In this document: in pieces, positions 1 to 61,361 of the stretch
Layout: every line of letters begins with the position of its first letter
Position numbering within the stretch: position 1 is the stretch's first letter
The notes under the pieces: model-generated
What the model was told of the DNA's origin: nothing
The model's input: only the letters and a program-made list of their open reading frames with translations
Databases searched by the model: none
Translations under genes and position numbers: made by a program
IMG/VR virus record: IMGVR_UViG_3300032285_001526
Span: 1-61,361 of that record
Strand: one strand, 5' to 3'
From: a virus
Lineage: Duplodnaviria; Caudoviricetes
Length of the DNA: 61,361 nucleotides

Positions 1-123
1 ACCCGCATCCGATCCCGGGCTCGATAACAATCAAGTCCCCGTCTTGATTTGCAATGTCGCAAGCCGCTTTTGTGGCTCCCCAGAAGGCGAGGACTAGGTC
101 GCCTTTCTGTTTCCGGGCGCGAA
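1..123. repeat. Terminal duplication (identical to 61239-61361); circular assembly overlap
   Basis: acccgcatcc...ccgggcgcgaa occurs at both ends and a CDS reads straight through the junction. Confidence 0.97.
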
Positions 124-421
124 TAGCTTCTCCCGCATTTTTGTTGAACGTGTTGACGCAAATATCGTCATTCCCGTACTTAAATCCCTTTTCCCTAAAA
201 TCATAACGTCCATAAGCCTGCTCCTGCACCTCGGTGCTGATCACACTGACGTGTTCGTGCGCATCTGTCACTGAATCAGGGTGCCCGTAGTGAATTGTGC
301 GATACTTGAACGAGTCCCTGAACATTGTCAGAAACTTGCGTACTTTTTGCGTAAACGCGCACCCTACATGCTCGTTGTTGGAGACAGTATGTGGCACTGC
401 CAGACAATGTATTTGCTTCAT
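1..421 (-). CDS. GT4-type glycosyltransferase, 5' part (continues at 61238-60514; 381 aa total)
   Basis: Hand translation from ATG 421: MKQIHCLAVPHTVSNNEHVGCAFTQKVRKF...DLIVIEPGIG, in frame with ORF 60514..61272. Confidence 0.9.
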   Translation of the reverse strand, partial: MKQIHCLAVPHTVSNNEHVGCAFTQKVRKFLTMFRDSFKYRTIHYGHPDSVTDAHEHVSVISTEVQEQAYGRYDFREKGFKYGNDDICVNTFNKNAGEAIRARKQKGDLVLAFWGATKAACDIANQDGDLIVIEPGIGCG

Positions 422-428
422 TGCCGAC

Positions 429-456
429 AAACTATTCAGGCAGGTAGAGCCTGCAA
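429..456 (-). promoter_or_regulatory. Putative sigma70-like promoter, possibly giving a leaderless mRNA
   Basis: TTGCAG-N16-TAGTTT followed 7 nt later by the ATG at 421. Confidence 0.4.
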
Positions 457-462
457 GCAAAA

Positions 463-624
463 TTATGCGTCAGGCGGCAGCGGCGTGTTGCCTTCCGCAA
501 GCCAAGCTAGGTAGGCTTGGTAGTCTGTGTTGGCTGGGTCGCAAGGAATATGAGCACCATCAGATATTCTGATAATGCTATCAAATTGAGAAACAAAAGC
601 TGTAGTTTTTAATAATTTGTACAT
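463..624 (-). CDS. Small tail-fibre-associated (assembly chaperone-like) protein, 53 aa
   Basis: Below the ORF-track cutoff; MYKLLK...[28 protein letters not shown], a motif typical of small genes following phage fibre genes. Confidence 0.8.
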
Positions 625-629
625 AAAAA

Positions 630-1805
630 TTAAAGTTCAGCGGAGTAAATCCCAGTATTTCCAGTTGCAACTAATGCCACAAAAGCGGCTCCACTAGTTC
701 CAATTGCGCTGCCAATTACTCCTGACACATAAATTGAATTTGGATTAATTCCGCTTATTGTAACATTTACAAACGCACTAGAATCTCCGCTATACAAAAC
801 ATGACTTCCAGTAGGAGCAGTGGGAGCAGCTCTCATTGGAACAGGAGTTGGAACAACTCCATAGTACCCTTGTGGTGTTGTTGGAGTTCTAAGCGTTCCT
901 CCAAAATAGAACGAATTTACTGAAAATGCTAAACAATACCTCTGGCACAATGCTAACTCTTCACTATACGGCCTCACCTCAAACGGAGTTGCAAGCAGTC
1001 CTTTTTCAAGCTGAACTCCAGTAATTGAAAGGCTTGCTCCACTACTTGAAGTTAAATCAGATGTTCCTATTGCGGAGTAATATGAAGCAGAAGCCCAAGC
1101 TCCTGCTGTTCCTTTATAAAACGATCCAACGGCAGCACCAAAAGTTAACTGCATTCCAGCGGAGTTATCTGTAGCCCACGTTCCAGAAGTATCTCCAGCA
1201 ACTGCGATTGTCTTATATTCAAAATTTGTTGAAGATGTTGTAAATGTGAATGGATAAGCTCTATTGCCTAAACCATTTTTAATGGCTCCTCCAAATGTTC
1301 CAGCATATGAACTTTTAACCCAAAAAGATATTATGATTGGTTGTGCCGAAGCTGTTCCCCATCCCAAATCAGCAACATTAAATCCCTCAATCCGTTGACT
1401 AATTATCATGTAGTCAGAAGTATTTGGACTATATACTTGCGTGGACGTGACAATAAGCGATTTTGTAAATCCAGTTGCAGTTGTTGAAGACTGTGCAACG
1501 GTAAATTTTCCTGTAGTGTTTTGATTCCACACCCATCTGTCAACGCTATACTGACCATCGACAGGAGTAATGCTTGCCCCAGCATTTCGCTGGTCAATTA
1601 CCATTGCGCCATTAATGATGCGGTTACGGAAACCCCTCAGCCGATCCCCCACGATATCACTGATCGTGCCGTCCTCTTTGCGCATGTAGGCAGTGCCAGT
1701 ATAGGCGTTTACTGCCATCTGACCTGCCGTAGTGAGCGCAGCGGTCGTAGGAGCCGTAGCAGAGCCTGCTGTGGCATTCTTTGTAGGAATAAATGGGATA
1801 GACAT
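630..1805 (-). CDS. Tail fibre / receptor-binding protein
   Basis: N-terminal [10 protein letters not shown] attachment-type motif; [15 protein letters not shown]...VDRW and GVQLEKG...ELALCQRY fibre motifs; AT-rich relative to genome. Confidence 0.8.
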
Positions 1806-1806
1806 A

Positions 1807-4800
1807 CTAGTAGGTTCCGAAAGAGTTAGCTGTTACGACTGCATCTCTGTTTGCCACAGTAAATGCAAGGGCTGTTCCAGTATTTGTTGGGTTAGCACTT
1901 ACCGTAAATGTTTGAAGCCCTGTAATACTAGCAACAGTCAATGTAGCCGCTCCTGTAATACCAGAGGCAATTGCTGCGCCGACAACAAGTCCAGATGTTG
2001 TTCCAGTAGTTAATGTCACCGTTGTGCTGCCTGTGCTCCAAGTGCCAGACAAGTTCACCAGTGATGTGAGGTACATCGAGGTGTTATCCCATTCTACGGA
2101 ATGCGCTACTGGAGTTGTTGCTATTGCGCCCGCCTGAAAAGCGATCGGAATGTTTCCCCCGGCAGTACCGGGCCAAAAAGTTTGTTTTCCAGAAAATGTG
2201 TTGCCACTGGTTGTCGCATTTGGAGCCCTTTGAGCAATCACCACAGTTGTCCAAGCTGTTCCTCCAGAAGCTGTTGCAGTTACAGATGGAAGCGATTCAG
2301 ACGGTGAGGTTGGATAAATTGAATAGACATTACCTTGTCCATTAGCTACAGTGCTGCATCGTATTATTTGGAAATAGTACGAGGAAGCTAACAACGTGCC
2401 TCTAAACCAAGCTGGGCGCGTATAAACTGGCGCAACTCCAGTTCCGCTTGCCATAGTTACATTGGTCTGTGCCTGTGTTATTGATCCAGATAAATTAACT
2501 GTTCCGCTAGTTCCATTGAATGTTCCAAATGATGCAATGGTGATTGTGTTTGTGAAATTTGGAATTACAATAGTTTGTCCAACTGCAACTGCTCCAGATG
2601 TCACAGAAACAATATTCAAAGACGAGCTGCTTGCTGCAGCTGTTCCAACGAATACAGCCTGATACCCAGTTGTTGTAACAACCCAAGGCCCAACATTCAT
2701 CGTATTAGTTGCACTGCTGCAATTAATATTGTCTCCAACATTTAAAATCGAATGCGAAACAAATGATGGAACCGCAGTGGTTGCTGTAAAGACGTAACTT
2801 GCAGTTGTGCCAGTTCCAAGATTTACGTTTGAAACCACTGGGCGAATTTGAGCAGGGAACCCAAGGTTATTTGCCGCATCGTCACCGCTAGTTCCTCCTG
2901 TTCCACCATTCGCAATAGATACTGGAAGCGAAATACTCGTTCCAGAAGGACCACTTGGACCAGATGCCCCAGATGCACCGCTAGGTCCAGCGACTCCGCT
3001 CGGGCCTGTTGCTCCCAATGCGCCACTAGGGCCTGTAGCTCCCGCCACTCCACTCGGCCCGGTCGCCCCTGTTAAGCCACTAGCTCCACTCGGGCCTGTA
3101 GCTCCCGCAACGCCACTAGGGCCTGTGGCTCCCGTTAACCCTTGCAGACCACTGGGGCCCGTAGCCCCAACAGAACCCTGCGCTCCACTCGGACCTGTAG
3201 GCCCTTGAATTCCTTGGGCTCCACTGGGGCCTGTAGCTCCTGCTGCTCCGCTAGGCCCAGTTGGACCCTGAACTCCTTGTGCCCCGCTAGGGCCAGTTGG
3301 TCCTTGAATTCCCTGCGCTCCGCTCGGTCCCGTAGGTCCAGTTAGCCCGCTAGAGCCTTGCGCCCCGCTTGCTCCCGTAGCCCCAACTGCTCCACTCGGG
3401 CCTGTAGCTCCTGCAACACCGCTCGCTCCTTGCAAGCCGCTCGGCCCTGTTGCTCCAGTTAGACCCTGAATGCCACTGGCCCCTGTAGGCCCCTGCACTC
3501 CGCTCGGACCCGTTGCGCCCGTCAAGCCACTAGCCCCGCTAGGTCCAGCTAGTCCGCTTGCCCCGGTTGCTCCCTGTGCTCCACTAGGCCCGGTCGCCCC
3601 CGTCAACCCGCTTGCGCCAATAGGGCCTGTAGCCCCTGTGCTGCCGGGAATGCCGCTTGCACCACTTGGCCCTGTTGAACCTTGCAATCCTTGTGCCCCG
3701 CTCGGGCCTGTCGCTCCTGCAACGCCACTGGCACCCGTAGGACCACTTGCCCCTTGTAAGCCGCTCGCCCCAGTTGCTCCAACTAAACCTTGGGATCCGC
3801 TCGGACCAGTTGGCCCGGTCAACCCTTGTGCCCCACTCGGACCTGTTGCTCCCTGCGTGCCCTGAGCACCGCTGGGGCCTGTGGCTCCCGTTAATCCGCT
3901 CGCACCTTGAACCCCACTTGCCCCGGTCGCTCCTTGTAGACCTTGCAGTCCACTTGGCCCCGTTGCTCCAGTAAGTCCGCTTGCTCCTTGTGCCCCGCTC
4001 GGGCCTGTAGCACCAATAGCCCCGCTCGGTCCCGTAGCCCCCGTCAAACCAATAACTCCGCTCGGTCCCGTAGGCCCTGCAACGCCGCTTGCTCCAGTTG
4101 CTCCCTGCACACCACTTGCACCCTGCGTCCCGCTCGGCCCAGTAGCACCTACAAGCCCGCTCGCTCCGCTAGGCCCTGTGGAACCTGTAGGGCCTGTAGC
4201 CCCCGTCACGCCGCTAGGCCCCGTAGGCCCTGTTGCCCCAGTGGCTCCCGTTGCCCCTACTAAACCTGAAGATACTACTGCCCAAATGACTTGATGATTA
4301 TTTGCAAAATTTGTAGTGCCAGTCCCTCCAGAGGTCACAAGAGTGACAGGCAAGATAATGTAGGAATTACTCCCAATTGTCGGAGTGCCGTTAATTTTCC
4401 ACGTCTGAAAATTATCTGAGTTGTTCTGATCCTGAATAACAAAACTGTCCCCGTTTTTATAAAGCGGGAAAAACACTTCGATATCATTGCCAGAAGTGTC
4501 AATGTGCGAAAAACAAACTTGAGTTGCTGTTATTTGGGAAACTTGATTCCAGCGCACGTCGCCGTTACTAAGCGGTCCCATTGTCTGGGAAGCAGTATCT
4601 GTCTTGTAATTGAAAAATGATGCAGACTGCCCTGCTGGACCTGTTGCTCCCGTTGCACCAACTAATCCGCTAGGCCCTGTTGCTCCCGTAAGTCCGCTCG
4701 CTCCGCTTGGACCCGTTGCGCCCACAAGACCACTAGGCCCCGTAGCTCCTGTCAACCCGCTTGCCCCGGTAGCTCCCACACTTCCGCTAGGCCCCGTTGC

Positions 4801-5607
4801 TCCAACTAAGCCACTAGCTCCAGTTGATCCCACTAAACCGCTTGCCCCGGTAGCCCCAACATTTCCAGTAGCCCCGGTTGCGCCAACCAACCCGCTAGGT
4901 CCAGTTGCACCTACGAGTCCACTAGCTCCCGTTGCCCCCGCGCCTCCACTCGGCCCGGTTGCACCTACAAGTCCGCTCGGCCCGGTTGCACCAATTAGCC
5001 CGCTCGCTCCGCTTGCTCCAGTCGCCCCTACATTCCCGCTTGCTCCAGTTGCTCCTACTAAACCGCTCGGGCCTGTGGCTCCAGTTGATCCGCTTGCACC
5101 GCTCGGGCCTGTAGCTCCAACCGTTCCGCTGGCACCTGTTGCTCCCACGCTGCCACTTGCACCTGTGGCTCCCGTAAGCCCGCTCGGCCCTGATGGCCCA
5201 ACGCTGCCGCTTGCCCCTGTTGCGCCTGCAATTCCGCTAGGACCGCTCGGCCCTGTGGCTCCACTCGGCCCCATCAAGCCACTCGGGCCTGTTGCGCCAG
5301 CAATGCCACTCGGCCCGGTCGGCCCAGTTGCCCCGGTTGCGCCCATAATGCTGCTATTCTGTAAGGCGCGGATGAAATAGCACATCAGCCCTTCCCCGGG
5401 AAGCCGAGGAATGCCAAAAATTGTTGCTGACTGATTAGGATCGCAAGGAATAGTCCAAACCACCTTACGGTTTACAACAGTCTTTGTAATTGTGCCATAA
5501 AGAGCCGTTGTTAGGTTATCTATAAGCGAAGGAACCGACTCTTGCGACACACTCGGGTAAGGAGTGTCTTTACGGCAAATGCTGTTGTACCCGTTGTCGC
5601 CATTCAT
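1807..5607 (-). CDS. Collagen-like tail fibre protein (1266 aa)
   Basis: Two long Gly-X-Y tracts ([12 protein letters not shown]), SIANGGTG fibre motif, C-terminal beta-rich region. Confidence 0.9.
2935..4266 (-). repeat. Collagen Gly-X-Y tract 2 (about 148 triplets)
   Basis: Degenerate 9-bp periodic repeats encoding GAT/GPS/GAS/GxQ. Confidence 0.9.
4624..5343 (-). repeat. Collagen Gly-X-Y tract 1 (about 80 triplets)
   Basis: Degenerate 9-bp periodic repeats encoding GAT/GPS/GLV. Confidence 0.9.
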
Positions 5608-5613
5608 AGTTTA

Positions 5614-5642
5614 AAAGTAATAATTCGCAGTTTAATCGTCAA
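5614..5642 (-). promoter_or_regulatory. Putative sigma70-like promoter for the collagen fibre gene
   Basis: TTGACG-N17-TACTTT, 6 nt before the ATG at 5607. Confidence 0.5.
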
Positions 5643-5654
5643 CGCTGACTTCTG

Positions 5655-6338
5655 TTAATAAGTCCCAAAGTTGACATCTGCGGTTAAGTCCACTTCTTGA
5701 GCGGATGTAATCTGCCCCAATTGATTGATGGCAATTTTCGGAATCTTGCTTTGAGTCCCGTATGTCCCGGGAACCACTGCGGTTGCTAAATTCGTTTCTC
5801 CAGCCTGCACCAGTTGCCCCCGAGCGTTGACTTGAAAGGTTGGAAACTTTGAGCTTGAGCCATAAGTTCCAGCAACAACCGCAGTATTAGCCAACGTCAG
5901 CGTGAGATCTGCGCTTAATGCTCCTCCACCACTCAACCCGGACGAGGTAGAAATCTGCCTTGTAGTTGGAACAGCACCTAAATTTACAAGAGCTTGAGGA
6001 GCAGTGGTTGCACCTGTGCCTCCGTAAGCGATTTGCAGCACTCCACCAGAGTAAACAGTATTGAAGTACCGAATAAAATAGCAGAGCAGCCCCTCACCCG
6101 GATTGCGTGTAAAGCTCCCAATCTGTGCAGTGTTATTGGGGTCGCAAGGGATGATCCAGACAATTTTTCCCTGAGAAACGTCTTTTTGAATCTCCCCGTA
6201 AAGAGCCAGCGTGAGATTAGCAATGAGCGAAGGCACCGACTCTGCTGATGCAATGGGATACGGAGTGTCCGTATTACAAAGGTTATTGTAAGAATCGTTC
6301 CCTCCAAAAGGGGTCATGTCTCCGCATCCGCAGCTCAT
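5655..6338 (-). CDS. Short fibre/adaptor protein, N-terminus paralogous to the collagen fibre
   Basis: Shares DTPYP..ESVPSLI.NLT.ALYG..W.IPCDPN..PGEGL.CYFIR with 1807..5607; has IAYGGTGATT and GTYG fibre repeats. Confidence 0.75.
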   Translation of the reverse strand: MSCGCGDMTPFGGNDSYNNLCNTDTPYPIASAESVPSLIANLTLALYGEIQKDVSQGKIVWIIPCDPNNTAQIGSFTRNPGEGLLCYFIRYFNTVYSGGVLQIAYGGTGATTAPQALVNLGAVPTTRQISTSSGLSGGGALSADLTLTLANTAVVAGTYGSSSKFPTFQVNARGQLVQAGETNLATAVVPGTYGTQSKIPKIAINQLGQITSAQEVDLTADVNFGTY

Positions 6339-6340
6339 AA

Positions 6341-6577
6341 TTAGTGGTTCTCTCGTTGTTTAAGTGCCGCTACTGCGTTAATAGCATCCTGTTCGCAAGC
6401 TGCATACCTAGCAGCCGAGTGCCAAGTCTCATTGCCCACTGCTGTGTACGTTTGGCCCGGGGACAGCTTCAATATCCCGTTGGGTGGAAACACTGAGCCC
6501 AGAGGAACTGAGGAGACGCTGGTGCAAGATGTCTGCGCGAGCGTCATCGCCAGCAGCGCGAGCTTTGAGTATTTCAT
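6341..6577 (-). CDS. Putative o-spanin-like lipoprotein
   Basis: MKYSKLALLAMTLAQTSC signal/lipobox-like N-terminus, overlapping 6429..6695 in another frame in the lysis cassette. Confidence 0.5.
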   Translation of the reverse strand: MKYSKLALLAMTLAQTSCTSVSSVPLGSVFPPNGILKLSPGQTYTAVGNETWHSAARYAACEQDAINAVAALKQRENH

Positions 6578-6695
6578 TTTGAACGTCATCACAGTAGTTT
6601 TCAATGTCTCGCTCAAGCTCCCATTTTGCTCGGATAGCCTTGATGCTCAAGTACGACTCAGCGAGCTTGAGGAGGGACAACAGCAGAGGCAGCAT
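6429..6695 (-). CDS. Putative i-spanin-like protein
   Basis: Hydrophobic N-terminus (MLPLLLSLLKLA) plus helical charged segment; downstream of the endolysin. Confidence 0.45.
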   Translation of the reverse strand: MLPLLLSLLKLAESYLSIKAIRAKWELERDIENYCDDVQNEILKARAAGDDARADILHQRLLSSSGLSVSTQRDIEAVPGPNVHSSGQ

Positions 6696-6942
6696 TAGGG
6701 ATGGAGGATGGAACTTGAATCGCAGGAGAAATCTGAACAGGAGCAACGGTAGCTTCTGCTTTTGCGTGAGCAGCTTTTTGTTGCTTTATGAAAAAAGCAG
6801 CACAAGCCGCCAATGCTGCCAAAGTATGCGCCACAGTGGTCACCGCACCGTCTGGAGCATGCACTCCGACCATTACGAGTAGCCCGGACAGCCCGGCATA
6901 AGAGGAATCTTCCTGAAGTCGTTCGAGGATGTAGTCTAGCAT
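6658..6942 (-). CDS. Putative holin / small membrane protein
   Basis: RLQEDSSYAGL motif and two hydrophobic segments, directly after the endolysin. Confidence 0.55.
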   Translation of the reverse strand: MLDYILERLQEDSSYAGLSGLLVMVGVHAPDGAVTTVAHTLAALAACAAFFIKQQKAAHAKAEATVAPVQISPAIQVPSSIPNAASAVVPPQAR

Positions 6943-7463
6943 ATTTTTGTTATTGTTTGTTTGAGATCTGAGACTCTGTTTAACCAACCGCTTTTAGCAT
7001 AGTTGAATTGAGGCTTTTGCTTGCAGAGGTCTTTGTAAAATTGCTCCTTCTTTTGGCAAAGTGCTAAAGCCACTTCATTGGCAGGCTTAACCTTACAAGC
7101 TTCGACAGCAGCCGCAATGGTAGCAGGCCCCACAAGCCCGTCATCTTTGACTCCTACAGTGCGCTGAAGCAATAATGCACCTTGATGCTCTCCAGAATTC
7201 ACGCACGCATCAAAATAAGCAAAGCACAAAGGCCAAGGAATCTTGTCTGCTTTGCACTGAAGCCATTCTTGCCAGTAAATTTGAGTTGCCTGTTCTTGCG
7301 TGAGGTTTTCTATGTCCACGCCGGGGTGAGATCTCTGATCTATGCCGTACTTTGTTGTTCCACCCGGGTCTCTGGGGTCATGCTCGCTCACCACTTTGCC
7401 GCGAGACATCACATTTTCGTGTTCAAAGATAAACTTCATCGAATCAAGGAATTCTTTGGTCAT
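6936..7463 (-). CDS. Endolysin, glycoside hydrolase family 108-like
   Basis: HE...DPRDPGGTTKYGI, FDACVNSG, DGLVGPATI and C-terminal GWLNRV motifs; ATGA overlap with upstream gene. Confidence 0.9.
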   Translation of the reverse strand: MTKEFLDSMKFIFEHENVMSRGKVVSEHDPRDPGGTTKYGIDQRSHPGVDIENLTQEQATQIYWQEWLQCKADKIPWPLCFAYFDACVNSGEHQGALLLQRTVGVKDDGLVGPATIAAAVEACKVKPANEVALALCQKKEQFYKDLCKQKPQFNYAKSGWLNRVSDLKQTITKIC

Positions 7464-7699
7464 TGCGCATTCCTTTCTAAAATCCTTGCCCACAATTCTT
7501 TTCTATCTCGTTCGCAATCAAGTATCGCTTCTCTCAAGTCGTTGATTTGGTCCCCTAATGCCTTGAGATGTTCATTTCGTTCTTCGTTAAGCTTTGTGAT
7601 CAAACCTTTGTTCATGTTCTGCATCCAATACAGGGCAACGCAGAACATCACGAAGTACGGACCTTGTCCGCTTGCAGTTTTTAACAAAAGCTCTTCCAT
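7460..7699 (-). CDS. Small membrane protein (holin/antiholin-like)
   Basis: One TM segment plus coiled coil, immediately before the endolysin. Confidence 0.5.
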   Translation of the reverse strand: MEELLLKTASGQGPYFVMFCVALYWMQNMNKGLITKLNEERNEHLKALGDQINDLREAILDCERDRKELWARILERNAQ

Positions 7700-7728
7700 T
7701 TTAGCCGTTTCTTAAAGTTGACCTGATC

Positions 7729-7758
7729 AGAGAGGGCTGAGTTTCCCCAACCCCCTCT
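7729..7758 (-). terminator. GAAA-loop hairpin after the capsid gene
   Basis: AGAGGGGGTTGGG-GAAA-CTCAGCCCTCTCT 13-bp stem with G-U pairs; no clear U tract. Confidence 0.5.
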
Positions 7759-7774
7759 TCATCAAGTCAATCTC

Positions 7775-8989
7775 TTAGAGACCAGTCGCTGCCGTCGAGC
7801 AAGGCGTCGGCATGCCGTCAAACGGACAACGCTTGAACAGGACAGGCAACACATTCTGCGGACGAATTGGCTGAATTGCACGACTGATTTGGTAGATGTG
7901 CTGACCAAAGTCGCCGTACAAATTACAATCGTTGTCCCTGAAGTAAGTCCATTCCAGCTCGCCCATTGCGAGTTGCGGAGCAAACTTAAACGTGCCTTCT
8001 CCAACGTAGTTTTCAGGCACCAAACGCTTGAATGCGTCACCTGCAATTACGAACCCAACTTCGTAAGGAGCATTGACCCAGTCAGGGTTGCGACGTTGAG
8101 CAAACCCGTTCGTGACAGCAGTGCTGATGATCGGGTTGACCAAAACGAGGTTGCCGTTGCCATCGAAGCCAGTGGCCCGGAGAGGCTGCTGATCGATGCC
8201 GAAAGCAAACCCACGATAGCCTTGGAACTGGTAGCCAGAGATGGAGTCTTCACCCAGCTTGAACGAACCAGCAGTGAGGTACAACAGGTCTTCCTTTACG
8301 TCAGCGTCGTTGCGGATCTGTTCGATAGCATCAGCACCGAGCATGACTTGGAAAAACTCGCCTTCCTTAGCAGCAAAGGGCTCTGCAAGCATTTCTTCAC
8401 GCAGGAACGTGCCGAGACGGTAGAGAGTCTTGAAGTTAAGGTGCGAGTCGGGCAGGGTCTGCGCGAACTTCGTATTGATGTTCTGCATGTCCCCGGTGAG
8501 GTTGCCACCGAACGTGCCAGTGGAGTTCACAACGTACTTCACACCAGACTGAATCAGGTACTGATACCGAATGTCAGCGTTGATGATCTGAAGGATGGTC
8601 TTTTCGAGGGAAACCTGAGCCTGCAAGTAGCTGCCCTTGAAAGCAGTACGAGCCTGCTTAACGCAAACGCGAGGACCAGCCCCACGAAGCGTCTGAAGCT
8701 GGAACTGGTACTCGGTCGAACCAACCTGATCGGGGTTGGCACCAACGCCGCAAAGCGTAGTGTCATCAACGAAGGTTGGGCTCGCCAAAGAAGCAGCGGG
8801 AACTGCCATTTCTTCCACAACGCTGCGAACAACGTCGGAAACATTAGGAAGGGTGCCACCATCAATCGAGTTGATGTAAGGGCTCTTCCGGGCCAAGACC
8901 TTAGCGATCTGACCAATGATGCGGTTAACGTCCTTAGAAGCGAAGTTCTGGATCGTTGCCAACGGGATACAATTGTTTGTGTCTGCCAT
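7775..8989 (-). CDS. Major capsid protein
   Basis: 404 aa, downstream of portal and scaffold, biased codon use, followed by a hairpin. Confidence 0.8.
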   Translation of the reverse strand: MADTNNCIPLATIQNFASKDVNRIIGQIAKVLARKSPYINSIDGGTLPNVSDVVRSVVEEMAVPAASLASPTFVDDTTLCGVGANPDQVGSTEYQFQLQTLRGAGPRVCVKQARTAFKGSYLQAQVSLEKTILQIINADIRYQYLIQSGVKYVVNSTGTFGGNLTGDMQNINTKFAQTLPDSHLNFKTLYRLGTFLREEMLAEPFAAKEGEFFQVMLGADAIEQIRNDADVKEDLLYLTAGSFKLGEDSISGYQFQGYRGFAFGIDQQPLRATGFDGNGNLVLVNPIISTAVTNGFAQRRNPDWVNAPYEVGFVIAGDAFKRLVPENYVGEGTFKFAPQLAMGELEWTYFRDNDCNLYGDFGQHIYQISRAIQPIRPQNVLPVLFKRCPFDGMPTPCSTAATGL

Positions 8990-9039
8990 AATAAGTTACA
9001 AGGTTTCTGAGTTTGAGTTTGGTTGTTTGGGGGGTTGTT

Positions 9040-10008
9040 TTAAGGGTTGGTTGAAATGCGGAATCCGAATCCAGCTTCAAGTTTGTCTGGATCACGAAAC
9101 CCACGATTCATTGTTCTGGACAGGCTTGCATCTGATGTCCAATTGCCTCCGCGAACCCTACGCCCATAAAGCGGGGCTGCGTCGTCAAATATCCACTCAG
9201 CTACGTTCCCACTCATGTCATAGAAACCCAGTTCATTAGCGGCTTTACCACCAACTGCCTGTGCTTTTGCTCCGGGGACGACATTGTCGCGTGTCCACGC
9301 AACTGCGCTCACATTGTTGCTTCCAGAATAGGTGTACGAACCGCTTGAGACACCGCCCCAAGCTGCCCATTCCCACTCTTTTTCAGTTGGCAGTCTGTAG
9401 CCAGCCGCAGATGCATCAACCAAAGGAACAACTGATCCACTGGAGTAGATGACTTTTGCTGTTGCAGATGTTGCCGACGCAGTTCCACTCACTACCGTCT
9501 GGTAGGTGAACTGCGTGCCGTTAGTGACAGTAACAGGACGCACCAGATTGTATCCAATGGGCGTTGCCCCGGTCACATTGACGTAGTTGCCAGTGGACAA
9601 CTTGTGCCCAGTGGGAACCGTTGCCGTTGCAGTGCCACCTGTGCTCGTCAAAGACGTGATAGCCAGTGTCCCGGTGTAGTACACAGGGGTAAGGCTGTTT
9701 GTCAGAGACGCAGCGTTGCACCATTTGACGGCAGTGTACCAAGTCACATTTTCAACCGGGGCAGTCGAGCTGTTCCCAGATCCAAGTGTGCTGATATCAA
9801 AGCCAGCGTAAGAGCGGATTGACTGGAATTCCGTCCAGTTTACCTCAGTTGTGCCCAGTTTTACGCTAGGCGCAGCCTGACCTTTAAAATTAGTGCCAGC
9901 CCCAAAAGTGCCTGCGGAAACAGTGATCAGCGTGTTGTACGCTGCGTTGCTTTCTGCGACACCAAAGGCCAACGCCAAAACTACCGATGCGATTTTTGCG
10001 AGTTTCAT
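9040..10008 (-). CDS. Secreted FGE/sulfatase-modifying-factor (C-type-lectin fold) domain protein with inserted beta domain
   Basis: Signal peptide MKLAKIASVVLALAFGVAESNA; PVENVTW..AVKWCN, GYRLPTEKEWEWAA, NELGFYDMSGNVAEW, RGGNW, GFR motifs. Confidence 0.85.
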   Translation of the reverse strand: MKLAKIASVVLALAFGVAESNAAYNTLITVSAGTFGAGTNFKGQAAPSVKLGTTEVNWTEFQSIRSYAGFDISTLGSGNSSTAPVENVTWYTAVKWCNAASLTNSLTPVYYTGTLAITSLTSTGGTATATVPTGHKLSTGNYVNVTGATPIGYNLVRPVTVTNGTQFTYQTVVSGTASATSATAKVIYSSGSVVPLVDASAAGYRLPTEKEWEWAAWGGVSSGSYTYSGSNNVSAVAWTRDNVVPGAKAQAVGGKAANELGFYDMSGNVAEWIFDDAAPLYGRRVRGGNWTSDASLSRTMNRGFRDPDKLEAGFGFRISTNP

Positions 10009-10009
10009 G

Positions 10010-10204
10010 CGAGGTTCTGCGATTTCCCCTGAACCTTGCTGAAACCCACTCAGGCACAACAAGATCCAAGGATGAGTAATAAAGCAATGCTTTACAACTC
10101 AGAGGTTTGGTTCTTTGTTGCCCCTGTCGGCTGGGCTGATTTACGACCTATTTGCGGTTTACGTCCGCCAACGGATATCATACGGAGATATCACACCGAG
10201 TTGT
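10010..10204 (-). ncRNA. Putative structured 5' leader / ncRNA
   Basis: About 195-nt non-coding stretch with a 9-bp closing stem (10196-10204 with 10094-10102) and internal hairpins, starting just after a promoter. Confidence 0.4.
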
Positions 10205-10208
10205 TGCG

Positions 10209-10236
10209 TTTATACATCAACAGATGTGTTCAGCAA
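10209..10236 (-). promoter_or_regulatory. Putative promoter for the leader-FGE-capsid transcript
   Basis: TTGCTG-N16-TATAAA. Confidence 0.5.
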
Positions 10237-10244
10237 CAGATTTT

Positions 10245-10823
10245 TTATTTATCTTCAAAAATCTCTTTCATTCTAGTTGATCTATTACGTTCTCCCCTAG
10301 TTTGAACATGCACAACACGCTCAAGTAGTGTTCCCAGTTCTGGTTCAACGCCTAGTATCTCGATCTCTGGACGAACTTTGCCTGATTCACTCAGATCATC
10401 CATCAGAAACTTTTTTAAAACATTTCCACAATGCTCTTTTGTTGCGTAAAACAAATAAGCTGGACCCTCATTTATCAATAGGGTCTTATCCATAAACTTC
10501 TTTGCTTCTTTTGGAGTTAAGTCGATGTTAAGAACATCATAATCACTCATCCACCCGCCCCCAGCAGCGTGTAATGCGCACCAGCGATTAAACCGGGCGT
10601 GATGCCAAGCAATCCGGGCTACTAATTCCTGCGATGACAACGCGAGCGCAGCTAATTTCTGCTGAAGCTTGCCATAAAAGCTGGACCCCTGCGCGTGGGA
10701 GCGGTTCAGCATTAACGGTTCCCAGCCATTAGCCGTCCACGATGTCTTCCACCAGTTGGCGCAGGCAAATTCCTCAGGCTGATCAGAGGCTGGAATGGAT
10801 TGATAGTAAGCGTGAATCTTCAT
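10245..10823 (-). CDS. DXD-motif glycosyltransferase-like protein
   Basis: WKTSW..NGW and RW.ALHAAGGGWMSDYDV, GT-A (GT32-like) signature. Confidence 0.65.
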   Translation of the reverse strand: MKIHAYYQSIPASDQPEEFACANWWKTSWTANGWEPLMLNRSHAQGSSFYGKLQQKLAALALSSQELVARIAWHHARFNRWCALHAAGGGWMSDYDVLNIDLTPKEAKKFMDKTLLINEGPAYLFYATKEHCGNVLKKFLMDDLSESGKVRPEIEILGVEPELGTLLERVVHVQTRGERNRSTRMKEIFEDK

Positions 10824-11828
10824 TTAGTATGTCTTATATCCAACGTGCTTCACCGGGATGCCCAGATCAATGTATGTCTGATGTCCCGCAGCTTTAGCTC
10901 GTTTGCAGAAGCTCACATCCTCGCCATTCCCATTCCCGAGTGGCAAGAAATAATCAAACGGCATCTCGGGATCAGATGATGCTAACTCAGGATACTTTTC
11001 CCGAATAGCCTCGAACACTTTTCGATGAACGAGCAAACACCCGGTTCCAATCCAATCAATCGGCACCACTTTGTCTGCGAAAGCCCGAGCATCAGCAGCG
11101 AGAGACTGGTCACTGCACGCCAATTTGCCTCCTTCCTGCCTTTGGAAGTACGCGGCCCCCACAAGCGTCTTGCCTGCGCCCACAAGCCTGTGCAATACGC
11201 CTCGGGACAAAGCCTGATCGCTCGCTCCCCGGGCATCTGGCACCCAGCTCTTGTACCAAGCCGCTCGTCCAATCGATGGGATCATGTCGTCATCAAGCAG
11301 AAATAGCCACTTTGCGTCAGTCTGAAGGAACTTGTGCGCAATCTTATTCCGGGAGTGGTAGACCATCGAGTCTCCCATCACCAAATCAAACCGTATTTTG
11401 TCCTTCCCAAAGTCCAACGCCAGTGCGGTTAGAACCATCGTTGTGACCGGGTTGCTGGTCTTGTACCAACTCAGTCCGACAAAGATATCCCTGCCAGCAA
11501 ACTCGCAACGATAGGACGGCATCCCGTCTGCGTTGTGCGTTTCAATGATTGGGTTAACGAACTCTTCAGGCTCAGGCACTGGAGCTTCTTCCAGTATTGC
11601 TTTTGCCTTCCTTGCTTTCTTCTTCTCAACCACAGGCTCTGACTCTGGCTGTGACTCTGGCTCTTTGACGGGAATTGGCACTGGAATTTCCGTCACTTCT
11701 GGCTCTTTTTTGGGAATAGGCCGACCGTCTAGCGTCTGCGGAGGACGCACCGGGGTTGCAAATGGGTTGGCTGAGTCTAACGCCGCGATGGTGCGACGTT
11801 CCATTGGAGAGATTTTGACTTCACTCAT
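10824..11828 (-). CDS. GT2-like glycosyltransferase with disordered N-terminus
   Basis: SRNKIAHKFL..WLFLLDDDM, IGTGCLLVHRKVF, GEDVSFCKRA..G..D.G..VKH motifs. Confidence 0.85.
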   Translation of the reverse strand: MSEVKISPMERRTIAALDSANPFATPVRPPQTLDGRPIPKKEPEVTEIPVPIPVKEPESQPESEPVVEKKKARKAKAILEEAPVPEPEEFVNPIIETHNADGMPSYRCEFAGRDIFVGLSWYKTSNPVTTMVLTALALDFGKDKIRFDLVMGDSMVYHSRNKIAHKFLQTDAKWLFLLDDDMIPSIGRAAWYKSWVPDARGASDQALSRGVLHRLVGAGKTLVGAAYFQRQEGGKLACSDQSLAADARAFADKVVPIDWIGTGCLLVHRKVFEAIREKYPELASSDPEMPFDYFLPLGNGNGEDVSFCKRAKAAGHQTYIDLGIPVKHVGYKTY

Positions 11829-13072
11829 GCGCCAGCTTCTTCAAGGCCAAGGTCAATAGCATCGCTCGCGTTCATTTTGATGCGGTCGTTGGTGCTGCTC
11901 TTTGGAGACGACTGCCCAGAGACTGTACTCTTTGGAATCTTGCCAGAAGATTTCAACGCACTGTTCTCTTTCATCAGCTTTTCAATCTGCGCTTGAAGCT
12001 GGGCTTTTGACTGCTGCTCTGCTCGAAGCTGCTGAGTTACAACGTGGCTCAAGGTTGCTGCGGCTGCTACCGCTGCGCGTTCCTGAGCTGTGTTGGGATA
12101 CAGAGCCGAGTTGAACTTTGCCTGCAAGTCAGCGACCCCGGCATTGTGCTTTTGAATCTTCTCAATCTGCGCCTGCGTTGCTCCCTCTGGAACTTCCTGA
12201 AAACGGAACTGAGGACGGTCTTTGGTGATGTTTTCAACGTACTCACCAATCGACTTTGACTGCTGTTGGTACTCTTGCTCCTTTTCAGCCCGACGTTCTT
12301 GCATCCATTGCTCCTGATTAGCAGTTGCCGATTCGAGATCTGCATTTCGAGCAGACTCAATGTCGTCAATTTGCACCAAGGCATTCTCAAGCCGACGAGC
12401 ATCCGTAAATCCGTCTTCCGTTGCGTACAAGCGGTCGATGGCATTCTGTTTCCACCAAGACTTGCTGACTTTGCCGGGTCCGCCTGCGTCCTGAATAGAC
12501 TTGATAACCTCGTCGCTGGCTTTGTGTTTCTTTAGCAGACCGTAGATGCTTTCAGCAGCCTGATTGAGCGGCTTGTCGTATTTCTCTTTGAACGCCGGGT
12601 CGTTCTTCATGTCGAACACCGACCGAAACCGACGCAGTTCATCGTAATCTTCAGGCAGCTTTTGTTCCTGCTGTTTGGATTCCAACTCTACCAGCCGTTG
12701 ACGCAGGATCTCAGCTTCCGCAGCCTGCTTTTTTGCAATCGAGGCAGACTCAGTGAGCTTCCTCCAATTGCTTTGCTGCTTCTCCGACATGTTTGCAGGC
12801 ATCTGAATTGCCGCAATCTCGGGATCGATCTCAACTTTTGGCTGATATACTTCTTCCTTTGGCTCCTCCTCTGTAGGGGCAACCTCGCGAGAGTATTTGC
12901 CTGAAGAGTCTTCTTGAGTGGAAGATTCAATGCCCTCGGCAGCATCGAGCGCAGAATCAATCTGCTCGCTCAAATCTTGAGAGATGGGATCGGCATCCAG
13001 CTTTGCCGCTCCTCCATCTGCGTTTGCTACTGTGCTTTCTGGAACTGCTTCGTTGTCTAGGTCTTGAAACAT
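11825..13072 (-). CDS. Capsid scaffolding protein (putative)
   Basis: Acidic N-terminus, long coiled coils, located between portal and capsid. Confidence 0.65.
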   Translation of the reverse strand: MFQDLDNEAVPESTVANADGGAAKLDADPISQDLSEQIDSALDAAEGIESSTQEDSSGKYSREVAPTEEEPKEEVYQPKVEIDPEIAAIQMPANMSEKQQSNWRKLTESASIAKKQAAEAEILRQRLVELESKQQEQKLPEDYDELRRFRSVFDMKNDPAFKEKYDKPLNQAAESIYGLLKKHKASDEVIKSIQDAGGPGKVSKSWWKQNAIDRLYATEDGFTDARRLENALVQIDDIESARNADLESATANQEQWMQERRAEKEQEYQQQSKSIGEYVENITKDRPQFRFQEVPEGATQAQIEKIQKHNAGVADLQAKFNSALYPNTAQERAAVAAAATLSHVVTQQLRAEQQSKAQLQAQIEKLMKENSALKSSGKIPKSTVSGQSSPKSSTNDRIKMNASDAIDLGLEEAGA

Positions 13073-13074
13073 AA

Positions 13075-13314
13075 TTACATCGATGAATACGAACTTGTTG
13101 AACTATCGTCTGATTGGTTTTGGTCTGCGATAATAGCTTCGAGCGTCTTGATTATAGACTCGGCTCCTTCCTTGAATTTGGCTTCAAGGGCAACCGATTC
13201 AATTGTTTTCCCCAACAGGGGAGGAACATTATTTCTAAGGTGGGCGATTAGTTTTCCGCCTGTTTGCTGATGGTATTGCCTGAATCTTGCACTATCGGAT
13301 TGATTCCACGTCAT
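13075..13314 (-). CDS. Small post-portal hypothetical protein
   Basis: 79 aa ORF packed between portal and scaffold. Confidence 0.65.
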   Translation of the reverse strand: MTWNQSDSARFRQYHQQTGGKLIAHLRNNVPPLLGKTIESVALEAKFKEGAESIIKTLEAIIADQNQSDDSSTSSYSSM

Positions 13315-13317
13315 AAT

Positions 13318-15723
13318 TTATGCTGCTGTCGGCGGGCGAGGCGGATTTGCCACTCCCGAAATCAATTGGTTTTGCGATGGCCCCTGCTGCTGGCTGTATA
13401 TGCTGCCAGCTTCACGCATTGCCGCTCCTGTAGGTTTCTGCCCGCTACGAGGAGGAGCCGCTGCCGGGGTAACATCTGGCGGAGGCGGGGTTCCGTGGCC
13501 CGCCGTAAGATGCGCTGCTGCTTCTTTGTACGCTTTCTTGTACTGTCCAATCGCTTCAGCGGGAGCACCTTTAGCTTCTGCCGCTTGAATGTGAGCAGCA
13601 AAGTGCTGCATAGCCTGCACCAGTGGCTGAATGCCTTCTGGAGTTAATCCCCCGGGCGGGATGTTTGCGATGACAGGCATCAACTTCTGCACCATCGTAT
13701 CGAGGTGAACAGTGTCGTTGTCTCGGGGTGAAACAGGAATATTCTGACCTGCAATGATCGCCTGAAGCTCAAGGATCTGCTGGCGGGTAGCCTCGATAGC
13801 CATTGCCTCAACCTGATCCTTCGGCAGGATGACTTCGTTTGCTGTCGTCTCACCCAGCTTCCGAACCCAATCAAGCTTCAAGAGCGCATCCTGATTCACT
13901 GCCGGGTTGCCCATATACCGCTGCACCATCAGATCCAATACCTGATTATCCTGAGCGGTTGTGTCGGGAATAAGTTCTGAAGCAGGGCTGTATGCCATCA
14001 GCAGAATATCCGCCGGGGCGATGTTCTTTTCCAGCAACTCAAGGCAGCAAGCGACTGCATCTTCATCGAGGTGTTCGGACACTTCAAACGGCACAAGGAA
14101 CGGAGGCAACTCAAGGAATGAACGGTCAAACGCATCAACCACTTCCCTGCGTGCCCAAATCGCACCTTTCTCAACCTGCCTAGCCATATCGAGTTTCAAC
14201 TTCAAATCTGCCGCAGCCTTGAGGTGCTCGGGATGGCAGATGCCTCGCTGCATACGGTCAACACCTTTGCTGAACTGGCGAGAAAACCGCATCAGAATTC
14301 CCTGACGAAGCTGGTTCTCAATAGCTGCAACGCGATTGACTTCTGAGGCTGTTTTCTTGCCCTGAGTCTCCATTGGGCTCCCGGGAAGGAATGTCCCCAC
14401 CTGAATCTCAGCAAGCTGGCTGACAAATCGGTCAAGCTGCAAGAAATCACCAATGTCAGCAGGCATTGACTGAGGCACAACGTCGTAGCCTTCCGACACA
14501 AACGCAACCGGGTGATGCACCGTTAACGGGGCGATGTTAGGCTTTGCTGTCGGACCTTTCTTGAGTAACAGCAAACCCTTGATGTAGCTATTGTCTACCA
14601 CAAGGTTGCGAGCTTTATCGACAGCAACGTGCGTGTTATAGAGGTCGCGCCCGGCACCCCGGGAGGACATTAAGTTTCCCGATCCGATCTCGACAGCAAA
14701 CAGGCAGAGTGTTTCCGACATGCGGTTGTAGCGATCAACCTGCGTACAAATCTCATCTCCGCTTTTGTCGTCGAAAAGGTAGCGGGAGATCTTCCCGTGT
14801 GGCTCTTTGACAAGGATCTCACCCAACTCCACATACTTTGCGTCATTCTCGTAAGAAGCCCCGTAGGAGCCTTCTCTGATCCAGTCTTCATACCGTCTAG
14901 CGTCGTCATCTGCGTCGAGCGTGCGCCCCGCAGGAATAGCGTTATTTATCGCTTTGATGAGGTTCTTGATATTCCACCCAGCAAGGATGCTCATCTGCTC
15001 GTTTTCAAGGATCGGCATTAGCTCGGCAATTTGATACCGACGCTTGCGAGCCCAGATCGGAGTCGCATCCGAAACCATTGGAGTCTCAATGCTGAAAAAA
15101 GTGTAGTCCTGACGCAGGAAATCGGGTTTCCAATCGCGCAAATCATCCCAACACCAGCCGCAGAATCCGAAAGTCGTGTTTTCGTGAACAGTCTGCGCCA
15201 CAAGGTCATCAAACCCGGCCCAGCCCCGGATTGTCTTTGTGATCGCTTCTCTAAAAGTCTTCGTCTTGTACTCAGAGTCAACGGACTCAACTGGGTATTT
15301 GGAAAACGTCAGCGTAGCAGCCTGCTCAATTACTTCTTTGAAAGGCGGCTGAATACGCGAAACCATAGTACTGAGGAACCCAGTAGGACGGTTAGAGCGC
15401 CAATTTTGGCCCATCGACTCCAGTTTTTTAGGTTGGTAAGGAGGTTCATTGTTCAGCTTTTTCTGAATTAATTGATTCTTTCGGTTCCTCTCGACGTTCT
15501 GCTGCTTGAGCCTGCGGTAGGCCGAGTGCGCCTGCGCGGCATCTTTGAACGTCCGCCGCACTTGCAACGTATCCGGGTCAACGGTCTGGTCCTTACCGTA
15601 GTTTGGATCGGTTACTTCCAGATCCATTATCCGAGGCTTATCGTGATGGTCTCCCATTCGGGGTGCCTTATCGGCAAAGCGGTCGGTGATTTTTGGGTCC
15701 AGAGGTTTAGCTACGTTTGCCAT
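13318..15723 (-). CDS. Portal protein
   Basis: 801 aa helical protein with KTASEV motif and DNDTVH tail motif of podoviral portals; position before scaffold. Confidence 0.8.
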   Translation of the reverse strand: MANVAKPLDPKITDRFADKAPRMGDHHDKPRIMDLEVTDPNYGKDQTVDPDTLQVRRTFKDAAQAHSAYRRLKQQNVERNRKNQLIQKKLNNEPPYQPKKLESMGQNWRSNRPTGFLSTMVSRIQPPFKEVIEQAATLTFSKYPVESVDSEYKTKTFREAITKTIRGWAGFDDLVAQTVHENTTFGFCGWCWDDLRDWKPDFLRQDYTFFSIETPMVSDATPIWARKRRYQIAELMPILENEQMSILAGWNIKNLIKAINNAIPAGRTLDADDDARRYEDWIREGSYGASYENDAKYVELGEILVKEPHGKISRYLFDDKSGDEICTQVDRYNRMSETLCLFAVEIGSGNLMSSRGAGRDLYNTHVAVDKARNLVVDNSYIKGLLLLKKGPTAKPNIAPLTVHHPVAFVSEGYDVVPQSMPADIGDFLQLDRFVSQLAEIQVGTFLPGSPMETQGKKTASEVNRVAAIENQLRQGILMRFSRQFSKGVDRMQRGICHPEHLKAAADLKLKLDMARQVEKGAIWARREVVDAFDRSFLELPPFLVPFEVSEHLDEDAVACCLELLEKNIAPADILLMAYSPASELIPDTTAQDNQVLDLMVQRYMGNPAVNQDALLKLDWVRKLGETTANEVILPKDQVEAMAIEATRQQILELQAIIAGQNIPVSPRDNDTVHLDTMVQKLMPVIANIPPGGLTPEGIQPLVQAMQHFAAHIQAAEAKGAPAEAIGQYKKAYKEAAAHLTAGHGTPPPPDVTPAAAPPRSGQKPTGAAMREAGSIYSQQQGPSQNQLISGVANPPRPPTAA

Positions 15724-15724
15724 A

Positions 15725-16303
15725 CTAAATATTCACCCAGCAGTTTTCAGGAAGATTGGTCGCTCGCTGGAGCACAGACCGATCCATAAAGATTGCAGCT
15801 CGGTTGTCATGCCGCATTAGCGAGCACCCACCGAGAACCGCAGACGATTGCGTGTCCCGGGCCTGCCGCACACTGGCAGTGATTCGCTCGGTCGCAGTTA
15901 TGCAACTTGAACACCCACCCCGCCAGTTCACATTGTTTGGGCAGGCTCGGCAGGTTTGCGCCCGGGCTTCTGCGAGATCATCAGGCACAAGCGGGTGAGG
16001 ATCTGGAGAATTCAGGATGTTTTTCGCCCAAGCCTGCACGTCATTCATCAACTCTGACGTAGCGGTAGGCCGATTGATGGACGTGACAACGACCATATCA
16101 ACCCCGTGGCAGAAATTAGGCCAATTCGCGCAGATGTACGAATTCACGTCCCCTTCAATATCCCCGCCATCGAGGTGATTCTCGGCTCGATATGACTCAA
16201 CAACCTTCAAAAGATTATCATAAGAATACCCAGTCAACTTAACGTCAGACTGGTAGTAATGCCATCCCCCGGGAGGGATCATTCCTATGATTGGTTTCGC
16301 CAT
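15725..16303 (-). CDS. Cys-rich hypothetical protein upstream of portal
   Basis: IPPGGWHY N-terminus; CANWPNFC, CRACP, CSSC, GC and ENCW cysteines. Confidence 0.75.
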   Translation of the reverse strand: MAKPIIGMIPPGGWHYYQSDVKLTGYSYDNLLKVVESYRAENHLDGGDIEGDVNSYICANWPNFCHGVDMVVVTSINRPTATSELMNDVQAWAKNILNSPDPHPLVPDDLAEARAQTCRACPNNVNWRGGCSSCITATERITASVRQARDTQSSAVLGGCSLMRHDNRAAIFMDRSVLQRATNLPENCWVNI

Positions 16304-16334
16304 TTGCTCGTATATTATCTCAAACGCCATTTAT

Positions 16335-16853
16335 TCACAGAACAAATTCGTGATGGCATTTTGGGCAAATAGTTGTGTCTTTCTCGGCTTTTTGCTCCTT
16401 TTCTTCCTCGATTTCGGGGATTTCGTCTGGAGAACCCAATAATTCAGTCAATTCTTCAGCGTTAAATCCGAGGGCAGAAATGTCAAATCCAGCCTCCTGC
16501 AACTCATCCAACTCTACAGCCAGCATGTCAAAGTTCCACGTCGCCATCTGAGGCAACTGGTTGTCGGCAATGGTGTACGCCCGCACCTGCGCTTCGCTCA
16601 AGCTGTCTAACACTATGCAAGGAGCTTCTAAGAGCCCCAACTCATACGCTGCTTTCACTCTCCCGTGGCCTGCAATGATCCGACCCGTAGCATTGATGAG
16701 AATAGGATTTGTGAATCCAAACTCTTTTATGCTGCGTTTTAGTGCATCAATTTGCGCTCCATCGTGAACCCTAGAATTGAACTGATAAGCTCTCAATTCA
16801 CTCAAAGGCTTCATCACAATCTCTGGAACATTATTCTTTGTAGAGTCGTTCAT
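16335..16853 (-). CDS. ParB/Srx-like N-terminal domain protein
   Basis: NSRVH..QI..L..SIKEFGFTNPILI...IIAGHGRVKAA...IADN; C-terminal CPKC. Confidence 0.9.
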   Translation of the reverse strand: MNDSTKNNVPEIVMKPLSELRAYQFNSRVHDGAQIDALKRSIKEFGFTNPILINATGRIIAGHGRVKAAYELGLLEAPCIVLDSLSEAQVRAYTIADNQLPQMATWNFDMLAVELDELQEAGFDISALGFNAEELTELLGSPDEIPEIEEEKEQKAEKDTTICPKCHHEFVL

Positions 16854-17031
16854 GCGTTGGACAAATAAATACCTTCATTCCTGATGTAAGCGTTGTTTGT
16901 TGACTCGTCAAGACATCACACTTTTCGTAATGTTTTGTGCCGTTTCTCTCAGTAACGGTAATGTGCCCGCACTGGTGCAACTTCTTCGGCTTTGACTGCG
17001 TTTCTTTTTTGGGAAGTTTGTAGTTTTTCAT
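16831..17031 (-). CDS. Small hypothetical Cys/His protein
   Basis: ORF track; packed into the operon. Confidence 0.5.
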   Translation of the reverse strand: MKNYKLPKKETQSKPKKLHQCGHITVTERNGTKHYEKCDVLTSQQTTLTSGMKVFICPTHERLYKE

Positions 17032-17146
17032 TGAAAATTGATCACGCTACGTCAGGATTTCATTCCTAACCACTAACCTATCCGGGCGGACGGGTTGTGG
17101 AGCGGTGATGCTATACAGAGAACCCTAGGCTCGTGAGTGCGATGTC

Positions 17147-17572
17147 CTAGGGTTTTTCTCTTAAGACAACTGTGTTGCTCCCGTTTTTCCCCCGGCACAC
17201 TGGACAATCCTCTCTCTGTCCGAGATAGCCAATCGACCTGCTGTTCACCCCAGAGTCCCATCCGCAAGCCTCGCAGTGTTTTTGATACGTTGCTACAAAG
17301 TGGTCTTCCTGCGCCTTAATCAGCCGCTGCAACGCTTTTGGCTTCATCTCAGGCTGCTCTAGCGGTCCATACCAAACAATGTGCTCTGCGTTGTGCCCGC
17401 ACTGGGACTGCATTCCGAACGGCAGCTCGGAAGTCTTGATCCACAGTAGCTTGTAGTACAACCCCTTGCGCCTTCCGTACTCGTCCGGGTACTCCAGAAT
17501 CCCGACCCAGTAATATCCAGCCTTTGTTGGCTTAAAATCTGACAGCAATTCCCACTTTTGTCGTCTAATCAT
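17147..17572 (-). CDS. Hypothetical protein with C-terminal zinc ribbon
   Basis: PTKAGYYW N-terminus; CEAC...CPVC. Confidence 0.7.
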   Translation of the reverse strand: MIRRQKWELLSDFKPTKAGYYWVGILEYPDEYGRRKGLYYKLLWIKTSELPFGMQSQCGHNAEHIVWYGPLEQPEMKPKALQRLIKAQEDHFVATYQKHCEACGWDSGVNSRSIGYLGQREDCPVCRGKNGSNTVVLREKP

Positions 17573-17921
17573 CTGTCGGCTTACGTTTCCTTTTATATGC
17601 TCTTTTTGTCAACGGACGAGGTTTCGTAACAACTTTGTCCTCAGCTTGATGAACGGTCTGTATGAACACTGAAATCCACGCCCAGTTGCAGCTAACCCCG
17701 ACATTTAACAGCACTTCTGTCCAACTCGGGGTGCTTAAAGTCCAAATGTTTGCTACTGCTCCGCAAAAAGTCAAAGTGGCCGCAGCTTTACAGAACAGTG
17801 CAACGGTCGGACGAGCGTAGATCGGGCTGTTTGGGTGCCCAAAGATTTTGAGAATTAAATGCAGCGCAGATACCGACAGCACTACATTAGCGGTGACGTT
17901 TAGTAGTGTTAGCGGGTTCAT
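17565..17921 (-). CDS. Membrane protein (3 TM segments)
   Basis: Three hydrophobic segments and a basic tail. Confidence 0.65.
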   Translation of the reverse strand: MNPLTLLNVTANVVLSVSALHLILKIFGHPNSPIYARPTVALFCKAAATLTFCGAVANIWTLSTPSWTEVLLNVGVSCNWAWISVFIQTVHQAEDKVVTKPRPLTKRAYKRKRKPTDD

Positions 17922-18204
17922 TTGTTGTAAATATCTTGCCGACAATTATTTCTACTCCTCTTAATCCACAGAATCCCAGCAAAAAAGCTGCTGCAAAAGC
18001 ATACTGCGGTTCCCCATCCAGATGGGCGACCTTGAGAACTAAAGGGGTGACGTAGTTTGCCGACGCTGCGCCCCCTAAAAGAGAAGCAAGAGTCTTTGGC
18101 AACGACGCAGCAGCCGTCTTGCTGCTCATCAGGACACTGCCTGCCAAGCCTGCAATGGCTAATCCAACGTCAATACCCTCTTGCTTCAAGTCCATATCAT
18201 TCAT
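17887..18204 (-). CDS. Holin-like membrane protein
   Basis: AGLAGSVL..GAASANYVTP..AFLLGFCGL pattern of 3-TM phage holin-like proteins. Confidence 0.6.
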   Translation of the reverse strand: MNDMDLKQEGIDVGLAIAGLAGSVLMSSKTAAASLPKTLASLLGGAASANYVTPLVLKVAHLDGEPQYAFAAAFLLGFCGLRGVEIIVGKIFTTNEPANTTKRHR

Positions 18205-18442
18205 CTTCATCCTCTTCTTCTTCGTTAAGTTCAACAACAAACTGAATTTCGTTAAACCGATCCACAAACATTTCAGCCTGCTTTACCCTAGCAAAGATGT
18301 TGCCGATCCCAGCAGAAAACGGAGCGGTGCTCTCATGCGTGTCAATCTGCGTAAATATCTGAACACAATCAAAATGTTCCCCCAGTGCTTCCGCGACTCG
18401 GTTCAGGAAGTCCTGATTACTTTCACCGTTTACTGGGTTCAT
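18197..18442 (-). CDS. Hypothetical protein
   Basis: LGEHFDCVQIF...GNIFAR motif, coupled to neighbours. Confidence 0.7.
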   Translation of the reverse strand: MNPVNGESNQDFLNRVAEALGEHFDCVQIFTQIDTHESTAPFSAGIGNIFARVKQAEMFVDRFNEIQFVVELNEEEEDEDE

Positions 18443-18693
18443 AATTTGTAATGTGGGGTTCTAAACACTTTACCATTTTTGGCAACGCATCTAAATATTT
18501 TACTTTCTGCCTTTCTCTTTGAAAGAATACGACGAACCGTTTGATGATCTACATCTAATCTTTCGGCTATAGTGGCAATAGTATGCCACCCCTCTGGAGC
18601 AAACGGAACATTCACTTCCGCTGCTAATTCATCCAACCAGTTTTTTACACTGGAAGCTTGAACGTTTGATTTTTTGTCTCTTTTGCCAGCCAT
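18439..18693 (-). CDS. Small HTH-like protein
   Basis: PEGWHTIATIAERLDVDHQTVRR. Confidence 0.6.
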   Translation of the reverse strand: MAGKRDKKSNVQASSVKNWLDELAAEVNVPFAPEGWHTIATIAERLDVDHQTVRRILSKRKAESKIFRCVAKNGKVFRTPHYKL

Positions 18694-19391
18694 ACAATTG
18701 TCTCGTTATCAGTGTATTCCCCAAATGCAAAGCCTCGGCTCCAGCTCGACGTGGCCCGCCGCAAGGCTGCATATCCCATCTGCTCTGTCTCGCCCAGCCA
18801 TCCCACACAATACCCTGTCGGATGCGCCCTATTGCGTCCCTCTGCCTGCGTGACCCGGTGCAGGTGTGCGATGACCACTTTGTTGGCAGAACCCTGACAA
18901 ATAGCCTCTGCGTGATCGCGAACGGCAGCTTCATTAATCATGTACCCGTGGCCGAACAATGCATCTCCATATTGTCTCCACCCATTTTGGAAGGAATACG
19001 GCACAACCTCGCATTTAATCTCTTTTGCCCTGTCGGTGATCTGCGAATAGATCCGACAAGCCAGCGACGAAACAATAGCCCGGGGCGATTCCATCAGCGT
19101 GAACAGCCTGTGTTCGTGATTCCCCAACAAATAAACAGACGGCTCAAACCTCGAAATGAAGTTCAAGCCGTCGTTTAAATCTCCCTCCGGGTCCGCTGCC
19201 TCGTCAGCCGTTCCAATTGCCCCAGTTCTTAAGCATGCAAGGTCAATATGATCACCTAACGCTATGCAGGTGTGCGGCTTCCATCGCTCTTTAAAAGCGA
19301 AAACCTGTTTCAGCAGAGACTGGTCAACGAGATGCCCGTGAGTGCAACCCACTGCCATAAATCGTTTCCATCTGCGAGTAATATTTGGCAT
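18645..19391 (-). CDS. Calcineurin-like metallophosphoesterase
   Basis: GCTHG, LGDHID, LGNHE, FGHG and AHLH motifs. Confidence 0.85.
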   Translation of the reverse strand: MPNITRRWKRFMAVGCTHGHLVDQSLLKQVFAFKERWKPHTCIALGDHIDLACLRTGAIGTADEAADPEGDLNDGLNFISRFEPSVYLLGNHEHRLFTLMESPRAIVSSLACRIYSQITDRAKEIKCEVVPYSFQNGWRQYGDALFGHGYMINEAAVRDHAEAICQGSANKVVIAHLHRVTQAEGRNRAHPTGYCVGWLGETEQMGYAALRRATSSWSRGFAFGEYTDNETIVWLAKETKNQTFKLPV

Positions 19392-19453
19392 GCAACCACT
19401 TGTTTCTCACAGATAAATTCTTTTTCAAATGGAAAACGTGCAAATCTGGCATG

Positions 19454-19606
19454 TCACTTTGATTTAACAGCCTTGTCGCCTTGTATCTCAGCCATCTTCA
19501 CTTTGGTTTCTTGCTCCAGCCTAGAGTTCAAATAACAAGTCACTGCTCCTGTTAGCCAGCAGAAGCAGATCACAAGCATAAAGCGATCAAATTGATGGTC
19601 TTCCAT
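19454..19606 (-). CDS. Small single-TM protein
   Basis: MEDHQFDRFMLVICFCWLTGAV. Confidence 0.5.
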   Translation of the reverse strand: MEDHQFDRFMLVICFCWLTGAVTCYLNSRLEQETKVKMAEIQGDKAVKSK

Positions 19607-19607
19607 A

Positions 19608-19853
19608 TCACTCAAGAGCTTCAAGACGTTGAATTTCTCTGTCAATATACCACCGAGCTTTCTTTAAGTCTTCAAGAGCTTCTCCCTTTAGCCCTTGTCG
19701 CCACAAATACTTCATCGCATTCCCGCAATTGAAGTTCATATGCTCGCAAATCGTGATTGCTTCAACCCCGGACGGGTGCTCGGTGTAATGGCTCGGATGC
19801 TCAACAGGGTCGTGTCTAGGGTGGTGAAATGTGTCGTCAACCTCTCGATTCAT
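19608..19853 (-). CDS. DUF3310 (SaV-like) protein
   Basis: DPVEHPSHY..VEAI..GNAMKYLWR.GLKG..EDLKKARWYI. Confidence 0.9.
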   Translation of the reverse strand: MNREVDDTFHHPRHDPVEHPSHYTEHPSGVEAITICEHMNFNCGNAMKYLWRQGLKGEALEDLKKARWYIDREIQRLEALE

Positions 19854-20161
19854 GCATCCTCCCATTTGCTGATTGTCCTCACGAAAGCTTCCGCACGCTG
19901 CCGAGCTGTTGCTCTCCATCCGGGAACAAACTGCTTCTCTCGCTCCAGAACATGCACAAGGTAAACGTGCATCGTTCGCTGGTCCTCTCTGCTCATCTGG
20001 TTCTCAGCTTCATGCATAGCATTTAAGTCGTGAGTGTACTGTGGCAGGAACTCGTTTCCTAACCATTCCCGGTCTGGTGCTCGCCCAGAACGATGCTGAG
20101 GGTCGATATTAGTCCACCCGCAGAACGCAGCAATGCAGGCATTGATTTTCTCGTCAGTCAT
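19850..20161 (-). CDS. Phage ABA-sandwich/NinX-like protein
   Basis: MTDEKINACIA..GW, Y..DLNAMHEAE, ATARQRAEAF motifs. Confidence 0.75.
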   Translation of the reverse strand: MTDEKINACIAAFCGWTNIDPQHRSGRAPDREWLGNEFLPQYTHDLNAMHEAENQMSREDQRTMHVYLVHVLEREKQFVPGWRATARQRAEAFVRTISKWEDA

Positions 20162-20349
20162 TGCGCCTCCTTCTCATCTGCCGAGGATTCCTCGGTAGTT
20201 GGAACCAATATTTCCATCAATCTCTGTTCTCCCTTGTCTCCAACAATGGAGCCAGCACTGCGAATTGCTGATCCTTTGGGTAATGCTGCTGTTAAAAGAG
20301 CTAAATCAGAGACGTTAATGCCTCCAATGATTGTAAACATCACTCTCAT
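20158..20349 (-). CDS. Hypothetical protein
   Basis: Overlapping start/stop codons on both sides. Confidence 0.55.
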   Translation of the reverse strand: MRVMFTIIGGINVSDLALLTAALPKGSAIRSAGSIVGDKGEQRLMEILVPTTEESSADEKEAQ

Positions 20350-20657
20350 TTCTCCTCCTTCACAAACACCCCATTGGGCAGCAAGGTTCCCTTGCGGTCC
20401 TTAATCTCATGCCAAGCATGCCCAAGGCACTCAGTCACGTCGGTATCTTCCAAGGCACACAAATTGATCAGGCAGACAATCACGTCGCCCACTGCGTCAA
20501 TCATGTCCTCTCGGTTGCCCTTGTTGATAGCATCAGCAAGCTCTCCCATCTCTGACACCGCCTTGAGGCACTGAGAAACAGCAGTTGAGTTAGGGATGAT
20601 CTTGCGAGCCTCTGCCCAGTCGATCACGCAGGCTTCGTAGTCGTGAAATGATATCAT
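20346..20657 (-). CDS. MazG-like nucleotide pyrophosphohydrolase
   Basis: WAEARKI..Q.LK..SEMGELA...DAVGD..V.L...EIKDRKG..NGVFVKE. Confidence 0.9.
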   Translation of the reverse strand: MISFHDYEACVIDWAEARKIIPNSTAVSQCLKAVSEMGELADAINKGNREDMIDAVGDVIVCLINLCALEDTDVTECLGHAWHEIKDRKGTLLPNGVFVKEEK

Positions 20658-20659
20658 GT

Positions 20660-20917
20660 TTAATTTGTGTTTTTAGTGTTCAATTCTTGTTCAATTCCCT
20701 GATACGCCTCATTGGACTTCAATTGGTAGTAGTCAGCTAGTAAGTACAACACGCACAACAACGTGCTGTCTTCGTCTGACTTTGCAAAGCCCTCAACGTA
20801 AGACGCAATCTGACTAAGCATCAGCTCTGCATTTTGTTTATTACGGCTTTCCTGAATGCGCTTGCACTCAAGGAGAGAGTGCTCGTTTAAGTCTCCACCG
20901 CATTTATTGCAGGTCAT
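20660..20917 (-). CDS. Hypothetical protein (CxxC...HxxxxC)
   Basis: MTCNKCGGDLNEHSLLEC; ATGA overlap. Confidence 0.6.
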   Translation of the reverse strand: MTCNKCGGDLNEHSLLECKRIQESRNKQNAELMLSQIASYVEGFAKSDEDSTLLCVLYLLADYYQLKSNEAYQGIEQELNTKNTN

Positions 20918-21165
20918 TCTTCCTCCTCCTCTGTTGGCATGTCTGCCCAGTTTAAGTCCATCCATTCCCATTTCAGTTCGTTCAGTCGATTGGTAATAGC
21001 AGTGGCCTCTTTCTTTTGAATTGCAAGCCGCTCCTTAGCTTCCTTGGCCTTGTTGATGATCTCTGCGTCCTCGGCCATAGAAGACGAAATGGTCTTGAGC
21101 AACACAGTGAACTCTGCAATCTGTGTCTGAATAAATTCCATACTTCGCTCTCTCAGCGTGCTCAT
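20914..21165 (-). CDS. Hypothetical coiled-coil protein
   Basis: MSTLRERS start overlaps the TGA at 21162. Confidence 0.65.
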   Translation of the reverse strand: MSTLRERSMEFIQTQIAEFTVLLKTISSSMAEDAEIINKAKEAKERLAIQKKEATAITNRLNELKWEWMDLNWADMPTEEEEE

Positions 21166-21461
21166 TCTGCCTCCTCCCATTTGCCCAGCGTTCGCAAAAA
21201 CGCTTCTGCGCGTTGGCGGGCGGTGCTGTGACAAAGAGTGATAATGGTAGCCATATAATCATCCTCCTAACCAAGCCATCCAAGATAAGATCGTTGTTTT
21301 CTAACCTCATTTAGTATCACCTTCTCCGCCTCATGCATCGCGTTGAGGTCGTTGCAGTAGTCTGAAACAGTATGCGCTAGCACTTTTACTGGTAGCGCAT
21401 AACTCCACTTCAAGGTGCCACACGCCTCGGCAATCGCCGCGTTGATTTGTTCGTCGGTCAT
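21162..21461 (-). pseudogene. ABA-sandwich paralog interrupted by one in-frame TAG (21267-21269)
   Basis: The same frame continues EDDYMATIITLCHSTARQRAEAFLRTLGKWEEAE, matching the C-terminus of 19850..20161. Confidence 0.8.
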
Positions 21462-22064
21462 TTAACCTCCTTTGGCTGCTGCTGCGATGAGTGCGTCTGC
21501 CTTTTTAAGCGCCACACTTTCCGCCTCTGCCCATATGTATGTTGACCCACACATAGCGGCCAAAATCATCGCCGCAATCTCCAGTCGCGAGGGTTCTGGG
21601 CGAACTGTAGTGCGCGAGACCACAGGCGTGATCTTTTCCAGCCTGCTTATTTCGGCCAATGCATTGTGCAGGGCCTTTTTGACGCGCTCCACCTCGGCGC
21701 GGGATTCGTCGAGCAACGCCGCCTGCCCGCTGTTTTCCAACCGCGCATCGTGCAATTCTTGTCTTAATTGTTCTCTTCTAACGGCGTCTAGATTTGCCTG
21801 CGCCTGCCAGTCATCTCGGTTAAGTTTTAAAACCTCGACGTTTGCAAGGGCTTCATCGCGCTCTTTTTCTGCTGCGTGCAGTTTCTCGCGCCCTACCTTG
21901 ATCCAGAGGTGGCGATCTACCTGCATAGAGTCGTTGAGCCGTTGCAACTCCTCCAGCCTGTCGGCGGCCATTATCAACTCGTCAGTCGGGATGCCATCTA
22001 TTGTTCGATGTCCTGCAATAATGTCGCGGAGGTTTTTTACTAACTCTTCTGTATTTGGGATCAT
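21462..22064 (-). CDS. Coiled-coil hypothetical protein
   Basis: AADRLEEL, ERDEA repeats, C-terminal SRLEIAAM..ADALIA helix pair. Confidence 0.75.
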   Translation of the reverse strand: MIPNTEELVKNLRDIIAGHRTIDGIPTDELIMAADRLEELQRLNDSMQVDRHLWIKVGREKLHAAEKERDEALANVEVLKLNRDDWQAQANLDAVRREQLRQELHDARLENSGQAALLDESRAEVERVKKALHNALAEISRLEKITPVVSRTTVRPEPSRLEIAAMILAAMCGSTYIWAEAESVALKKADALIAAAAKGG

Positions 22065-22085
22065 ATGAATTTATGTTACTGCGTA

Positions 22086-22250
22086 TTACTGTTCTTCCAT
22101 CAGCTTCTGTTTGTCCCGGCACTTTCCGCACTTCCTGTCCCACAGGCAATTACAGTCTGCCTCGTACTCATCTAGCAGAATGAAAGCTTGATTCAACCTG
22201 TTCTTGAGCCTGCGCAGCTCGTCGTCAGTCATCGTGTCCAGTGCGCTCAC
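22086..22250 (-). CDS. Small Cys-cluster protein, 54 aa
   Basis: Hand translation from GTG: MSALDTMTDDELRRLKNRL...CNCLWDRKCGKC; fills the gap. Confidence 0.55.
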   Translation of the reverse strand: MSALDTMTDDELRRLKNRLNQAFILLDEYEADCNCLWDRKCGKCRDKQKLMEEQ

Positions 22251-22549
22251 TTAGTCCCCCTTTCTGCCAGCAAAGCATCAGCCCACACATACGCACTAGC
22301 AGCGCAGTCCTTCTCACTCCAGCCAGCAGCCGAAGCCTGCACTACATACATCTGGAACACCCGGACAGCAACGTAGTCTCGGAACGTCATCTCACTCATC
22401 CCGCCGCCGCCTCGGACCTCGCGCTTCTTCCGACGCTTCTTGCCAGTCAATGCCGCACTGATCTTTGCAGCCCTCGTTGCCTTCTGTTCCGGGGTCATCC
22501 GACTCCACATTCCCTTTGCGTGTTCTCTTCTCTGTTCAATGGTTCTCAT
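22247..22549 (-). CDS. NUMOD3-like basic segment fused to an MTxRDY..ADALLAER domain
   Basis: AKISAALTGKKR then GGGG linker then MTFRDYVA...AY.WADALLAER. Confidence 0.65.
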   Translation of the reverse strand: MRTIEQRREHAKGMWSRMTPEQKATRAAKISAALTGKKRRKKREVRGGGGMSEMTFRDYVAVRVFQMYVVQASAAGWSEKDCAASAYVWADALLAERGTK

Positions 22550-22552
22550 AAA

Positions 22553-23011
22553 TTATTTGCCCAGCAATTGCTTCAGTTCATCCAGCTCTGCCTGAATAGC
22601 CTTCATCCTAGCCACCATCTCAGCCCGGGGAGTGTCGAACGGATTGCCTCGAATCCAGCAAGGCTCGTCAATTTCACCGCTGAATCCCTCAAACTCAGTC
22701 ACAGGGTTCGCATGAACCCCTCCCTCGTCATCATGCAGCAGCACCCGACCATCAAGATATCCGACCACAACAGCTCGCTTGAGATCCCCCTCCTCTGACC
22801 TGTACCACCACATACTGCCCATCTCAATAGGCACCTCGTTTAAGTTGCTGTTGTAGGGGCGGAACGCTTCAAGGAATTCTTTTTTGGACTTATGATGGTT
22901 AATGCCATCAAACTCTCCTTCCCAACGGGAAATCACGTACTCATTTGTGGCTTCAACCACACGGGCAATACAGCCCCCTTTACTGATCCATCTGCTTCCG
23001 AATTCAATCAT
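22553..23011 (-). CDS. Hypothetical protein with internal duplicated beta motif
   Basis: IEFGSRW... and IEMGSMW... repeats. Confidence 0.7.
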   Translation of the reverse strand: MIEFGSRWISKGGCIARVVEATNEYVISRWEGEFDGINHHKSKKEFLEAFRPYNSNLNEVPIEMGSMWWYRSEEGDLKRAVVVGYLDGRVLLHDDEGGVHANPVTEFEGFSGEIDEPCWIRGNPFDTPRAEMVARMKAIQAELDELKQLLGK

Positions 23012-23021
23012 TGTATGTATC

Positions 23022-25916
23022 CTATTCAGCGAAGTCTACATAGCCACCCACAGAGTCCACCATAGACTCCAAGGGCTTCACATAGGTCTCAGGCTTGCGC
23101 TCGGTCATCGTAGCAACATTCCCACCCCGCTGACGCAACAAATGCACTAACATTGACAAGCTGTCAAGTGCATCAGGTGAGCCTAGTCTAGTCCGCTTGA
23201 TGTAGTCCTTCTTTGACTCCACTCGCACCATCCCCTTGCCCTTCTGCATGTACCGTCTCGATGTAGCCTGCTTCGTCAGGTCGTCATTCCGAAAGCCCGG
23301 GCTGATCTTCAACCACTCAAACTCCAGATACTTGCTCAACGCAAACAGCAGCTCTGTCACCAGTCCGTTGTACAGCTCGTTTGCTTTCTGTGAGTCGTCT
23401 CCCATCACCGGGGTATCAGTCGCTGCCCAGCTATAGTTCAGACCCATCACCTCCGACCCGAACGTCGAGCACAGTACGTCGTGAATGCCTGCACCGTTCC
23501 CAGTACGGTCCACGCACAGCCAGTTGGGCGAGATCTTCATCTGCTTACAGAACCGCACGATAGCCGCTGCTTGCTCCATCGTAGCCGCCTTTGGAAACGG
23601 CATCTGACTGTCTAGTTGGAGCATTGTCCGGGGTGACTTGAATTCGTGGAACTTGCCAGCCCGGTCGGTCCAGCCGTCCGATAGCCCAAACCTGCCATAG
23701 CTACAGAGCACCTGATCGACGCCTTCCAGTGCTAAGTCGAACGCTGCCAGCGGCACCACAGGTCCAACGAACCGCACCATCCCCATTGCGTTGTCCATCA
23801 TAGCAGGCGAGATGATGCCCATCGAGATGCCCTCGTCAGGGAACCATCCCCGGGCCATCGTGCTAGCCTCTGCCGTCCGTCCCCGGCTCACATAGGCCAT
23901 ATAGCCCTCGTAGGTCTGTAAGCCTGCAAACACTACCTTCTGCTCCTTAACATTCTCGCAGTCGGCAGCGTCGAGCCTGATCACCTGCCAGCCGTCGCGG
24001 GAGGTCCAGTCTTTGTCGGCCTCCATCTCTACAGAGCCCCAGCCAAACTTAGGCTCGCACCGCTGCCCGAACTGACTGGTCCTGTCGCGAGGGTTGCTGG
24101 CTGCGAAGATCTTGATGCGCCCGGGCACCGAGCTGTCAGCAGCAGACAGGATGTTTTGCACGCCTGCCCAGACCCCATCCGGCACTTCCTCGGCTTCGTC
24201 TAGAATGACGTGCGTGCGGCTCACCTTACCCCAGCGTTCGTGCGTCGGGCCGAACCGGGGCGACGGGTGAAAGCCTCGCAGTGTCCCGTGGCCGCTCTCG
24301 CCTTTAGGGATGGCGACTAGGTGGATGCCTTGCTTGCTGTCTGTAGTGCTTTGAATGCTGGTCGCTAGATCCTCATCAAGTCCCCGGGGGCGCACCAGTG
24401 CAGTACGGTGGAACGTCTTGATGCTGGCGAAGATGTTCCGGGTAGCGTGAGCAGCCGTCAAGCTGACTACCTTGATACACGTCCAGTCCGGGTCGCGGAA
24501 CCAGTCGAGATAGAACCAAGCCGCCGCACCGTAGCTGTTGTGTGTCACAGTGAAGTCTCCCAGTAGGAACCTGTGATCCCCATCTAACGTGAAGCCATAG
24601 TACGCCTGCTCGCCTGCTGGCTCTATTGTCAGCTTCTGACCCAGACACGCACGCCTGCCTCGCTTTGTAGCTGGCTTAATGCGAGAAGGTATCACTGAAC
24701 AGTCACCGCTAATGTGTGCCCGATAGTAGTCTCCCCACACCCCATTGTTCACACACTGCTTGCGACACTTGGCCACAGTCACCGTAAGCCCAAGGCTTCT
24801 GGCAATGAATGCAATGCCGTCCGTTACATCCTTGTTCTTCTGAATAAACCCATACCCACTACCTGCCACATAGCCGTCCGTATCAATGAACCCGGCAAGC
24901 ACCTGTAACCTTACTTCCCTACTGTTCACCCTGTAACACTCAGGCACCTGCTTGCTCTTGCCCTGCAATGCAAACCCCATAATCGTTTGAAGCGTATGCT
25001 TCCGCACAATGTAGGTTGATGCCTTGTTGCCTGCTTTTGTTGCCACTCGCACTATGTAGCCATTAGCTGCCCAGTATGCTGTCCAAGCCTGTGCTATCGG
25101 TGCATCTTTTGTCGTAAGGTTCAAGGCATCTCCAGTGGCCGAGCCATCACCTAGCCACAAACCAAACACATATGGGTCAACCGGGCACTCTTGCGTCTCA
25201 AACTCAACGCCAGTGAACAACCCCTTGTAGTACTCTTTAAACTGCTCAGAAGATGCCAGATAGTCCTGTACAGACATGTCAATCACTCGTCCCCTAGTGT
25301 AGCCGCTCGACACCGTCTTACCGTCTCCGTTCAGCTTGTCGGCACAGCACACTAGCGTTAGGATGTGATCGTCTGTCACTGTGTACGCCTCTCCCCTGTC
25401 CTGCGTCACTCTATACATAGGTGACACGCCAGAGTGAGTCTGTAGCACTAGCCTAGGCTTGCTGTCTGGCCCCATCACACTATCGCCCATTTGCACCGCT
25501 TCAATGGCTCGCATAGATCCGTCAGCCATTATCACAGGTGTGCCCAGAGCTAGACACTTGCCCATCGAGCCAGCTCCTTGCACTAGCAGCTTGTCGGTAG
25601 CCATCAGCCCCTGCCAGACCCGGCGGCAGCTCTCTGGTCGCCAGTCAAACGCTCCCGGCCCCCATAGCAGGATCGCAGCAGCCTCGAACAGGTCTGCCTC
25701 TAACAGATGCGTGACGTACTCTCGGATGATGCGCTCTGCCAGTGCGTCGGACAGGGATAGCTGCCCAGCATGCTTAAGTGCTGCCCGGGCAATGAAGCCT
25801 GCTGCCCGGATCATGCCTCGCTCCTCGCAGGAGTCTGCCAGCTCCCGGGCTGCTAGGCACACCTTGATGGCCCGAGCCAGAGGCGGCGGGAGGGTTGCGA
25901 ATAGTTCGTCGCTCAT
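23022..25916 (-). CDS. terL: Terminase large subunit containing an intein
   Basis: Walker A GAGSMGK/S split by the intein, Walker B VILDEAE, ASNP, nuclease FDLA and SPDALD motifs. Confidence 0.92.
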   Translation of the reverse strand: MSDELFATLPPPLARAIKVCLAARELADSCEERGMIRAAGFIARAALKHAGQLSLSDALAERIIREYVTHLLEADLFEAAAILLWGPGAFDWRPESCRRVWQGLMATDKLLVQGAGSMGKCLALGTPVIMADGSMRAIEAVQMGDSVMGPDSKPRLVLQTHSGVSPMYRVTQDRGEAYTVTDDHILTLVCCADKLNGDGKTVSSGYTRGRVIDMSVQDYLASSEQFKEYYKGLFTGVEFETQECPVDPYVFGLWLGDGSATGDALNLTTKDAPIAQAWTAYWAANGYIVRVATKAGNKASTYIVRKHTLQTIMGFALQGKSKQVPECYRVNSREVRLQVLAGFIDTDGYVAGSGYGFIQKNKDVTDGIAFIARSLGLTVTVAKCRKQCVNNGVWGDYYRAHISGDCSVIPSRIKPATKRGRRACLGQKLTIEPAGEQAYYGFTLDGDHRFLLGDFTVTHNSYGAAAWFYLDWFRDPDWTCIKVVSLTAAHATRNIFASIKTFHRTALVRPRGLDEDLATSIQSTTDSKQGIHLVAIPKGESGHGTLRGFHPSPRFGPTHERWGKVSRTHVILDEAEEVPDGVWAGVQNILSAADSSVPGRIKIFAASNPRDRTSQFGQRCEPKFGWGSVEMEADKDWTSRDGWQVIRLDAADCENVKEQKVVFAGLQTYEGYMAYVSRGRTAEASTMARGWFPDEGISMGIISPAMMDNAMGMVRFVGPVVPLAAFDLALEGVDQVLCSYGRFGLSDGWTDRAGKFHEFKSPRTMLQLDSQMPFPKAATMEQAAAIVRFCKQMKISPNWLCVDRTGNGAGIHDVLCSTFGSEVMGLNYSWAATDTPVMGDDSQKANELYNGLVTELLFALSKYLEFEWLKISPGFRNDDLTKQATSRRYMQKGKGMVRVESKKDYIKRTRLGSPDALDSLSMLVHLLRQRGGNVATMTERKPETYVKPLESMVDSVGGYVDFAE
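24537..25556 (-). mobile_element. Intein (340 aa) with LAGLIDADG homing endonuclease
   Basis: Begins CLALGTPV, block B TDDH, GLWLGDG and LAGFIDTDG, ends VTHN followed by S. Confidence 0.95.
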
Positions 25917-26110
25917 ACTCGCTCCATCTCCGCGTACACATTGGGCGCAGCAATGTACCGGGCAATGTACCGAGATTCAAAGCGCACGTTCACCGTCAAG
26001 CTGTCTGCCTTGTCGAGCCGCGTGATCATAAAATAGTTTCCAGTTCCCTTGTCCCGCCACCAACTCCCGAGCGGATACTCATCCCAGCAGTATTCCCAGT
26101 ATGTCTTCAT
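25913..26110 (-). CDS. Hypothetical protein
   Basis: ATGA overlaps with both neighbours. Confidence 0.6.
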   Translation of the reverse strand: MKTYWEYCWDEYPLGSWWRDKGTGNYFMITRLDKADSLTVNVRFESRYIARYIAAPNVYAEMERV

Positions 26111-26514
26111 AGGTTGATGAATTGCCCGACCGGGATATGCATCCAGAGGTCAGCGTCCTGATCGTCTCCTCGGTCGCAGCGTTCTCCGTAGAGAATCTCT
26201 CCATTGAACGTGCCAGTGTAGCCAATCTTGTCGGTCCACTTGTACACAAGGTAGAAGGGCACTCCCGCCCGGTCTGCGAGCATCAGCCCAGCGTTAACCT
26301 TGCGGAACCCAACAACTGCCGTAGGGTAGGCTCCTTGCGCATTAGACCGGGTCTTGATCTCTACAAAGCACCGCAGCTTGCCGTCCCTAAGTAGTGCATA
26401 GTCAAGGTCGTAGTACCGAGCAGGGAGCTTGAAGTAGTTGCACTTCCACCGCTTGCAGAGTACGTCGAGCACCGACTTCTCTCTGGCTAGATCCTTTGTA
26501 GTTTCATAGTGCAT
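26107..26514 (-). CDS. PD-(D/E)XK nuclease-like protein
   Basis: LDY....FVEIKTR motif; DRGDDQD tail. Confidence 0.8.
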   Translation of the reverse strand: MHYETTKDLAREKSVLDVLCKRWKCNYFKLPARYYDLDYALLRDGKLRCFVEIKTRSNAQGAYPTAVVGFRKVNAGLMLADRAGVPFYLVYKWTDKIGYTGTFNGEILYGERCDRGDDQDADLWMHIPVGQFINL

Positions 26515-26605
26515 ATAAGTGTAAGTGCTTGCAAATCAGTGAATCCAATTCCATATGACGTGTGTTGTATTAAGTTATTGCGTTAGTCCCTTGAACATCA
26601 ACAGG

Positions 26606-27178
26606 TTAGCTATCAAGGTACTGTTTCTTCAGTGTATCGAGGTCGGGCTGATCCAAAGGTGCGTTACTATACTGATCAAGTGTAAGCTGCGGTGCGAGTG
26701 AAGGATCGGCAGGGACAGGCTCCGGGGCGATGACCTCAGCTTCTAGGTATTCTTTAGGAGGCTTGCTGTTGCGATGGTACACCTCGAACGTCAGCTTGAT
26801 GCCATCGTCAGCAATCGGCTTGCGATCCTCGGCAAACTCCCCGGCGAGCTTGGCATCAACAGTCAGGGCAGCGAGACGGTCGAATACGGCTTCTACCTTG
26901 CCGTCGGCCTTCCTGATTACCTTAGTGGGCACTGAGCCTTCGATCATCTGCCGCAGTAGGTCACGCTTGAGGTCAATGCAGGCAATGGCCCGGGACTGCA
27001 CTTCGTTCTGTATCTCGGCAATGCGAGCCTTCACATCGAGTCTATCGATCAGGTGTTTGCCCTGCGCTCCGGGCTGGCTGACTCCCGGGTTCAGCTTCAG
27101 GTAAGCCTCTTTGTGGCCCATCCCATCTGCAATCAACCAGCAAAAGCGTTCGTGTAGACGGTTAACTAGGCGTGGCAT
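26606..27178 (-). CDS. terS: Terminase small subunit (putative)
   Basis: HERFC..IADG....EAY HTH-like N-terminus, VKARIAEIQ, DRLAAL; two genes upstream of terL. Confidence 0.7.
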   Translation of the reverse strand: MPRLVNRLHERFCWLIADGMGHKEAYLKLNPGVSQPGAQGKHLIDRLDVKARIAEIQNEVQSRAIACIDLKRDLLRQMIEGSVPTKVIRKADGKVEAVFDRLAALTVDAKLAGEFAEDRKPIADDGIKLTFEVYHRNSKPPKEYLEAEVIAPEPVPADPSLAPQLTLDQYSNAPLDQPDLDTLKKQYLDS

Positions 27179-27380
27179 AATGCAAGTGAGTTGCAATAGA
27201 GAATGTGTAGTGCGAATCCCTCTGTCTTCATTTCATTGAATTGTTAATCCCGACTATTCCGATAAGGATTACGGTATATAAGGTGAAATACTAATCTGAC
27301 TCTTTTTACCAGAATAATGTTTTTTGCGTCAGAAAACGCTTTTATGCTCGACAGCTTGTGTGTACCCTTATTTATAGCAA

Positions 27381-27429
27381 AGCAAGGGAGCCAGTAGCTG
27401 CTGTTGTGGCAGTCTTACTGGCTCTTGCT
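27381..27429. terminator. Long inverted repeat ending the small-gene cluster
   Basis: agcaag.gagccagta.gctgc...gcagt..tactggctc.ttgct stem. Confidence 0.55.
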
Positions 27430-27453
27430 GTTTACGGCTGACCTAGCGGTCGC

Positions 27454-27741
27454 CTATAGCATCTCAAACAGTGCGATGGGTCTGTGATGGCAGATTGCTC
27501 TGGTTGAGTTGACGTAGCCGACTTTGCGCCAGCCGTCTTTGGTGAAGACTGCGCCCATTACCCGGGGGTCGATGCCGTCTGGGATAGGACAGTGTCTGTG
27601 GATATCGTCTGCTGTGACGTGCGGAGGTTCGCCTTGAGAGGCTTTCCAGTTTCCAACTGTAAGAGCAGTGAGCCGGGCTTCGTGAAGCCACTGGGCTCGG
27701 GTTTTTTGGAATAACGGAAGGATGGTTTGATGGAAGTTCAT
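27454..27741 (-). CDS. Hypothetical phage protein
   Basis: VTADDI..CP.P..IDPRVMGAVF...STR..CH.RPI motif. Confidence 0.8.
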   Translation of the reverse strand: MNFHQTILPLFQKTRAQWLHEARLTALTVGNWKASQGEPPHVTADDIHRHCPIPDGIDPRVMGAVFTKDGWRKVGYVNSTRAICHHRPIALFEML

Positions 27742-28016
27742 GCTTCAGGGAAACGGTTGATGAAGATGGGAGTGCCCGGGCCGACATAAGCCCCGGAGAT
27801 GTTGAACTCGTAATATTCTAAGGCATCTTCGTAGGTCATGCCTTCGCGGACTAAGATTGAAAGTATCTTGTCGGCATCGTAAACAGCCCGGACAGTGTCT
27901 GTGCCGTCTACCTGCAAGCCAATGAAAGCCTCAAGGAGGTTCTCGGCCATCAGGATCTCTACGTCCTCGGTGACGGTGTTTTCCAGCCAGAGCTGGATGC
28001 GTTCTTGTAAATTCAT
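27738..28016 (-). CDS. Hypothetical phage protein
   Basis: AVYD..KI..IL..GMTYEDALEYYEFNI.GAYVG..TPIF motif. Confidence 0.85.
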   Translation of the reverse strand: MNLQERIQLWLENTVTEDVEILMAENLLEAFIGLQVDGTDTVRAVYDADKILSILVREGMTYEDALEYYEFNISGAYVGPGTPIFINRFPEA

Positions 28017-28258
28017 TCGCGTTCTTGAAGTCCTTCTAAGTTCTCGGGGCCGTCAGCGATGAGCCCGCAGAGTTCGCCAATGGCAGCTTCTCTGATGGCT
28101 TGGAGCTGTAGGTGGAGTCGGTCGGCGTGGAAGGCGACCTTCAGGTGGATTTTGCGTTCGTGCTCTAGCGTGACTGTTAGCTCATCCACCTTTGCCTGAA
28201 GTTGCTGCACCTTGCTTTCAAGGGAAACAATTTTAACGTAGTTTGCGTCGTCCATCAT
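28013..28258 (-). CDS. Hypothetical coiled-coil protein
   Basis: Coupled ORF. Confidence 0.65.
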   Translation of the reverse strand: MMDDANYVKIVSLESKVQQLQAKVDELTVTLEHERKIHLKVAFHADRLHLQLQAIREAAIGELCGLIADGPENLEGLQERE

Positions 28259-28509
28259 AGTGTCTTAATCAGTTCATCGTAATCTGCCTTTGCCGCGCTC
28301 AGAACGGTCGCTGCAAGGGCTGGCTGGTTTGCCTGCATGCTGATGCCCCGGAGCAGGGTTGAGCACAAGCCAATGGCTGCGCTGCGTTGTTTCTTGAGAC
28401 TTCGGATCTCTTCCTCTGCTTGCTCTAGGGAATCGTCTTCAATGTCCGGGCTTTCGCCCCTGCACATTCTTGAACCTTCGATGTATTTTACTTGCGAGTA
28501 GCTTGCCAT
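28255..28509 (-). CDS. Hypothetical protein
   Basis: Coupled ORF. Confidence 0.65.
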   Translation of the reverse strand: MASYSQVKYIEGSRMCRGESPDIEDDSLEQAEEEIRSLKKQRSAAIGLCSTLLRGISMQANQPALAATVLSAAKADYDELIKTL

Positions 28510-28649
28510 AATGTTGCTGAGAGTTTGTTGAATGGAATGTTGTATTTCTTCGATGCTAGTGCAAGCGCATCGTAGTGCGACTCAGCCTGAATGATCTGAA
28601 ACCACATTGCCTTGTGGTCGGCACTGACTTTGTAGGTGAGCAAGCTCAT
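28488..28649 (-). CDS. Hypothetical protein
   Basis: MSLLTYKV start overlaps the upstream stop. Confidence 0.55.
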   Translation of the reverse strand: MSLLTYKVSADHKAMWFQIIQAESHYDALALASKKYNIPFNKLSATLWQATRK

Positions 28650-28852
28650 AGCAGGATAACAGCCCCAGATGCGAGGCAAGTGATGCGGTCGTCCTGACGT
28701 TCGTCCATATCGTCGCGCCAGTATAGTGCGCTGCCGACCCGGATGTAACGGTTGGGACCGTCGTAGTGTGCTGCGACTTCTACGTTAGTTTGGGTGACAA
28801 ACCCTTCCCGGGAAAGAAGGGTGCCTTTTGTTGTAAGGATGCGCTCGTTCAT
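28646..28852 (-). CDS. Hypothetical protein
   Basis: Coupled ORF. Confidence 0.6.
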   Translation of the reverse strand: MNERILTTKGTLLSREGFVTQTNVEVAAHYDGPNRYIRVGSALYWRDDMDERQDDRITCLASGAVILL

Positions 28853-29082
28853 TTGATGAAATGCTGTTCAATGAAAGGGATGTAGCCTGCTGTGACCTGA
28901 TCGATGAGTCGCTTGTGCGCCAGCTTTGCGCTCGGCTTGTTTGCCGTCTGCTCAACCTCTCCCACCTGATTGAGGTTGCTGTCCTTGAGTTGAGTGATCC
29001 AGACCCGGGAGCTGTTGTCCCACCACGTTTCGACAAAGAAAGCTTCGTCTTTGTCCCAGTTAGGTTTGATGTATGTGAGCAT
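28849..29082 (-). CDS. Hypothetical protein
   Basis: WWD..SRVWITQLKD...NQVGE motif; ACATACATAC leader. Confidence 0.7.
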   Translation of the reverse strand: MLTYIKPNWDKDEAFFVETWWDNSSRVWITQLKDSNLNQVGEVEQTANKPSAKLAHKRLIDQVTAGYIPFIEQHFIK

Positions 29083-29101
29083 AAATTGATGTATGTATGT
29101 A

Positions 29102-29122
29102 GCAGGGGGATGGAACCCCTGC
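29102..29122. terminator. Short GC-rich hairpin
   Basis: gcagggg-gatggaa-cccctgc. Confidence 0.4.
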
Positions 29123-29131
29123 CAAGGTAAT

Positions 29132-29317
29132 TTAGATGCGAACCCAACCGTTCTGAGTCATTTCCTTCCAAAGCTCGCGGGCTTCGTTAACCGAGAGCCA
29201 GCCAACGCTAGGGATGTGCTTGAAGTTTGTGTTGCTACGAACTTCAACCTTTTCGCCAAAGCGAGTGAAGGTTTCGGTGATGCCAGTGATTGTGTGCTTA
29301 AGGGTGAATGAGTTCAT
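29132..29317 (-). CDS. Hypothetical early protein
   Basis: MNSFTLKH...EARELWK....GW, directly after a promoter. Confidence 0.65.
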   Translation of the reverse strand: MNSFTLKHTITGITETFTRFGEKVEVRSNTNFKHIPSVGWLSVNEARELWKEMTQNGWVRI

Positions 29318-29338
29318 TTGATTCAGTGGATAAAGTTG

Positions 29339-29379
29339 GCTGACAGGGATCACTCTAGTGCATCCAAAGTGCATGTAAA
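29339..29379 (-). promoter_or_regulatory. Putative early promoter B
   Basis: TTTACA-N16-TAGAGT-N7-GTCAGC; ATGCAC occurs twice within the promoter. Confidence 0.55.
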
Positions 29380-29431
29380 TACTTTTTTCCACATTTTTAC
29401 AATTCCCTGCCGCAGCACAACTTACAGGCCA

Positions 29432-29695
29432 CTATCGTGCATGCAAACCAGCTTCTTTCGCTAATTCTTTCAGCACATTCATGCCGCTTCCCACTCTCGG
29501 AGTCTCCCCCGGCTTTGTGACCTTGTACGCAAGTCCCTGAGTTGTCGCTAGTTTCTGTGCCTGCGTATGTAGTCCTCGAACCTGCACAACAGACATTCCC
29601 AGATGGCGTGCTATCTCAGCGTATTCCATCTCTAAAGCTCTGAGCCAGAAGACCAAAGCTTGCTGTTTATTCGGTAAAGTCTTCGTCATTTTCAA
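29432..29695 (-). CDS. Sigma-70 region-4-like HTH protein
   Basis: QQALVFWLR...EYAEIARHLGMSVVQVR. Confidence 0.7.
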   Translation of the reverse strand: MKMTKTLPNKQQALVFWLRALEMEYAEIARHLGMSVVQVRGLHTQAQKLATTQGLAYKVTKPGETPRVGSGMNVLKELAKEAGLHAR

Positions 29696-29825
29696 AGATC
29701 ATTTTGCAATCCAGACACTCAGCCGTTTCCGGGCCAATGTTCACCACAACGCCGCCGCAGCGAACGCATTCCCACTCAGGCTCTTCATCTCGGGGATCAG
29801 AGTCCCCCGGGTATCCTACTGGCAT
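29667..29825 (-). CDS. Small zinc-ribbon protein
   Basis: CVRCGG...CLDC. Confidence 0.6.
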   Translation of the reverse strand: MPVGYPGDSDPRDEEPEWECVRCGGVVVNIGPETAECLDCKMIFENDEDFTE

Positions 29826-29826
29826 A

Positions 29827-30516
29827 TTAATTTGTCCTTTCTTTGGTTCTAAATGATTCCCAGTCACATACTGCTATCCCCCCGGTCTGGAGGATGCGGG
29901 AGACGACTGACTCTCCCATCGCTTCTTCAAACTGCTTACTGCTCTGGTTAGAAAGCAAAAGCGTGTCCTTCTTTGCTGAGTACCTTCGGTCAATAAGGTG
30001 GGTTAGCAACCTGTCTTCCCACTGGCTCTGACCCCGCTCCTGCATCTCGTCGAGCACCAGCAGATGAGGCTTAACGTAAAAGTCTATCACCGCTTTTTCC
30101 GACTTCACCCCATCGAACGACTCTTTAATGTCCAAAAAGAAGCCCATTGCCGAGCCGTAAAGGCACTTTCTACCCCTCTCTGCCGACGTTTGGCATAGAC
30201 TACAGCCAAGCTGGGTCTTTCCAGTGCCTCTCGGGCCAAGGAGCGCAATGATGAAACCGTCCCCGAGCCGGGCCTTAAGCCGGGTGTCGATGCGGTCCCA
30301 TTTCGGGTGCTTCGACTCAAACTTTTCCAAATTGCGCACCGGGAGCTTTGCCTCGGCAAGGATTGCTTGGGCTCTAATTCTGGCTTCTTTAGCAGACTGC
30401 TTTGCCTCGCGCTCCGCTAACTCTTCCTCTGATAACCCTTTATAGGTCGTTCCAGATGATGAGGTCATGCTTTGGCTCAGGAAACTCTCCACTACGTTTT
30501 TCAGCTCTGTGGTCAT
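29827..30516 (-). CDS. DnaC/IstB-like AAA+ ATPase (helicase loader)
   Basis: GPRGTGKT, LLVLDE, IDRRY, LLSN, SRI motifs. Confidence 0.9.
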   Translation of the reverse strand: MTTELKNVVESFLSQSMTSSSGTTYKGLSEEELAEREAKQSAKEARIRAQAILAEAKLPVRNLEKFESKHPKWDRIDTRLKARLGDGFIIALLGPRGTGKTQLGCSLCQTSAERGRKCLYGSAMGFFLDIKESFDGVKSEKAVIDFYVKPHLLVLDEMQERGQSQWEDRLLTHLIDRRYSAKKDTLLLSNQSSKQFEEAMGESVVSRILQTGGIAVCDWESFRTKERTN

Positions 30517-31198
30517 GCTTTTGTGGTGTATTCTTGCTGGAATTGAACTGGTTACGAAGCCAAGTGTTGAACGCAAGATTCCAGTTTTTCATTACGTTTC
30601 CCCGAGCGCAGTGGTAATCGCGAAAATTCTCAGCTTCGCGTTCGAGGTCTTTGCGTTCAATCGCTGCTATCTCTCGGTGATGATCGGTGGGAACCCAATC
30701 AGCAGGTAGTTGCTGCGCACGAGTTGCACGCACAGGAGCGGCAGCGACCTCTGTGTGTGTTAACACACTATTGGTTTCTGGTTTATGGTTTATGGTTTCT
30801 GGTTTGGTAGGTTCTGCCGTATACGGTAAATCTACCGTCGGAACACTTTCTTCTACCGTCGGTAACTTTGCCGTACTTTTCCCGTAGCGTTTCTGTATAC
30901 GGGCTCTTTGCTGGTCACCAAAGGTTCTGTACTTTGCAAGCGTCTCTTCGCACCGCTTATTGACCCACGCCCCGGTCTCCGAAAGCGTAAAAAACTCGCT
31001 CAAGATTGCTCGAACAGCTTCCTTTTCTTCCACAGTCCTTGCGCTCAACTTGCGGCTCAACGTCTCAATGTCCATTTGAATTGGACCGTCCCCGGCGTAA
31101 TAAATATCGAGCAGTCGAGAGTACACCCCGTGTTCTAATAGCGTTAGGTGCCCAGTGTCGCGGAGGTAATCTCCAATATGCCGAGGGTAATGTTTCAT
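30440..31198 (-). CDS. DUF1376/YdaU-family replication initiator with DnaT-like C-terminus
   Basis: YPRHIGDY..DT.HLTLLEHGVY..LLD.YY; LPADWVP..FRDY..W..AF.TW. Confidence 0.9.
   Translation of the reverse strand: MKHYPRHIGDYLRDTGHLTLLEHGVYSRLLDIYYAGDGPIQMDIETLSRKLSARTVEEKEAVRAILSEFFTLSETGAWVNKRCEETLAKYRTFGDQQRARIQKRYGKSTAKLPTVEESVPTVDLPYTAEPTKPETINHKPETNSVLTHTEVAAAPVRATRAQQLPADWVPTDHHREIAAIERKDLEREAENFRDYHCARGNVMKNWNLAFNTWLRNQFNSSKNTPQKHDHRAEKRSGEFPEPKHDLIIWNDL
30772..30886. repeat. Iteron-like repeats inside the initiator gene (candidate origin)
   Basis: Tandem TGGTTT(A/C) heptamers next to TCTACCGTCGG x2 and further CCGTA copies. Confidence 0.55.
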
Positions 31199-31338
31199 TG
31201 GCCTTTTTGTTGACGGTGCTTTTCCCATCGAGCAGCAGCAGCCTTGCGACATTGTTCTGGAGTCCTTGCCTTGCTAACACCAGTGCCAGCAGCTCCACCG
31301 AGTCGCCCGAGTGCAACCGCATGCGGGTTCTTTGGCAT
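31195..31338 (-). CDS. Small basic KNPxAVALGRLGG-family protein (47 aa)
   Basis: MPKNPHAVALGRLGG...KAR..EQCRKAAAARW. Confidence 0.8.
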   Translation of the reverse strand: MPKNPHAVALGRLGGAAGTGVSKARTPEQCRKAAAARWEKHRQQKGQ

Positions 31339-31364
31339 ATTAGCGGAATCGCTAGCGCAGTCAA
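31337..31364 (-). promoter_or_regulatory. Putative sigma70-like promoter upstream of the replication genes
   Basis: TTGACT-N16-TAATAT. Confidence 0.4.
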
Positions 31365-31395
31365 CGGCAGCGGTCTGAGATTGTTTTTTCATAAT

Positions 31396-31812
31396 TTAAA
31401 TAGGCTGAATGCGAACCCGGATCGAAGGCTCTTCGTCTTTAGCTGCGTACCATTTTGTGAGGTGCAGGTCGGCTATCTGACTGTCATCCTGCCAGAATGC
31501 CTTGAGAGCGTCCTGTAGCCCTTTCTGAAGGTTGTCTACGTCCGGGCGTTTAGTGTGCGGGACACGCCCCGGGGAATGCTTCTTTCCCATCAATGCCTGC
31601 GGTCGCTTAATCACGAACGTCACTTCCATATAGATAGGCCCGGTGAACGGCTGCTCAGGCAAATAAGGAGCAGAAAGGCGGGCAATCTGAGCATCCCAGT
31701 CAGATGCCCGCTTCTGTTTAAAAAACACTGGTCGTCCGCCCCTCACCATTACCCGCTTGCCAGCGAATTGGATGCTCATTGGGTCAACGGGTAAGGTGAA
31801 GGCTATTTCCAT
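31396..31812 (-). CDS. rusA: RusA-family Holliday junction resolvase
   Basis: RPDVDNLQK...DAL...WQDDSQI. Confidence 0.92.
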   Translation of the reverse strand: MEIAFTLPVDPMSIQFAGKRVMVRGGRPVFFKQKRASDWDAQIARLSAPYLPEQPFTGPIYMEVTFVIKRPQALMGKKHSPGRVPHTKRPDVDNLQKGLQDALKAFWQDDSQIADLHLTKWYAAKDEEPSIRVRIQPI

Positions 31813-32372
31813 TAAAACGGAATGTCGTCGGACTCTAGGTCTTCGTTGAATGTCTTAGCATTAACCGTTTTGTGCGGCTTAAGCTCGGCTTGCGTAGGCT
31901 GCTCTGTCAGGAAGTTCTGGCTCACTGACTTCAACTCCCGAGCGAGTGCCTCAAACGACCTAGCGTCCACTGGCTTGCCTTCAAACGAATCGCCGCCAGT
32001 AGAAGCCCGGTCGGGATCATTAAGCCACTTTGCGTTGATGAAGGGCTTGCCGTTCTTCCCGACCTTAACCTCACCATTGCCATCCTTGTCGTAATCGCAG
32101 ACAACTGCCACTCGCTTGCCGCTGATAATGTCAGCGTTCTGCATCAGCAATGCAGCCCAGTTTGCTGGGGCCTTTAAAGCTTCAATCATCGCTTTAGCTG
32201 CCCGAGTCTTGCCTCCGTCGGTGGACAAGTATGCCGACCAGACGATCCGCTTGCCGTCCTCGGTGGACAGAGGGATGCGCAAAACTACTCTGCCTTTATC
32301 ATCCTGATGTAGGTAAGTTGCGTTCTCTTCGACGTAAGCAATGTACGTCCCGGGTTCTGTAATGTAGCTCAT
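31812..32372 (-). CDS. Single-stranded DNA-binding-like protein
   Basis: EPGTY N-terminus, acidic DDIPF tail, between recombinase and RusA. Confidence 0.7.
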   Translation of the reverse strand: MSYITEPGTYIAYVEENATYLHQDDKGRVVLRIPLSTEDGKRIVWSAYLSTDGGKTRAAKAMIEALKAPANWAALLMQNADIISGKRVAVVCDYDKDGNGEVKVGKNGKPFINAKWLNDPDRASTGGDSFEGKPVDARSFEALARELKSVSQNFLTEQPTQAELKPHKTVNAKTFNEDLESDDIPF

Positions 32373-32373
32373 G

Positions 32374-33066
32374 TTATTTGGATTCTAACTGTGATTTGCG
32401 TGCGTCCTTCAGTGCTGTCAATTCAGCCTTTTCTTCTTCACTCTGCGCCGACCGCATTGCGGCAGTGTAAACTTTGCGTAGCACCTCAATACTATCAGCG
32501 GCTGCGATAGCATCAGTAGCCGTCAATTCCTGCTCGGGAACGTATTTTAATTCCATCACTGGGGCAGGGGCTGAAATAGCCCGAGCGGGAGCGGGAGTAA
32601 TGTCAATGCTCTCAACTTCCTCGGGAGTGTAAACGCCGCAGACAACGCCGGGGTAAACAGTGCGAACCCCTTCCGAGATGCACCGGGACCGCAGCATAGC
32701 CCGGGAATACTTTTGCCAAGTCCCGTTGCCGAGGAGTTGCGCTTTCTTTGCCATTTCCATCGTCCAACTGATCTCCACCTCGCCCCCGGCGGAATGCGAG
32801 AACACTGCTGTCGCCTCCTGATCGGTCAACTTCACCCAACGGACCTTGCCTCCAGCCTGCTGGAAACGAGCAAGGATTGCGTCCGCTTTGAGAGTTGGGC
32901 GACCACTGATGACGTGATAGTCGCGGAGAGCTAATGCTGGGCTGATGCCCTCTGCCTGAGCGATGAGCATGAGTGCCGCAGCTTGCTCGGGTGATTTGAT
33001 TCCAAATAGCCCGCTCTTGCTTCCAAGCGTAGCCATCCGTTCAATTGTTTCGATGCTTAGTTCCAT
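32374..33066 (-). CDS. RecT/Redbeta-like single-strand annealing protein
   Basis: HVISGRPTL, W..Y.RAMLR.R.IS...R..YP...GVYTPEE. Confidence 0.85.
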   Translation of the reverse strand: MELSIETIERMATLGSKSGLFGIKSPEQAAALMLIAQAEGISPALALRDYHVISGRPTLKADAILARFQQAGGKVRWVKLTDQEATAVFSHSAGGEVEISWTMEMAKKAQLLGNGTWQKYSRAMLRSRCISEGVRTVYPGVVCGVYTPEEVESIDITPAPARAISAPAPVMELKYVPEQELTATDAIAAADSIEVLRKVYTAAMRSAQSEEEKAELTALKDARKSQLESK

Positions 33067-33079
33067 ATGTATGTATTTG

Positions 33080-34036
33080 CTAGATTTGTACCAACGATTT
33101 GCTTGCAGTTTTTGACTCTACCGCTTGTTCAGGGAAAGGCAATTCTTTCGGCCAGATCTCGCGGAATTTCTTTTCACTCATCGCACCCTGAGCCTCAAGC
33201 AGCTTCTCAATTGTAATGGGGCCAATAGCTCCGAGCTGGTTCTGAACGCTAATGTATTTGCTGGTGCGTCCTTTCTGTAGCTTCCACCCCGGAACCTCGC
33301 CGCCAGATTCGAGCACTTCTCGGGCTTTGTCCTTTGCGGAATCCCAGAACTTCTCGAACACTTTGCATTTTGCGAGGAAGTCCCCAAGGCGCACCGGGTC
33401 TGCTAGCACCGCAGCAAACGAGTCCTCAGTCGTTGCTAGACTGGAGTCGAGCGCAGCCATCCGGGGGGCGCAGGTCTCCACTTTTGAGCACCAGTTGCAG
33501 TACTCACACACTGACGGTTTCTTTTCCGGGTTAGAAACCGTAGCTACAATGCCGTCAACCAATGCCTGCGCTTCGGCGTAGGTAAACTCAAACGAGACGA
33601 CTTTTTGAGCGTCACAGAACAGCAGGTGAGCTGTCCAGTTATCAACAAAGTATTGCTCCATCAGCCCGAGCGCATACGCAGCCATCTGTTCCCGGTAATT
33701 ACGGACGAGACCGGACTTGAGGTCAGCGTGAAACCACTTGCCGGGGACGACAGCATCGCAAGTCCCGGTCATGCCGTTGGGCAGTGTGACTTTGCACAGT
33801 TCGTCTGTCGTGATGCAGTGCGACCCATCAGCAAGTTGTTTGAGCGTGTCGGTTGCCCAGATTACGGCTGATGCGTCCTCAGTTTCGAGGGCAGGCAGTT
33901 CGTTACCCTGCATAACGCTACGAAACACCTCGTCAAGGCGGGTGCCTCGCTGCGCTGCTGGGGATGATTCGCCGGGAGCGGACTCGTAGCAGGGACAGGC
34001 TGCGAGCTTAGGTAGTGATGATGGTCTGATATTCAT
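33080..34036 (-). CDS. PD-(D/E)XK exonuclease (DUF2800/Cas4-like)
   Basis: PSS....CP, GTCD, DLKSG, QMAAYALG, C..C.WC....C. Confidence 0.85.
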   Translation of the reverse strand: MNIRPSSLPKLAACPCYESAPGESSPAAQRGTRLDEVFRSVMQGNELPALETEDASAVIWATDTLKQLADGSHCITTDELCKVTLPNGMTGTCDAVVPGKWFHADLKSGLVRNYREQMAAYALGLMEQYFVDNWTAHLLFCDAQKVVSFEFTYAEAQALVDGIVATVSNPEKKPSVCEYCNWCSKVETCAPRMAALDSSLATTEDSFAAVLADPVRLGDFLAKCKVFEKFWDSAKDKAREVLESGGEVPGWKLQKGRTSKYISVQNQLGAIGPITIEKLLEAQGAMSEKKFREIWPKELPFPEQAVESKTASKSLVQI

Positions 34037-34641
34037 ACGGTTTCTAGTTCTTCAGTTTCTTCAATGTCTTCACCGAGCACTCGACGCTCGGCTACAAGTT
34101 TAGGATAGCCACAGGCAACAAGGTTTTTGCGTAGGGCTTCGTTGGAAATAAAGTTGGTCGGCTTAAAGCCATCAAGCCACTGGTCAAAAGGAGTGAATCG
34201 ATTGGTGCATTCCCGTTCTGCAAAAATATCCCACCAGATGACGCAAGCGGTGTGAGCCCGCTCTGACTCTGGGAGGAAGCCGAGCTGCCAAACCCATTCT
34301 AGCGGTTTTCTTTCCCGTTTGAGGGCTTGAAACGCACGACAGGCGTAATGCATCTCCTCCTCCTGTTTGGTGTAAGCTCTCCAGCTTTGGTCGTAGATTC
34401 CTTTGCAGAATGTGTAGAGCCTCTGGAAGGCTTCCTCTGTAAGCTTTAGTTGGGTGATTCGAGCATCACGCCGCTCGGTTGGCAAATTGTGGATTGTGAT
34501 GATTTTGCGAACCATTGAGGTGGTCCGATACACGCCTCGAAGCAACTCAAGAACTTTCTTTTGAGTGCGGTCTTTGCCAGTGCAGTTTGCCAGCATTTCG
34601 CGGGCAAGAGCTGCGTCCCATTTCTTGAGGTTTTTTCTCAT
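34033..34641 (-). CDS. Hypothetical protein
   Basis: 202 aa coupled ORF. Confidence 0.7.
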   Translation of the reverse strand: MRKNLKKWDAALAREMLANCTGKDRTQKKVLELLRGVYRTTSMVRKIITIHNLPTERRDARITQLKLTEEAFQRLYTFCKGIYDQSWRAYTKQEEEMHYACRAFQALKRERKPLEWVWQLGFLPESERAHTACVIWWDIFAERECTNRFTPFDQWLDGFKPTNFISNEALRKNLVACGYPKLVAERRVLGEDIEETEELETV

Positions 34642-34901
34642 TACTTACGAGCCTCCAACGCGCAAAGGATTACGAAAATGGAAGAAGGCACAGTGAGCAC
34701 TCCGAGGATGAGTGCTTCGACGTAATTGTCGGCAAAATGCGCCAGAGCAAGGCCGTCGCAAATGAGTATTATCACTCCGATAGTTAGCCAGATTGCAGCA
34801 GTTAAGCGAGTGCGCTTGAGCGTGTTTTCTGGAAGGTACGGGTTGTCTAACCACGCTGGTTGGATGATGCGCGTGTCGCGTTTATAGGTTTTTTCTGGCA
34901 T
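34641..34901 (-). CDS. Two-TM membrane protein, first gene of the early operon
   Basis: MPEKTYK start after promoter A; two hydrophobic helices. Confidence 0.65.
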   Translation of the reverse strand: MPEKTYKRDTRIIQPAWLDNPYLPENTLKRTRLTAAIWLTIGVIILICDGLALAHFADNYVEALILGVLTVPSSIFVILCALEARK

Positions 34902-34925
34902 ATTTATGTATATTTGATGGTTGCT

Positions 34926-34967
34926 GCTGACGTTGAGAACACTAAGGTCAACCGCTTGTGCTGTACA
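34926..34967 (-). promoter_or_regulatory. Putative early promoter A
   Basis: TGTACA-N17-TAGTGT-N7-GTCAGC; ATGCAC-A-GTGCAT palindrome just upstream. Confidence 0.5.
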
Positions 34968-35007
34968 CACAAAAATGCACTGTGCATGCAAATAGTTTGC
35001 AACCTGC

Positions 35008-35181
35008 TCAGTAGACGTACTTTGTGCGACCGTCTTTTTGCTTAAACGGCTTACCTTTTAGGGCTCCAGACCACCGAATTTCGTCAAATCTAGACCGATA
35101 CTTTGCTCTGTCCACCGGGCGAGGCTCGTCTCCCTTGCCTGCCCCGTGGCTAAACTGGTTTGACTTAATGGGTTGCGACAT
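35008..35181 (-). CDS. Small hypothetical protein
   Basis: GAGKGD.PRPVD..KY...FD.I motif. Confidence 0.7.
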   Translation of the reverse strand: MSQPIKSNQFSHGAGKGDEPRPVDRAKYRSRFDEIRWSGALKGKPFKQKDGRTKYVY

Positions 35182-35368
35182 ATGGATCAATGTTGAACGT
35201 GCTGTTCTTTTCTATCTTGAGCTGGTCGGATCTGAAGTGCCGAATGTTGCCATCGTTCAGCACAACAGCCCAAACATCATTGGCAAAAGTGCCTGAGTTC
35301 GTGACATATATAGCCATCCCGTCACCCAGCTCTGTCTTGACAGGAATTGGATTCCTGAACTCAAGCAT
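35165..35368 (-). CDS. Small hypothetical protein
   Basis: EFRNPIPV.T.LG.G.AIYV...ND.W.V motif. Confidence 0.75.
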   Translation of the reverse strand: MLEFRNPIPVKTELGDGMAIYVTNSGTFANDVWAVVLNDGNIRHFRSDQLKIEKNSTFNIDPYVATH

Positions 35369-35526
35369 CACTTCAACGTGTTTTTTGTCGGAAGCCCTTT
35401 CTTGAGCCCGCCAATCTTGCTGTTGAGACTCTTCTTCTTCTCGGGACTCAAACGGCTACTGCGCAGTTCCTGTTGAGTCTCAGTGATTTCGATATGACGC
35501 TGGAGGTGAGGATTCTTGTTTTTCAT
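35368..35526 (-). CDS. Small basic protein, 52 aa
   Basis: Hand translation MKNKNPHLQRHIE...KNTLK; overlaps with both neighbours. Confidence 0.55.
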   Translation of the reverse strand: MKNKNPHLQRHIEITETQQELRSSRLSPEKKKSLNSKIGGLKKGLPTKNTLK

Positions 35527-35708
35527 ACGTTGGGATCTTTCCTTCCTGTGAGCAAGTGCCTGCGAATGATATCAGTACGCTTCGGTCGAGCCTCTTTGCT
35601 GCCACCAGTCTCAGACGCAGCAGGAGCCGCATGTGACCGGGGGGCAGCAGCTTCCGCAGCACCGGGAGTCTTACTGTGCGTTCTGCTGTAGCTGTTCTTT
35701 GCTTTCAT
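35523..35708 (-). CDS. Small basic low-complexity protein
   Basis: ORF track; stop overlaps the next start. Confidence 0.5.
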   Translation of the reverse strand: MKAKNSYSRTHSKTPGAAEAAAPRSHAAPAASETGGSKEARPKRTDIIRRHLLTGRKDPNV

Positions 35709-35880
35709 TGGCGAAGTCTTTTACCTCTCCAGAAATCTTTTCAAGCAGTGCGCTTGCGACCATCAGTCTGAACGCAAACTGGTTAGCCTGCTCAATAAGG
35801 TCTTTGGCAATCTCCTGAGCTGTCGCGCCTTGGAGATTGAGGTTGTCGATGGTTTGTTGAATAGAATCAGGGAGTTGCAT
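35671..35880 (-). CDS. Small helical protein
   Basis: TAATG-coupled ORF. Confidence 0.6.
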   Translation of the reverse strand: MQLPDSIQQTIDNLNLQGATAQEIAKDLIEQANQFAFRLMVASALLEKISGEVKDFANESKEQLQQNAQ

Positions 35881-36089
35881 TACATTTTATTCCGTTTGGG
35901 CATGCGCTTCCGTTTGGACTGAGCAACGATGACCTTTGCATCTTTGGGCATCTTTGGAGTCTTGCCCCCGGTCGGCATTTTGGGCTCTTTGGCAGGCTTA
36001 GGCATCTCGCCTTTAGCTGCGTCAAGACCTACGTTAATCTCTGGTGATGCGAACTTTAGTGTCGCAGAGGAGGAGGATTGCGCTTTCAT
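35880..36089 (-). CDS. Small Lys/Pro-rich protein with MPK/MPT repeats
   Basis: EMPK..PKMPT..PKMPK..RMPK. Confidence 0.65.
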   Translation of the reverse strand: MKAQSSSSATLKFASPEINVGLDAAKGEMPKPAKEPKMPTGGKTPKMPKDAKVIVAQSKRKRMPKRNKM

Positions 36090-36310
36090 TTGAAGAGTTC
36101 GTTGTGGAATTTCTCAGCCAGCAGGAAAGCATCAAGTACTGCTTCCTCTGGTGCCCCATAATAGTTTGGGTTCGTGAGTAATGCATGCAAAATCACAAGC
36201 GCAGAGTATTCACGCACGCCTATGCCAGTGTTGCCTCTGTAGGACGGGTTAACCTCGTCACCTGCATAAGGGGCAACGGGAAACACCGGGAAGTTTTTGG
36301 GATATGTCAT
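36086..36310 (-). CDS. Hypothetical protein (FP...GxxxRxY family-like)
   Basis: FPVFP..GIGVREYSA....AFLLAE. Confidence 0.65.
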   Translation of the reverse strand: MTYPKNFPVFPVAPYAGDEVNPSYRGNTGIGVREYSALVILHALLTNPNYYGAPEEAVLDAFLLAEKFHNELFK

Positions 36311-36311
36311 T

Positions 36312-37013
36312 TTAAAAGGATCTAGTCTGCCAAAGCTTCCGGGCTGCATTTAACTCAATCTGCGGCTTGCCGATACGCTCGTTGACTGCGTTGTGGAACC
36401 TGACGCTCCAGTCAAATAGGTTGAAGTAGTCAGGGGGATTCTGGTTGATCCACTGGTCGGCGTGATCCTTGCAGGGACAGGCATCGAACGGGAGGTCTCC
36501 GTACCAGTCTAGAAACCAATTGTGGACGGCTCTGCGCTTGCTGTCGTTGCGTAGGGCAAACAAGTGCAACTCTGCCCAGTGCCGGGCACCTTCGAGGAGG
36601 ATGCGGCTATTCCGTAACTCACCCCGCTTCTCAATGCGCTCTACCTCGTTTCCAACATCAAACACCCACTTGTCGTGAGCTTTCCAGTCAGTCCGGGTTG
36701 CCGTCGCGCACTCTTTCTCAATAGCCATCGCGATGACGTGTTGCTTGTGGTATGGGGCATTCTGGTCGTCCCCGGGCTCCTCAAGCAGCGGATTATCTGT
36801 ATCCCACTTGGTGACCATTTCATCAGTGATGCCGTCCCGCTTGCACAGGTACGCCTCAATCATCTCGTGAATGGCCACCAGCAGGACGGAAACATCGTTC
36901 CCGCCATACTCAGGCACAGTCAGCATTAGAGCCCCATCAGCAAGCCATTCCCAGTCGCCTGCGGTGGGATACCGCATTGCGCTGGGATCTACAGTCTTGA
37001 TCTCAATCCTCAT
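36312..37013 (-). CDS. HExxE metal-binding/peptidase-like domain fused to Erv1/Alr-like sulfhydryl oxidase
   Basis: N-term RY.T.GDW, AIHEMIE, EPGDD..APYH.QH; C-term W.ELH, LPFDACPCKDH, W...FHNAVNERIGKP. Confidence 0.8.
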   Translation of the reverse strand: MRIEIKTVDPSAMRYPTAGDWEWLADGALMLTVPEYGGNDVSVLLVAIHEMIEAYLCKRDGITDEMVTKWDTDNPLLEEPGDDQNAPYHKQHVIAMAIEKECATATRTDWKAHDKWVFDVGNEVERIEKRGELRNSRILLEGARHWAELHLFALRNDSKRRAVHNWFLDWYGDLPFDACPCKDHADQWINQNPPDYFNLFDWSVRFHNAVNERIGKPQIELNAARKLWQTRSF

Positions 37014-38274
37014 CGAAAACGCTCAAGTTTAGTTTATCCATTTTATCAATCTGTTCGCGCACCTGCTCAATTGCGCCAGTCTTACCTTCGAGGTAGTACC
37101 CCTCAACAAGCTCTGCGTTTTCTAGCGCATGATCGAAGGCTTCCTCAAGCGTATTCCCAAGCCCGACAACTGCGCCGATCTCTGGCAGACCGCAGCTCTG
37201 AGGGACTACGAAGTATCCCCGGTCGTCCTTGTAGATGTTGCGGAGTTTAACGTAATCGCGGATCTCCTCGGGGAAGCGCACTGGTTGCCAGTTCTTGTCG
37301 GCAAAGGACGAGTGCAGCATAATCTCAGCCCCGTACTTGGCAACAGGCTCAGGATCGATCACAATGCCGTTTGCCCCGGCCCAGATGCAGTCAGCAAGGT
37401 TCTTATACTGCTCCTGATAAAGCTCGTTAGGAGGCGAAGGAGCCCGGGCGCAGAAGTCAATCATGTAAGGCTCGTGATCGGCCCCGATACGGATCTCGGT
37501 GGAGAAAAAGCCCCGGTAGCCGTAAGCCTCGAACACAGGCTTCATCCGCTCGTTAAACCGGGTCAGCGGCTCAGGAAGGTCTTTGTAGTTCTTGAACACA
37601 CTAGCAAACCCGCAGTCCTTGATTTCGAGCCCAGAGATGAGCTTCGAGGGGAACTTGCCGTCGATGGTCCACGCATCCGTACCGAACTCAACTTTGTCTT
37701 CGAGAGCATCCTCCACCGTAAATTCGATGATATCCTTGAACCTGCCGAGCGACCACTCGACCTCGTCCAGTTTAGGCTCCACAAGGTCGTAGTTGATGGA
37801 ATGAAAAGTCTCAAACGTGCCCCTGTATTTGTCGGTTTTGACGTAGACATTGTCGTGCTCCCGTAGGTAATCGCGGAGAGCAGCCATCCCTTTGACGTGA
37901 GCGAACTTGCCCACTGGGAGCCCCAGTTCCTGAATAATGGCTTTCATGCCTTCGCGTTGAAGTTCAAGGCACTCCCCGGTGCGGGAGCCCCAGACCACCT
38001 TGCCTTGCTTGAGTAGGTGCTCTTGCTCGTATCCAAAATAGATGTCGGGGAAGCAGAATAGGTCCACCTCGTCGTAGTGAGGGCCATAAATTGAGTCTAC
38101 AAGCTCCAGCTCATCGATACCCATCCCGATCTTAGCAAGATTAAGCCGGGGGAATGCCGACTCCCAAGGGACGTAGTAATACACCTTCTTGTAAGTCTTT
38201 GCGAGCTTGATTGCCAGCTCGCAGAACAGCCCGTTGTCAACAACAAGGCACACTACGTCTTTAGGGTCTTTCAT
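37003..38274 (-). CDS. PurD-like ATP-grasp ligase
   Basis: VWGS...LE..R..K.....GLP, VYVK, GYRGFFSTE, IDFCAR, V.GLGNTLEEA; lacks the PurD GSGGREH motif. Confidence 0.8.
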   Translation of the reverse strand: MKDPKDVVCLVVDNGLFCELAIKLAKTYKKVYYYVPWESAFPRLNLAKIGMGIDELELVDSIYGPHYDEVDLFCFPDIYFGYEQEHLLKQGKVVWGSRTGECLELQREGMKAIIQELGLPVGKFAHVKGMAALRDYLREHDNVYVKTDKYRGTFETFHSINYDLVEPKLDEVEWSLGRFKDIIEFTVEDALEDKVEFGTDAWTIDGKFPSKLISGLEIKDCGFASVFKNYKDLPEPLTRFNERMKPVFEAYGYRGFFSTEIRIGADHEPYMIDFCARAPSPPNELYQEQYKNLADCIWAGANGIVIDPEPVAKYGAEIMLHSSFADKNWQPVRFPEEIRDYVKLRNIYKDDRGYFVVPQSCGLPEIGAVVGLGNTLEEAFDHALENAELVEGYYLEGKTGAIEQVREQIDKMDKLNLSVFDED

Positions 38275-38546
38275 TTGCAGTTCCAGCGTTTGAGTGATGC
38301 AGCCTTCCTAGTGGGGCGACCTTTCTCGTCTTTCATTGGCCCGGGCATACCACTCATACGGGCGCAGAATGACCGTTTGCGGCCTGCGTCAGCTTTAGTC
38401 TTAGGATGAGGCGCGGGAGCCTTGAGGTTGCTGCCTGTAGCCTTGTTGATTTTGGCGCGGCCTTTTGCGGTGAGGCCAGCTCCCCGGGATACAGGGAGCT
38501 TGTCGCCTTTGGCTACGGAAAGCTTTGGAGTTTTGGATGATTTCAT
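38271..38546 (-). CDS. Small basic conserved phage protein (DUF6321-like)
   Basis: GLTAKGRAK.N..TGSNLKAP...R.RSFCARM...LKRWNC. Confidence 0.8.
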   Translation of the reverse strand: MKSSKTPKLSVAKGDKLPVSRGAGLTAKGRAKINKATGSNLKAPAPHPKTKADAGRKRSFCARMSGMPGPMKDEKGRPTRKAASLKRWNCK

Positions 38547-38549
38547 TCG

Positions 38550-41500
38550 TTAATATTTTGAGCCAAAGGTAACTGCATCTAAGATTTGCTTTGCTAACTC
38601 TGGAGTGATGCCGAGAGTTCTGAGTTGGTCTGGCGTGGCTGTTCCCAACTCTTTGACAAAGGTATCAATTCCTCGGGCCAATAGTTTTCCACCTCCCATA
38701 GAATCCCCTGAAGCTGCTCCACTGTCGGAGACTTGTCCCCCAGCTTCGCCACCTCCTGCCCCACGAATTTGGCTAGAAGCTCGGCTTGCTGCTCTCCGAG
38801 AGCTTGCAACCTTTCCTCTGAGTATGCTTGATCCAGTCGGGTTGCTAACAGGTTTTGTTCTGACTCCTTCATGTTTCATGTAAACCAGATCAGGCATCTT
38901 TTGTCCATCCCAACCTTGAGCCGTCCATTGTGCTTTCAGCGCAGCTTCTTTTTTGTCCCGAGCTGCTTCCACTTGAGCTTTTTGCTCTGGAGTAGCGTTT
39001 TCTGGCATAGCAACAAGGAACTGCTTATCGTATGGAGAACGGTCGTATTCCACCCACCCGTGGCGAGCATACAACGAAGGCAACAACTCAGCGTTCCTTC
39101 CAGCAATATTCACCCCGTAACAGTCGAGGTTTGTAGCTCCCTCTTGAAGAGCCTTTGCCATCATAAGGTTTAACATCCCACCGAGCCCAGAGTTGTTCAT
39201 TACGCCAACCAGTTCTTTCCCACCATCTTTCCGAGCTTTTAACCCAAACCAAACATCGTTCTCTGGAAGCGTGTATAATGACATTTTTCCAGATTTGATA
39301 TCCTCTTTCAAAATGGACGGGTCGTATTGAGTCAGCGTCTCAGCAGCCTCATTCCGCTTGATTGCGTGCAAAAACTCAGTCATCCCTGCTGTCTTTTGCC
39401 CTGCAATTGCAGTCCAATTATCTGTGATGGCAGCAGCCATTGCGCGAGCAACAGCAGGATGCGTTTGCAGGTTTTGAGCCTCATTTATTGACCCCATCAC
39501 CTGCGGGTTAAGCTTTTGAGCAGTGATGCCCGTTGGGATTCGGCCTTGATAGGCGTAATCCGGGCGAATGTCATACCGTTCAGCGGTGCCTACTGCCTTT
39601 TCTGCAACTCTCCTTGCCTCCAACGCATCATCCATCTGCTTCTCTATGTCTGGAGATTTCTTTAGGATTTTGGAGATGGCCGAATTCAAAGATTTAATAG
39701 AAGCCTTGTATTCAGCAACTTTGGTTTTATCTGGAGTGTTTTTTGCAGACTCTCTCTTTAGTAGTTTTTCCGCTGCCGCAAGCCCTTCGCGAGCGGAAGT
39801 AAGCTCTTGATACTTGTCTCCAATCTTCAGTTGCAAATTGGAAAGAATACCTTCTTTAGCCGCTAAATCTCCCTGCGCTTCTTGAATCTTTGCTGGCTTG
39901 TTTTCAGCAACGTATTCTTTGATCTGCCTAATTGGATCAGGCATTCCAACATCAAACGGCACTGGAGTCTGAAAGTGAGCAATCATCTTGCCCGGAAGCA
40001 CTGTGTTGTAAGTAAGGTGCTCTGGAACTCCAAGATCAGCAGCCGACAAGTCATCTCGCAGTTTCCACTTTGTCTCTCCAGTATCGACTTCTTTTGCGTC
40101 TTTCCCCCGGCCTTGCTTTTCCATCACAGGCACCTGTTTAGCCATCCGATCAATGTCGATTAAAAGCATCGAAAGAAGGTTTCCTGAGTCAATTCCGTGG
40201 TAAGAAGCGTCTCTTGTTTCTCTGAGAGTGCGCTCAGAAATTGGAACCCCCATTTCTTGAGACTCTTTCTTTGTGAGAGCTTTTACAATTGCAGCCCGAG
40301 ATTCAAAGGATAGCCCAGAAAAATACTCGTCCATCTGAGGGCTATTCAAATCAGGGAATTCAGACAGGCTTACCTTTTCACCCTTGATGTTGCGAATTTC
40401 ATTTGCCAATGCATTTGCTGCCGCAGGACTAACTTGTCCAGAATTAACAGCATTAGCAACTTCCTTCATAAAAACCCGGCCAAAGTTTTTATTTGCCTGA
40501 TGGGCAGTTTGAGACATTGAGAACGGAGAAACAATTGCCCAATGTTTGCCGTTTTTGTCTTTCCAAATTGACCCCGTCTTAACAAGGTCACCAAGGATTG
40601 ATTCAACCCCTTCCCGAGTTGATGACCAAGCCGCAGTCATATTGTTGCCGTCGTAATTCATCACTGGATACGCTGGACCACCCTGCATCTCGACTCCTTT
40701 GTATTGCCCGCCTCCTCCGAGAAGGTCTGCCATAATTGGCAAAAACGGCTTGTCTGCGTATTCGTCTGGAATCTTGCTAGGAATACCCTTTGCCTTAGCC
40801 ATTGTGTTGGCTGGCACAATACTCTGAACAAACTGCCGTTGAGCTTGTTTTTGTTCTTCAGTTACAGGCTCTTTTGTAAGGTCGTTTTCTTTGCCAGCAA
40901 CAGTTTTTGATGGCATGAACCGAGCCTGCCCACCAGAAACAGATTCAGACATTTCTGGAGTGATGTTGACCTTCCAGATTTGCTCCTGTCCTTTGCTTAA
41001 AGCATTTCGAGCGTCGTCAGCTTCAATGTAAGACTTAAATGGGCCAACCCCGGGAACCCTTTTGCCAAACGATCCTTCGTTGAGCCAGTAGTCAGTTCCA
41101 TCAAACCCTACCGCAAGCCCTTTCATCCCCTTGTCAGGGTTTGGAATTCCGCCTTTCTCGACTTTTGCACCCCACTGCTTCACATACTTTCCAATCTCTT
41201 TTGGCAGGATTGTGTCGTAGAAGCCAATCATGCCTTCGCCGCCGAGCTTTAAGTCAACGCCCTTTAATGCATGAACCTGTTTGCGAGACCCGATTGTGTA
41301 CGGCTCTGTGGCAAGTAGCTTTTCAGCAACTTCTTTGCCTACATAGTCAGCAATTTTCTCCCTTGGAACAGCTTGGTTAAAAACTTCATCTCCACTGAGA
41401 TCGAACGCTAACAATGTCTGAGTTAATGGCAAGTATTCAACTGCACTGACTTTATTACTCAAATCATACCGTTCAGCCTGCGCCTCGCCCCCAGTCCAAC

Positions 41501-44500
41501 CAACCCACTGTTTGCCGTCAGCGACAGCTTTCTGGAGTGCGTGCTTAAATAACTGGAGAGGCCAATCTTTTCGGAACGGAGCGTCTGCAATACCTTCCTT
41601 GGATAGGCTCGCTGCTTTTTGAATCACTTCCTCTTCAGTCCTCCCGCCGTATGTTCCAAGATCTCTTCCGTTTGAAGAAAGCACAATCCAGCCAGATGCG
41701 TCTGGGTTTTCTGAATCGTACTTAAAGTTGTACGCTTTCCATCCTGTTGTGTCTGGAAGTCTTTCGTAACCTTTTTCTCGCGCCTCCTTATGCAGGTCAG
41801 ACTGCAACTCTTCAATCAGCCTGCCGTTACCAAAGTCTGCCGTCCGCATATGGGCGACATAGTTTGAAACGTCAGGGAAGTGGCTTGAGGTGTAGTCTAC
41901 TCCGGGCATGCGGAGTACGATTTCTTCGTAGTTTGTGCCTCCGGGAAGCGTGTATTGGGAGTATTGAGCGTCCTCTACGTCACCCTCGCTAATTGTAGTT
42001 TCATCTTCAGCAAGGCTGCGAAAGTAATCATTTAAATCTTTGCGAGCTGCTTCTTCTGTTTTGTAATACTCTTCAGGCCTAAAAATTGTTAATCCATAAC
42101 TGTTTTTTTGTTCTCGGGTTACATGATCATAGTTTTGATCAATAATAAACCATCCTTTAGGCGTATAATCTTCATCGTTTGATTCATCTAAAATAACATC
42201 ATAACCAGCGTAATCATTTAGCATTTCAATGTGATTTTCGATGCCGTTTTCTCTGGCTTTTTCAGCTTCTTCTTTTGAAGAAAAATGTTCAGTATTTCCG
42301 TCAGAGTATGTGACAAAATACTCTTTGCCGTCTTTCATCGTCTGCGTCTCAAATTTCGCAGCGTAGCTGTCCTTCAAGAACCGCTTAACGTCGTCCTTTG
42401 TCACAAACCCCTTCTCTGCCTGCATCGAGTCAATAAACTGATTGATGCCACTCCATTTCATTTCGTCGGGCTTCACGCCGCTGCCCTTCTGTGGGTCTAG
42501 AATGCCCTTAAGCTGCTCTGCGCTGGCTCGATTAGGCATCTTGTCCAACAGAACCCTACCTGCTTTGCTGTAGAACCCGGGGGCGACCATTGTTGGGTCT
42601 TCCTCACGCTCAGGCATGAATCGAATGCCAGCCTGCTCTTGTTGTGGAATGCCGCCTTTTAGCTTGTCTATCTCAGACCCGATATAAGCAGAGTCATCAG
42701 CCTTCTCAGCGGGAATAATGCGAGTTTCAATGCCGTTTCTTTCCAGTGTGGAAAGCACTTCCGGGTCAACATTGTCCGGCACAATGGCTCCCTTAAACTC
42801 ATTAAGCTGCACGATGCGTTGTGGCTTTGCTTCAAAGTATTTCACTGGAGAGGCAGACATTGCATCCGCAGCGGAAACAGCTTGTTTCACGACCTCGCTA
42901 GGCACATTAGTGAACCCCATTTTACTCAGGGTCTGCTTCATCCTAGATTCCCCGCCTGCTCCGCTTCTGTAGTAGGCACCCAGAGCTGCCATTGATTCGT
43001 CCAATGCATCCCACGTTGCGCCTTTGTAATAAGGCACCATTGCGTCCCTGTAATCTCGCAGCACCTCAGAGACCTTATTGCGAGCTTCGTTGACTTCTGC
43101 CTCAGAACGAATACCCCAAGGTGCCTCGGCAGTATTGCGCATTTCCTGCAAAGAGCCGAAACGCTTTGCCATTTGAGCAGCAGTGAGTCCTGTGGATTGG
43201 GTCATCGATTTTTCGACGCCAGCAATCTTTCCGCTCGTCATTACCCGGGCAATATTTTCAAGCGTGTACGGTTCCCACTTTCCAGCAACACGAATGCGCG
43301 GAGCTTCGTACATGCCTTCGATAGTGTTCTCGACCCACTTGTAAAAATCAGACTCTTTGCCAGCCAACTTTTGATCCAAAGCTTTCTGCGTTTCAGCCGC
43401 ATCAATTTCTGTTTTTCCGTAGTTGCGAACATCAGCTTCAAGCCTTGATATTGCGCCAACAGTCGCCTGCCCGTCTTCGCTTACAAACCTGTTTCCAATC
43501 CGGGTCGCTTTACCCTTCATTTCCTCTGGATAAACCTCATCAAACCCGGCTCTAATTGCATCACCGAGTGCCTTGCGCCCCTCAATGTCATTGTAGTTGA
43601 CGTCCTGAATAGAGTTTTTTGACATCCACTCTTTCATTGGAGCAGTGTCCAATATCCCAAGGTCTTGAGACACAGTGCGCATCACTGGCTCAGGCGCAGC
43701 ATCCCCGAGGTACGTTGCTTTGGCTACGTTTGACTTTTTCAGCTTGTTAACAGCTTCCTCTGGGTTGGGTCTGTTGACCGCATTGTCCCAAATGATGTCA
43801 GTAACATTGTCCCCGTATGAACTGCTGAACTTGCCTTGGGCAGGCTTGAACAAATCAATGGTCTGCTGTGCTTTCTTTGTTTTGACCCTTGGATACTCAG
43901 GCTTTGGAAACCGCTGCGTGTAAGCGTCTCCGCTGTATACGGGATTGGTTTTAGGATCTACTAGATCGCGTCCGCCAACCAAAGTGATGTTTCCAAACCC
44001 TTGAATTCCAGTGCCTGCCTTAACCACTGCAACGGAAGGCACAGCAAGCCCTCCCATCTTGTCAGCGAACAACAATGCATCGTCTGAAATCTTGTGAATT
44101 GCAGACATCTTGTACGGCTGAGATGTCTCCGTTTTTGGAAAACTGCCTTCAGCGTGATGGTACTCCTCATCAGCAGGGGCAGGCATGAACCGCACTTGCG
44201 CTGCCTCTGGCTGAACAGTTGCCTTAATCTCTCCAGTGCCATTCGGGTCGTACTCAGCAGACACAGCCTGCAAGCCTTTTAGGATGCCTGCGCCAAATCC
44301 CACTGGCTCCTTAAGCCGAGGCTCACGCTCGCGCATAGCCTCTTCTTTGGCGGGCATCAGGTTGTACAGAGCCTTGCCGTAGTTCACCCGGAATGGGGCA
44401 TCGCTGCTCCTTTCGAGGTCGTGAAAACGATCAACCCGGTACGAACGAATCAACGTGTTAGGGTCAGAGCTTTCCTCATCCAGTTTCTCAGCTTTAGTCA

Positions 44501-47500
44501 GCCTACGAGGCGGACGCTTCATCGTGCTCCGGGCAGGGTTTGCCAGCAATGATTCAGGCTCTGTCTTCCTAAAGATGTTCAGGAAGTCGTTAACGCGATT
44601 CTTCTTTGCGATGGCAATGTTTGAATCGGAATCCAGCCCAGTCTCCCCGGGGAGCCCAGCAGGAGCACCTTCACGAGGCTTCCAGTTGTCCAGCACTTTA
44701 CGGACATCTGTCATAAATGCATCCCCATCGCCTTGCCACAGGTTCAGCAGTTCTGGAGTGTCACGCTGCCAACGACGCAGCTTTTCACGCATGCCCGTTT
44801 TCGAGAACATGTTGAAAAGGATGTTTCCGTCTTTCGACATTTTCATGCCGAGCGGAACAAAGTCTACAATCTTTGGCGCAAACGATTTGTAGCGTCCGTA
44901 GCGGTCCATTGCTTGACCGTATAGGCCAATCATCCCTTCGCCTTCATCTCGCACCAGTAGGTCGTTAAATTCGAGGATTCGACGCTTCAGCCCATACGGG
45001 ATAATCGTCTCTGGTAACCGCTTGATTGCTTTGACCTGCTCTGGAGACAAAATGCCACCAAATGATAAGCCGTCAGCAGAAGTGGCGGACATACGGCCCG
45101 GGTACTCCTTGTCTGGAGCTGATTCTAATGCCTCGCGGATGATCCGAGCCCGCTCGCGCCCCAGTGCCTTTGCCTGATCTGGAGTCAACGCTGCCAGTCC
45201 CCCGGAAGCATCACGCTTGATTCGGGAGGTGATCTTTAACTTTCCACCTTTTGGCAACTGAACATCATGCAACTCGGGCGGGACAGTGCCGTACCCGGAA
45301 GTTTGCCTCAACTCAGAGTCGCCAGTGTCTGTCGTGGAATGCTCAAACGTACCCTCCATTGCGCCCGGGTCAGTAATGACGTGAGACGATACGACATTCC
45401 CGTTTTCATCAACAACAGTCGCAACCTTTTCAGTGGCAAAGAACCCATCTCCAAACTGCTTTGCTACAGCCTCATTTGCCTTGAGTTGCGTCTCGGTGAT
45501 CGGAGCGTGCGGGATAATCTCAGCCGCATTAATATCTCCGTTCAGTTCAGCAACCGCTTTGAGTGCCTTGCGAGTTGCATCAACCTGATCTTTAGAGAAG
45601 GTAACGCCGACAACAGACGAGTCCCAAGGTTTTGTTTCAGTAAGCCCAAAAGCGTCTCGAATTGACCTGACCGTTTTTTGGTTCTTGTTCTTAACCGTTG
45701 CCCAATCAACAAGCGGAGCCAACCAAGGCTTTGGCGATTCCCCGAGCTTAATCCCGCCTTGCGCCCCTCCCTGAATCAATTCGGCCATTACCTCGGCTTT
45801 CATATAAGAAGCCGTTTTAGCGGGGTCTATGTCGTTTGTTTTAACGTCCCAAAGCCCGGTAAGCTTTGCAAGGTGCTCCCAGCCTCCCTGAACCCCTTTT
45901 GCGTAAACATTCTTGAATTTGTTTACAAGGTCTTCGGTAGATAGGATGCCAGCGTCTCCACTGATAAGGTTGCCTCTTTCATCAAACCGTTGATCACCAA
46001 ACAAGTCTTTGATGGTCTGTGCGTTTGCCTCTCTGAATTCTTTGGAGTTCCAAAAAGAGTGCCCGGCTTCGTGCCCTACAGCATTGAGCACAGATTCCCC
46101 AGTGCCCATCCTGCGTTTAACAGCATCAATATTGACGTTCAGACGCTCTTTGTAGGGAGTGTATAAGTCGATGGTCTTGCCACTTGAAAGACGATGCTTG
46201 CCACCGTTCTCTGCCTCAAAAGCAATCTGTCCAGAGTTGGCCAACAGGTGATTAACCACCTCAACTTTTTCAAGGTCTGTGAGCCCCTTATCCTTGTTGT
46301 TTTCAAGCACCTCATTGACTAGTTGAGGCGTAGTGGTCATCCGCAGCTCAACATTCCTATTGGTAGTAGAGCCGTTGAGAGCAGTCATCAAATCAGCGAG
46401 CCCAATCCGAATCTGATCTGCATACATCTGCCGGGTCTCTGCATTTGCCTTCTCGGCATTCTGAAGCATTGCCCTGCGTGTTTTAGCAATCCGCAGTGTG
46501 TAGTCAGCATCCTCTTTTGCTGCTGCAATTTTGTTTTCAGGCTCACCAGTGTTAACTGCGTTGACGAGTTCTTGCTGCGCTAAAGCATGTTCTCCCACTG
46601 CATTTTCAGTCAGAGCTTTAAGAGACTGGACGTAATTGTCCCAGTTTGCAAATTCAGTGACATGCTGCTTTGTTGCTCCATCAAGGCCATCAAACCATTT
46701 TGCCGCACCAGCCCGTTGACGCTTTTGATTGGCTTCGTATCGAGCGTGAGAGACCCCAGACATATTGCCGAGCACCTCGCCGCCAACGTGAAAAAACACG
46801 CCTTGCCCCATCAGGTCAGCAATCTCTTCCGGGTTCTTGTTTTCGAGGATACCAACAGCCGCTGCCAGCGTAGCTCCGTGGACTCCGCCCCGGGCCATCT
46901 CAACAGTATTCTGAGCCATCCAGTCTAGAACTTTTGCAGCAGGAATAGATTTATCCGCCAGCCACTTTTGAGCAGCCGGGGTCATCCCAAGCTCACCAGC
47001 TTTTTCAGTCGCAGCTTTGGCCCCAGCTAGAAATCTGCCTTCAGCACCAGCAGCAAGCCTCCCACCAGCTAGAGCTGACTCCATCAGTCTCGGGGTCTGT
47101 AACGCTGCACTGCCTAACTTTAGTGTGGTTGCTCCGAGCAATCCTTCACCAAGCTTAGAAGCTGGCACACCAATGAATTCAGGAATCTTTTCAAGTGCGC
47201 CTTTAGTCTTTTCTGTGCCGACTTCAATAGCGTTTGCCAACCCTCCAAATCCTCGTTCAAACACCCCGGGCTTCTGAGAGTCCTTGATCTTTTGTAGGTC
47301 TTGCTCGAAAGCTTTTGCGACCGCTGCTCTGTCAATTTCAGCAAGCTGCGCCTCGGTCTTTCCAATTCTACTAGCAGCTTTTGCTCCTTGGCCTAATGCT
47401 TGAAATGCTTTGCCGTAAACATCAAATGGATTCAACCCAGCCCTGCCGTAGCTAAGAGCTTCGGTGATATCTGCCTCGGGAACCATCTGCGAAGCTTCCT

Positions 47501-48662
47501 TCCGAAAGTTGCTGATGAGTTGCTGAGAGTCGCGCAGATCGTCTATCTGTTTCTCTTTTAGAGCAGCCTCACGATCTCCACCGAATCGCTCAAGACGATC
47601 ATCGACAGAAGGCGACCAAACAGAGGTCAGGCCGTATGCCATCTTTTCTGCCAGCTCCCGAGTGTTGGGATCTTCAAGAATCAGGCGAGTAAATACGTTA
47701 GGATCAGTCTTTTTCCAGCCTTCGTAGTATTCATCCGCACGTTGCCTGCGCAAGTATCGGTCAAAAGCTTCGTCGTGAGAGATTCCTCCCAGTTCTTTTG
47801 GAATCTGCTGTTGAATCCAGTCGGTAACAGACAACCCGTTGGCTGCTGCATTCGCCGCAGTTTTTGCAACGGATTCAAACGTCTCCGCCGCACTGGTAGC
47901 AGGAGCTAAAAAGTTCTTGCCCCATTGAGCCCACTGCTCCCGATTTGTAAGGTCTTCTGGACCCTGTAAAAACGCAGGAATAGTCTTTGCCACCCCAGAA
48001 GCAAAACGCACCCCGGACTCAGCAAGCCCTTTTCCAATTCCAACACCAACATTCCACGCTTCCTTGCCGTAATTAGTGTCTTCGTGTTTTTGATCGAAAA
48101 CAGCCCTGTGCTGCTCGTCCGTTTTTGGAAACCAACTAGGAAACTGCTTAATCTCTTCCGGGTCTGTAACCTTTGCCGCTTCAGTTTTGATCTCGGGCGT
48201 GATTTGACTAGGAGACAGGTTGTGAAGCTGACTTGCAATGTACGACTGCACAGGCTCTGTGTGATCAATGTAGAGCCCTTTGGCAGTGTCCTCAATTGAA
48301 CTCAAAGCGGACTGTTTAGCAGCCTCGATTGTCGGAAAATCAGTCTGCGCTGCCTGCTTTGGTTGCTCTTCTTTTGGCAGAAATTCTTTGCCAATTTTTG
48401 AGGCTTTTTCCTGCCTTTTAACAAACTGCTCAAAGTCTTTTGGAAGCTCTCCAGTTTCTTCCTGTGGTTTAGCTTCTGGAAATGGCTCTGCTTTTTGTCC
48501 TTGCCCAATGGAAGGAGCCATAAAGCTAGAACCCATAGGCCCCATCCCGGCAAACATTCCCGCTTCCTCTGTTTTTACAGATTCAGGAATGTACTTTGCA
48601 GCCTCTTTAGCTGCTTTTGATTGTCTCGCCGCCAGTGCTTCTATTTCGTCGAGGTCACTCAT
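38550..48662 (-). CDS. Giant polyvalent internal virion/ejection protein (3370 aa)
   Basis: Follows the ejection genes; HEAGH zincin motif, two large polyvalent-type modules, C-terminal GNAT-like domain, RFMP linkers. Confidence 0.8.
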   Translation of the reverse strand: MSDLDEIEALAARQSKAAKEAAKYIPESVKTEEAGMFAGMGPMGSSFMAPSIGQGQKAEPFPEAKPQEETGELPKDFEQFVKRQEKASKIGKEFLPKEEQPKQAAQTDFPTIEAAKQSALSSIEDTAKGLYIDHTEPVQSYIASQLHNLSPSQITPEIKTEAAKVTDPEEIKQFPSWFPKTDEQHRAVFDQKHEDTNYGKEAWNVGVGIGKGLAESGVRFASGVAKTIPAFLQGPEDLTNREQWAQWGKNFLAPATSAAETFESVAKTAANAAANGLSVTDWIQQQIPKELGGISHDEAFDRYLRRQRADEYYEGWKKTDPNVFTRLILEDPNTRELAEKMAYGLTSVWSPSVDDRLERFGGDREAALKEKQIDDLRDSQQLISNFRKEASQMVPEADITEALSYGRAGLNPFDVYGKAFQALGQGAKAASRIGKTEAQLAEIDRAAVAKAFEQDLQKIKDSQKPGVFERGFGGLANAIEVGTEKTKGALEKIPEFIGVPASKLGEGLLGATTLKLGSAALQTPRLMESALAGGRLAAGAEGRFLAGAKAATEKAGELGMTPAAQKWLADKSIPAAKVLDWMAQNTVEMARGGVHGATLAAAVGILENKNPEEIADLMGQGVFFHVGGEVLGNMSGVSHARYEANQKRQRAGAAKWFDGLDGATKQHVTEFANWDNYVQSLKALTENAVGEHALAQQELVNAVNTGEPENKIAAAKEDADYTLRIAKTRRAMLQNAEKANAETRQMYADQIRIGLADLMTALNGSTTNRNVELRMTTTPQLVNEVLENNKDKGLTDLEKVEVVNHLLANSGQIAFEAENGGKHRLSSGKTIDLYTPYKERLNVNIDAVKRRMGTGESVLNAVGHEAGHSFWNSKEFREANAQTIKDLFGDQRFDERGNLISGDAGILSTEDLVNKFKNVYAKGVQGGWEHLAKLTGLWDVKTNDIDPAKTASYMKAEVMAELIQGGAQGGIKLGESPKPWLAPLVDWATVKNKNQKTVRSIRDAFGLTETKPWDSSVVGVTFSKDQVDATRKALKAVAELNGDINAAEIIPHAPITETQLKANEAVAKQFGDGFFATEKVATVVDENGNVVSSHVITDPGAMEGTFEHSTTDTGDSELRQTSGYGTVPPELHDVQLPKGGKLKITSRIKRDASGGLAALTPDQAKALGRERARIIREALESAPDKEYPGRMSATSADGLSFGGILSPEQVKAIKRLPETIIPYGLKRRILEFNDLLVRDEGEGMIGLYGQAMDRYGRYKSFAPKIVDFVPLGMKMSKDGNILFNMFSKTGMREKLRRWQRDTPELLNLWQGDGDAFMTDVRKVLDNWKPREGAPAGLPGETGLDSDSNIAIAKKNRVNDFLNIFRKTEPESLLANPARSTMKRPPRRLTKAEKLDEESSDPNTLIRSYRVDRFHDLERSSDAPFRVNYGKALYNLMPAKEEAMREREPRLKEPVGFGAGILKGLQAVSAEYDPNGTGEIKATVQPEAAQVRFMPAPADEEYHHAEGSFPKTETSQPYKMSAIHKISDDALLFADKMGGLAVPSVAVVKAGTGIQGFGNITLVGGRDLVDPKTNPVYSGDAYTQRFPKPEYPRVKTKKAQQTIDLFKPAQGKFSSSYGDNVTDIIWDNAVNRPNPEEAVNKLKKSNVAKATYLGDAAPEPVMRTVSQDLGILDTAPMKEWMSKNSIQDVNYNDIEGRKALGDAIRAGFDEVYPEEMKGKATRIGNRFVSEDGQATVGAISRLEADVRNYGKTEIDAAETQKALDQKLAGKESDFYKWVENTIEGMYEAPRIRVAGKWEPYTLENIARVMTSGKIAGVEKSMTQSTGLTAAQMAKRFGSLQEMRNTAEAPWGIRSEAEVNEARNKVSEVLRDYRDAMVPYYKGATWDALDESMAALGAYYRSGAGGESRMKQTLSKMGFTNVPSEVVKQAVSAADAMSASPVKYFEAKPQRIVQLNEFKGAIVPDNVDPEVLSTLERNGIETRIIPAEKADDSAYIGSEIDKLKGGIPQQEQAGIRFMPEREEDPTMVAPGFYSKAGRVLLDKMPNRASAEQLKGILDPQKGSGVKPDEMKWSGINQFIDSMQAEKGFVTKDDVKRFLKDSYAAKFETQTMKDGKEYFVTYSDGNTEHFSSKEEAEKARENGIENHIEMLNDYAGYDVILDESNDEDYTPKGWFIIDQNYDHVTREQKNSYGLTIFRPEEYYKTEEAARKDLNDYFRSLAEDETTISEGDVEDAQYSQYTLPGGTNYEEIVLRMPGVDYTSSHFPDVSNYVAHMRTADFGNGRLIEELQSDLHKEAREKGYERLPDTTGWKAYNFKYDSENPDASGWIVLSSNGRDLGTYGGRTEEEVIQKAASLSKEGIADAPFRKDWPLQLFKHALQKAVADGKQWVGWTGGEAQAERYDLSNKVSAVEYLPLTQTLLAFDLSGDEVFNQAVPREKIADYVGKEVAEKLLATEPYTIGSRKQVHALKGVDLKLGGEGMIGFYDTILPKEIGKYVKQWGAKVEKGGIPNPDKGMKGLAVGFDGTDYWLNEGSFGKRVPGVGPFKSYIEADDARNALSKGQEQIWKVNITPEMSESVSGGQARFMPSKTVAGKENDLTKEPVTEEQKQAQRQFVQSIVPANTMAKAKGIPSKIPDEYADKPFLPIMADLLGGGGQYKGVEMQGGPAYPVMNYDGNNMTAAWSSTREGVESILGDLVKTGSIWKDKNGKHWAIVSPFSMSQTAHQANKNFGRVFMKEVANAVNSGQVSPAAANALANEIRNIKGEKVSLSEFPDLNSPQMDEYFSGLSFESRAAIVKALTKKESQEMGVPISERTLRETRDASYHGIDSGNLLSMLLIDIDRMAKQVPVMEKQGRGKDAKEVDTGETKWKLRDDLSAADLGVPEHLTYNTVLPGKMIAHFQTPVPFDVGMPDPIRQIKEYVAENKPAKIQEAQGDLAAKEGILSNLQLKIGDKYQELTSAREGLAAAEKLLKRESAKNTPDKTKVAEYKASIKSLNSAISKILKKSPDIEKQMDDALEARRVAEKAVGTAERYDIRPDYAYQGRIPTGITAQKLNPQVMGSINEAQNLQTHPAVARAMAAAITDNWTAIAGQKTAGMTEFLHAIKRNEAAETLTQYDPSILKEDIKSGKMSLYTLPENDVWFGLKARKDGGKELVGVMNNSGLGGMLNLMMAKALQEGATNLDCYGVNIAGRNAELLPSLYARHGWVEYDRSPYDKQFLVAMPENATPEQKAQVEAARDKKEAALKAQWTAQGWDGQKMPDLVYMKHEGVRTKPVSNPTGSSILRGKVASSRRAASRASSQIRGAGGGEAGGQVSDSGAASGDSMGGGKLLARGIDTFVKELGTATPDQLRTLGITPELAKQILDAVTFGSKY

Positions 48663-50566
48663 TGTGCAGGTGCGGTATTAGCTTCTTGACCAGTGGGGAA
48701 CCCAACTCCGCCACCAACAAATCCTTGTCTTTTTGTGGAGAAATCTTTTTTGCCTAAAATCAATGAACCTGTGTATCTTTCTCTTTTTAAACGAGTTGAT
48801 AAAGATTCTGATTCTTGAGAAATTTCATTCAACTGTTCTTTAATAAGAGCCAAAGATTCTGTGTCGTTTTCTGCCAATGCTTTTTTAGCCTCTTGAAGAA
48901 GTTTCTTTGTTGCCGCATCATTTTCTGAAATTTTTTTAGCGGCATCAGTTACTAGAATAATGTTATCAACATACGGATGGGGCAAATGAACTTCATTTTT
49001 CTGCCCTGAATCCATCATTTTTTCCCTCCCTTGAAGCAGAACATCATTTGCAGCAGCAGCTTGTTCGTTGTGCATTTCAGCCATTGTGCGCATCATTTGG
49101 TCACGCTGCCTGTCGCTCAAAAGTGCTCCAGATAATGGCTTGTCCTTTATGAGATTTAATTTATCTACAAAGTTTTTAGCTTCAATCATCAGCTTAACTT
49201 CGCCTTCAGTAATTCTACCTCCAGAAGTTGCCCGAGCAAAAGTATTAATCAAATCTACGTCTGCTGCTCCAGCTGCGCTTGGATTACGTTTAACATTATC
49301 GTAAGCAGCCATAAATGAACGCATCATTGCTCTAGTTCCATTTTGGCCTTCATAATTTTTGAAAGCTGGATGAGTTACAATTGCTTGTCCTTCTGAACGA
49401 GTTGCCTGCTGAACCTTTTGTTTTTCATTGTCTGAAAGCTTGCGCTCATCCAATGCAGCTTTGTCTGCTTCTTCTTTAATGTTAACGTAATTTATCTTAT
49501 ACCCCTCTTTTGTTGAATCAGCTCCAACAGCCCTCCACTCAGGATTTGTTTCATTGAATTTCTTCATAAACTCTTCAATGACATTTGAATCGTAAACTCC
49601 GCCTTCTCCTGATTTATCAACGTAAAACACGCGATCCATTCGTGCAGGCGTTGGCTGTTTTGTTTCAGGTTGTATCTCAGGTTGCTTTACTAAAGCACCA
49701 ATTCTTTGACCTTCAGTGCGTTTAGGCTCAATAGGCGCAGCAAAATCAGGAGCACCGTACTGTGGTAAAGAAGCAAGTACTGCGGTTTGTTGTTGAGGAG
49801 TGATGGCTCTGGAAACATCAGAACCAAGTGGCACTTCTGGCATTTGAGCCGTTGGATAAACAGGCAACGCCAAAGAGAGAGCGGCAGGTTTATTAAAATC
49901 AAATGCAACTTTTTTTGGGGCAATCGAGGAGATTGAGATAGGACTTTCGCGATCTACAGCAAGAGCTGGGGCTGCGGAGTTAAACAATCCCATATCAGCA
50001 GGGCCAGAAGGCTCAGAAGGCAATTGATCGCCTTGTTGAGCAACTCGCTCTTGCGCCATCCTGCGTGCCGTTTTAAGCCCGGGAGTCTCTGCTCCAGTTG
50101 CTTCCTGTTCAGCTACAGGTTGAGTTCCCTGAAGTGTACCTCTAACAACTTGCGAAAGTTGGCTTATGTCTTTTGATCCTTTTCCAGAAGATTTAGCCTG
50201 TAGCGTTGCCATCACTTCACTGTGACGCAAATCATCTTTTCTCTGCTGCTCTTTTAACTTTGCTTCATCAGCCAAAAGCTTCTTGTTTGCAAGCTCTTCT
50301 CTTGCAGCTTCTCTTTCAGCCAGAAACGCATCTTTTTTATCCTGACGTTTTTGCTGATAAGAAGCCGTAATCCCGGCACCAATCGCACTTAAAGCTCTGT
50401 CAATTCCCTGAGCAATATACGGCTTAGTCTCGGCAACCTGAAACGCAGGCATAGCTTGAAACTGCATAGGCGCACCAAACGTCAACGGACGCAATCCTGC
50501 GAGTGCGTCGGTCGGGATCTGCGGTGCTACAGTTGCAAATGGAATGCCTGATTCAAGTCCTGCCAT
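48659..50566 (-). CDS. Putative ejection (internal core) protein
   Basis: Helical/coiled-coil, Pro-rich middle; position before the giant protein. Confidence 0.6.
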   Translation of the reverse strand: MAGLESGIPFATVAPQIPTDALAGLRPLTFGAPMQFQAMPAFQVAETKPYIAQGIDRALSAIGAGITASYQQKRQDKKDAFLAEREAAREELANKKLLADEAKLKEQQRKDDLRHSEVMATLQAKSSGKGSKDISQLSQVVRGTLQGTQPVAEQEATGAETPGLKTARRMAQERVAQQGDQLPSEPSGPADMGLFNSAAPALAVDRESPISISSIAPKKVAFDFNKPAALSLALPVYPTAQMPEVPLGSDVSRAITPQQQTAVLASLPQYGAPDFAAPIEPKRTEGQRIGALVKQPEIQPETKQPTPARMDRVFYVDKSGEGGVYDSNVIEEFMKKFNETNPEWRAVGADSTKEGYKINYVNIKEEADKAALDERKLSDNEKQKVQQATRSEGQAIVTHPAFKNYEGQNGTRAMMRSFMAAYDNVKRNPSAAGAADVDLINTFARATSGGRITEGEVKLMIEAKNFVDKLNLIKDKPLSGALLSDRQRDQMMRTMAEMHNEQAAAANDVLLQGREKMMDSGQKNEVHLPHPYVDNIILVTDAAKKISENDAATKKLLQEAKKALAENDTESLALIKEQLNEISQESESLSTRLKRERYTGSLILGKKDFSTKRQGFVGGGVGFPTGQEANTAPAQ

Positions 50567-50567
50567 A

Positions 50568-50822
50568 TTACGTTCCTCCGAAAGTTGCTTGAGCCGCTCC
50601 GGGGTTCTTTGCTTGATTAGGCGCAGCGGCAGAGCTTAGAGCACCACCACCCATAACCGCACCAGATGGAGGCTGTGCCCCGGTCTGAGTCGGCTGCATA
50701 GTAGGCGCAGGGGCTGCGTTAATCGTCGCCCCAGTCGTTGCAGGAGTAGGCTGACCGTTAGGGCGCACGATCTGCCCTAATTGTCCTCCGATAGGTTGTC
50801 CTAGTTGTCCTGAGCCTCCCAT
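50568..50822 (-). CDS. Small Gly/Gln/Pro-rich virion-like protein
   Basis: MGGSGQ start, ends TFGGT. Confidence 0.55.
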   Translation of the reverse strand: MGGSGQLGQPIGGQLGQIVRPNGQPTPATTGATINAAPAPTMQPTQTGAQPPSGAVMGGGALSSAAAPNQAKNPGAAQATFGGT

Positions 50823-50823
50823 T

Positions 50824-51285
50824 TTAGTACCCTCCAAACGTCACTCCAGAAGTGCTAGGAAGGGTAAACTGGTTTGCCGCAGCCACTTTTGCGGGAGAGC
50901 CAGCCAGATTTGCAGCAGTAACAGGCAACTGACCTGCCGATGTGCCGAGGTTTGCCAGCTTTGCGGCAGCAGTCCCAGCAACGTCAATTGGACCACCAGT
51001 CTGAGCTGCTCCAGCCTGCCTTGCAGCCGCTTTAGCAGCCGCTTGAGAGGCAGAGTCCAATGCCTGCTGATAAGCCTGCTGGCGACCGAGCCCTTGCTGC
51101 GCAGCAAAATTAGCCTGATTCATGCCCTGCTGTGCCGCAGTGTCCTGAGACTGAATAAGTGCTTTCCTGTTTGCTTCATCCGCAGCTTTTTGAGCATCAG
51201 CCATCTGCTGGCGTTGCAGATCAATTTCTTGAAGCATTGGGGTGTAGTCAGGAGGAGGAGGTGCTGAGTAAGATGATCCGCCCAT
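50824..51285 (-). CDS. Putative ejection protein
   Basis: MGGSSYSAPPPPDY start, Q/A-rich, ends TFGGY. Confidence 0.65.
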   Translation of the reverse strand: MGGSSYSAPPPPDYTPMLQEIDLQRQQMADAQKAADEANRKALIQSQDTAAQQGMNQANFAAQQGLGRQQAYQQALDSASQAAAKAAARQAGAAQTGGPIDVAGTAAAKLANLGTSAGQLPVTAANLAGSPAKVAAANQFTLPSTSGVTFGGY

Positions 51286-51297
51286 AATAGTGTGTAG

Positions 51298-52227
51298 TTA
51301 GTCTTCTGGTGATGCGTTATAGCCGTACATTTTTTGAAATGCGTCTGGGGAGTCCATCTGATTCATTGGAACAGCTTTTTTAGCTAATCCTCCCAATATT
51401 GCAGCACCCATTGGCCCTCCTAACGCTCCTCCAGCAACAGTGCCCAATGCGCCAATACCTGCTCCTAAAAGAGCATTTTTGCTGTTAGCCTTAGAAACAG
51501 CACCCTGATACATCGCGTTTTGATAATTCTGCCAATCTTTGCGCCCGGATTCAACAGCTTGGTTAGTGCTGCCCATCATATTGTTGATCCAGTCTTGAGC
51601 AGACTGTTGCTGTCCCCCAGCAGCATTCAACATCGCATTCCTGAAGCCAGCTCGTTGCTGCATAGCGTTAGCCGTTGCAGTGTTCTGCATGTTCAAAATA
51701 GACTGCGGATCAAGCCCTGCAACAGGTTGCTGGTTTGCACCCAACAATTGAGCAGCCTGCTGTTCTTGAGCCCGTTTAAGAGCCAGTCCCTGCATCGTAG
51801 AGGCATCAAACAAAGCAGACTTGCCAACCGTAGAATCCTGCATGCCAGATCCCAGTGCCTGAACAAGGCCAGCATGCTTTGCCCAGTCGTCCATCTGCTT
51901 CTGCCAGCTTCCCGGGGTAACATCTTCCGCAATCATCTTTGGGAGCTGCTCTCGCACTCTTGCCACATCCGGGTTTACTTGCTGCTCTAGCTGCTTGTTC
52001 TTGAAAGCGTTGATAGCCGCTGCTTGAGCGACTTGAGTCTGCATTCCCTGATTGCCCCAGATATCAGGAGTCCAGCTTTCGAGGGGCTGAGTTGCAGCAT
52101 AACCCAAAAGCTTCCCCCGGGACTCTAACGCACGCCGACCAATATCAGACTGCATCGCCAGTTCCGCTGCTGGAACTGTGAAGTCTGGTCTCGACATGAA
52201 ATCTGCGGGGTTTGGTCCTCCTCCCAT
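51298..52227 (-). CDS. Putative ejection/pilot protein
   Basis: MGGGP start, Q/A/N-rich, C-terminal glycine-zipper TM (GAGIGALGTVAGGALGGPMGA). Confidence 0.7.
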   Translation of the reverse strand: MGGGPNPADFMSRPDFTVPAAELAMQSDIGRRALESRGKLLGYAATQPLESWTPDIWGNQGMQTQVAQAAAINAFKNKQLEQQVNPDVARVREQLPKMIAEDVTPGSWQKQMDDWAKHAGLVQALGSGMQDSTVGKSALFDASTMQGLALKRAQEQQAAQLLGANQQPVAGLDPQSILNMQNTATANAMQQRAGFRNAMLNAAGGQQQSAQDWINNMMGSTNQAVESGRKDWQNYQNAMYQGAVSKANSKNALLGAGIGALGTVAGGALGGPMGAAILGGLAKKAVPMNQMDSPDAFQKMYGYNASPED

Positions 52228-52229
52228 AA

Positions 52230-52616
52230 TTAAGCGGGGCTGTAAAGTTCTCTGTTGAGTCGGATTAAACCGAGCTTTTGCATAATAGCTTCAGAGAAAT
52301 TACCATTTCCATTTTTATTGTCAAAGGGAACTCCAATATGACTGATGTTTCCAGATAATTGACAATGCGTTCGCCAGTCAGACATTACCTGAATAACGTC
52401 TTTTGGTTTGGTAAATTCAGGGTGAAATGCTGGGTAAACTGTGGGTATGAAAACGTGATCAGAGTATCCAATCAGTTGATTCCCTCGATAATGCGCAAAA
52501 TGACTGACTTTTGGATGAGGAACAATGGAATGGTCAAAAGAAGCTGCAAATCTTTGCAAATCTTCAAATTCAGCAGTGTTTGAGCCGACAAAACGATATT
52601 CAATTGATTCTTTCAT
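52230..52616 (-). CDS. Hypothetical protein, possibly GNAT-like
   Basis: Position between nozzle and ejection genes; IMQKLGL C-terminal motif. Confidence 0.55.
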   Translation of the reverse strand: MKESIEYRFVGSNTAEFEDLQRFAASFDHSIVPHPKVSHFAHYRGNQLIGYSDHVFIPTVYPAFHPEFTKPKDVIQVMSDWRTHCQLSGNISHIGVPFDNKNGNGNFSEAIMQKLGLIRLNRELYSPA

Positions 52617-52861
52617 TAGTTAGTGATGGTCATCTGCACCCCGCTCGGCTGCACAGGTTGTAGTTTATAAGATTCAGACAGAAGCAGCGTTTCCCTTAAA
52701 TTTGAGTTGCCGCACATTACGCAGGGCAAGCATTTTGGGGAGTTGTTTGCAGAAAACGGAATAGATGAATAGAGCTGAATCACCCCGTCATTCCCGTAAG
52801 GACTGATGTACAGGTTCGGAAACGAAGTGACCGCTTGTGAGGCTGTTTCGATGCTAGGCAT
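52616..52861 (-). CDS. Small Cys-containing protein
   Basis: MPSIETAS...CLPCVMC. Confidence 0.55.
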   Translation of the reverse strand: MPSIETASQAVTSFPNLYISPYGNDGVIQLYSSIPFSANNSPKCLPCVMCGNSNLRETLLLSESYKLQPVQPSGVQMTITN

Positions 52862-52862
52862 A

Positions 52863-55001
52863 TCAACAGGGGTGAATCGTTCTGTAATTCTTCGCTGCGA
52901 TTGTCGCTGCGTTGAAAGCGGCTGTGTCAGCCTGCGTGTCGGCATCCTCCTGAGAAATCCGAGAAATGACCGTCTCTGTAGCTGTTGCGCTGACTGCTAG
53001 CCCGGTAGAAGGTGCTGTGCAGCGCAGCGTGACCGTCCGGGTCTTTGTAGAGGTCCACGATGTAATCTCTGAAGTATGCCTCTCTTGAGGAGGAGGAGCC
53101 AGTGCTGCCGTCTGCGTAGAACCGTCCTCAGCCACAATGCAATACAACGTCTCGTTGGGAGTGACCTTGCCGTAGGATTGCGTCGGAAACGGGTCTTGGA
53201 AAATCCGAATTGACTCAACGCCCATTGCTCCGCACCACTCGACTAAAAACGAGAATGCTTTGTCTACATTAGTCGCAAATGGGCTTTCGCAGCTTACCAA
53301 AGTAGAGTCAGGAACAACGGTTTCTGTCGTCAGCCTGCGATGCTGAGTCTGAAGGAATCCCAGAGTGCTAATTTCCTCAGAAACAACCTGATTTGTGTTG
53401 TACTGATAAGCATCCGTTGCCGCTAGAATTCGAGTGCTCAGAATGTCTACATAAGCACCCTTAGAACCCCTATACGAAGTCCTTACGTCAACAGTTCCAG
53501 AAATCTGACTGCATTCAAGCTCTCCGTAGACCAACTGCTTTAGGTCCATCCCGTCGCCCATCAACGGAGTCTCCATTTGGCAGTAAATTCGCTGAATTAG
53601 GCTGGTTGTAGACCCGTCCGGGTTAATGTTGAGGTAAGTGTCGTAACGGTTCTGGGTAAACCCTTCCCATAGCGAGTTGAATGACCCGTCGTTTGTAGCG
53701 GCATAGTCTACCGAGAATGCAAACACTCTAGGCTGCGAATCAATCACCGCTGCCGACCATTCAACAGGACGAATCCCGGTCCAGACTCCAGCCCACGCAG
53801 GCACCCGGGACTGATTCCATTCCGCAGCAGATGCGTAATCGAGCACCATTGTTGCCGAATTGCAGACTTCAAGGTACGGGATGCTATAGAGGAGGTAGTT
53901 TTCAAACGAAACTGCGCAAATTCCGTTTAAGTTGGCAGACATTAGTCGTTTAGCCTTTGCCATCTCGACGTCTTTGTACAGCACCTGCGAGGACAGGTAC
54001 GAGGCACTAGCAACGTCAGCAGATACAAGCCCACCTGCCGAATACCACCACATCATGCCCGCCTGAAAGGACACACTCTTTCCAGCAACGCATCCGATTG
54101 CCGGGTACAACACGTTTTGAAAATTGGCAGTCGTCGGCCACTGAGAGCGGTCCAGAATTCCAGACGCAAACGAATGTGTCGTGCGGTCGGTGAAAACGTA
54201 AAGTCGGGAGTCGTTATTCTGCCCGATATAGTCCTGCATTGCCGTCACCGGGCGAGGGACAGTGAAATCGCCTCTGCCAGTTCCAGAAACACGCTCTTGC
54301 CAGCTCAACGGGTTTCCGAGGTCTGAGGCAGAGATCACGTTGGAGTTAGCAACCCAAAGCCGATTGCCAGAGAATGCCATCCAGTAGCCAAGGGGAATAT
54401 CGTCAGACTGTGCCCCGGTTTTGTTTGATCCATCCCAATATCCAGCAGGAGAGACCCCATCCTGCACAATGATCATGCGGTGCGAAGGGGTGATTGTGAC
54501 GCTACCCGAGGATACCTGCGCGGATTGTGTGGCGATCACAAAATTGACTCGGTCAACCTTCGCATCGAGCGCAATATTGTTGAGCCTATAGTCGTCCCAG
54601 TTTTTAGGTTGCACCAACGGAAACGGAGCGTAGTAAACCTTCCCATCAACTGCAAAAACCGCATAGGAAAGCTCAGATGCTTGAATCTGACCACCTTCTG
54701 GAGTCCAAATGGTAGCAGGCTGAAAAACCTGCACTCCAGCCGGGTTTTTAAAGCTACTAGCAGCCTGATACTGCTTATTTGCGTTGAAGATCAAGCCTCC
54801 TTGGAAGTTCCCAGCAGGAAGCGAAAGCCTCATCGAGAATCCGGGGCGAGTTTGTGCAATCCCGCCTCGAATGTTGATATTCTGAGCCCACTTGATCTGG
54901 TCGTCAGGGAGTGCCCAAGGGTTGCGAACGGAGTTTACCCCGTGGACCCAATTAGCGGAGACCTTTTGCAGCCTCCCAGAACTGATGTTTGGGCTCTTCA
55001 T
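52863..55001 (-). CDS. Tail nozzle/tubular protein B-like
   Basis: 712 aa beta-rich, GNRLWVA, AWAGVWTGIRP; follows the adaptor; C-terminal SRISQEDADTQA motif. Confidence 0.7.
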   Translation of the reverse strand: MKSPNISSGRLQKVSANWVHGVNSVRNPWALPDDQIKWAQNINIRGGIAQTRPGFSMRLSLPAGNFQGGLIFNANKQYQAASSFKNPAGVQVFQPATIWTPEGGQIQASELSYAVFAVDGKVYYAPFPLVQPKNWDDYRLNNIALDAKVDRVNFVIATQSAQVSSGSVTITPSHRMIIVQDGVSPAGYWDGSNKTGAQSDDIPLGYWMAFSGNRLWVANSNVISASDLGNPLSWQERVSGTGRGDFTVPRPVTAMQDYIGQNNDSRLYVFTDRTTHSFASGILDRSQWPTTANFQNVLYPAIGCVAGKSVSFQAGMMWWYSAGGLVSADVASASYLSSQVLYKDVEMAKAKRLMSANLNGICAVSFENYLLYSIPYLEVCNSATMVLDYASAAEWNQSRVPAWAGVWTGIRPVEWSAAVIDSQPRVFAFSVDYAATNDGSFNSLWEGFTQNRYDTYLNINPDGSTTSLIQRIYCQMETPLMGDGMDLKQLVYGELECSQISGTVDVRTSYRGSKGAYVDILSTRILAATDAYQYNTNQVVSEEISTLGFLQTQHRRLTTETVVPDSTLVSCESPFATNVDKAFSFLVEWCGAMGVESIRIFQDPFPTQSYGKVTPNETLYCIVAEDGSTQTAALAPPPQERHTSEITSWTSTKTRTVTLRCTAPSTGLAVSATATETVISRISQEDADTQADTAAFNAATIAAKNYRTIHPC

Positions 55002-55002
55002 G

Positions 55003-58000
55003 CTAGAACATTACGCAATCAGTCCCATCCCCATACGTTTCATTATTGATCTGCGGAGGCATCATTGCGTGCCCGTCCATTGAGTCGTTTTCGTTGCGCA
55101 GATACATCAAAGCTGCCTGCCAGTATTTCTGGCTCTGCTCCATAAAATCCTTGTCTTCAAGATCTACTGCGTGAACGGCAGCGACTACTGCCCGAGTGTT
55201 CTCGATAGGCACATAGTCGTAAACTGAAGTGATTTCAGGAGCTTTTACTCGATAAATAATGCGAGCCCAAGCGCAAGGCTTGCCAATGCGAATACGACGA
55301 TACTTAGGGTTGGTTTCGCTAGGATGGTATTGTCCGATAAGAGCCATATCGTTAGAACGACCATAATCAAACGCATACAACGAGACATATCCAACGGTAG
55401 TAGGTTTCTCAACGTGACGCACTGTTTTTACCAGCGTTTGAGAAGTGACCAAATCAGTGAAAAAGACCGACGTAATTGCATCCCCGCTCGTCAAATACTC
55501 AACCCGGCCCGTTACAGATGCTGTGTTCAAGGCATTGCCGAGAGTGTCGTAAAGCTCAAACGCACTACCGCTAATAGACCTAGCATAATAGATGACGGGA
55601 GTATTGTAGCTGCTCGCAACCAGCGGAACTGGAAGCGTGTCGTTTGTATTTGCCCGCACAGTAACCTGATTCCCTGTTTCAATCAGAGAACTAGGGCAAA
55701 CAATCGAGGTTGAAGCCAATGCAGTGAAAACTCTGACTACATTCAACACTAGCTGTCCAATACCTAAAGTGGTGAACACAACTGGAGTCCCACTTGCTAT
55801 TAACGTCACCCCATTGCCAGTGATGCTCTCAATCAAGTAAATGACAGAGGTGCTTAGTGGCGACGGCAGCGTCCCGCTTGTGGTGAATGAAACCCTCTGC
55901 CCCACAGACAAGTAAGCAGATGAATCCAGCGTGACAGTGTTCAGATACACAATCGGATTTGCAGCCAGAATGACTGATAAATACGACTGTCCAATCCCAA
56001 TCTGAAGCACCTCAATGGGAGTCACCAAAGACGAACTCGGATACAAGTAAGCCTCTGTGTCTGAAATCTTCCCTATGAAAACTACCGAATCCGGGGACGT
56101 TGATGGGTTCGTCACAGGGAGCTGGTAATCCGTTTGCAGGGTCACCGAGCTTCCACTTGCGATGCCAGCAAAGTCTCCCACCCATTTATTAGTAAATCCG
56201 ACCCCAAACGTGCGCGAGATGACGAGGTAGAAGTTGCCAGACCCAGTGGAAGTGATATTCACCTCAGAGTGATCCGAATTCCGCACAGTAAACGTGTTTG
56301 CGGAGCTGGGAGCCTCAGCGAGGTAGCTATTCCCCTGTTCGAGCGGCTGAGGCATCGTGCCAGAGCTTGAGAATTGCACAAAAACGCCAGTAGAAGGCGT
56401 TGCAGTAGCGACCGGGGCAGATGTGTACCCAGTGCCTTGTGCTACCATTATAACACTGGTCACAACGCCAGAGTTGATGACTGCCGTTGCAACAGCACCT
56501 TCGCCTTGTCCCCCGGTGAAAAATATCGCAGGCGCAGTGGTGTACCCGCTGCCTCCATCCACAACTTTGCACGCTTTAACAAAAGCTGTCGTGATGACGC
56601 AAGAAGCGGTCGCTCCAGAGCCGTCACCTCCAATTGTAATCCGAGGAGGGTACAGGTAATTAGCCCCGGGTGAAGTGAGAAAGATGCCATTAACGACATT
56701 CGACACTGTGTTCACCGACACGTTTGCCGACGCCCCGCTGCCAATAGAATTTAGAGTAATGCTCGTGACCTGCCCGCCAGAGATCTGCGCAGTGGCAACG
56801 GCTTCAAACCCGTTTGACGCTAACCCTCCACTAAACACGATTTTAGGGGGAGACAAGGGATCGTAACCACTCCCTACCGAGTCCATCACAACGGAAGAAA
56901 CGTACTGAATTCCCGTTGCTGTATCAGTGCTCAAGACTGCGTGAGCCGTTGCCTGACTGGTATGCGTGCCCCCGGAAACAATCACTGAAGGCACTGAGTT
57001 GTAATTGTACCCCCCAAAGTCTGCAAATGTGGCAGATGCACTCGTATAGCCAGTGCCAGCAGAATTGACATTTGCACTGGTAACCGGGCCAACTACCTGA
57101 GCCTGCAATATTGCTCCAGAGCCAGAAGCTGTGCCTAAGTTGAACCCAACTGCTGAAATGTTGTTTGTGGTTCCAGCAATTGCTGTTGCTGGAATCAGCT
57201 TTGCAATTGAAAAGTTCCCTGATCCAGCCGTCACAAAGTTGATGGAATTGGTCTTTGCAATCGCGTCAGTGTAGGAAGGATGCAATGTCAGCCCAAGCGG
57301 ATCTCCATCAACGGTTCCAACGTAATACGACTGTCCAACAACCAGAGGTTGAGGCAATACGCCTCCGTTAGTGTAGACTTCAACAGTATCTCCTGCCGAA
57401 AACCCGGGAACCGTTGGGAATGTCAGTTTTGTCTGAGCAGTTATTGCTTTCCGAATGCCAACACGCATTCCTGCCGTATTCCCGCTCAGATTGATGGGAT
57501 TGTTCTTATTTTGAGCATCAACGCGAGTTGCAAAGATCTGCAAATGCGTCAAATCGAGCTGATTGACAAAGTAGGTGACCCCGAGCTTGAGTGGCGAAGG
57601 AAGCGGCGTCGAAATATTGACCTGATAGAAATTCACCTCGTTTGGCGAATCAATAACAATGGAAGGAGCCGTCCCTAAGTCCAATGCCGTCAGCAGTTGT
57701 GCCTGCCTTGCATCTGTGAGCGTAATGGCATCTGCGTTGCACCCGACAATGCTTTGAAGCTGAATTGGGTTCTGCCCGTAGATTGCATCAAGCTCAGACT
57801 GATGTAGTTGAATAGTTACATCATCAATCACCCCAAGGTAATACTCAGCACCGACAGTTAAGTCCACTGGAGTGCTCCCAGAGGTCACAGATAAGGTTGC
57901 TGATGGCCCCGACGTTAACTGATGCGCTGTAGCCGACTCAAACTGAGTCAGCGGCTCAATTGACGAGGTCCGGGTTGAGATTGTGACCCCATCAGGCTGA

Positions 58001-58515
58001 ATTGTGCCGTAGGGGAAGTCTGACTGCGCGTGAATAGGCACCAGAAGCCCGTCCACCCCGGTGCCGTCATCCATTTGTGAGCGCAGATCCCGGTTATTAC
58101 TGTCAGTTCCAATTACTCGGATGATTTTGCCAGCGTCAGCCTCATGCTCGGCCACTGCAACAAGCTGAGATGGCTGACGAATATCCATTTGAGTTGCCAC
58201 CATCCCCCGGTCGTCCCACGCCCATCCGACCGGGTTGTACATGCCACCTTTGTTGACGTGGTATTGGAACAACCGACCCCGAAAATAGGTAGGAGACCCG
58301 TCCACATTGACCCCGAGCGGAACTTCAATGTTCCGGGGTAGCGTAATGGTCTGAGCGTCCCACCCAGTGCAAACATCGACCTCGGCATTGGTATGAAACC
58401 AGTGCCCGGACTGCATAAGTATCTGAACAGCCTGAGTTAACTTCCGATACGCCTTTGGCTTATCAGTCGTGCCAAGGATGTCCAGAACCTCGTCGATGAT
58501 TTGCGAGACGAACAT
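55003..58515 (-). CDS. Head-tail adaptor-like protein with large repeat insertion
   Basis: Helical termini flank repeats of GTLPxPL...Y and GSGYTxAPxV type. Confidence 0.65.
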   Translation of the reverse strand: MFVSQIIDEVLDILGTTDKPKAYRKLTQAVQILMQSGHWFHTNAEVDVCTGWDAQTITLPRNIEVPLGVNVDGSPTYFRGRLFQYHVNKGGMYNPVGWAWDDRGMVATQMDIRQPSQLVAVAEHEADAGKIIRVIGTDSNNRDLRSQMDDGTGVDGLLVPIHAQSDFPYGTIQPDGVTISTRTSSIEPLTQFESATAHQLTSGPSATLSVTSGSTPVDLTVGAEYYLGVIDDVTIQLHQSELDAIYGQNPIQLQSIVGCNADAITLTDARQAQLLTALDLGTAPSIVIDSPNEVNFYQVNISTPLPSPLKLGVTYFVNQLDLTHLQIFATRVDAQNKNNPINLSGNTAGMRVGIRKAITAQTKLTFPTVPGFSAGDTVEVYTNGGVLPQPLVVGQSYYVGTVDGDPLGLTLHPSYTDAIAKTNSINFVTAGSGNFSIAKLIPATAIAGTTNNISAVGFNLGTASGSGAILQAQVVGPVTSANVNSAGTGYTSASATFADFGGYNYNSVPSVIVSGGTHTSQATAHAVLSTDTATGIQYVSSVVMDSVGSGYDPLSPPKIVFSGGLASNGFEAVATAQISGGQVTSITLNSIGSGASANVSVNTVSNVVNGIFLTSPGANYLYPPRITIGGDGSGATASCVITTAFVKACKVVDGGSGYTTAPAIFFTGGQGEGAVATAVINSGVVTSVIMVAQGTGYTSAPVATATPSTGVFVQFSSSGTMPQPLEQGNSYLAEAPSSANTFTVRNSDHSEVNITSTGSGNFYLVISRTFGVGFTNKWVGDFAGIASGSSVTLQTDYQLPVTNPSTSPDSVVFIGKISDTEAYLYPSSSLVTPIEVLQIGIGQSYLSVILAANPIVYLNTVTLDSSAYLSVGQRVSFTTSGTLPSPLSTSVIYLIESITGNGVTLIASGTPVVFTTLGIGQLVLNVVRVFTALASTSIVCPSSLIETGNQVTVRANTNDTLPVPLVASSYNTPVIYYARSISGSAFELYDTLGNALNTASVTGRVEYLTSGDAITSVFFTDLVTSQTLVKTVRHVEKPTTVGYVSLYAFDYGRSNDMALIGQYHPSETNPKYRRIRIGKPCAWARIIYRVKAPEITSVYDYVPIENTRAVVAAVHAVDLEDKDFMEQSQKYWQAALMYLRNENDSMDGHAMMPPQINNETYGDGTDCVMF

Positions 58516-58518
58516 CGT

Positions 58519-58866
58519 TTATCGGGTCTTTGCGTTGCCTTCCTCCATCATTCCTTTGAGAAACTCTTCGTCTTCAGCAGCAGGGGCACCACCGGGCATC
58601 CCAGCTTCCTTTTCAGCCTCCATAGCACCTGCGGGAGCTTCTTTCCCAGCCTGAGCATTGACAGTTTTTGCCAGCTCATCAAGCCCCTGAGAAAGCTGCA
58701 TAACAATCTGATGCATAGCATCAAAAGCCCCTTTTGGCATCGAGATCATTACGTCTCCACCTTGGGGAGGAGCCATATCTCCCATAGGAGCGGTTGCGCC
58801 CATTTCGCCGGGCATTGCAGAAGCACCCTCCATAGGGTCGTTAGGAGGCATAGTTTTGTCGGCCAT
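58519..58866 (-). CDS. Acidic Met/Pro-rich small protein
   Basis: ORF track; own promoter upstream. Confidence 0.65.
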   Translation of the reverse strand: MADKTMPPNDPMEGASAMPGEMGATAPMGDMAPPQGGDVMISMPKGAFDAMHQIVMQLSQGLDELAKTVNAQAGKEAPAGAMEAEKEAGMPGGAPAAEDEEFLKGMMEEGNAKTR

Positions 58867-58893
58867 AGTATTTTAAGATGGTTGTTCTGCGGC

Positions 58894-58922
58894 AGAATAC
58901 TCTTACACAAATGAAAGGTCGA
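58894..58922 (-). promoter_or_regulatory. Putative sigma70-like promoter for the tail operon
   Basis: TCGACC-N17-TATTCT. Confidence 0.4.
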
Positions 58923-59621
58923 TTAATTTTTTGGCACCATATGAAGCCAATTCATTCTGGTGCACCTGCGTTCGTATTTAATAAAATCCAAAACATCTCC
59001 AGAAAGCTGAATATTGTCAGGGAGTGACGGTAGTATCTTTTTCCAATCATCAACAATATTCACAATCTTGTGCGTGTCCTGAAACCGAGCGATCAGCTCA
59101 TTTGTCACGCTCATCCTAAAGCAATCATGCATCTCAACGGTGATTGTTGCATTGGTTAATGCCGGGGCATTTTGAGGGTCAAGCACATCAACCTCTGCGC
59201 CTTCAATGTCTACAAACACCCAAGGATTAGCATACGCACCAAGGATTCTGTGCAGATTCTCGCAAGATAGATGAAGAAAAAAGCCATATTCCGTAATGCC
59301 ATTTGCAGCACAAGTTCTCTGGACTTCACTTTCGCAAGTTTGATCAATATCAATAAAAATTACACAAGCATCAGGATTGCGGACTTTAAACCCAGCTCCA
59401 TAGTAACCATCCCCGCATCCAAAGCTTACAAATGCATCGTGTTTTTGATGTAGTTCATAGTTTAAATAGCGATGAAGCACCTGCTCATAAGTCCCGAGCC
59501 ATTTCAAAATGACGTGCGCAGGACCGTATCTCTCTATCGGGTCAAGGTGCATTCCTTTAAACGGACCTTGAATAATTTTGCTGTTGCAAAATGCCTGAAT
59601 TTTCTGCTCTAATTCTTTCAT
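58923..59621 (-). CDS. SAM-dependent methyltransferase (FkbM-like)
   Basis: GPFKGM, LGTYE, SFGCGDGYYG, VDIEGAE, VEMHD. Confidence 0.85.
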   Translation of the reverse strand: MKELEQKIQAFCNSKIIQGPFKGMHLDPIERYGPAHVILKWLGTYEQVLHRYLNYELHQKHDAFVSFGCGDGYYGAGFKVRNPDACVIFIDIDQTCESEVQRTCAANGITEYGFFLHLSCENLHRILGAYANPWVFVDIEGAEVDVLDPQNAPALTNATITVEMHDCFRMSVTNELIARFQDTHKIVNIVDDWKKILPSLPDNIQLSGDVLDFIKYERRCTRMNWLHMVPKN

Positions 59622-60517
59622 ATTAATACATTTAGCCATCCATCAATCACAACTGACCAATCAAAGTTGTCTCTGACGTACTGCTGCGAGTATTCGCAGA
59701 CGTATTTGTACAAACCAGAGTTCTCTCGGTGCTTATTTATGTGTGCAACTGCGTCCGAGACAAAGTCTTGCTCGTCCATTTGCGCCAACTCACCAAAGCT
59801 GCCATCAAAGTAGCCAACATTGGTTGATATTACGAGCCTGCCTGCCGCAGCAGCCTCTAATGCCGGGAGCCCAGCAGTTTCGTAAGTTGATGGCACAATA
59901 AGACAGTCAATTGAGCGGTAGAACTCAGGCATTGCCAGAAAGTGCAGACGCTCATCTTGTCTCGCTGACGCATCAATTGGTACTCCAGTTCTTTCCGAAA
60001 CCAACTGAGCGAGATGCATTCTTTTGCACTCCTTGCCAGTGACCTCGGTTTGAAAGAACGCTCCAGCGTATCCTAGCCGTTGAATGCGCTCACTGACGGG
60101 AGTGTAGTAGAAGTCAAACTCAATTCCAACTTTGACTAGTGCCGGGACTCTGGAGATTCCGTATTCCTTAGAAGCAGGGATCAATTCAGCGTGATTAACA
60201 GCATATCCGGCCAACTCATCAAAAAAGGCTGTTCCAACGCCATTAATACCCCAGTAAATATCCTTCAGGTGATGAGCTATTGCCACTATTTTACTCGGAG
60301 AAACCCCGTAATGGTTTACGAGAAGATTGATGCGACAAGGAGTCGTCACAAACAGGTCAAATTTAGACGTGATATTCCGAAACTCTCTAAAGTTGTACTC
60401 CTTGCTCCAGTCTAGCAAGTGCGAGTAGATGCCATAGGACCACAGCCGCTTTATAAGAGCGTGATGGATCTGTCCGAAAGCCCACTCGTTCTCAATAAAG
60501 AAGACAATAGACCTCAT
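59618..60517 (-). CDS. GT4-type glycosyltransferase
   Basis: MPEFYRSIDCLIVPSTYETAGLPALEAAAAGRLVISTNVG. Confidence 0.9.
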   Translation of the reverse strand: MRSIVFFIENEWAFGQIHHALIKRLWSYGIYSHLLDWSKEYNFREFRNITSKFDLFVTTPCRINLLVNHYGVSPSKIVAIAHHLKDIYWGINGVGTAFFDELAGYAVNHAELIPASKEYGISRVPALVKVGIEFDFYYTPVSERIQRLGYAGAFFQTEVTGKECKRMHLAQLVSERTGVPIDASARQDERLHFLAMPEFYRSIDCLIVPSTYETAGLPALEAAAAGRLVISTNVGYFDGSFGELAQMDEQDFVSDAVAHINKHRENSGLYKYVCEYSQQYVRDNFDWSVVIDGWLNVLI

Positions 60518-61361
60518 ATGTACAGAGAGCGGAAGTTTAGACCATTAGGCGACAAGTGCCTATTGTGGTCTTCGTACCAGCCCTTTCCAGTCCAGATATC
60601 GTCAAAATCATCGAATGCACGCTCGAATTTTGGCCTCACAGCAGAAAGCGAAAAGTTCTCTTCAGCAAACCGAACCATTCGGTCTCTCCGAATAGTTGGC
60701 ACCAGACGAATAGCCCGGAGAATGTCTCCCATTGTGTTGCAGCGAAATCCGTTTGTGCCATCAACGATATACTCGGTCATCGCCCCCGAATCGGCGCAAA
60801 TAGGGACGCACCCGGAGAGCATCATCTCCACTGCGGTTCCTCCAAACGGCTCCCAGTACGTTGACAGCAGAAACCCAAAAGAAGCCTCAGAAAACAGCTT
60901 TTTGCGCAGCTCCGGGCCAGCGTAGCCGAGGTATTCAACGTGATCAGGCCATTTATCGAGGCCGATATCTTTGCAGGTGCCTTGACCAGCAATCACCAGC
61001 CTAATTCCAGCCCGGGCGCAGGCATCAATTGCAATGTGAACCCCTTTGTTGGTTCCAATACGGCCAATGTAAACTGCGTAATCCTTCCGCTCCTGCTTTG
61101 AGTCAAAATCTGCAAGGTTGAAGTAGTTTGGAACCACTCTCCAGTACCACTTTGGATCGCAATAGGTCACCCCATTGGTTCCCATAAACGCAGATTTGAG
61201 CGGATAAGACTCGTACAGTCTAAATTGCGCAAAAGCGTACCCGCATCCGATCCCGGGCTCGATAACAATCAAGTCCCCGTCTTGATTTGCAATGTCGCAA
61301 GCCGCTTTTGTGGCTCCCCAGAAGGCGAGGACTAGGTCGCCTTTCTGTTTCCGGGCGCGAA
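60514..61361 (-). CDS. GT4-type glycosyltransferase, 3' part (starts at 421 across the junction)
   Basis: YIGRI..NKG, EPFGGTAVE..LSG.P, E.I.DG.NGF motifs. Confidence 0.9.
   Translation of the reverse strand, partial: RARKQKGDLVLAFWGATKAACDIANQDGDLIVIEPGIGCGYAFAQFRLYESYPLKSAFMGTNGVTYCDPKWYWRVVPNYFNLADFDSKQERKDYAVYIGRIGTNKGVHIAIDACARAGIRLVIAGQGTCKDIGLDKWPDHVEYLGYAGPELRKKLFSEASFGFLLSTYWEPFGGTAVEMMLSGCVPICADSGAMTEYIVDGTNGFRCNTMGDILRAIRLVPTIRRDRMVRFAEENFSLSAVRPKFERAFDDFDDIWTGKGWYEDHNRHLSPNGLNFRSLYI
61239..61361. repeat. Terminal duplication of 1-123
   Basis: Identical sequence. Confidence 0.97.

Follow-up and report, generated by a model that had tools for sequence, protein, structure and literature searches.

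Does a tailed phage encode its own Erv/ALR-type sulfhydryl oxidase and, if it does, on which thiols would such an enzyme act? The question is raised by a gene in the window, the 61,361-nucleotide stretch of viral DNA analysed here, whose product an initial annotation, made from the sequence alone, had read as an Erv/ALR domain with a CPC pair in place of CxxC, fused to an HExxE domain; the same annotation proposed that the phage oxidises its virion proteins in the reducing cytoplasm. A precedent is found in poxviruses, where, according to excerpts of two sources, the E10R–A2.5L–G4L pathway employs a virus-encoded Erv-type oxidase in the reducing cytoplasm (PMC10598087, PMC13576161). The answer bears on how phages obtain disulfides in proteins that are made in such a cytoplasm. 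The window was rightly taken to come from a tailed phage: it is a complete genome, with direct terminal repeats, a terminase and a collagen-like tail fibre. A megablast search with 15 kb of the window returned nothing from deposited phage records.

Domain layout, fold and predicted dimer

The gene encodes a protein of two domains (Table 1), and every motif that had been named beforehand is present in its translation: R14-Y15-x-T17-x-G19-D20-W21, H49-E50-M-I-E53, E79-P80-G81-D82 and A86-P87-Y88-H89-x-x-H92 in the N-terminal part, and W146-x-x-L-H150, L174-P175, C179-P180-C181-x-x-H184 and W202-x4-H207-N208-x-V210-N211-x3-G215-K216-P217 in the C-terminal part. There are 75 homologues, with full-length forms of 207–236 amino acids and the start MRIEIK in common. 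Read directly, the N-terminal sequence is devoid of any hydrophobic stretch, so the protein is presumably not exported.

Table 1. Features of the Erv locus and the genes upstream of it (coordinates in the window)
Feature	Coordinates	Strand	Remarks
ORF, whole: N-terminal domain plus Erv/ALR domain	36312..37013	-	233 aa + stop
N-terminal domain, residues 1-130	36624..37013	-	three strands and four helices; uncharacterised viral family
H49-E50-M-I-E53 motif	36855..36869	-	on helix 40-59
Erv/ALR FAD-binding helical-bundle domain, residues 136-233 (~98 aa)	36315..36608	-	PF04777 score and fold match
C179-P180-C181, presumed redox-active pair at the place of the family's CxxC	36471..36479	-	invariant
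H207-N208-A-V210-N211, flavin-binding helix motif of the Erv family	36381..36395	-	invariant
ATP-grasp-like (PurD / biotin-carboxylase-like) gene, 423 aa, upstream of Erv	37003..38274	-	atlas lead only
DUF6321, 91-aa basic protein with conserved Cys C61 and C90	38271..38546	-	PF19846, 84.1 bits

Searches with sequence and with structure both place the C-terminal domain in the Erv/ALR family. The Pfam model Evr1_Alr (PF04777) matched residues 146–228 with an E value of 1.8e-7 and 31.9 bits, above its curated cut-off of 27.6 bits; it scored 33.9 bits in a six-frame search and is present as a precomputed annotation on homologues. In a phmmer search of PDB sequences, African swine fever virus (ASFV) pB119L (3gwl_A) came first (E 4.4e-6), followed by chains of ALR and Erv1. 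The AlphaFold2 model of the protein (mean pLDDT 90.9) recovered the Erv fold, in that VIA-align superposed it on pB119L (3gwl_B) with a Z score of 12.9 and an rmsd of 2.4 Å over 93 residues (28% identity), and on yeast Erv1, Erv2 and mimivirus R596 with Z scores of 11.4–12.1. The top structure in Foldseek was again 3gwl_A (TM 0.74 on the target), at an E value of 2.2e-3 with nothing under the 0.001 line; ALR (1oqc) gave a TM of 0.68 on the target. Pfam, PDB phmmer and fold comparison thus uphold the reading that the domain has a true Erv/ALR fold, contains CPC and is joined to an HExxE domain. Residues W146, H150, C179, C181, H207, N208, V210, N211 and K216 are identical in ten divergent members of the phage clade and in 27 fused forms; among them, the W...H of helix 1 and the H-N-x-x-N...K of helix 4 are what we take to be the flavin-contact residues of the family, and the domain would be expected to bind FAD. 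PHROGs returned only rows with E above 0.08, and tblastn with the whole protein, a CxxC-type relative and a CDC-type relative gave no phage match among 50,697 phage records. The sole record that those queries matched was that of Mollivirus, a giant virus.

The best match in both sequence and fold, pB119L (3GWL), has in common with the phage protein a small helical-bundle Erv domain and the LP...C..H and HNxVN motifs; however, pB119L belongs to a virus of eukaryotes, has CxxC and is without an N-terminal domain, whereas the phage protein has CPC and an N-terminal domain. Fold and flavin-binding motifs are likewise common to the phage protein and to yeast Erv1 (3W4Y/4E0I) and Erv2 (1JR8), mammalian ALR (1OQC) and mimivirus R596 (3GWN/3TD7). 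Excerpts of a published source indicate that R596 carries an extra domain, of unknown kind (PMC3509050); it lies at the opposite end from the N-terminal domain of the phage protein.

The N-terminal domain is probably a separate module. Modelled alone it reached a pLDDT of 93.7, and its profile matched 1841 cluster representatives at E<=1e-3, while no family in Pfam or PHROG covers it. Residues H49, E53, D71, G81, P87, Y88, H92 and E99 are invariant in 41 diverse members of the family, and we suggest that H49, E53 and H92 form a metal site, with E50, C57, D71 and E99 nearby; in the model, C57 would lie two turns beyond the HExxE motif on the same face of helix 40–59. Some fused forms (P0030, P0051, P0053-55, P0059 and P0060) have lost the motif. 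Like the minimal zincin metallopeptidases selecase (4QHF) and abylysin (4JIU) and the domains of ImmA/IrrE, SprT and CapP type, the domain has a three-stranded sheet followed by a helix with H-E-x-x-[ligand], with further conserved His and Glu residues on later helices; the model hints at a zincin-like topology. It differs from zincins in having H49-E50-x-x-E53 in place of HExxH, with E53 in 41 of 41 family members, in lacking a Pfam match, and in the loss of the motif from some fused members. Many of the weak matches in the fold search are zincins, at Z scores of at most 5.5 and within the noise range of the tool; the best zincin rows (4qhf_A at Z 5.3, rmsd 3.0 Å over 82 residues; 8sln_A and 4jiu_A at Z 4.9) lie below the range in which the tool is trusted. 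Heading the list at Z 5.5 is Fel d 1, a helical but unrelated protein, which was set aside, and Foldseek returned nothing for the domain at E<=0.001. In the atlas, the nearest clusters fall in Uroviricota and the nearest named one is Peptidase_M78 (score 0.79). A cluster look-up of five NCBI-sourced members gave no names, and tblastn with a stand-alone member (P0065) found nothing among deposited phage records. Some N-domain proteins weakly match Fe_dep_repr_C, below the cut-off (E 0.0017–0.026).

The full-length protein is predicted to form a homodimer. The prediction reached an ipSAE of 0.89 against 0.00 for the best control, a figure to be read with the proviso that solved Erv dimers may be remembered by the predictor; three runs agreed in 100% of contacts, with a partner pLDDT of 94. 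Of 30 proteins with solved paired structures, 20 attain the mark applied here, as does 1 of 23 whose solved structures are single chains. The predicted interface comprises Erv helices 143–173, strand 1–7 and the back face of helix 40–59; as in the cellular Erv/ALR enzymes and R596, the first two helices of the Erv domain would be used, and the N-terminal domain is predicted to extend the interface as well. Residues H49, E50, E53 and C57 are left free by it.

A CxC pair in a phage-borne Erv clade

According to excerpts of one source, a C-x-x-C disulfide next to the flavin is the signature of the Erv family (PMC10598087). In the 233-residue protein that place is taken by C179-P-C181: as had been proposed, CPC stands in for CxxC, since HMMER places C181 opposite the second Cys of the CxxC in pB119L, and a one-residue gap separates CxxC from CxC forms when members of the phage clade are aligned. 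CPC is invariant in 27 of 27 aligned sequences and occurs in all 58 fused proteins that carry the HN motif (a further 2 of the 60 fused proteins are without that motif and were left out of the count). More broadly, CxC was found at 76 of 79 viral loci and CxxC at the remaining 3; the L060 type is a CxxC member of the clade. A word-based search with residues 136–233 gave no candidate for a short stand-alone relative, but the profile A4 found 545 of them; CxC is present in each of the best 120 of these 545, with D, S, E, N, P, Q, G or A as the middle residue. The 545 short relatives and 298 viral stretches show that Erv-type enzymes are indeed encoded by tailed phages, and in hundreds of clusters; nearly all have CxC in place of CxxC, and CxC is the signature of the whole phage-borne clade. 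Literature searches did not find a described phage Erv enzyme, and we are not aware of any Erv enzyme in which CxC adjoins the flavin.

Erv1, Erv2 and ALR combine the flavin-proximal CxxC with a distal shuttle disulfide on a flexible arm. Unlike these enzymes and R596, the phage protein has CxC and no second Cys pair, its other cysteines being C57, conserved and single, and C102, not conserved. Redox-active, strained CxC disulfides are known from the CPC of Mia40 and the C-terminal CGC of Erv2, where they are relay sites away from the flavin. The phage CPC is exactly the Mia40 motif, but the phage CxC would stand at the flavin-adjacent position of the Erv core, unlike the relay sites of Mia40 and Erv2. 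Whether an Erv core can function when its disulfide closes an 11-membered ring, and with which redox potential, becomes directly testable in this clade.

The reading that we favour, to which we would give an even chance, is that the gene product is a homodimeric, FAD-dependent thiol oxidase of the cytoplasm, from a large, phage-carried Erv/ALR clade in which CxxC is shortened to CxC. A substrate dithiol would reduce the strained C179–C181 disulfide, the electrons would pass from this pair to bound FAD, and the FAD would hand them on to O2, giving H2O2, or to another acceptor. The benefit of an H2O2-releasing oxidase that works against the reducing bacterial cytoplasm is not obvious, a point against such a reading.

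Neighbouring genes

The Erv gene is not part of the head and tail gene block; it sits between the gene for a giant virion protein and the recombination genes, bordering a block of small genes that are poorly conserved. The stop of the ATP-grasp-like gene upstream overlaps the Erv gene start by 11 nt; its product had no match in Pfam, PHROG or PDB sequences. An ATP-grasp-like gene adjoins the N-domain/Erv gene at 30 of 53 fused loci and at 42 of 80 N-domain loci, seven of these 42 being distant and having the genes in either order, so that the N-terminal domain is genomically tied to a phage ATP-grasp ligase. The second gene upstream encodes DUF6321, the two cysteines of which, C61 and C90, are conserved in 3 of 3 homologues. 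DUF6321 was found in 6 of 10 Erv-bearing genomes and in none of 14 Erv-less ones (Fisher p 0.0016, in a test that ignores relatedness); at locus L036 it is directly upstream of Erv.

These linkages are what commends a different reading, namely that the ATP-grasp ligase, the N-terminal domain, Erv and sometimes DUF6321 form a cassette that makes or matures one specific product; Erv may, for example, oxidise the two cysteines of DUF6321 or a thiol-bearing ligation product. The gene overlap, the adjacency of ATP-grasp and N-domain genes across divergent phages in both gene orders, the retention of the ATP-grasp neighbour by N-domain-only genes (L181-L183; L222-224, L230, L238, L240, L241) and the restriction of DUF6321 to Erv-bearing genomes all argue for it. 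However, 23 of the 53 fused loci have no ATP-grasp homologue upstream (five of the 23 with too little upstream sequence), DUF6321 is absent from 4 of the 10 Erv-bearing genomes and its association with Erv rests on the test just qualified, and L056- and L062-type CxC-Erv forms have neither ATP-grasp nor DUF6321 within the locus. We regard the cassette as unlikely. The same holds for a broader conjecture, in which tailed phages would own a large, undescribed Erv branch with a strained CxC at the flavin, perhaps a hyper-oxidising variant suited to forming disulfides in the face of the thioredoxin and glutathione systems of the bacterial cytoplasm, and Erv would, in this lineage, in addition be the last step of a cassette of ATP-grasp, metal-site N-terminal domain and Erv that matures a peptide or small protein such as DUF6321; we find this improbable. 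The N-terminal domain, with about 1800 clusters and no family model, together with its link to a viral ATP-grasp ligase, constitutes a second uncharacterised system.

Distribution among relatives and virion cysteines

The thiol-oxidase reading leaves the substrate to be considered, and here the close relatives are informative. Among 22 near-complete genomes (capsid-clade contigs of 57 kb or more, with capsids 82–95% identical), 8 have Erv, 3 have the N-terminal domain only and 11 have neither, and on a capsid tree of 29 rows the Erv label requires at least 5–6 changes. Erv is therefore accessory in this phage lineage rather than a core part of virion assembly; because close relatives are without it, construction of the particle is unlikely to require it, and capsid or tail are less likely as its substrates than small thiols or a narrow group of proteins encoded by the phage or its host. 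Accessory genes could still serve virion proteins that are themselves accessory.

The initial annotation was correct that many structural proteins carry cysteines (six in the putative capsid protein, eight in the protein encoded at 15725..16330); two fibre N-termini have three cysteines in common, at the same spacing. The step from there to a pathway like that of poxviruses, in which the phage Erv would oxidise virion cysteines of capsid, fibres and tail during assembly, we consider distinctly unlikely. In its favour are the parallel to large DNA viruses and their Erv enzymes and the occurrence of virion disulfides in some phages, as given in excerpts of the sources (PMC10598087 and PMC13576161, respectively), the conserved cysteines of the structural proteins here, and the Erv-like genes of other phage types that adjoin tail genes (L074, downstream of a tape-measure gene; L060, beside a tail-fibre-like gene). 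Against it, all six capsid cysteines are conserved in 80 of 81 capsid homologues whatever their Erv state, including 11 of 11 near-complete genomes with neither Erv nor the N-terminal domain and 3 of 3 with the N-terminal domain only. A comparison of other virion proteins between five Erv-bearing and five Erv-less genomes points the same way. In every one of the five Erv-less genomes a 201-residue protein retains all 8 of its cysteines and a 227-residue fibre-like protein retains C21, C65 and C86; both proteins retain there each cysteine that is conserved in the five Erv-bearing genomes. In a 712-residue protein 7 of 10 cysteines are kept in all five Erv-less genomes, and two others vary among Erv-bearing genomes also; in the 801-, 712- and 334-residue proteins, differences confined to single genomes or subsets occur in both groups. 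Only C188 of the 801-residue protein tracks Erv: all 5 Erv-bearing genomes have Cys there, and all 5 Erv-less ones have Thr or Ala. This residue counts for the pathway. Erv, moreover, has been lost or gained repeatedly among near-identical capsids, its gene sits away from the head and tail genes, and the two thioredoxin and glutaredoxin families searched (PF00085, PF00462) had zero matches in 24 of 24 genomes.

Co-occurrence of Erv with conserved virion cysteines is thus negative. With the capsid cysteines and most of those in the other core virion proteins equally conserved where Erv is absent, with the gene accessory, and with no match to the two thioredoxin and glutaredoxin families, the inference of virion disulfides is not supported. 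The phage and the poxvirus pathway have a virus-encoded Erv-type oxidase in common, but in the phage no thioredoxin-like partner was found in the 24 genomes, Erv is not conserved among close relatives and the virion cysteines do not track it. Phages with near-identical, Cys-bearing capsids can do without the enzyme, and the giant-virus model is therefore not simply transferable to phages.

Very unlikely, in our view, is that the Erv fold has been kept for something other than thiol oxidation, with CxC binding a metal, the flavin serving another reaction, or the domain acting solely as a dimerisation scaffold. The absence of the canonical CxxC and of a shuttle disulfide, which speaks against a thiol oxidase, and the predicted course of the dimer interface through the Erv domain would fit such a role; nevertheless, several hundred divergent sequences keep both cysteines and all flavin-contact motifs without exception while the residue between the two cysteines varies freely, and the same clade contains CxxC as well as CxC forms. 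Least probable of all is a host-directed redox weapon or counter-defence that, early in infection, would deplete the thioredoxin or glutathione of the host or inactivate one of its Cys-dependent proteins, although strong oxidising power is expected of a CxC disulfide, a patchy accessory distribution is typical of host-interaction genes and the gene stands at the edge of a poorly conserved block.

On the favoured reading, that of a phage-carried thiol oxidase, oxidation of some phage protein by Erv is possible. A giant protein of 3370 residues was ruled out as its substrate, having 1 Cys in 3370 aa; it was also rejected as an N4-like virion RNA polymerase, with no PHROG match and only a PBECR5 nuclease domain. 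The 8-Cys protein contains two CxxC pairs, which look like zinc sites.

The Erv/ALR domain and its CxC motif

The window spans a complete viral record (61,361 bp) that has direct terminal repeats, and its minus strand bears almost every gene. It is the genome of a tailed phage, as marked by a terminase large subunit, a collagen-like tail fibre and a baseplate-like segment, the last contained in a 1170-aa protein. The interval 36312..37013 (-) holds exactly one open reading frame, whose ATG lies 11 nt inside the 3' end of the upstream 423-aa gene; on its downstream side are small unknown genes, followed by recombination and replication genes (a DUF2800 nuclease, a RecT-like gene, RusA and DUF1376/DnaT).

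Features of the window discussed in the text
Coordinates (strand)	Length	Feature
1807..5607 (-)	1266 aa	Collagen-like tail fibre; N-terminal Cys triplet C11/C55/C76
5655..6338 (-)	227 aa	Fibre-like protein; N-terminal Cys triplet C21/C65/C86
7775..8989		Putative capsid protein; 6 Cys
15725..16330 (-)	201 aa	Adjoins putative portal gene; Cys C67, C74, C127/C130, C140/C143, C169, C197
19608..21234 (-)	103-106 aa	Five overlapping or adjacent predicted ORFs
23022..25916 (-)	964 aa	Terminase large subunit (PHROG hits) with intein: Hint (71.1 bits), Hom_end and LAGLIDADG homing-endonuclease domains
36312..37013 (-)	233 aa	Erv gene
37003..38274 (-)	423 aa	Candidate ATP-grasp gene
38271..38546 (-)	91 aa	DUF6321; basic, two conserved Cys
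38550..48662 (-)	3370 aa	Giant protein, 1 Cys; PBECR5 nuclease domain at residues 1520-1661
48659..52616 (-)		Five genes upstream of giant gene

The C-terminal domain of the 233-aa protein is a true Erv/ALR domain. Residues 146-228 match PF04777 with 31.9 bits (E 1.8e-7; curated cut-off 27.6), and the nearest solved sequence is that of ASFV pB119L (3gwl_A, E 4.4e-6); ALR and Erv1 come next. An AlphaFold2 model, built with 27 homologues as input, had a mean pLDDT of 90.9 and recovered the Erv fold: VIA-align matched it to 3gwl_B with a Z of 12.9 (rmsd 2.4 A, 93 residues) and to yeast Erv1, Erv2 and mimivirus R596 with Z of 11.4-12.1, and Foldseek returned the same top chains (TM 0.74 on target, E 2.2e-3), none at E<=0.001. 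Residues W146...H150 of helix 1 and H207-N208-x-V210-N211...K216 of helix 4 are invariant. These findings bear out the initial annotation, which had proposed an Erv/Alr domain with CPC as the redox pair instead of CxxC, fused to an N-terminal HExxE domain; the Erv identity and the fusion are both confirmed.

With respect to the redox pair, HMMER aligns C181 with the second cysteine of the pB119L CxxC, and C179-P180-C181 is unchanged in 27/27 aligned fused homologues; CPC was likewise found in 58/58 fused database proteins with the HN motif, two of the 60 fused proteins having been excluded because they lack that motif. Relatives are encoded by 298 stretches in IMG/VR, and among the 79 loci that were kept and examined, 58 have CPC, 18 have CDC, CSC or CQC, and three have CxxC (CPKC, CPVC), the CxxC and CxC forms being separated by a one-residue gap in the alignment with the remainder of the domain in register. 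A profile made from ten divergent clade members retrieved 545 proteins of 52-207 aa, and CxC is present in all of the best 120 of these short relatives, with a middle residue of D (64), S (24), E (10), N (8), P (4), Q (4), G (4) or A (2). The conservation of both cysteines around a variable residue argues that the two are under selection and that the residue between them is free, a pattern that would be expected for a redox pair. As judged from these alignments, the replacement of CxxC by CPC is real and CxC is a signature of the clade. Disulfides of the CxC type are strained, oxidising bonds; Mia40 uses CPC as its redox motif, and the shuttle motif of Erv2 is CGC.

Tailed-phage contigs also carry the more distant CxC-Erv genes, one of which lies downstream of a tape-measure gene and another beside a tail-fibre-like gene. 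Three different queries (the whole protein, a CxxC-type relative and a CDC-type relative) found no match in the 50,697 records of deposited phage genomes; the sole match was to a giant-virus record. PMC10598087 gives C-x-x-C as the signature of the Erv family, whose members it reports from eukaryotes, from a few bacteria and archaea and from some dsDNA viruses. Our literature search, which covered main texts, returned no description of an Erv-type enzyme from a bacteriophage. A more distant phage contig of 61.6 kb (L058:67-10276) has a 3222-aa giant ORF and, immediately after it, a CPC-type Erv gene whose N-terminal part is different; location right behind a giant gene thus recurs.

The N-terminal domain, the predicted dimer and neighbouring genes

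Modelled alone, residues 1-130 give a confident fold (pLDDT 93.7) of three strands and four helices. This N-domain is covered by no Pfam or PHROG model, and its closest clusters in a protein atlas are from Uroviricota and labelled 'hypothetical protein'. With its profile, 1841 cluster representatives were retrieved at E<=1e-3, the majority being stand-alone proteins of 120-135 aa. Across 41 diverse members, H49, E53, D71, G81, P87, Y88, H92 and E99 are invariant and E50 and C57 nearly so; from sequence and model, H49, E53 and C57 would share a helix at a spacing of one turn. Fold searches gave weak rows (Z<=5.5), many of which are small zincin metallopeptidases (selecase, abylysin, PprI/IrrE, SprT, CapP and BlaR1), and we read the domain as carrying a probable metal site on a zincin-like scaffold, with HExxE...H in the position of the zincin HExxH...E, and as no more than a putative zincin. 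Several fused members have lost the HE and the middle segment, indicating that the N-domain can persist as a structural part of the fusion. An HNH endonuclease is fused N-terminally to 3/41 sampled members of the N-domain family (L159 and L221 types; proteins P0159 and P0221).

When two copies were modelled with FAD, a symmetric dimer was predicted with an ipSAE of 0.89 (0.89-0.90 over three runs; best control 0.00), 100% contact agreement between runs and a partner pLDDT of 94; in calibration, the mark was reached by 20/30 proteins solved as pairs and 1/23 solved as single chains. The predicted interface is made by the first two helices of the Erv domain (143-173), together with strand 1-7 and the rear side of helix 40-59, and H49, E50, E53 and C57 are absent from it. 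Memory of solved Erv dimers on the part of the predictor may contribute to this result.

The upstream 423-aa gene has no sequence match in Pfam, PHROG or the PDB. The protein atlas places its product among viral 'biotin carboxylase family' and GARS_A (PurD-like) ATP-grasp clusters, a placement that we take as a lead only. In 30 of 53 fused loci, the gene immediately upstream of the fused one is a homologue of this gene, and five of the other 23 have insufficient upstream sequence to judge. The ATP-grasp gene also adjoins N-domain-only genes (at L181-L183 and seven further loci), and distant stand-alone N-domain genes have an ATP-grasp neighbour, on either side and with 29-46% identity, in 7/42 loci (L251, L260, L264-L266, L272 and L278). 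The conserved link is therefore that between N-domain and ATP-grasp, the Erv domain having been added in one branch. A viral ATP-grasp (PurD- or biotin-carboxylase-like) gene and the small gene for the HExxE N-domain make up a previously undescribed pair that occurs in divergent phages. DUF6321 is found in 6/10 Erv-bearing versus 0/14 Erv-less genomes (Fisher p 0.0016, relatedness ignored), and we regard it solely as a candidate substrate or partner of the Erv protein.

Virion cysteines and the Erv gene

The suggestion in the initial annotation that the phage oxidises its virion proteins found no support when Erv genes were compared with conserved capsid and fibre cysteines. Among the best 80 of 159 IMG/VR relatives of the putative capsid protein (82-96% identical), 22 are on contigs of at least 57 kb, and eight of these contigs carry an Erv gene. 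PF04777 has no match in the remaining 14 genomes (91-100% complete), all four known positives used as controls being recovered, and a full-length profile found an N-domain-only gene in three of the 14 and nothing in 11. All six capsid cysteines are present in 80/81 sequences, including 11/11 from genomes with neither gene and 3/3 from those with the N-domain only. In a comparison of five complete Erv-bearing genomes with five Erv-less ones, 8/8 cysteines of the 201-aa protein, including two CxxC pairs, and the triplet of the 227-aa protein are kept in all ten genomes; 7/10 cysteines of a 712-aa protein are kept in 5/5 Erv-less genomes; 334- and 801-aa proteins show single-genome differences in both groups alike; and C188 of the 801-aa protein is the sole cysteine that tracks the presence of Erv. 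Thioredoxin and glutaredoxin families had no match in the window or in 23 relatives.

On a capsid tree of 29 rows (a single-gene tree of a mosaic genome, with one Erv-less record 91% complete), the Erv label needs six changes, five of them forced by well-supported branches, indicating that the gene was repeatedly lost or gained. Most likely, the Erv gene is an accessory gene whose product is a dimeric thiol oxidase that depends on flavin and belongs to a phage-specific CxC branch of the Erv family; its substrate range is probably narrow, and a connection to the ATP-grasp, N-domain and DUF6321 genes nearby is possible.

The 201-aa protein has no Pfam match. Ten relatives with 47-78% identity retain every one of its cysteines, and the two CxxC pairs are suggestive of zinc binding. 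The cysteine triplets of the 227-aa protein and the 1266-aa fibre have identical spacing, which fits a paralogous attachment domain.

Other features of the window

Together, the giant gene and the five genes upstream of it encode 2 Cys in 4684 aa, versus 1.59% Cys in the remaining proteome, and homologues of the giant protein in ten relatives, 2383-4271 aa long, contain 0-2 Cys whether or not Erv is present. The giant protein may be a polyvalent internal protein that is ejected and is kept without cross-linkable residues. The terminase cysteines at 121-424 align to gaps in 9/10 relatives, so that a single one of the ten has the insert. The five short ORFs at 19608..21234 (-) have few or no homologues in ten relatives.
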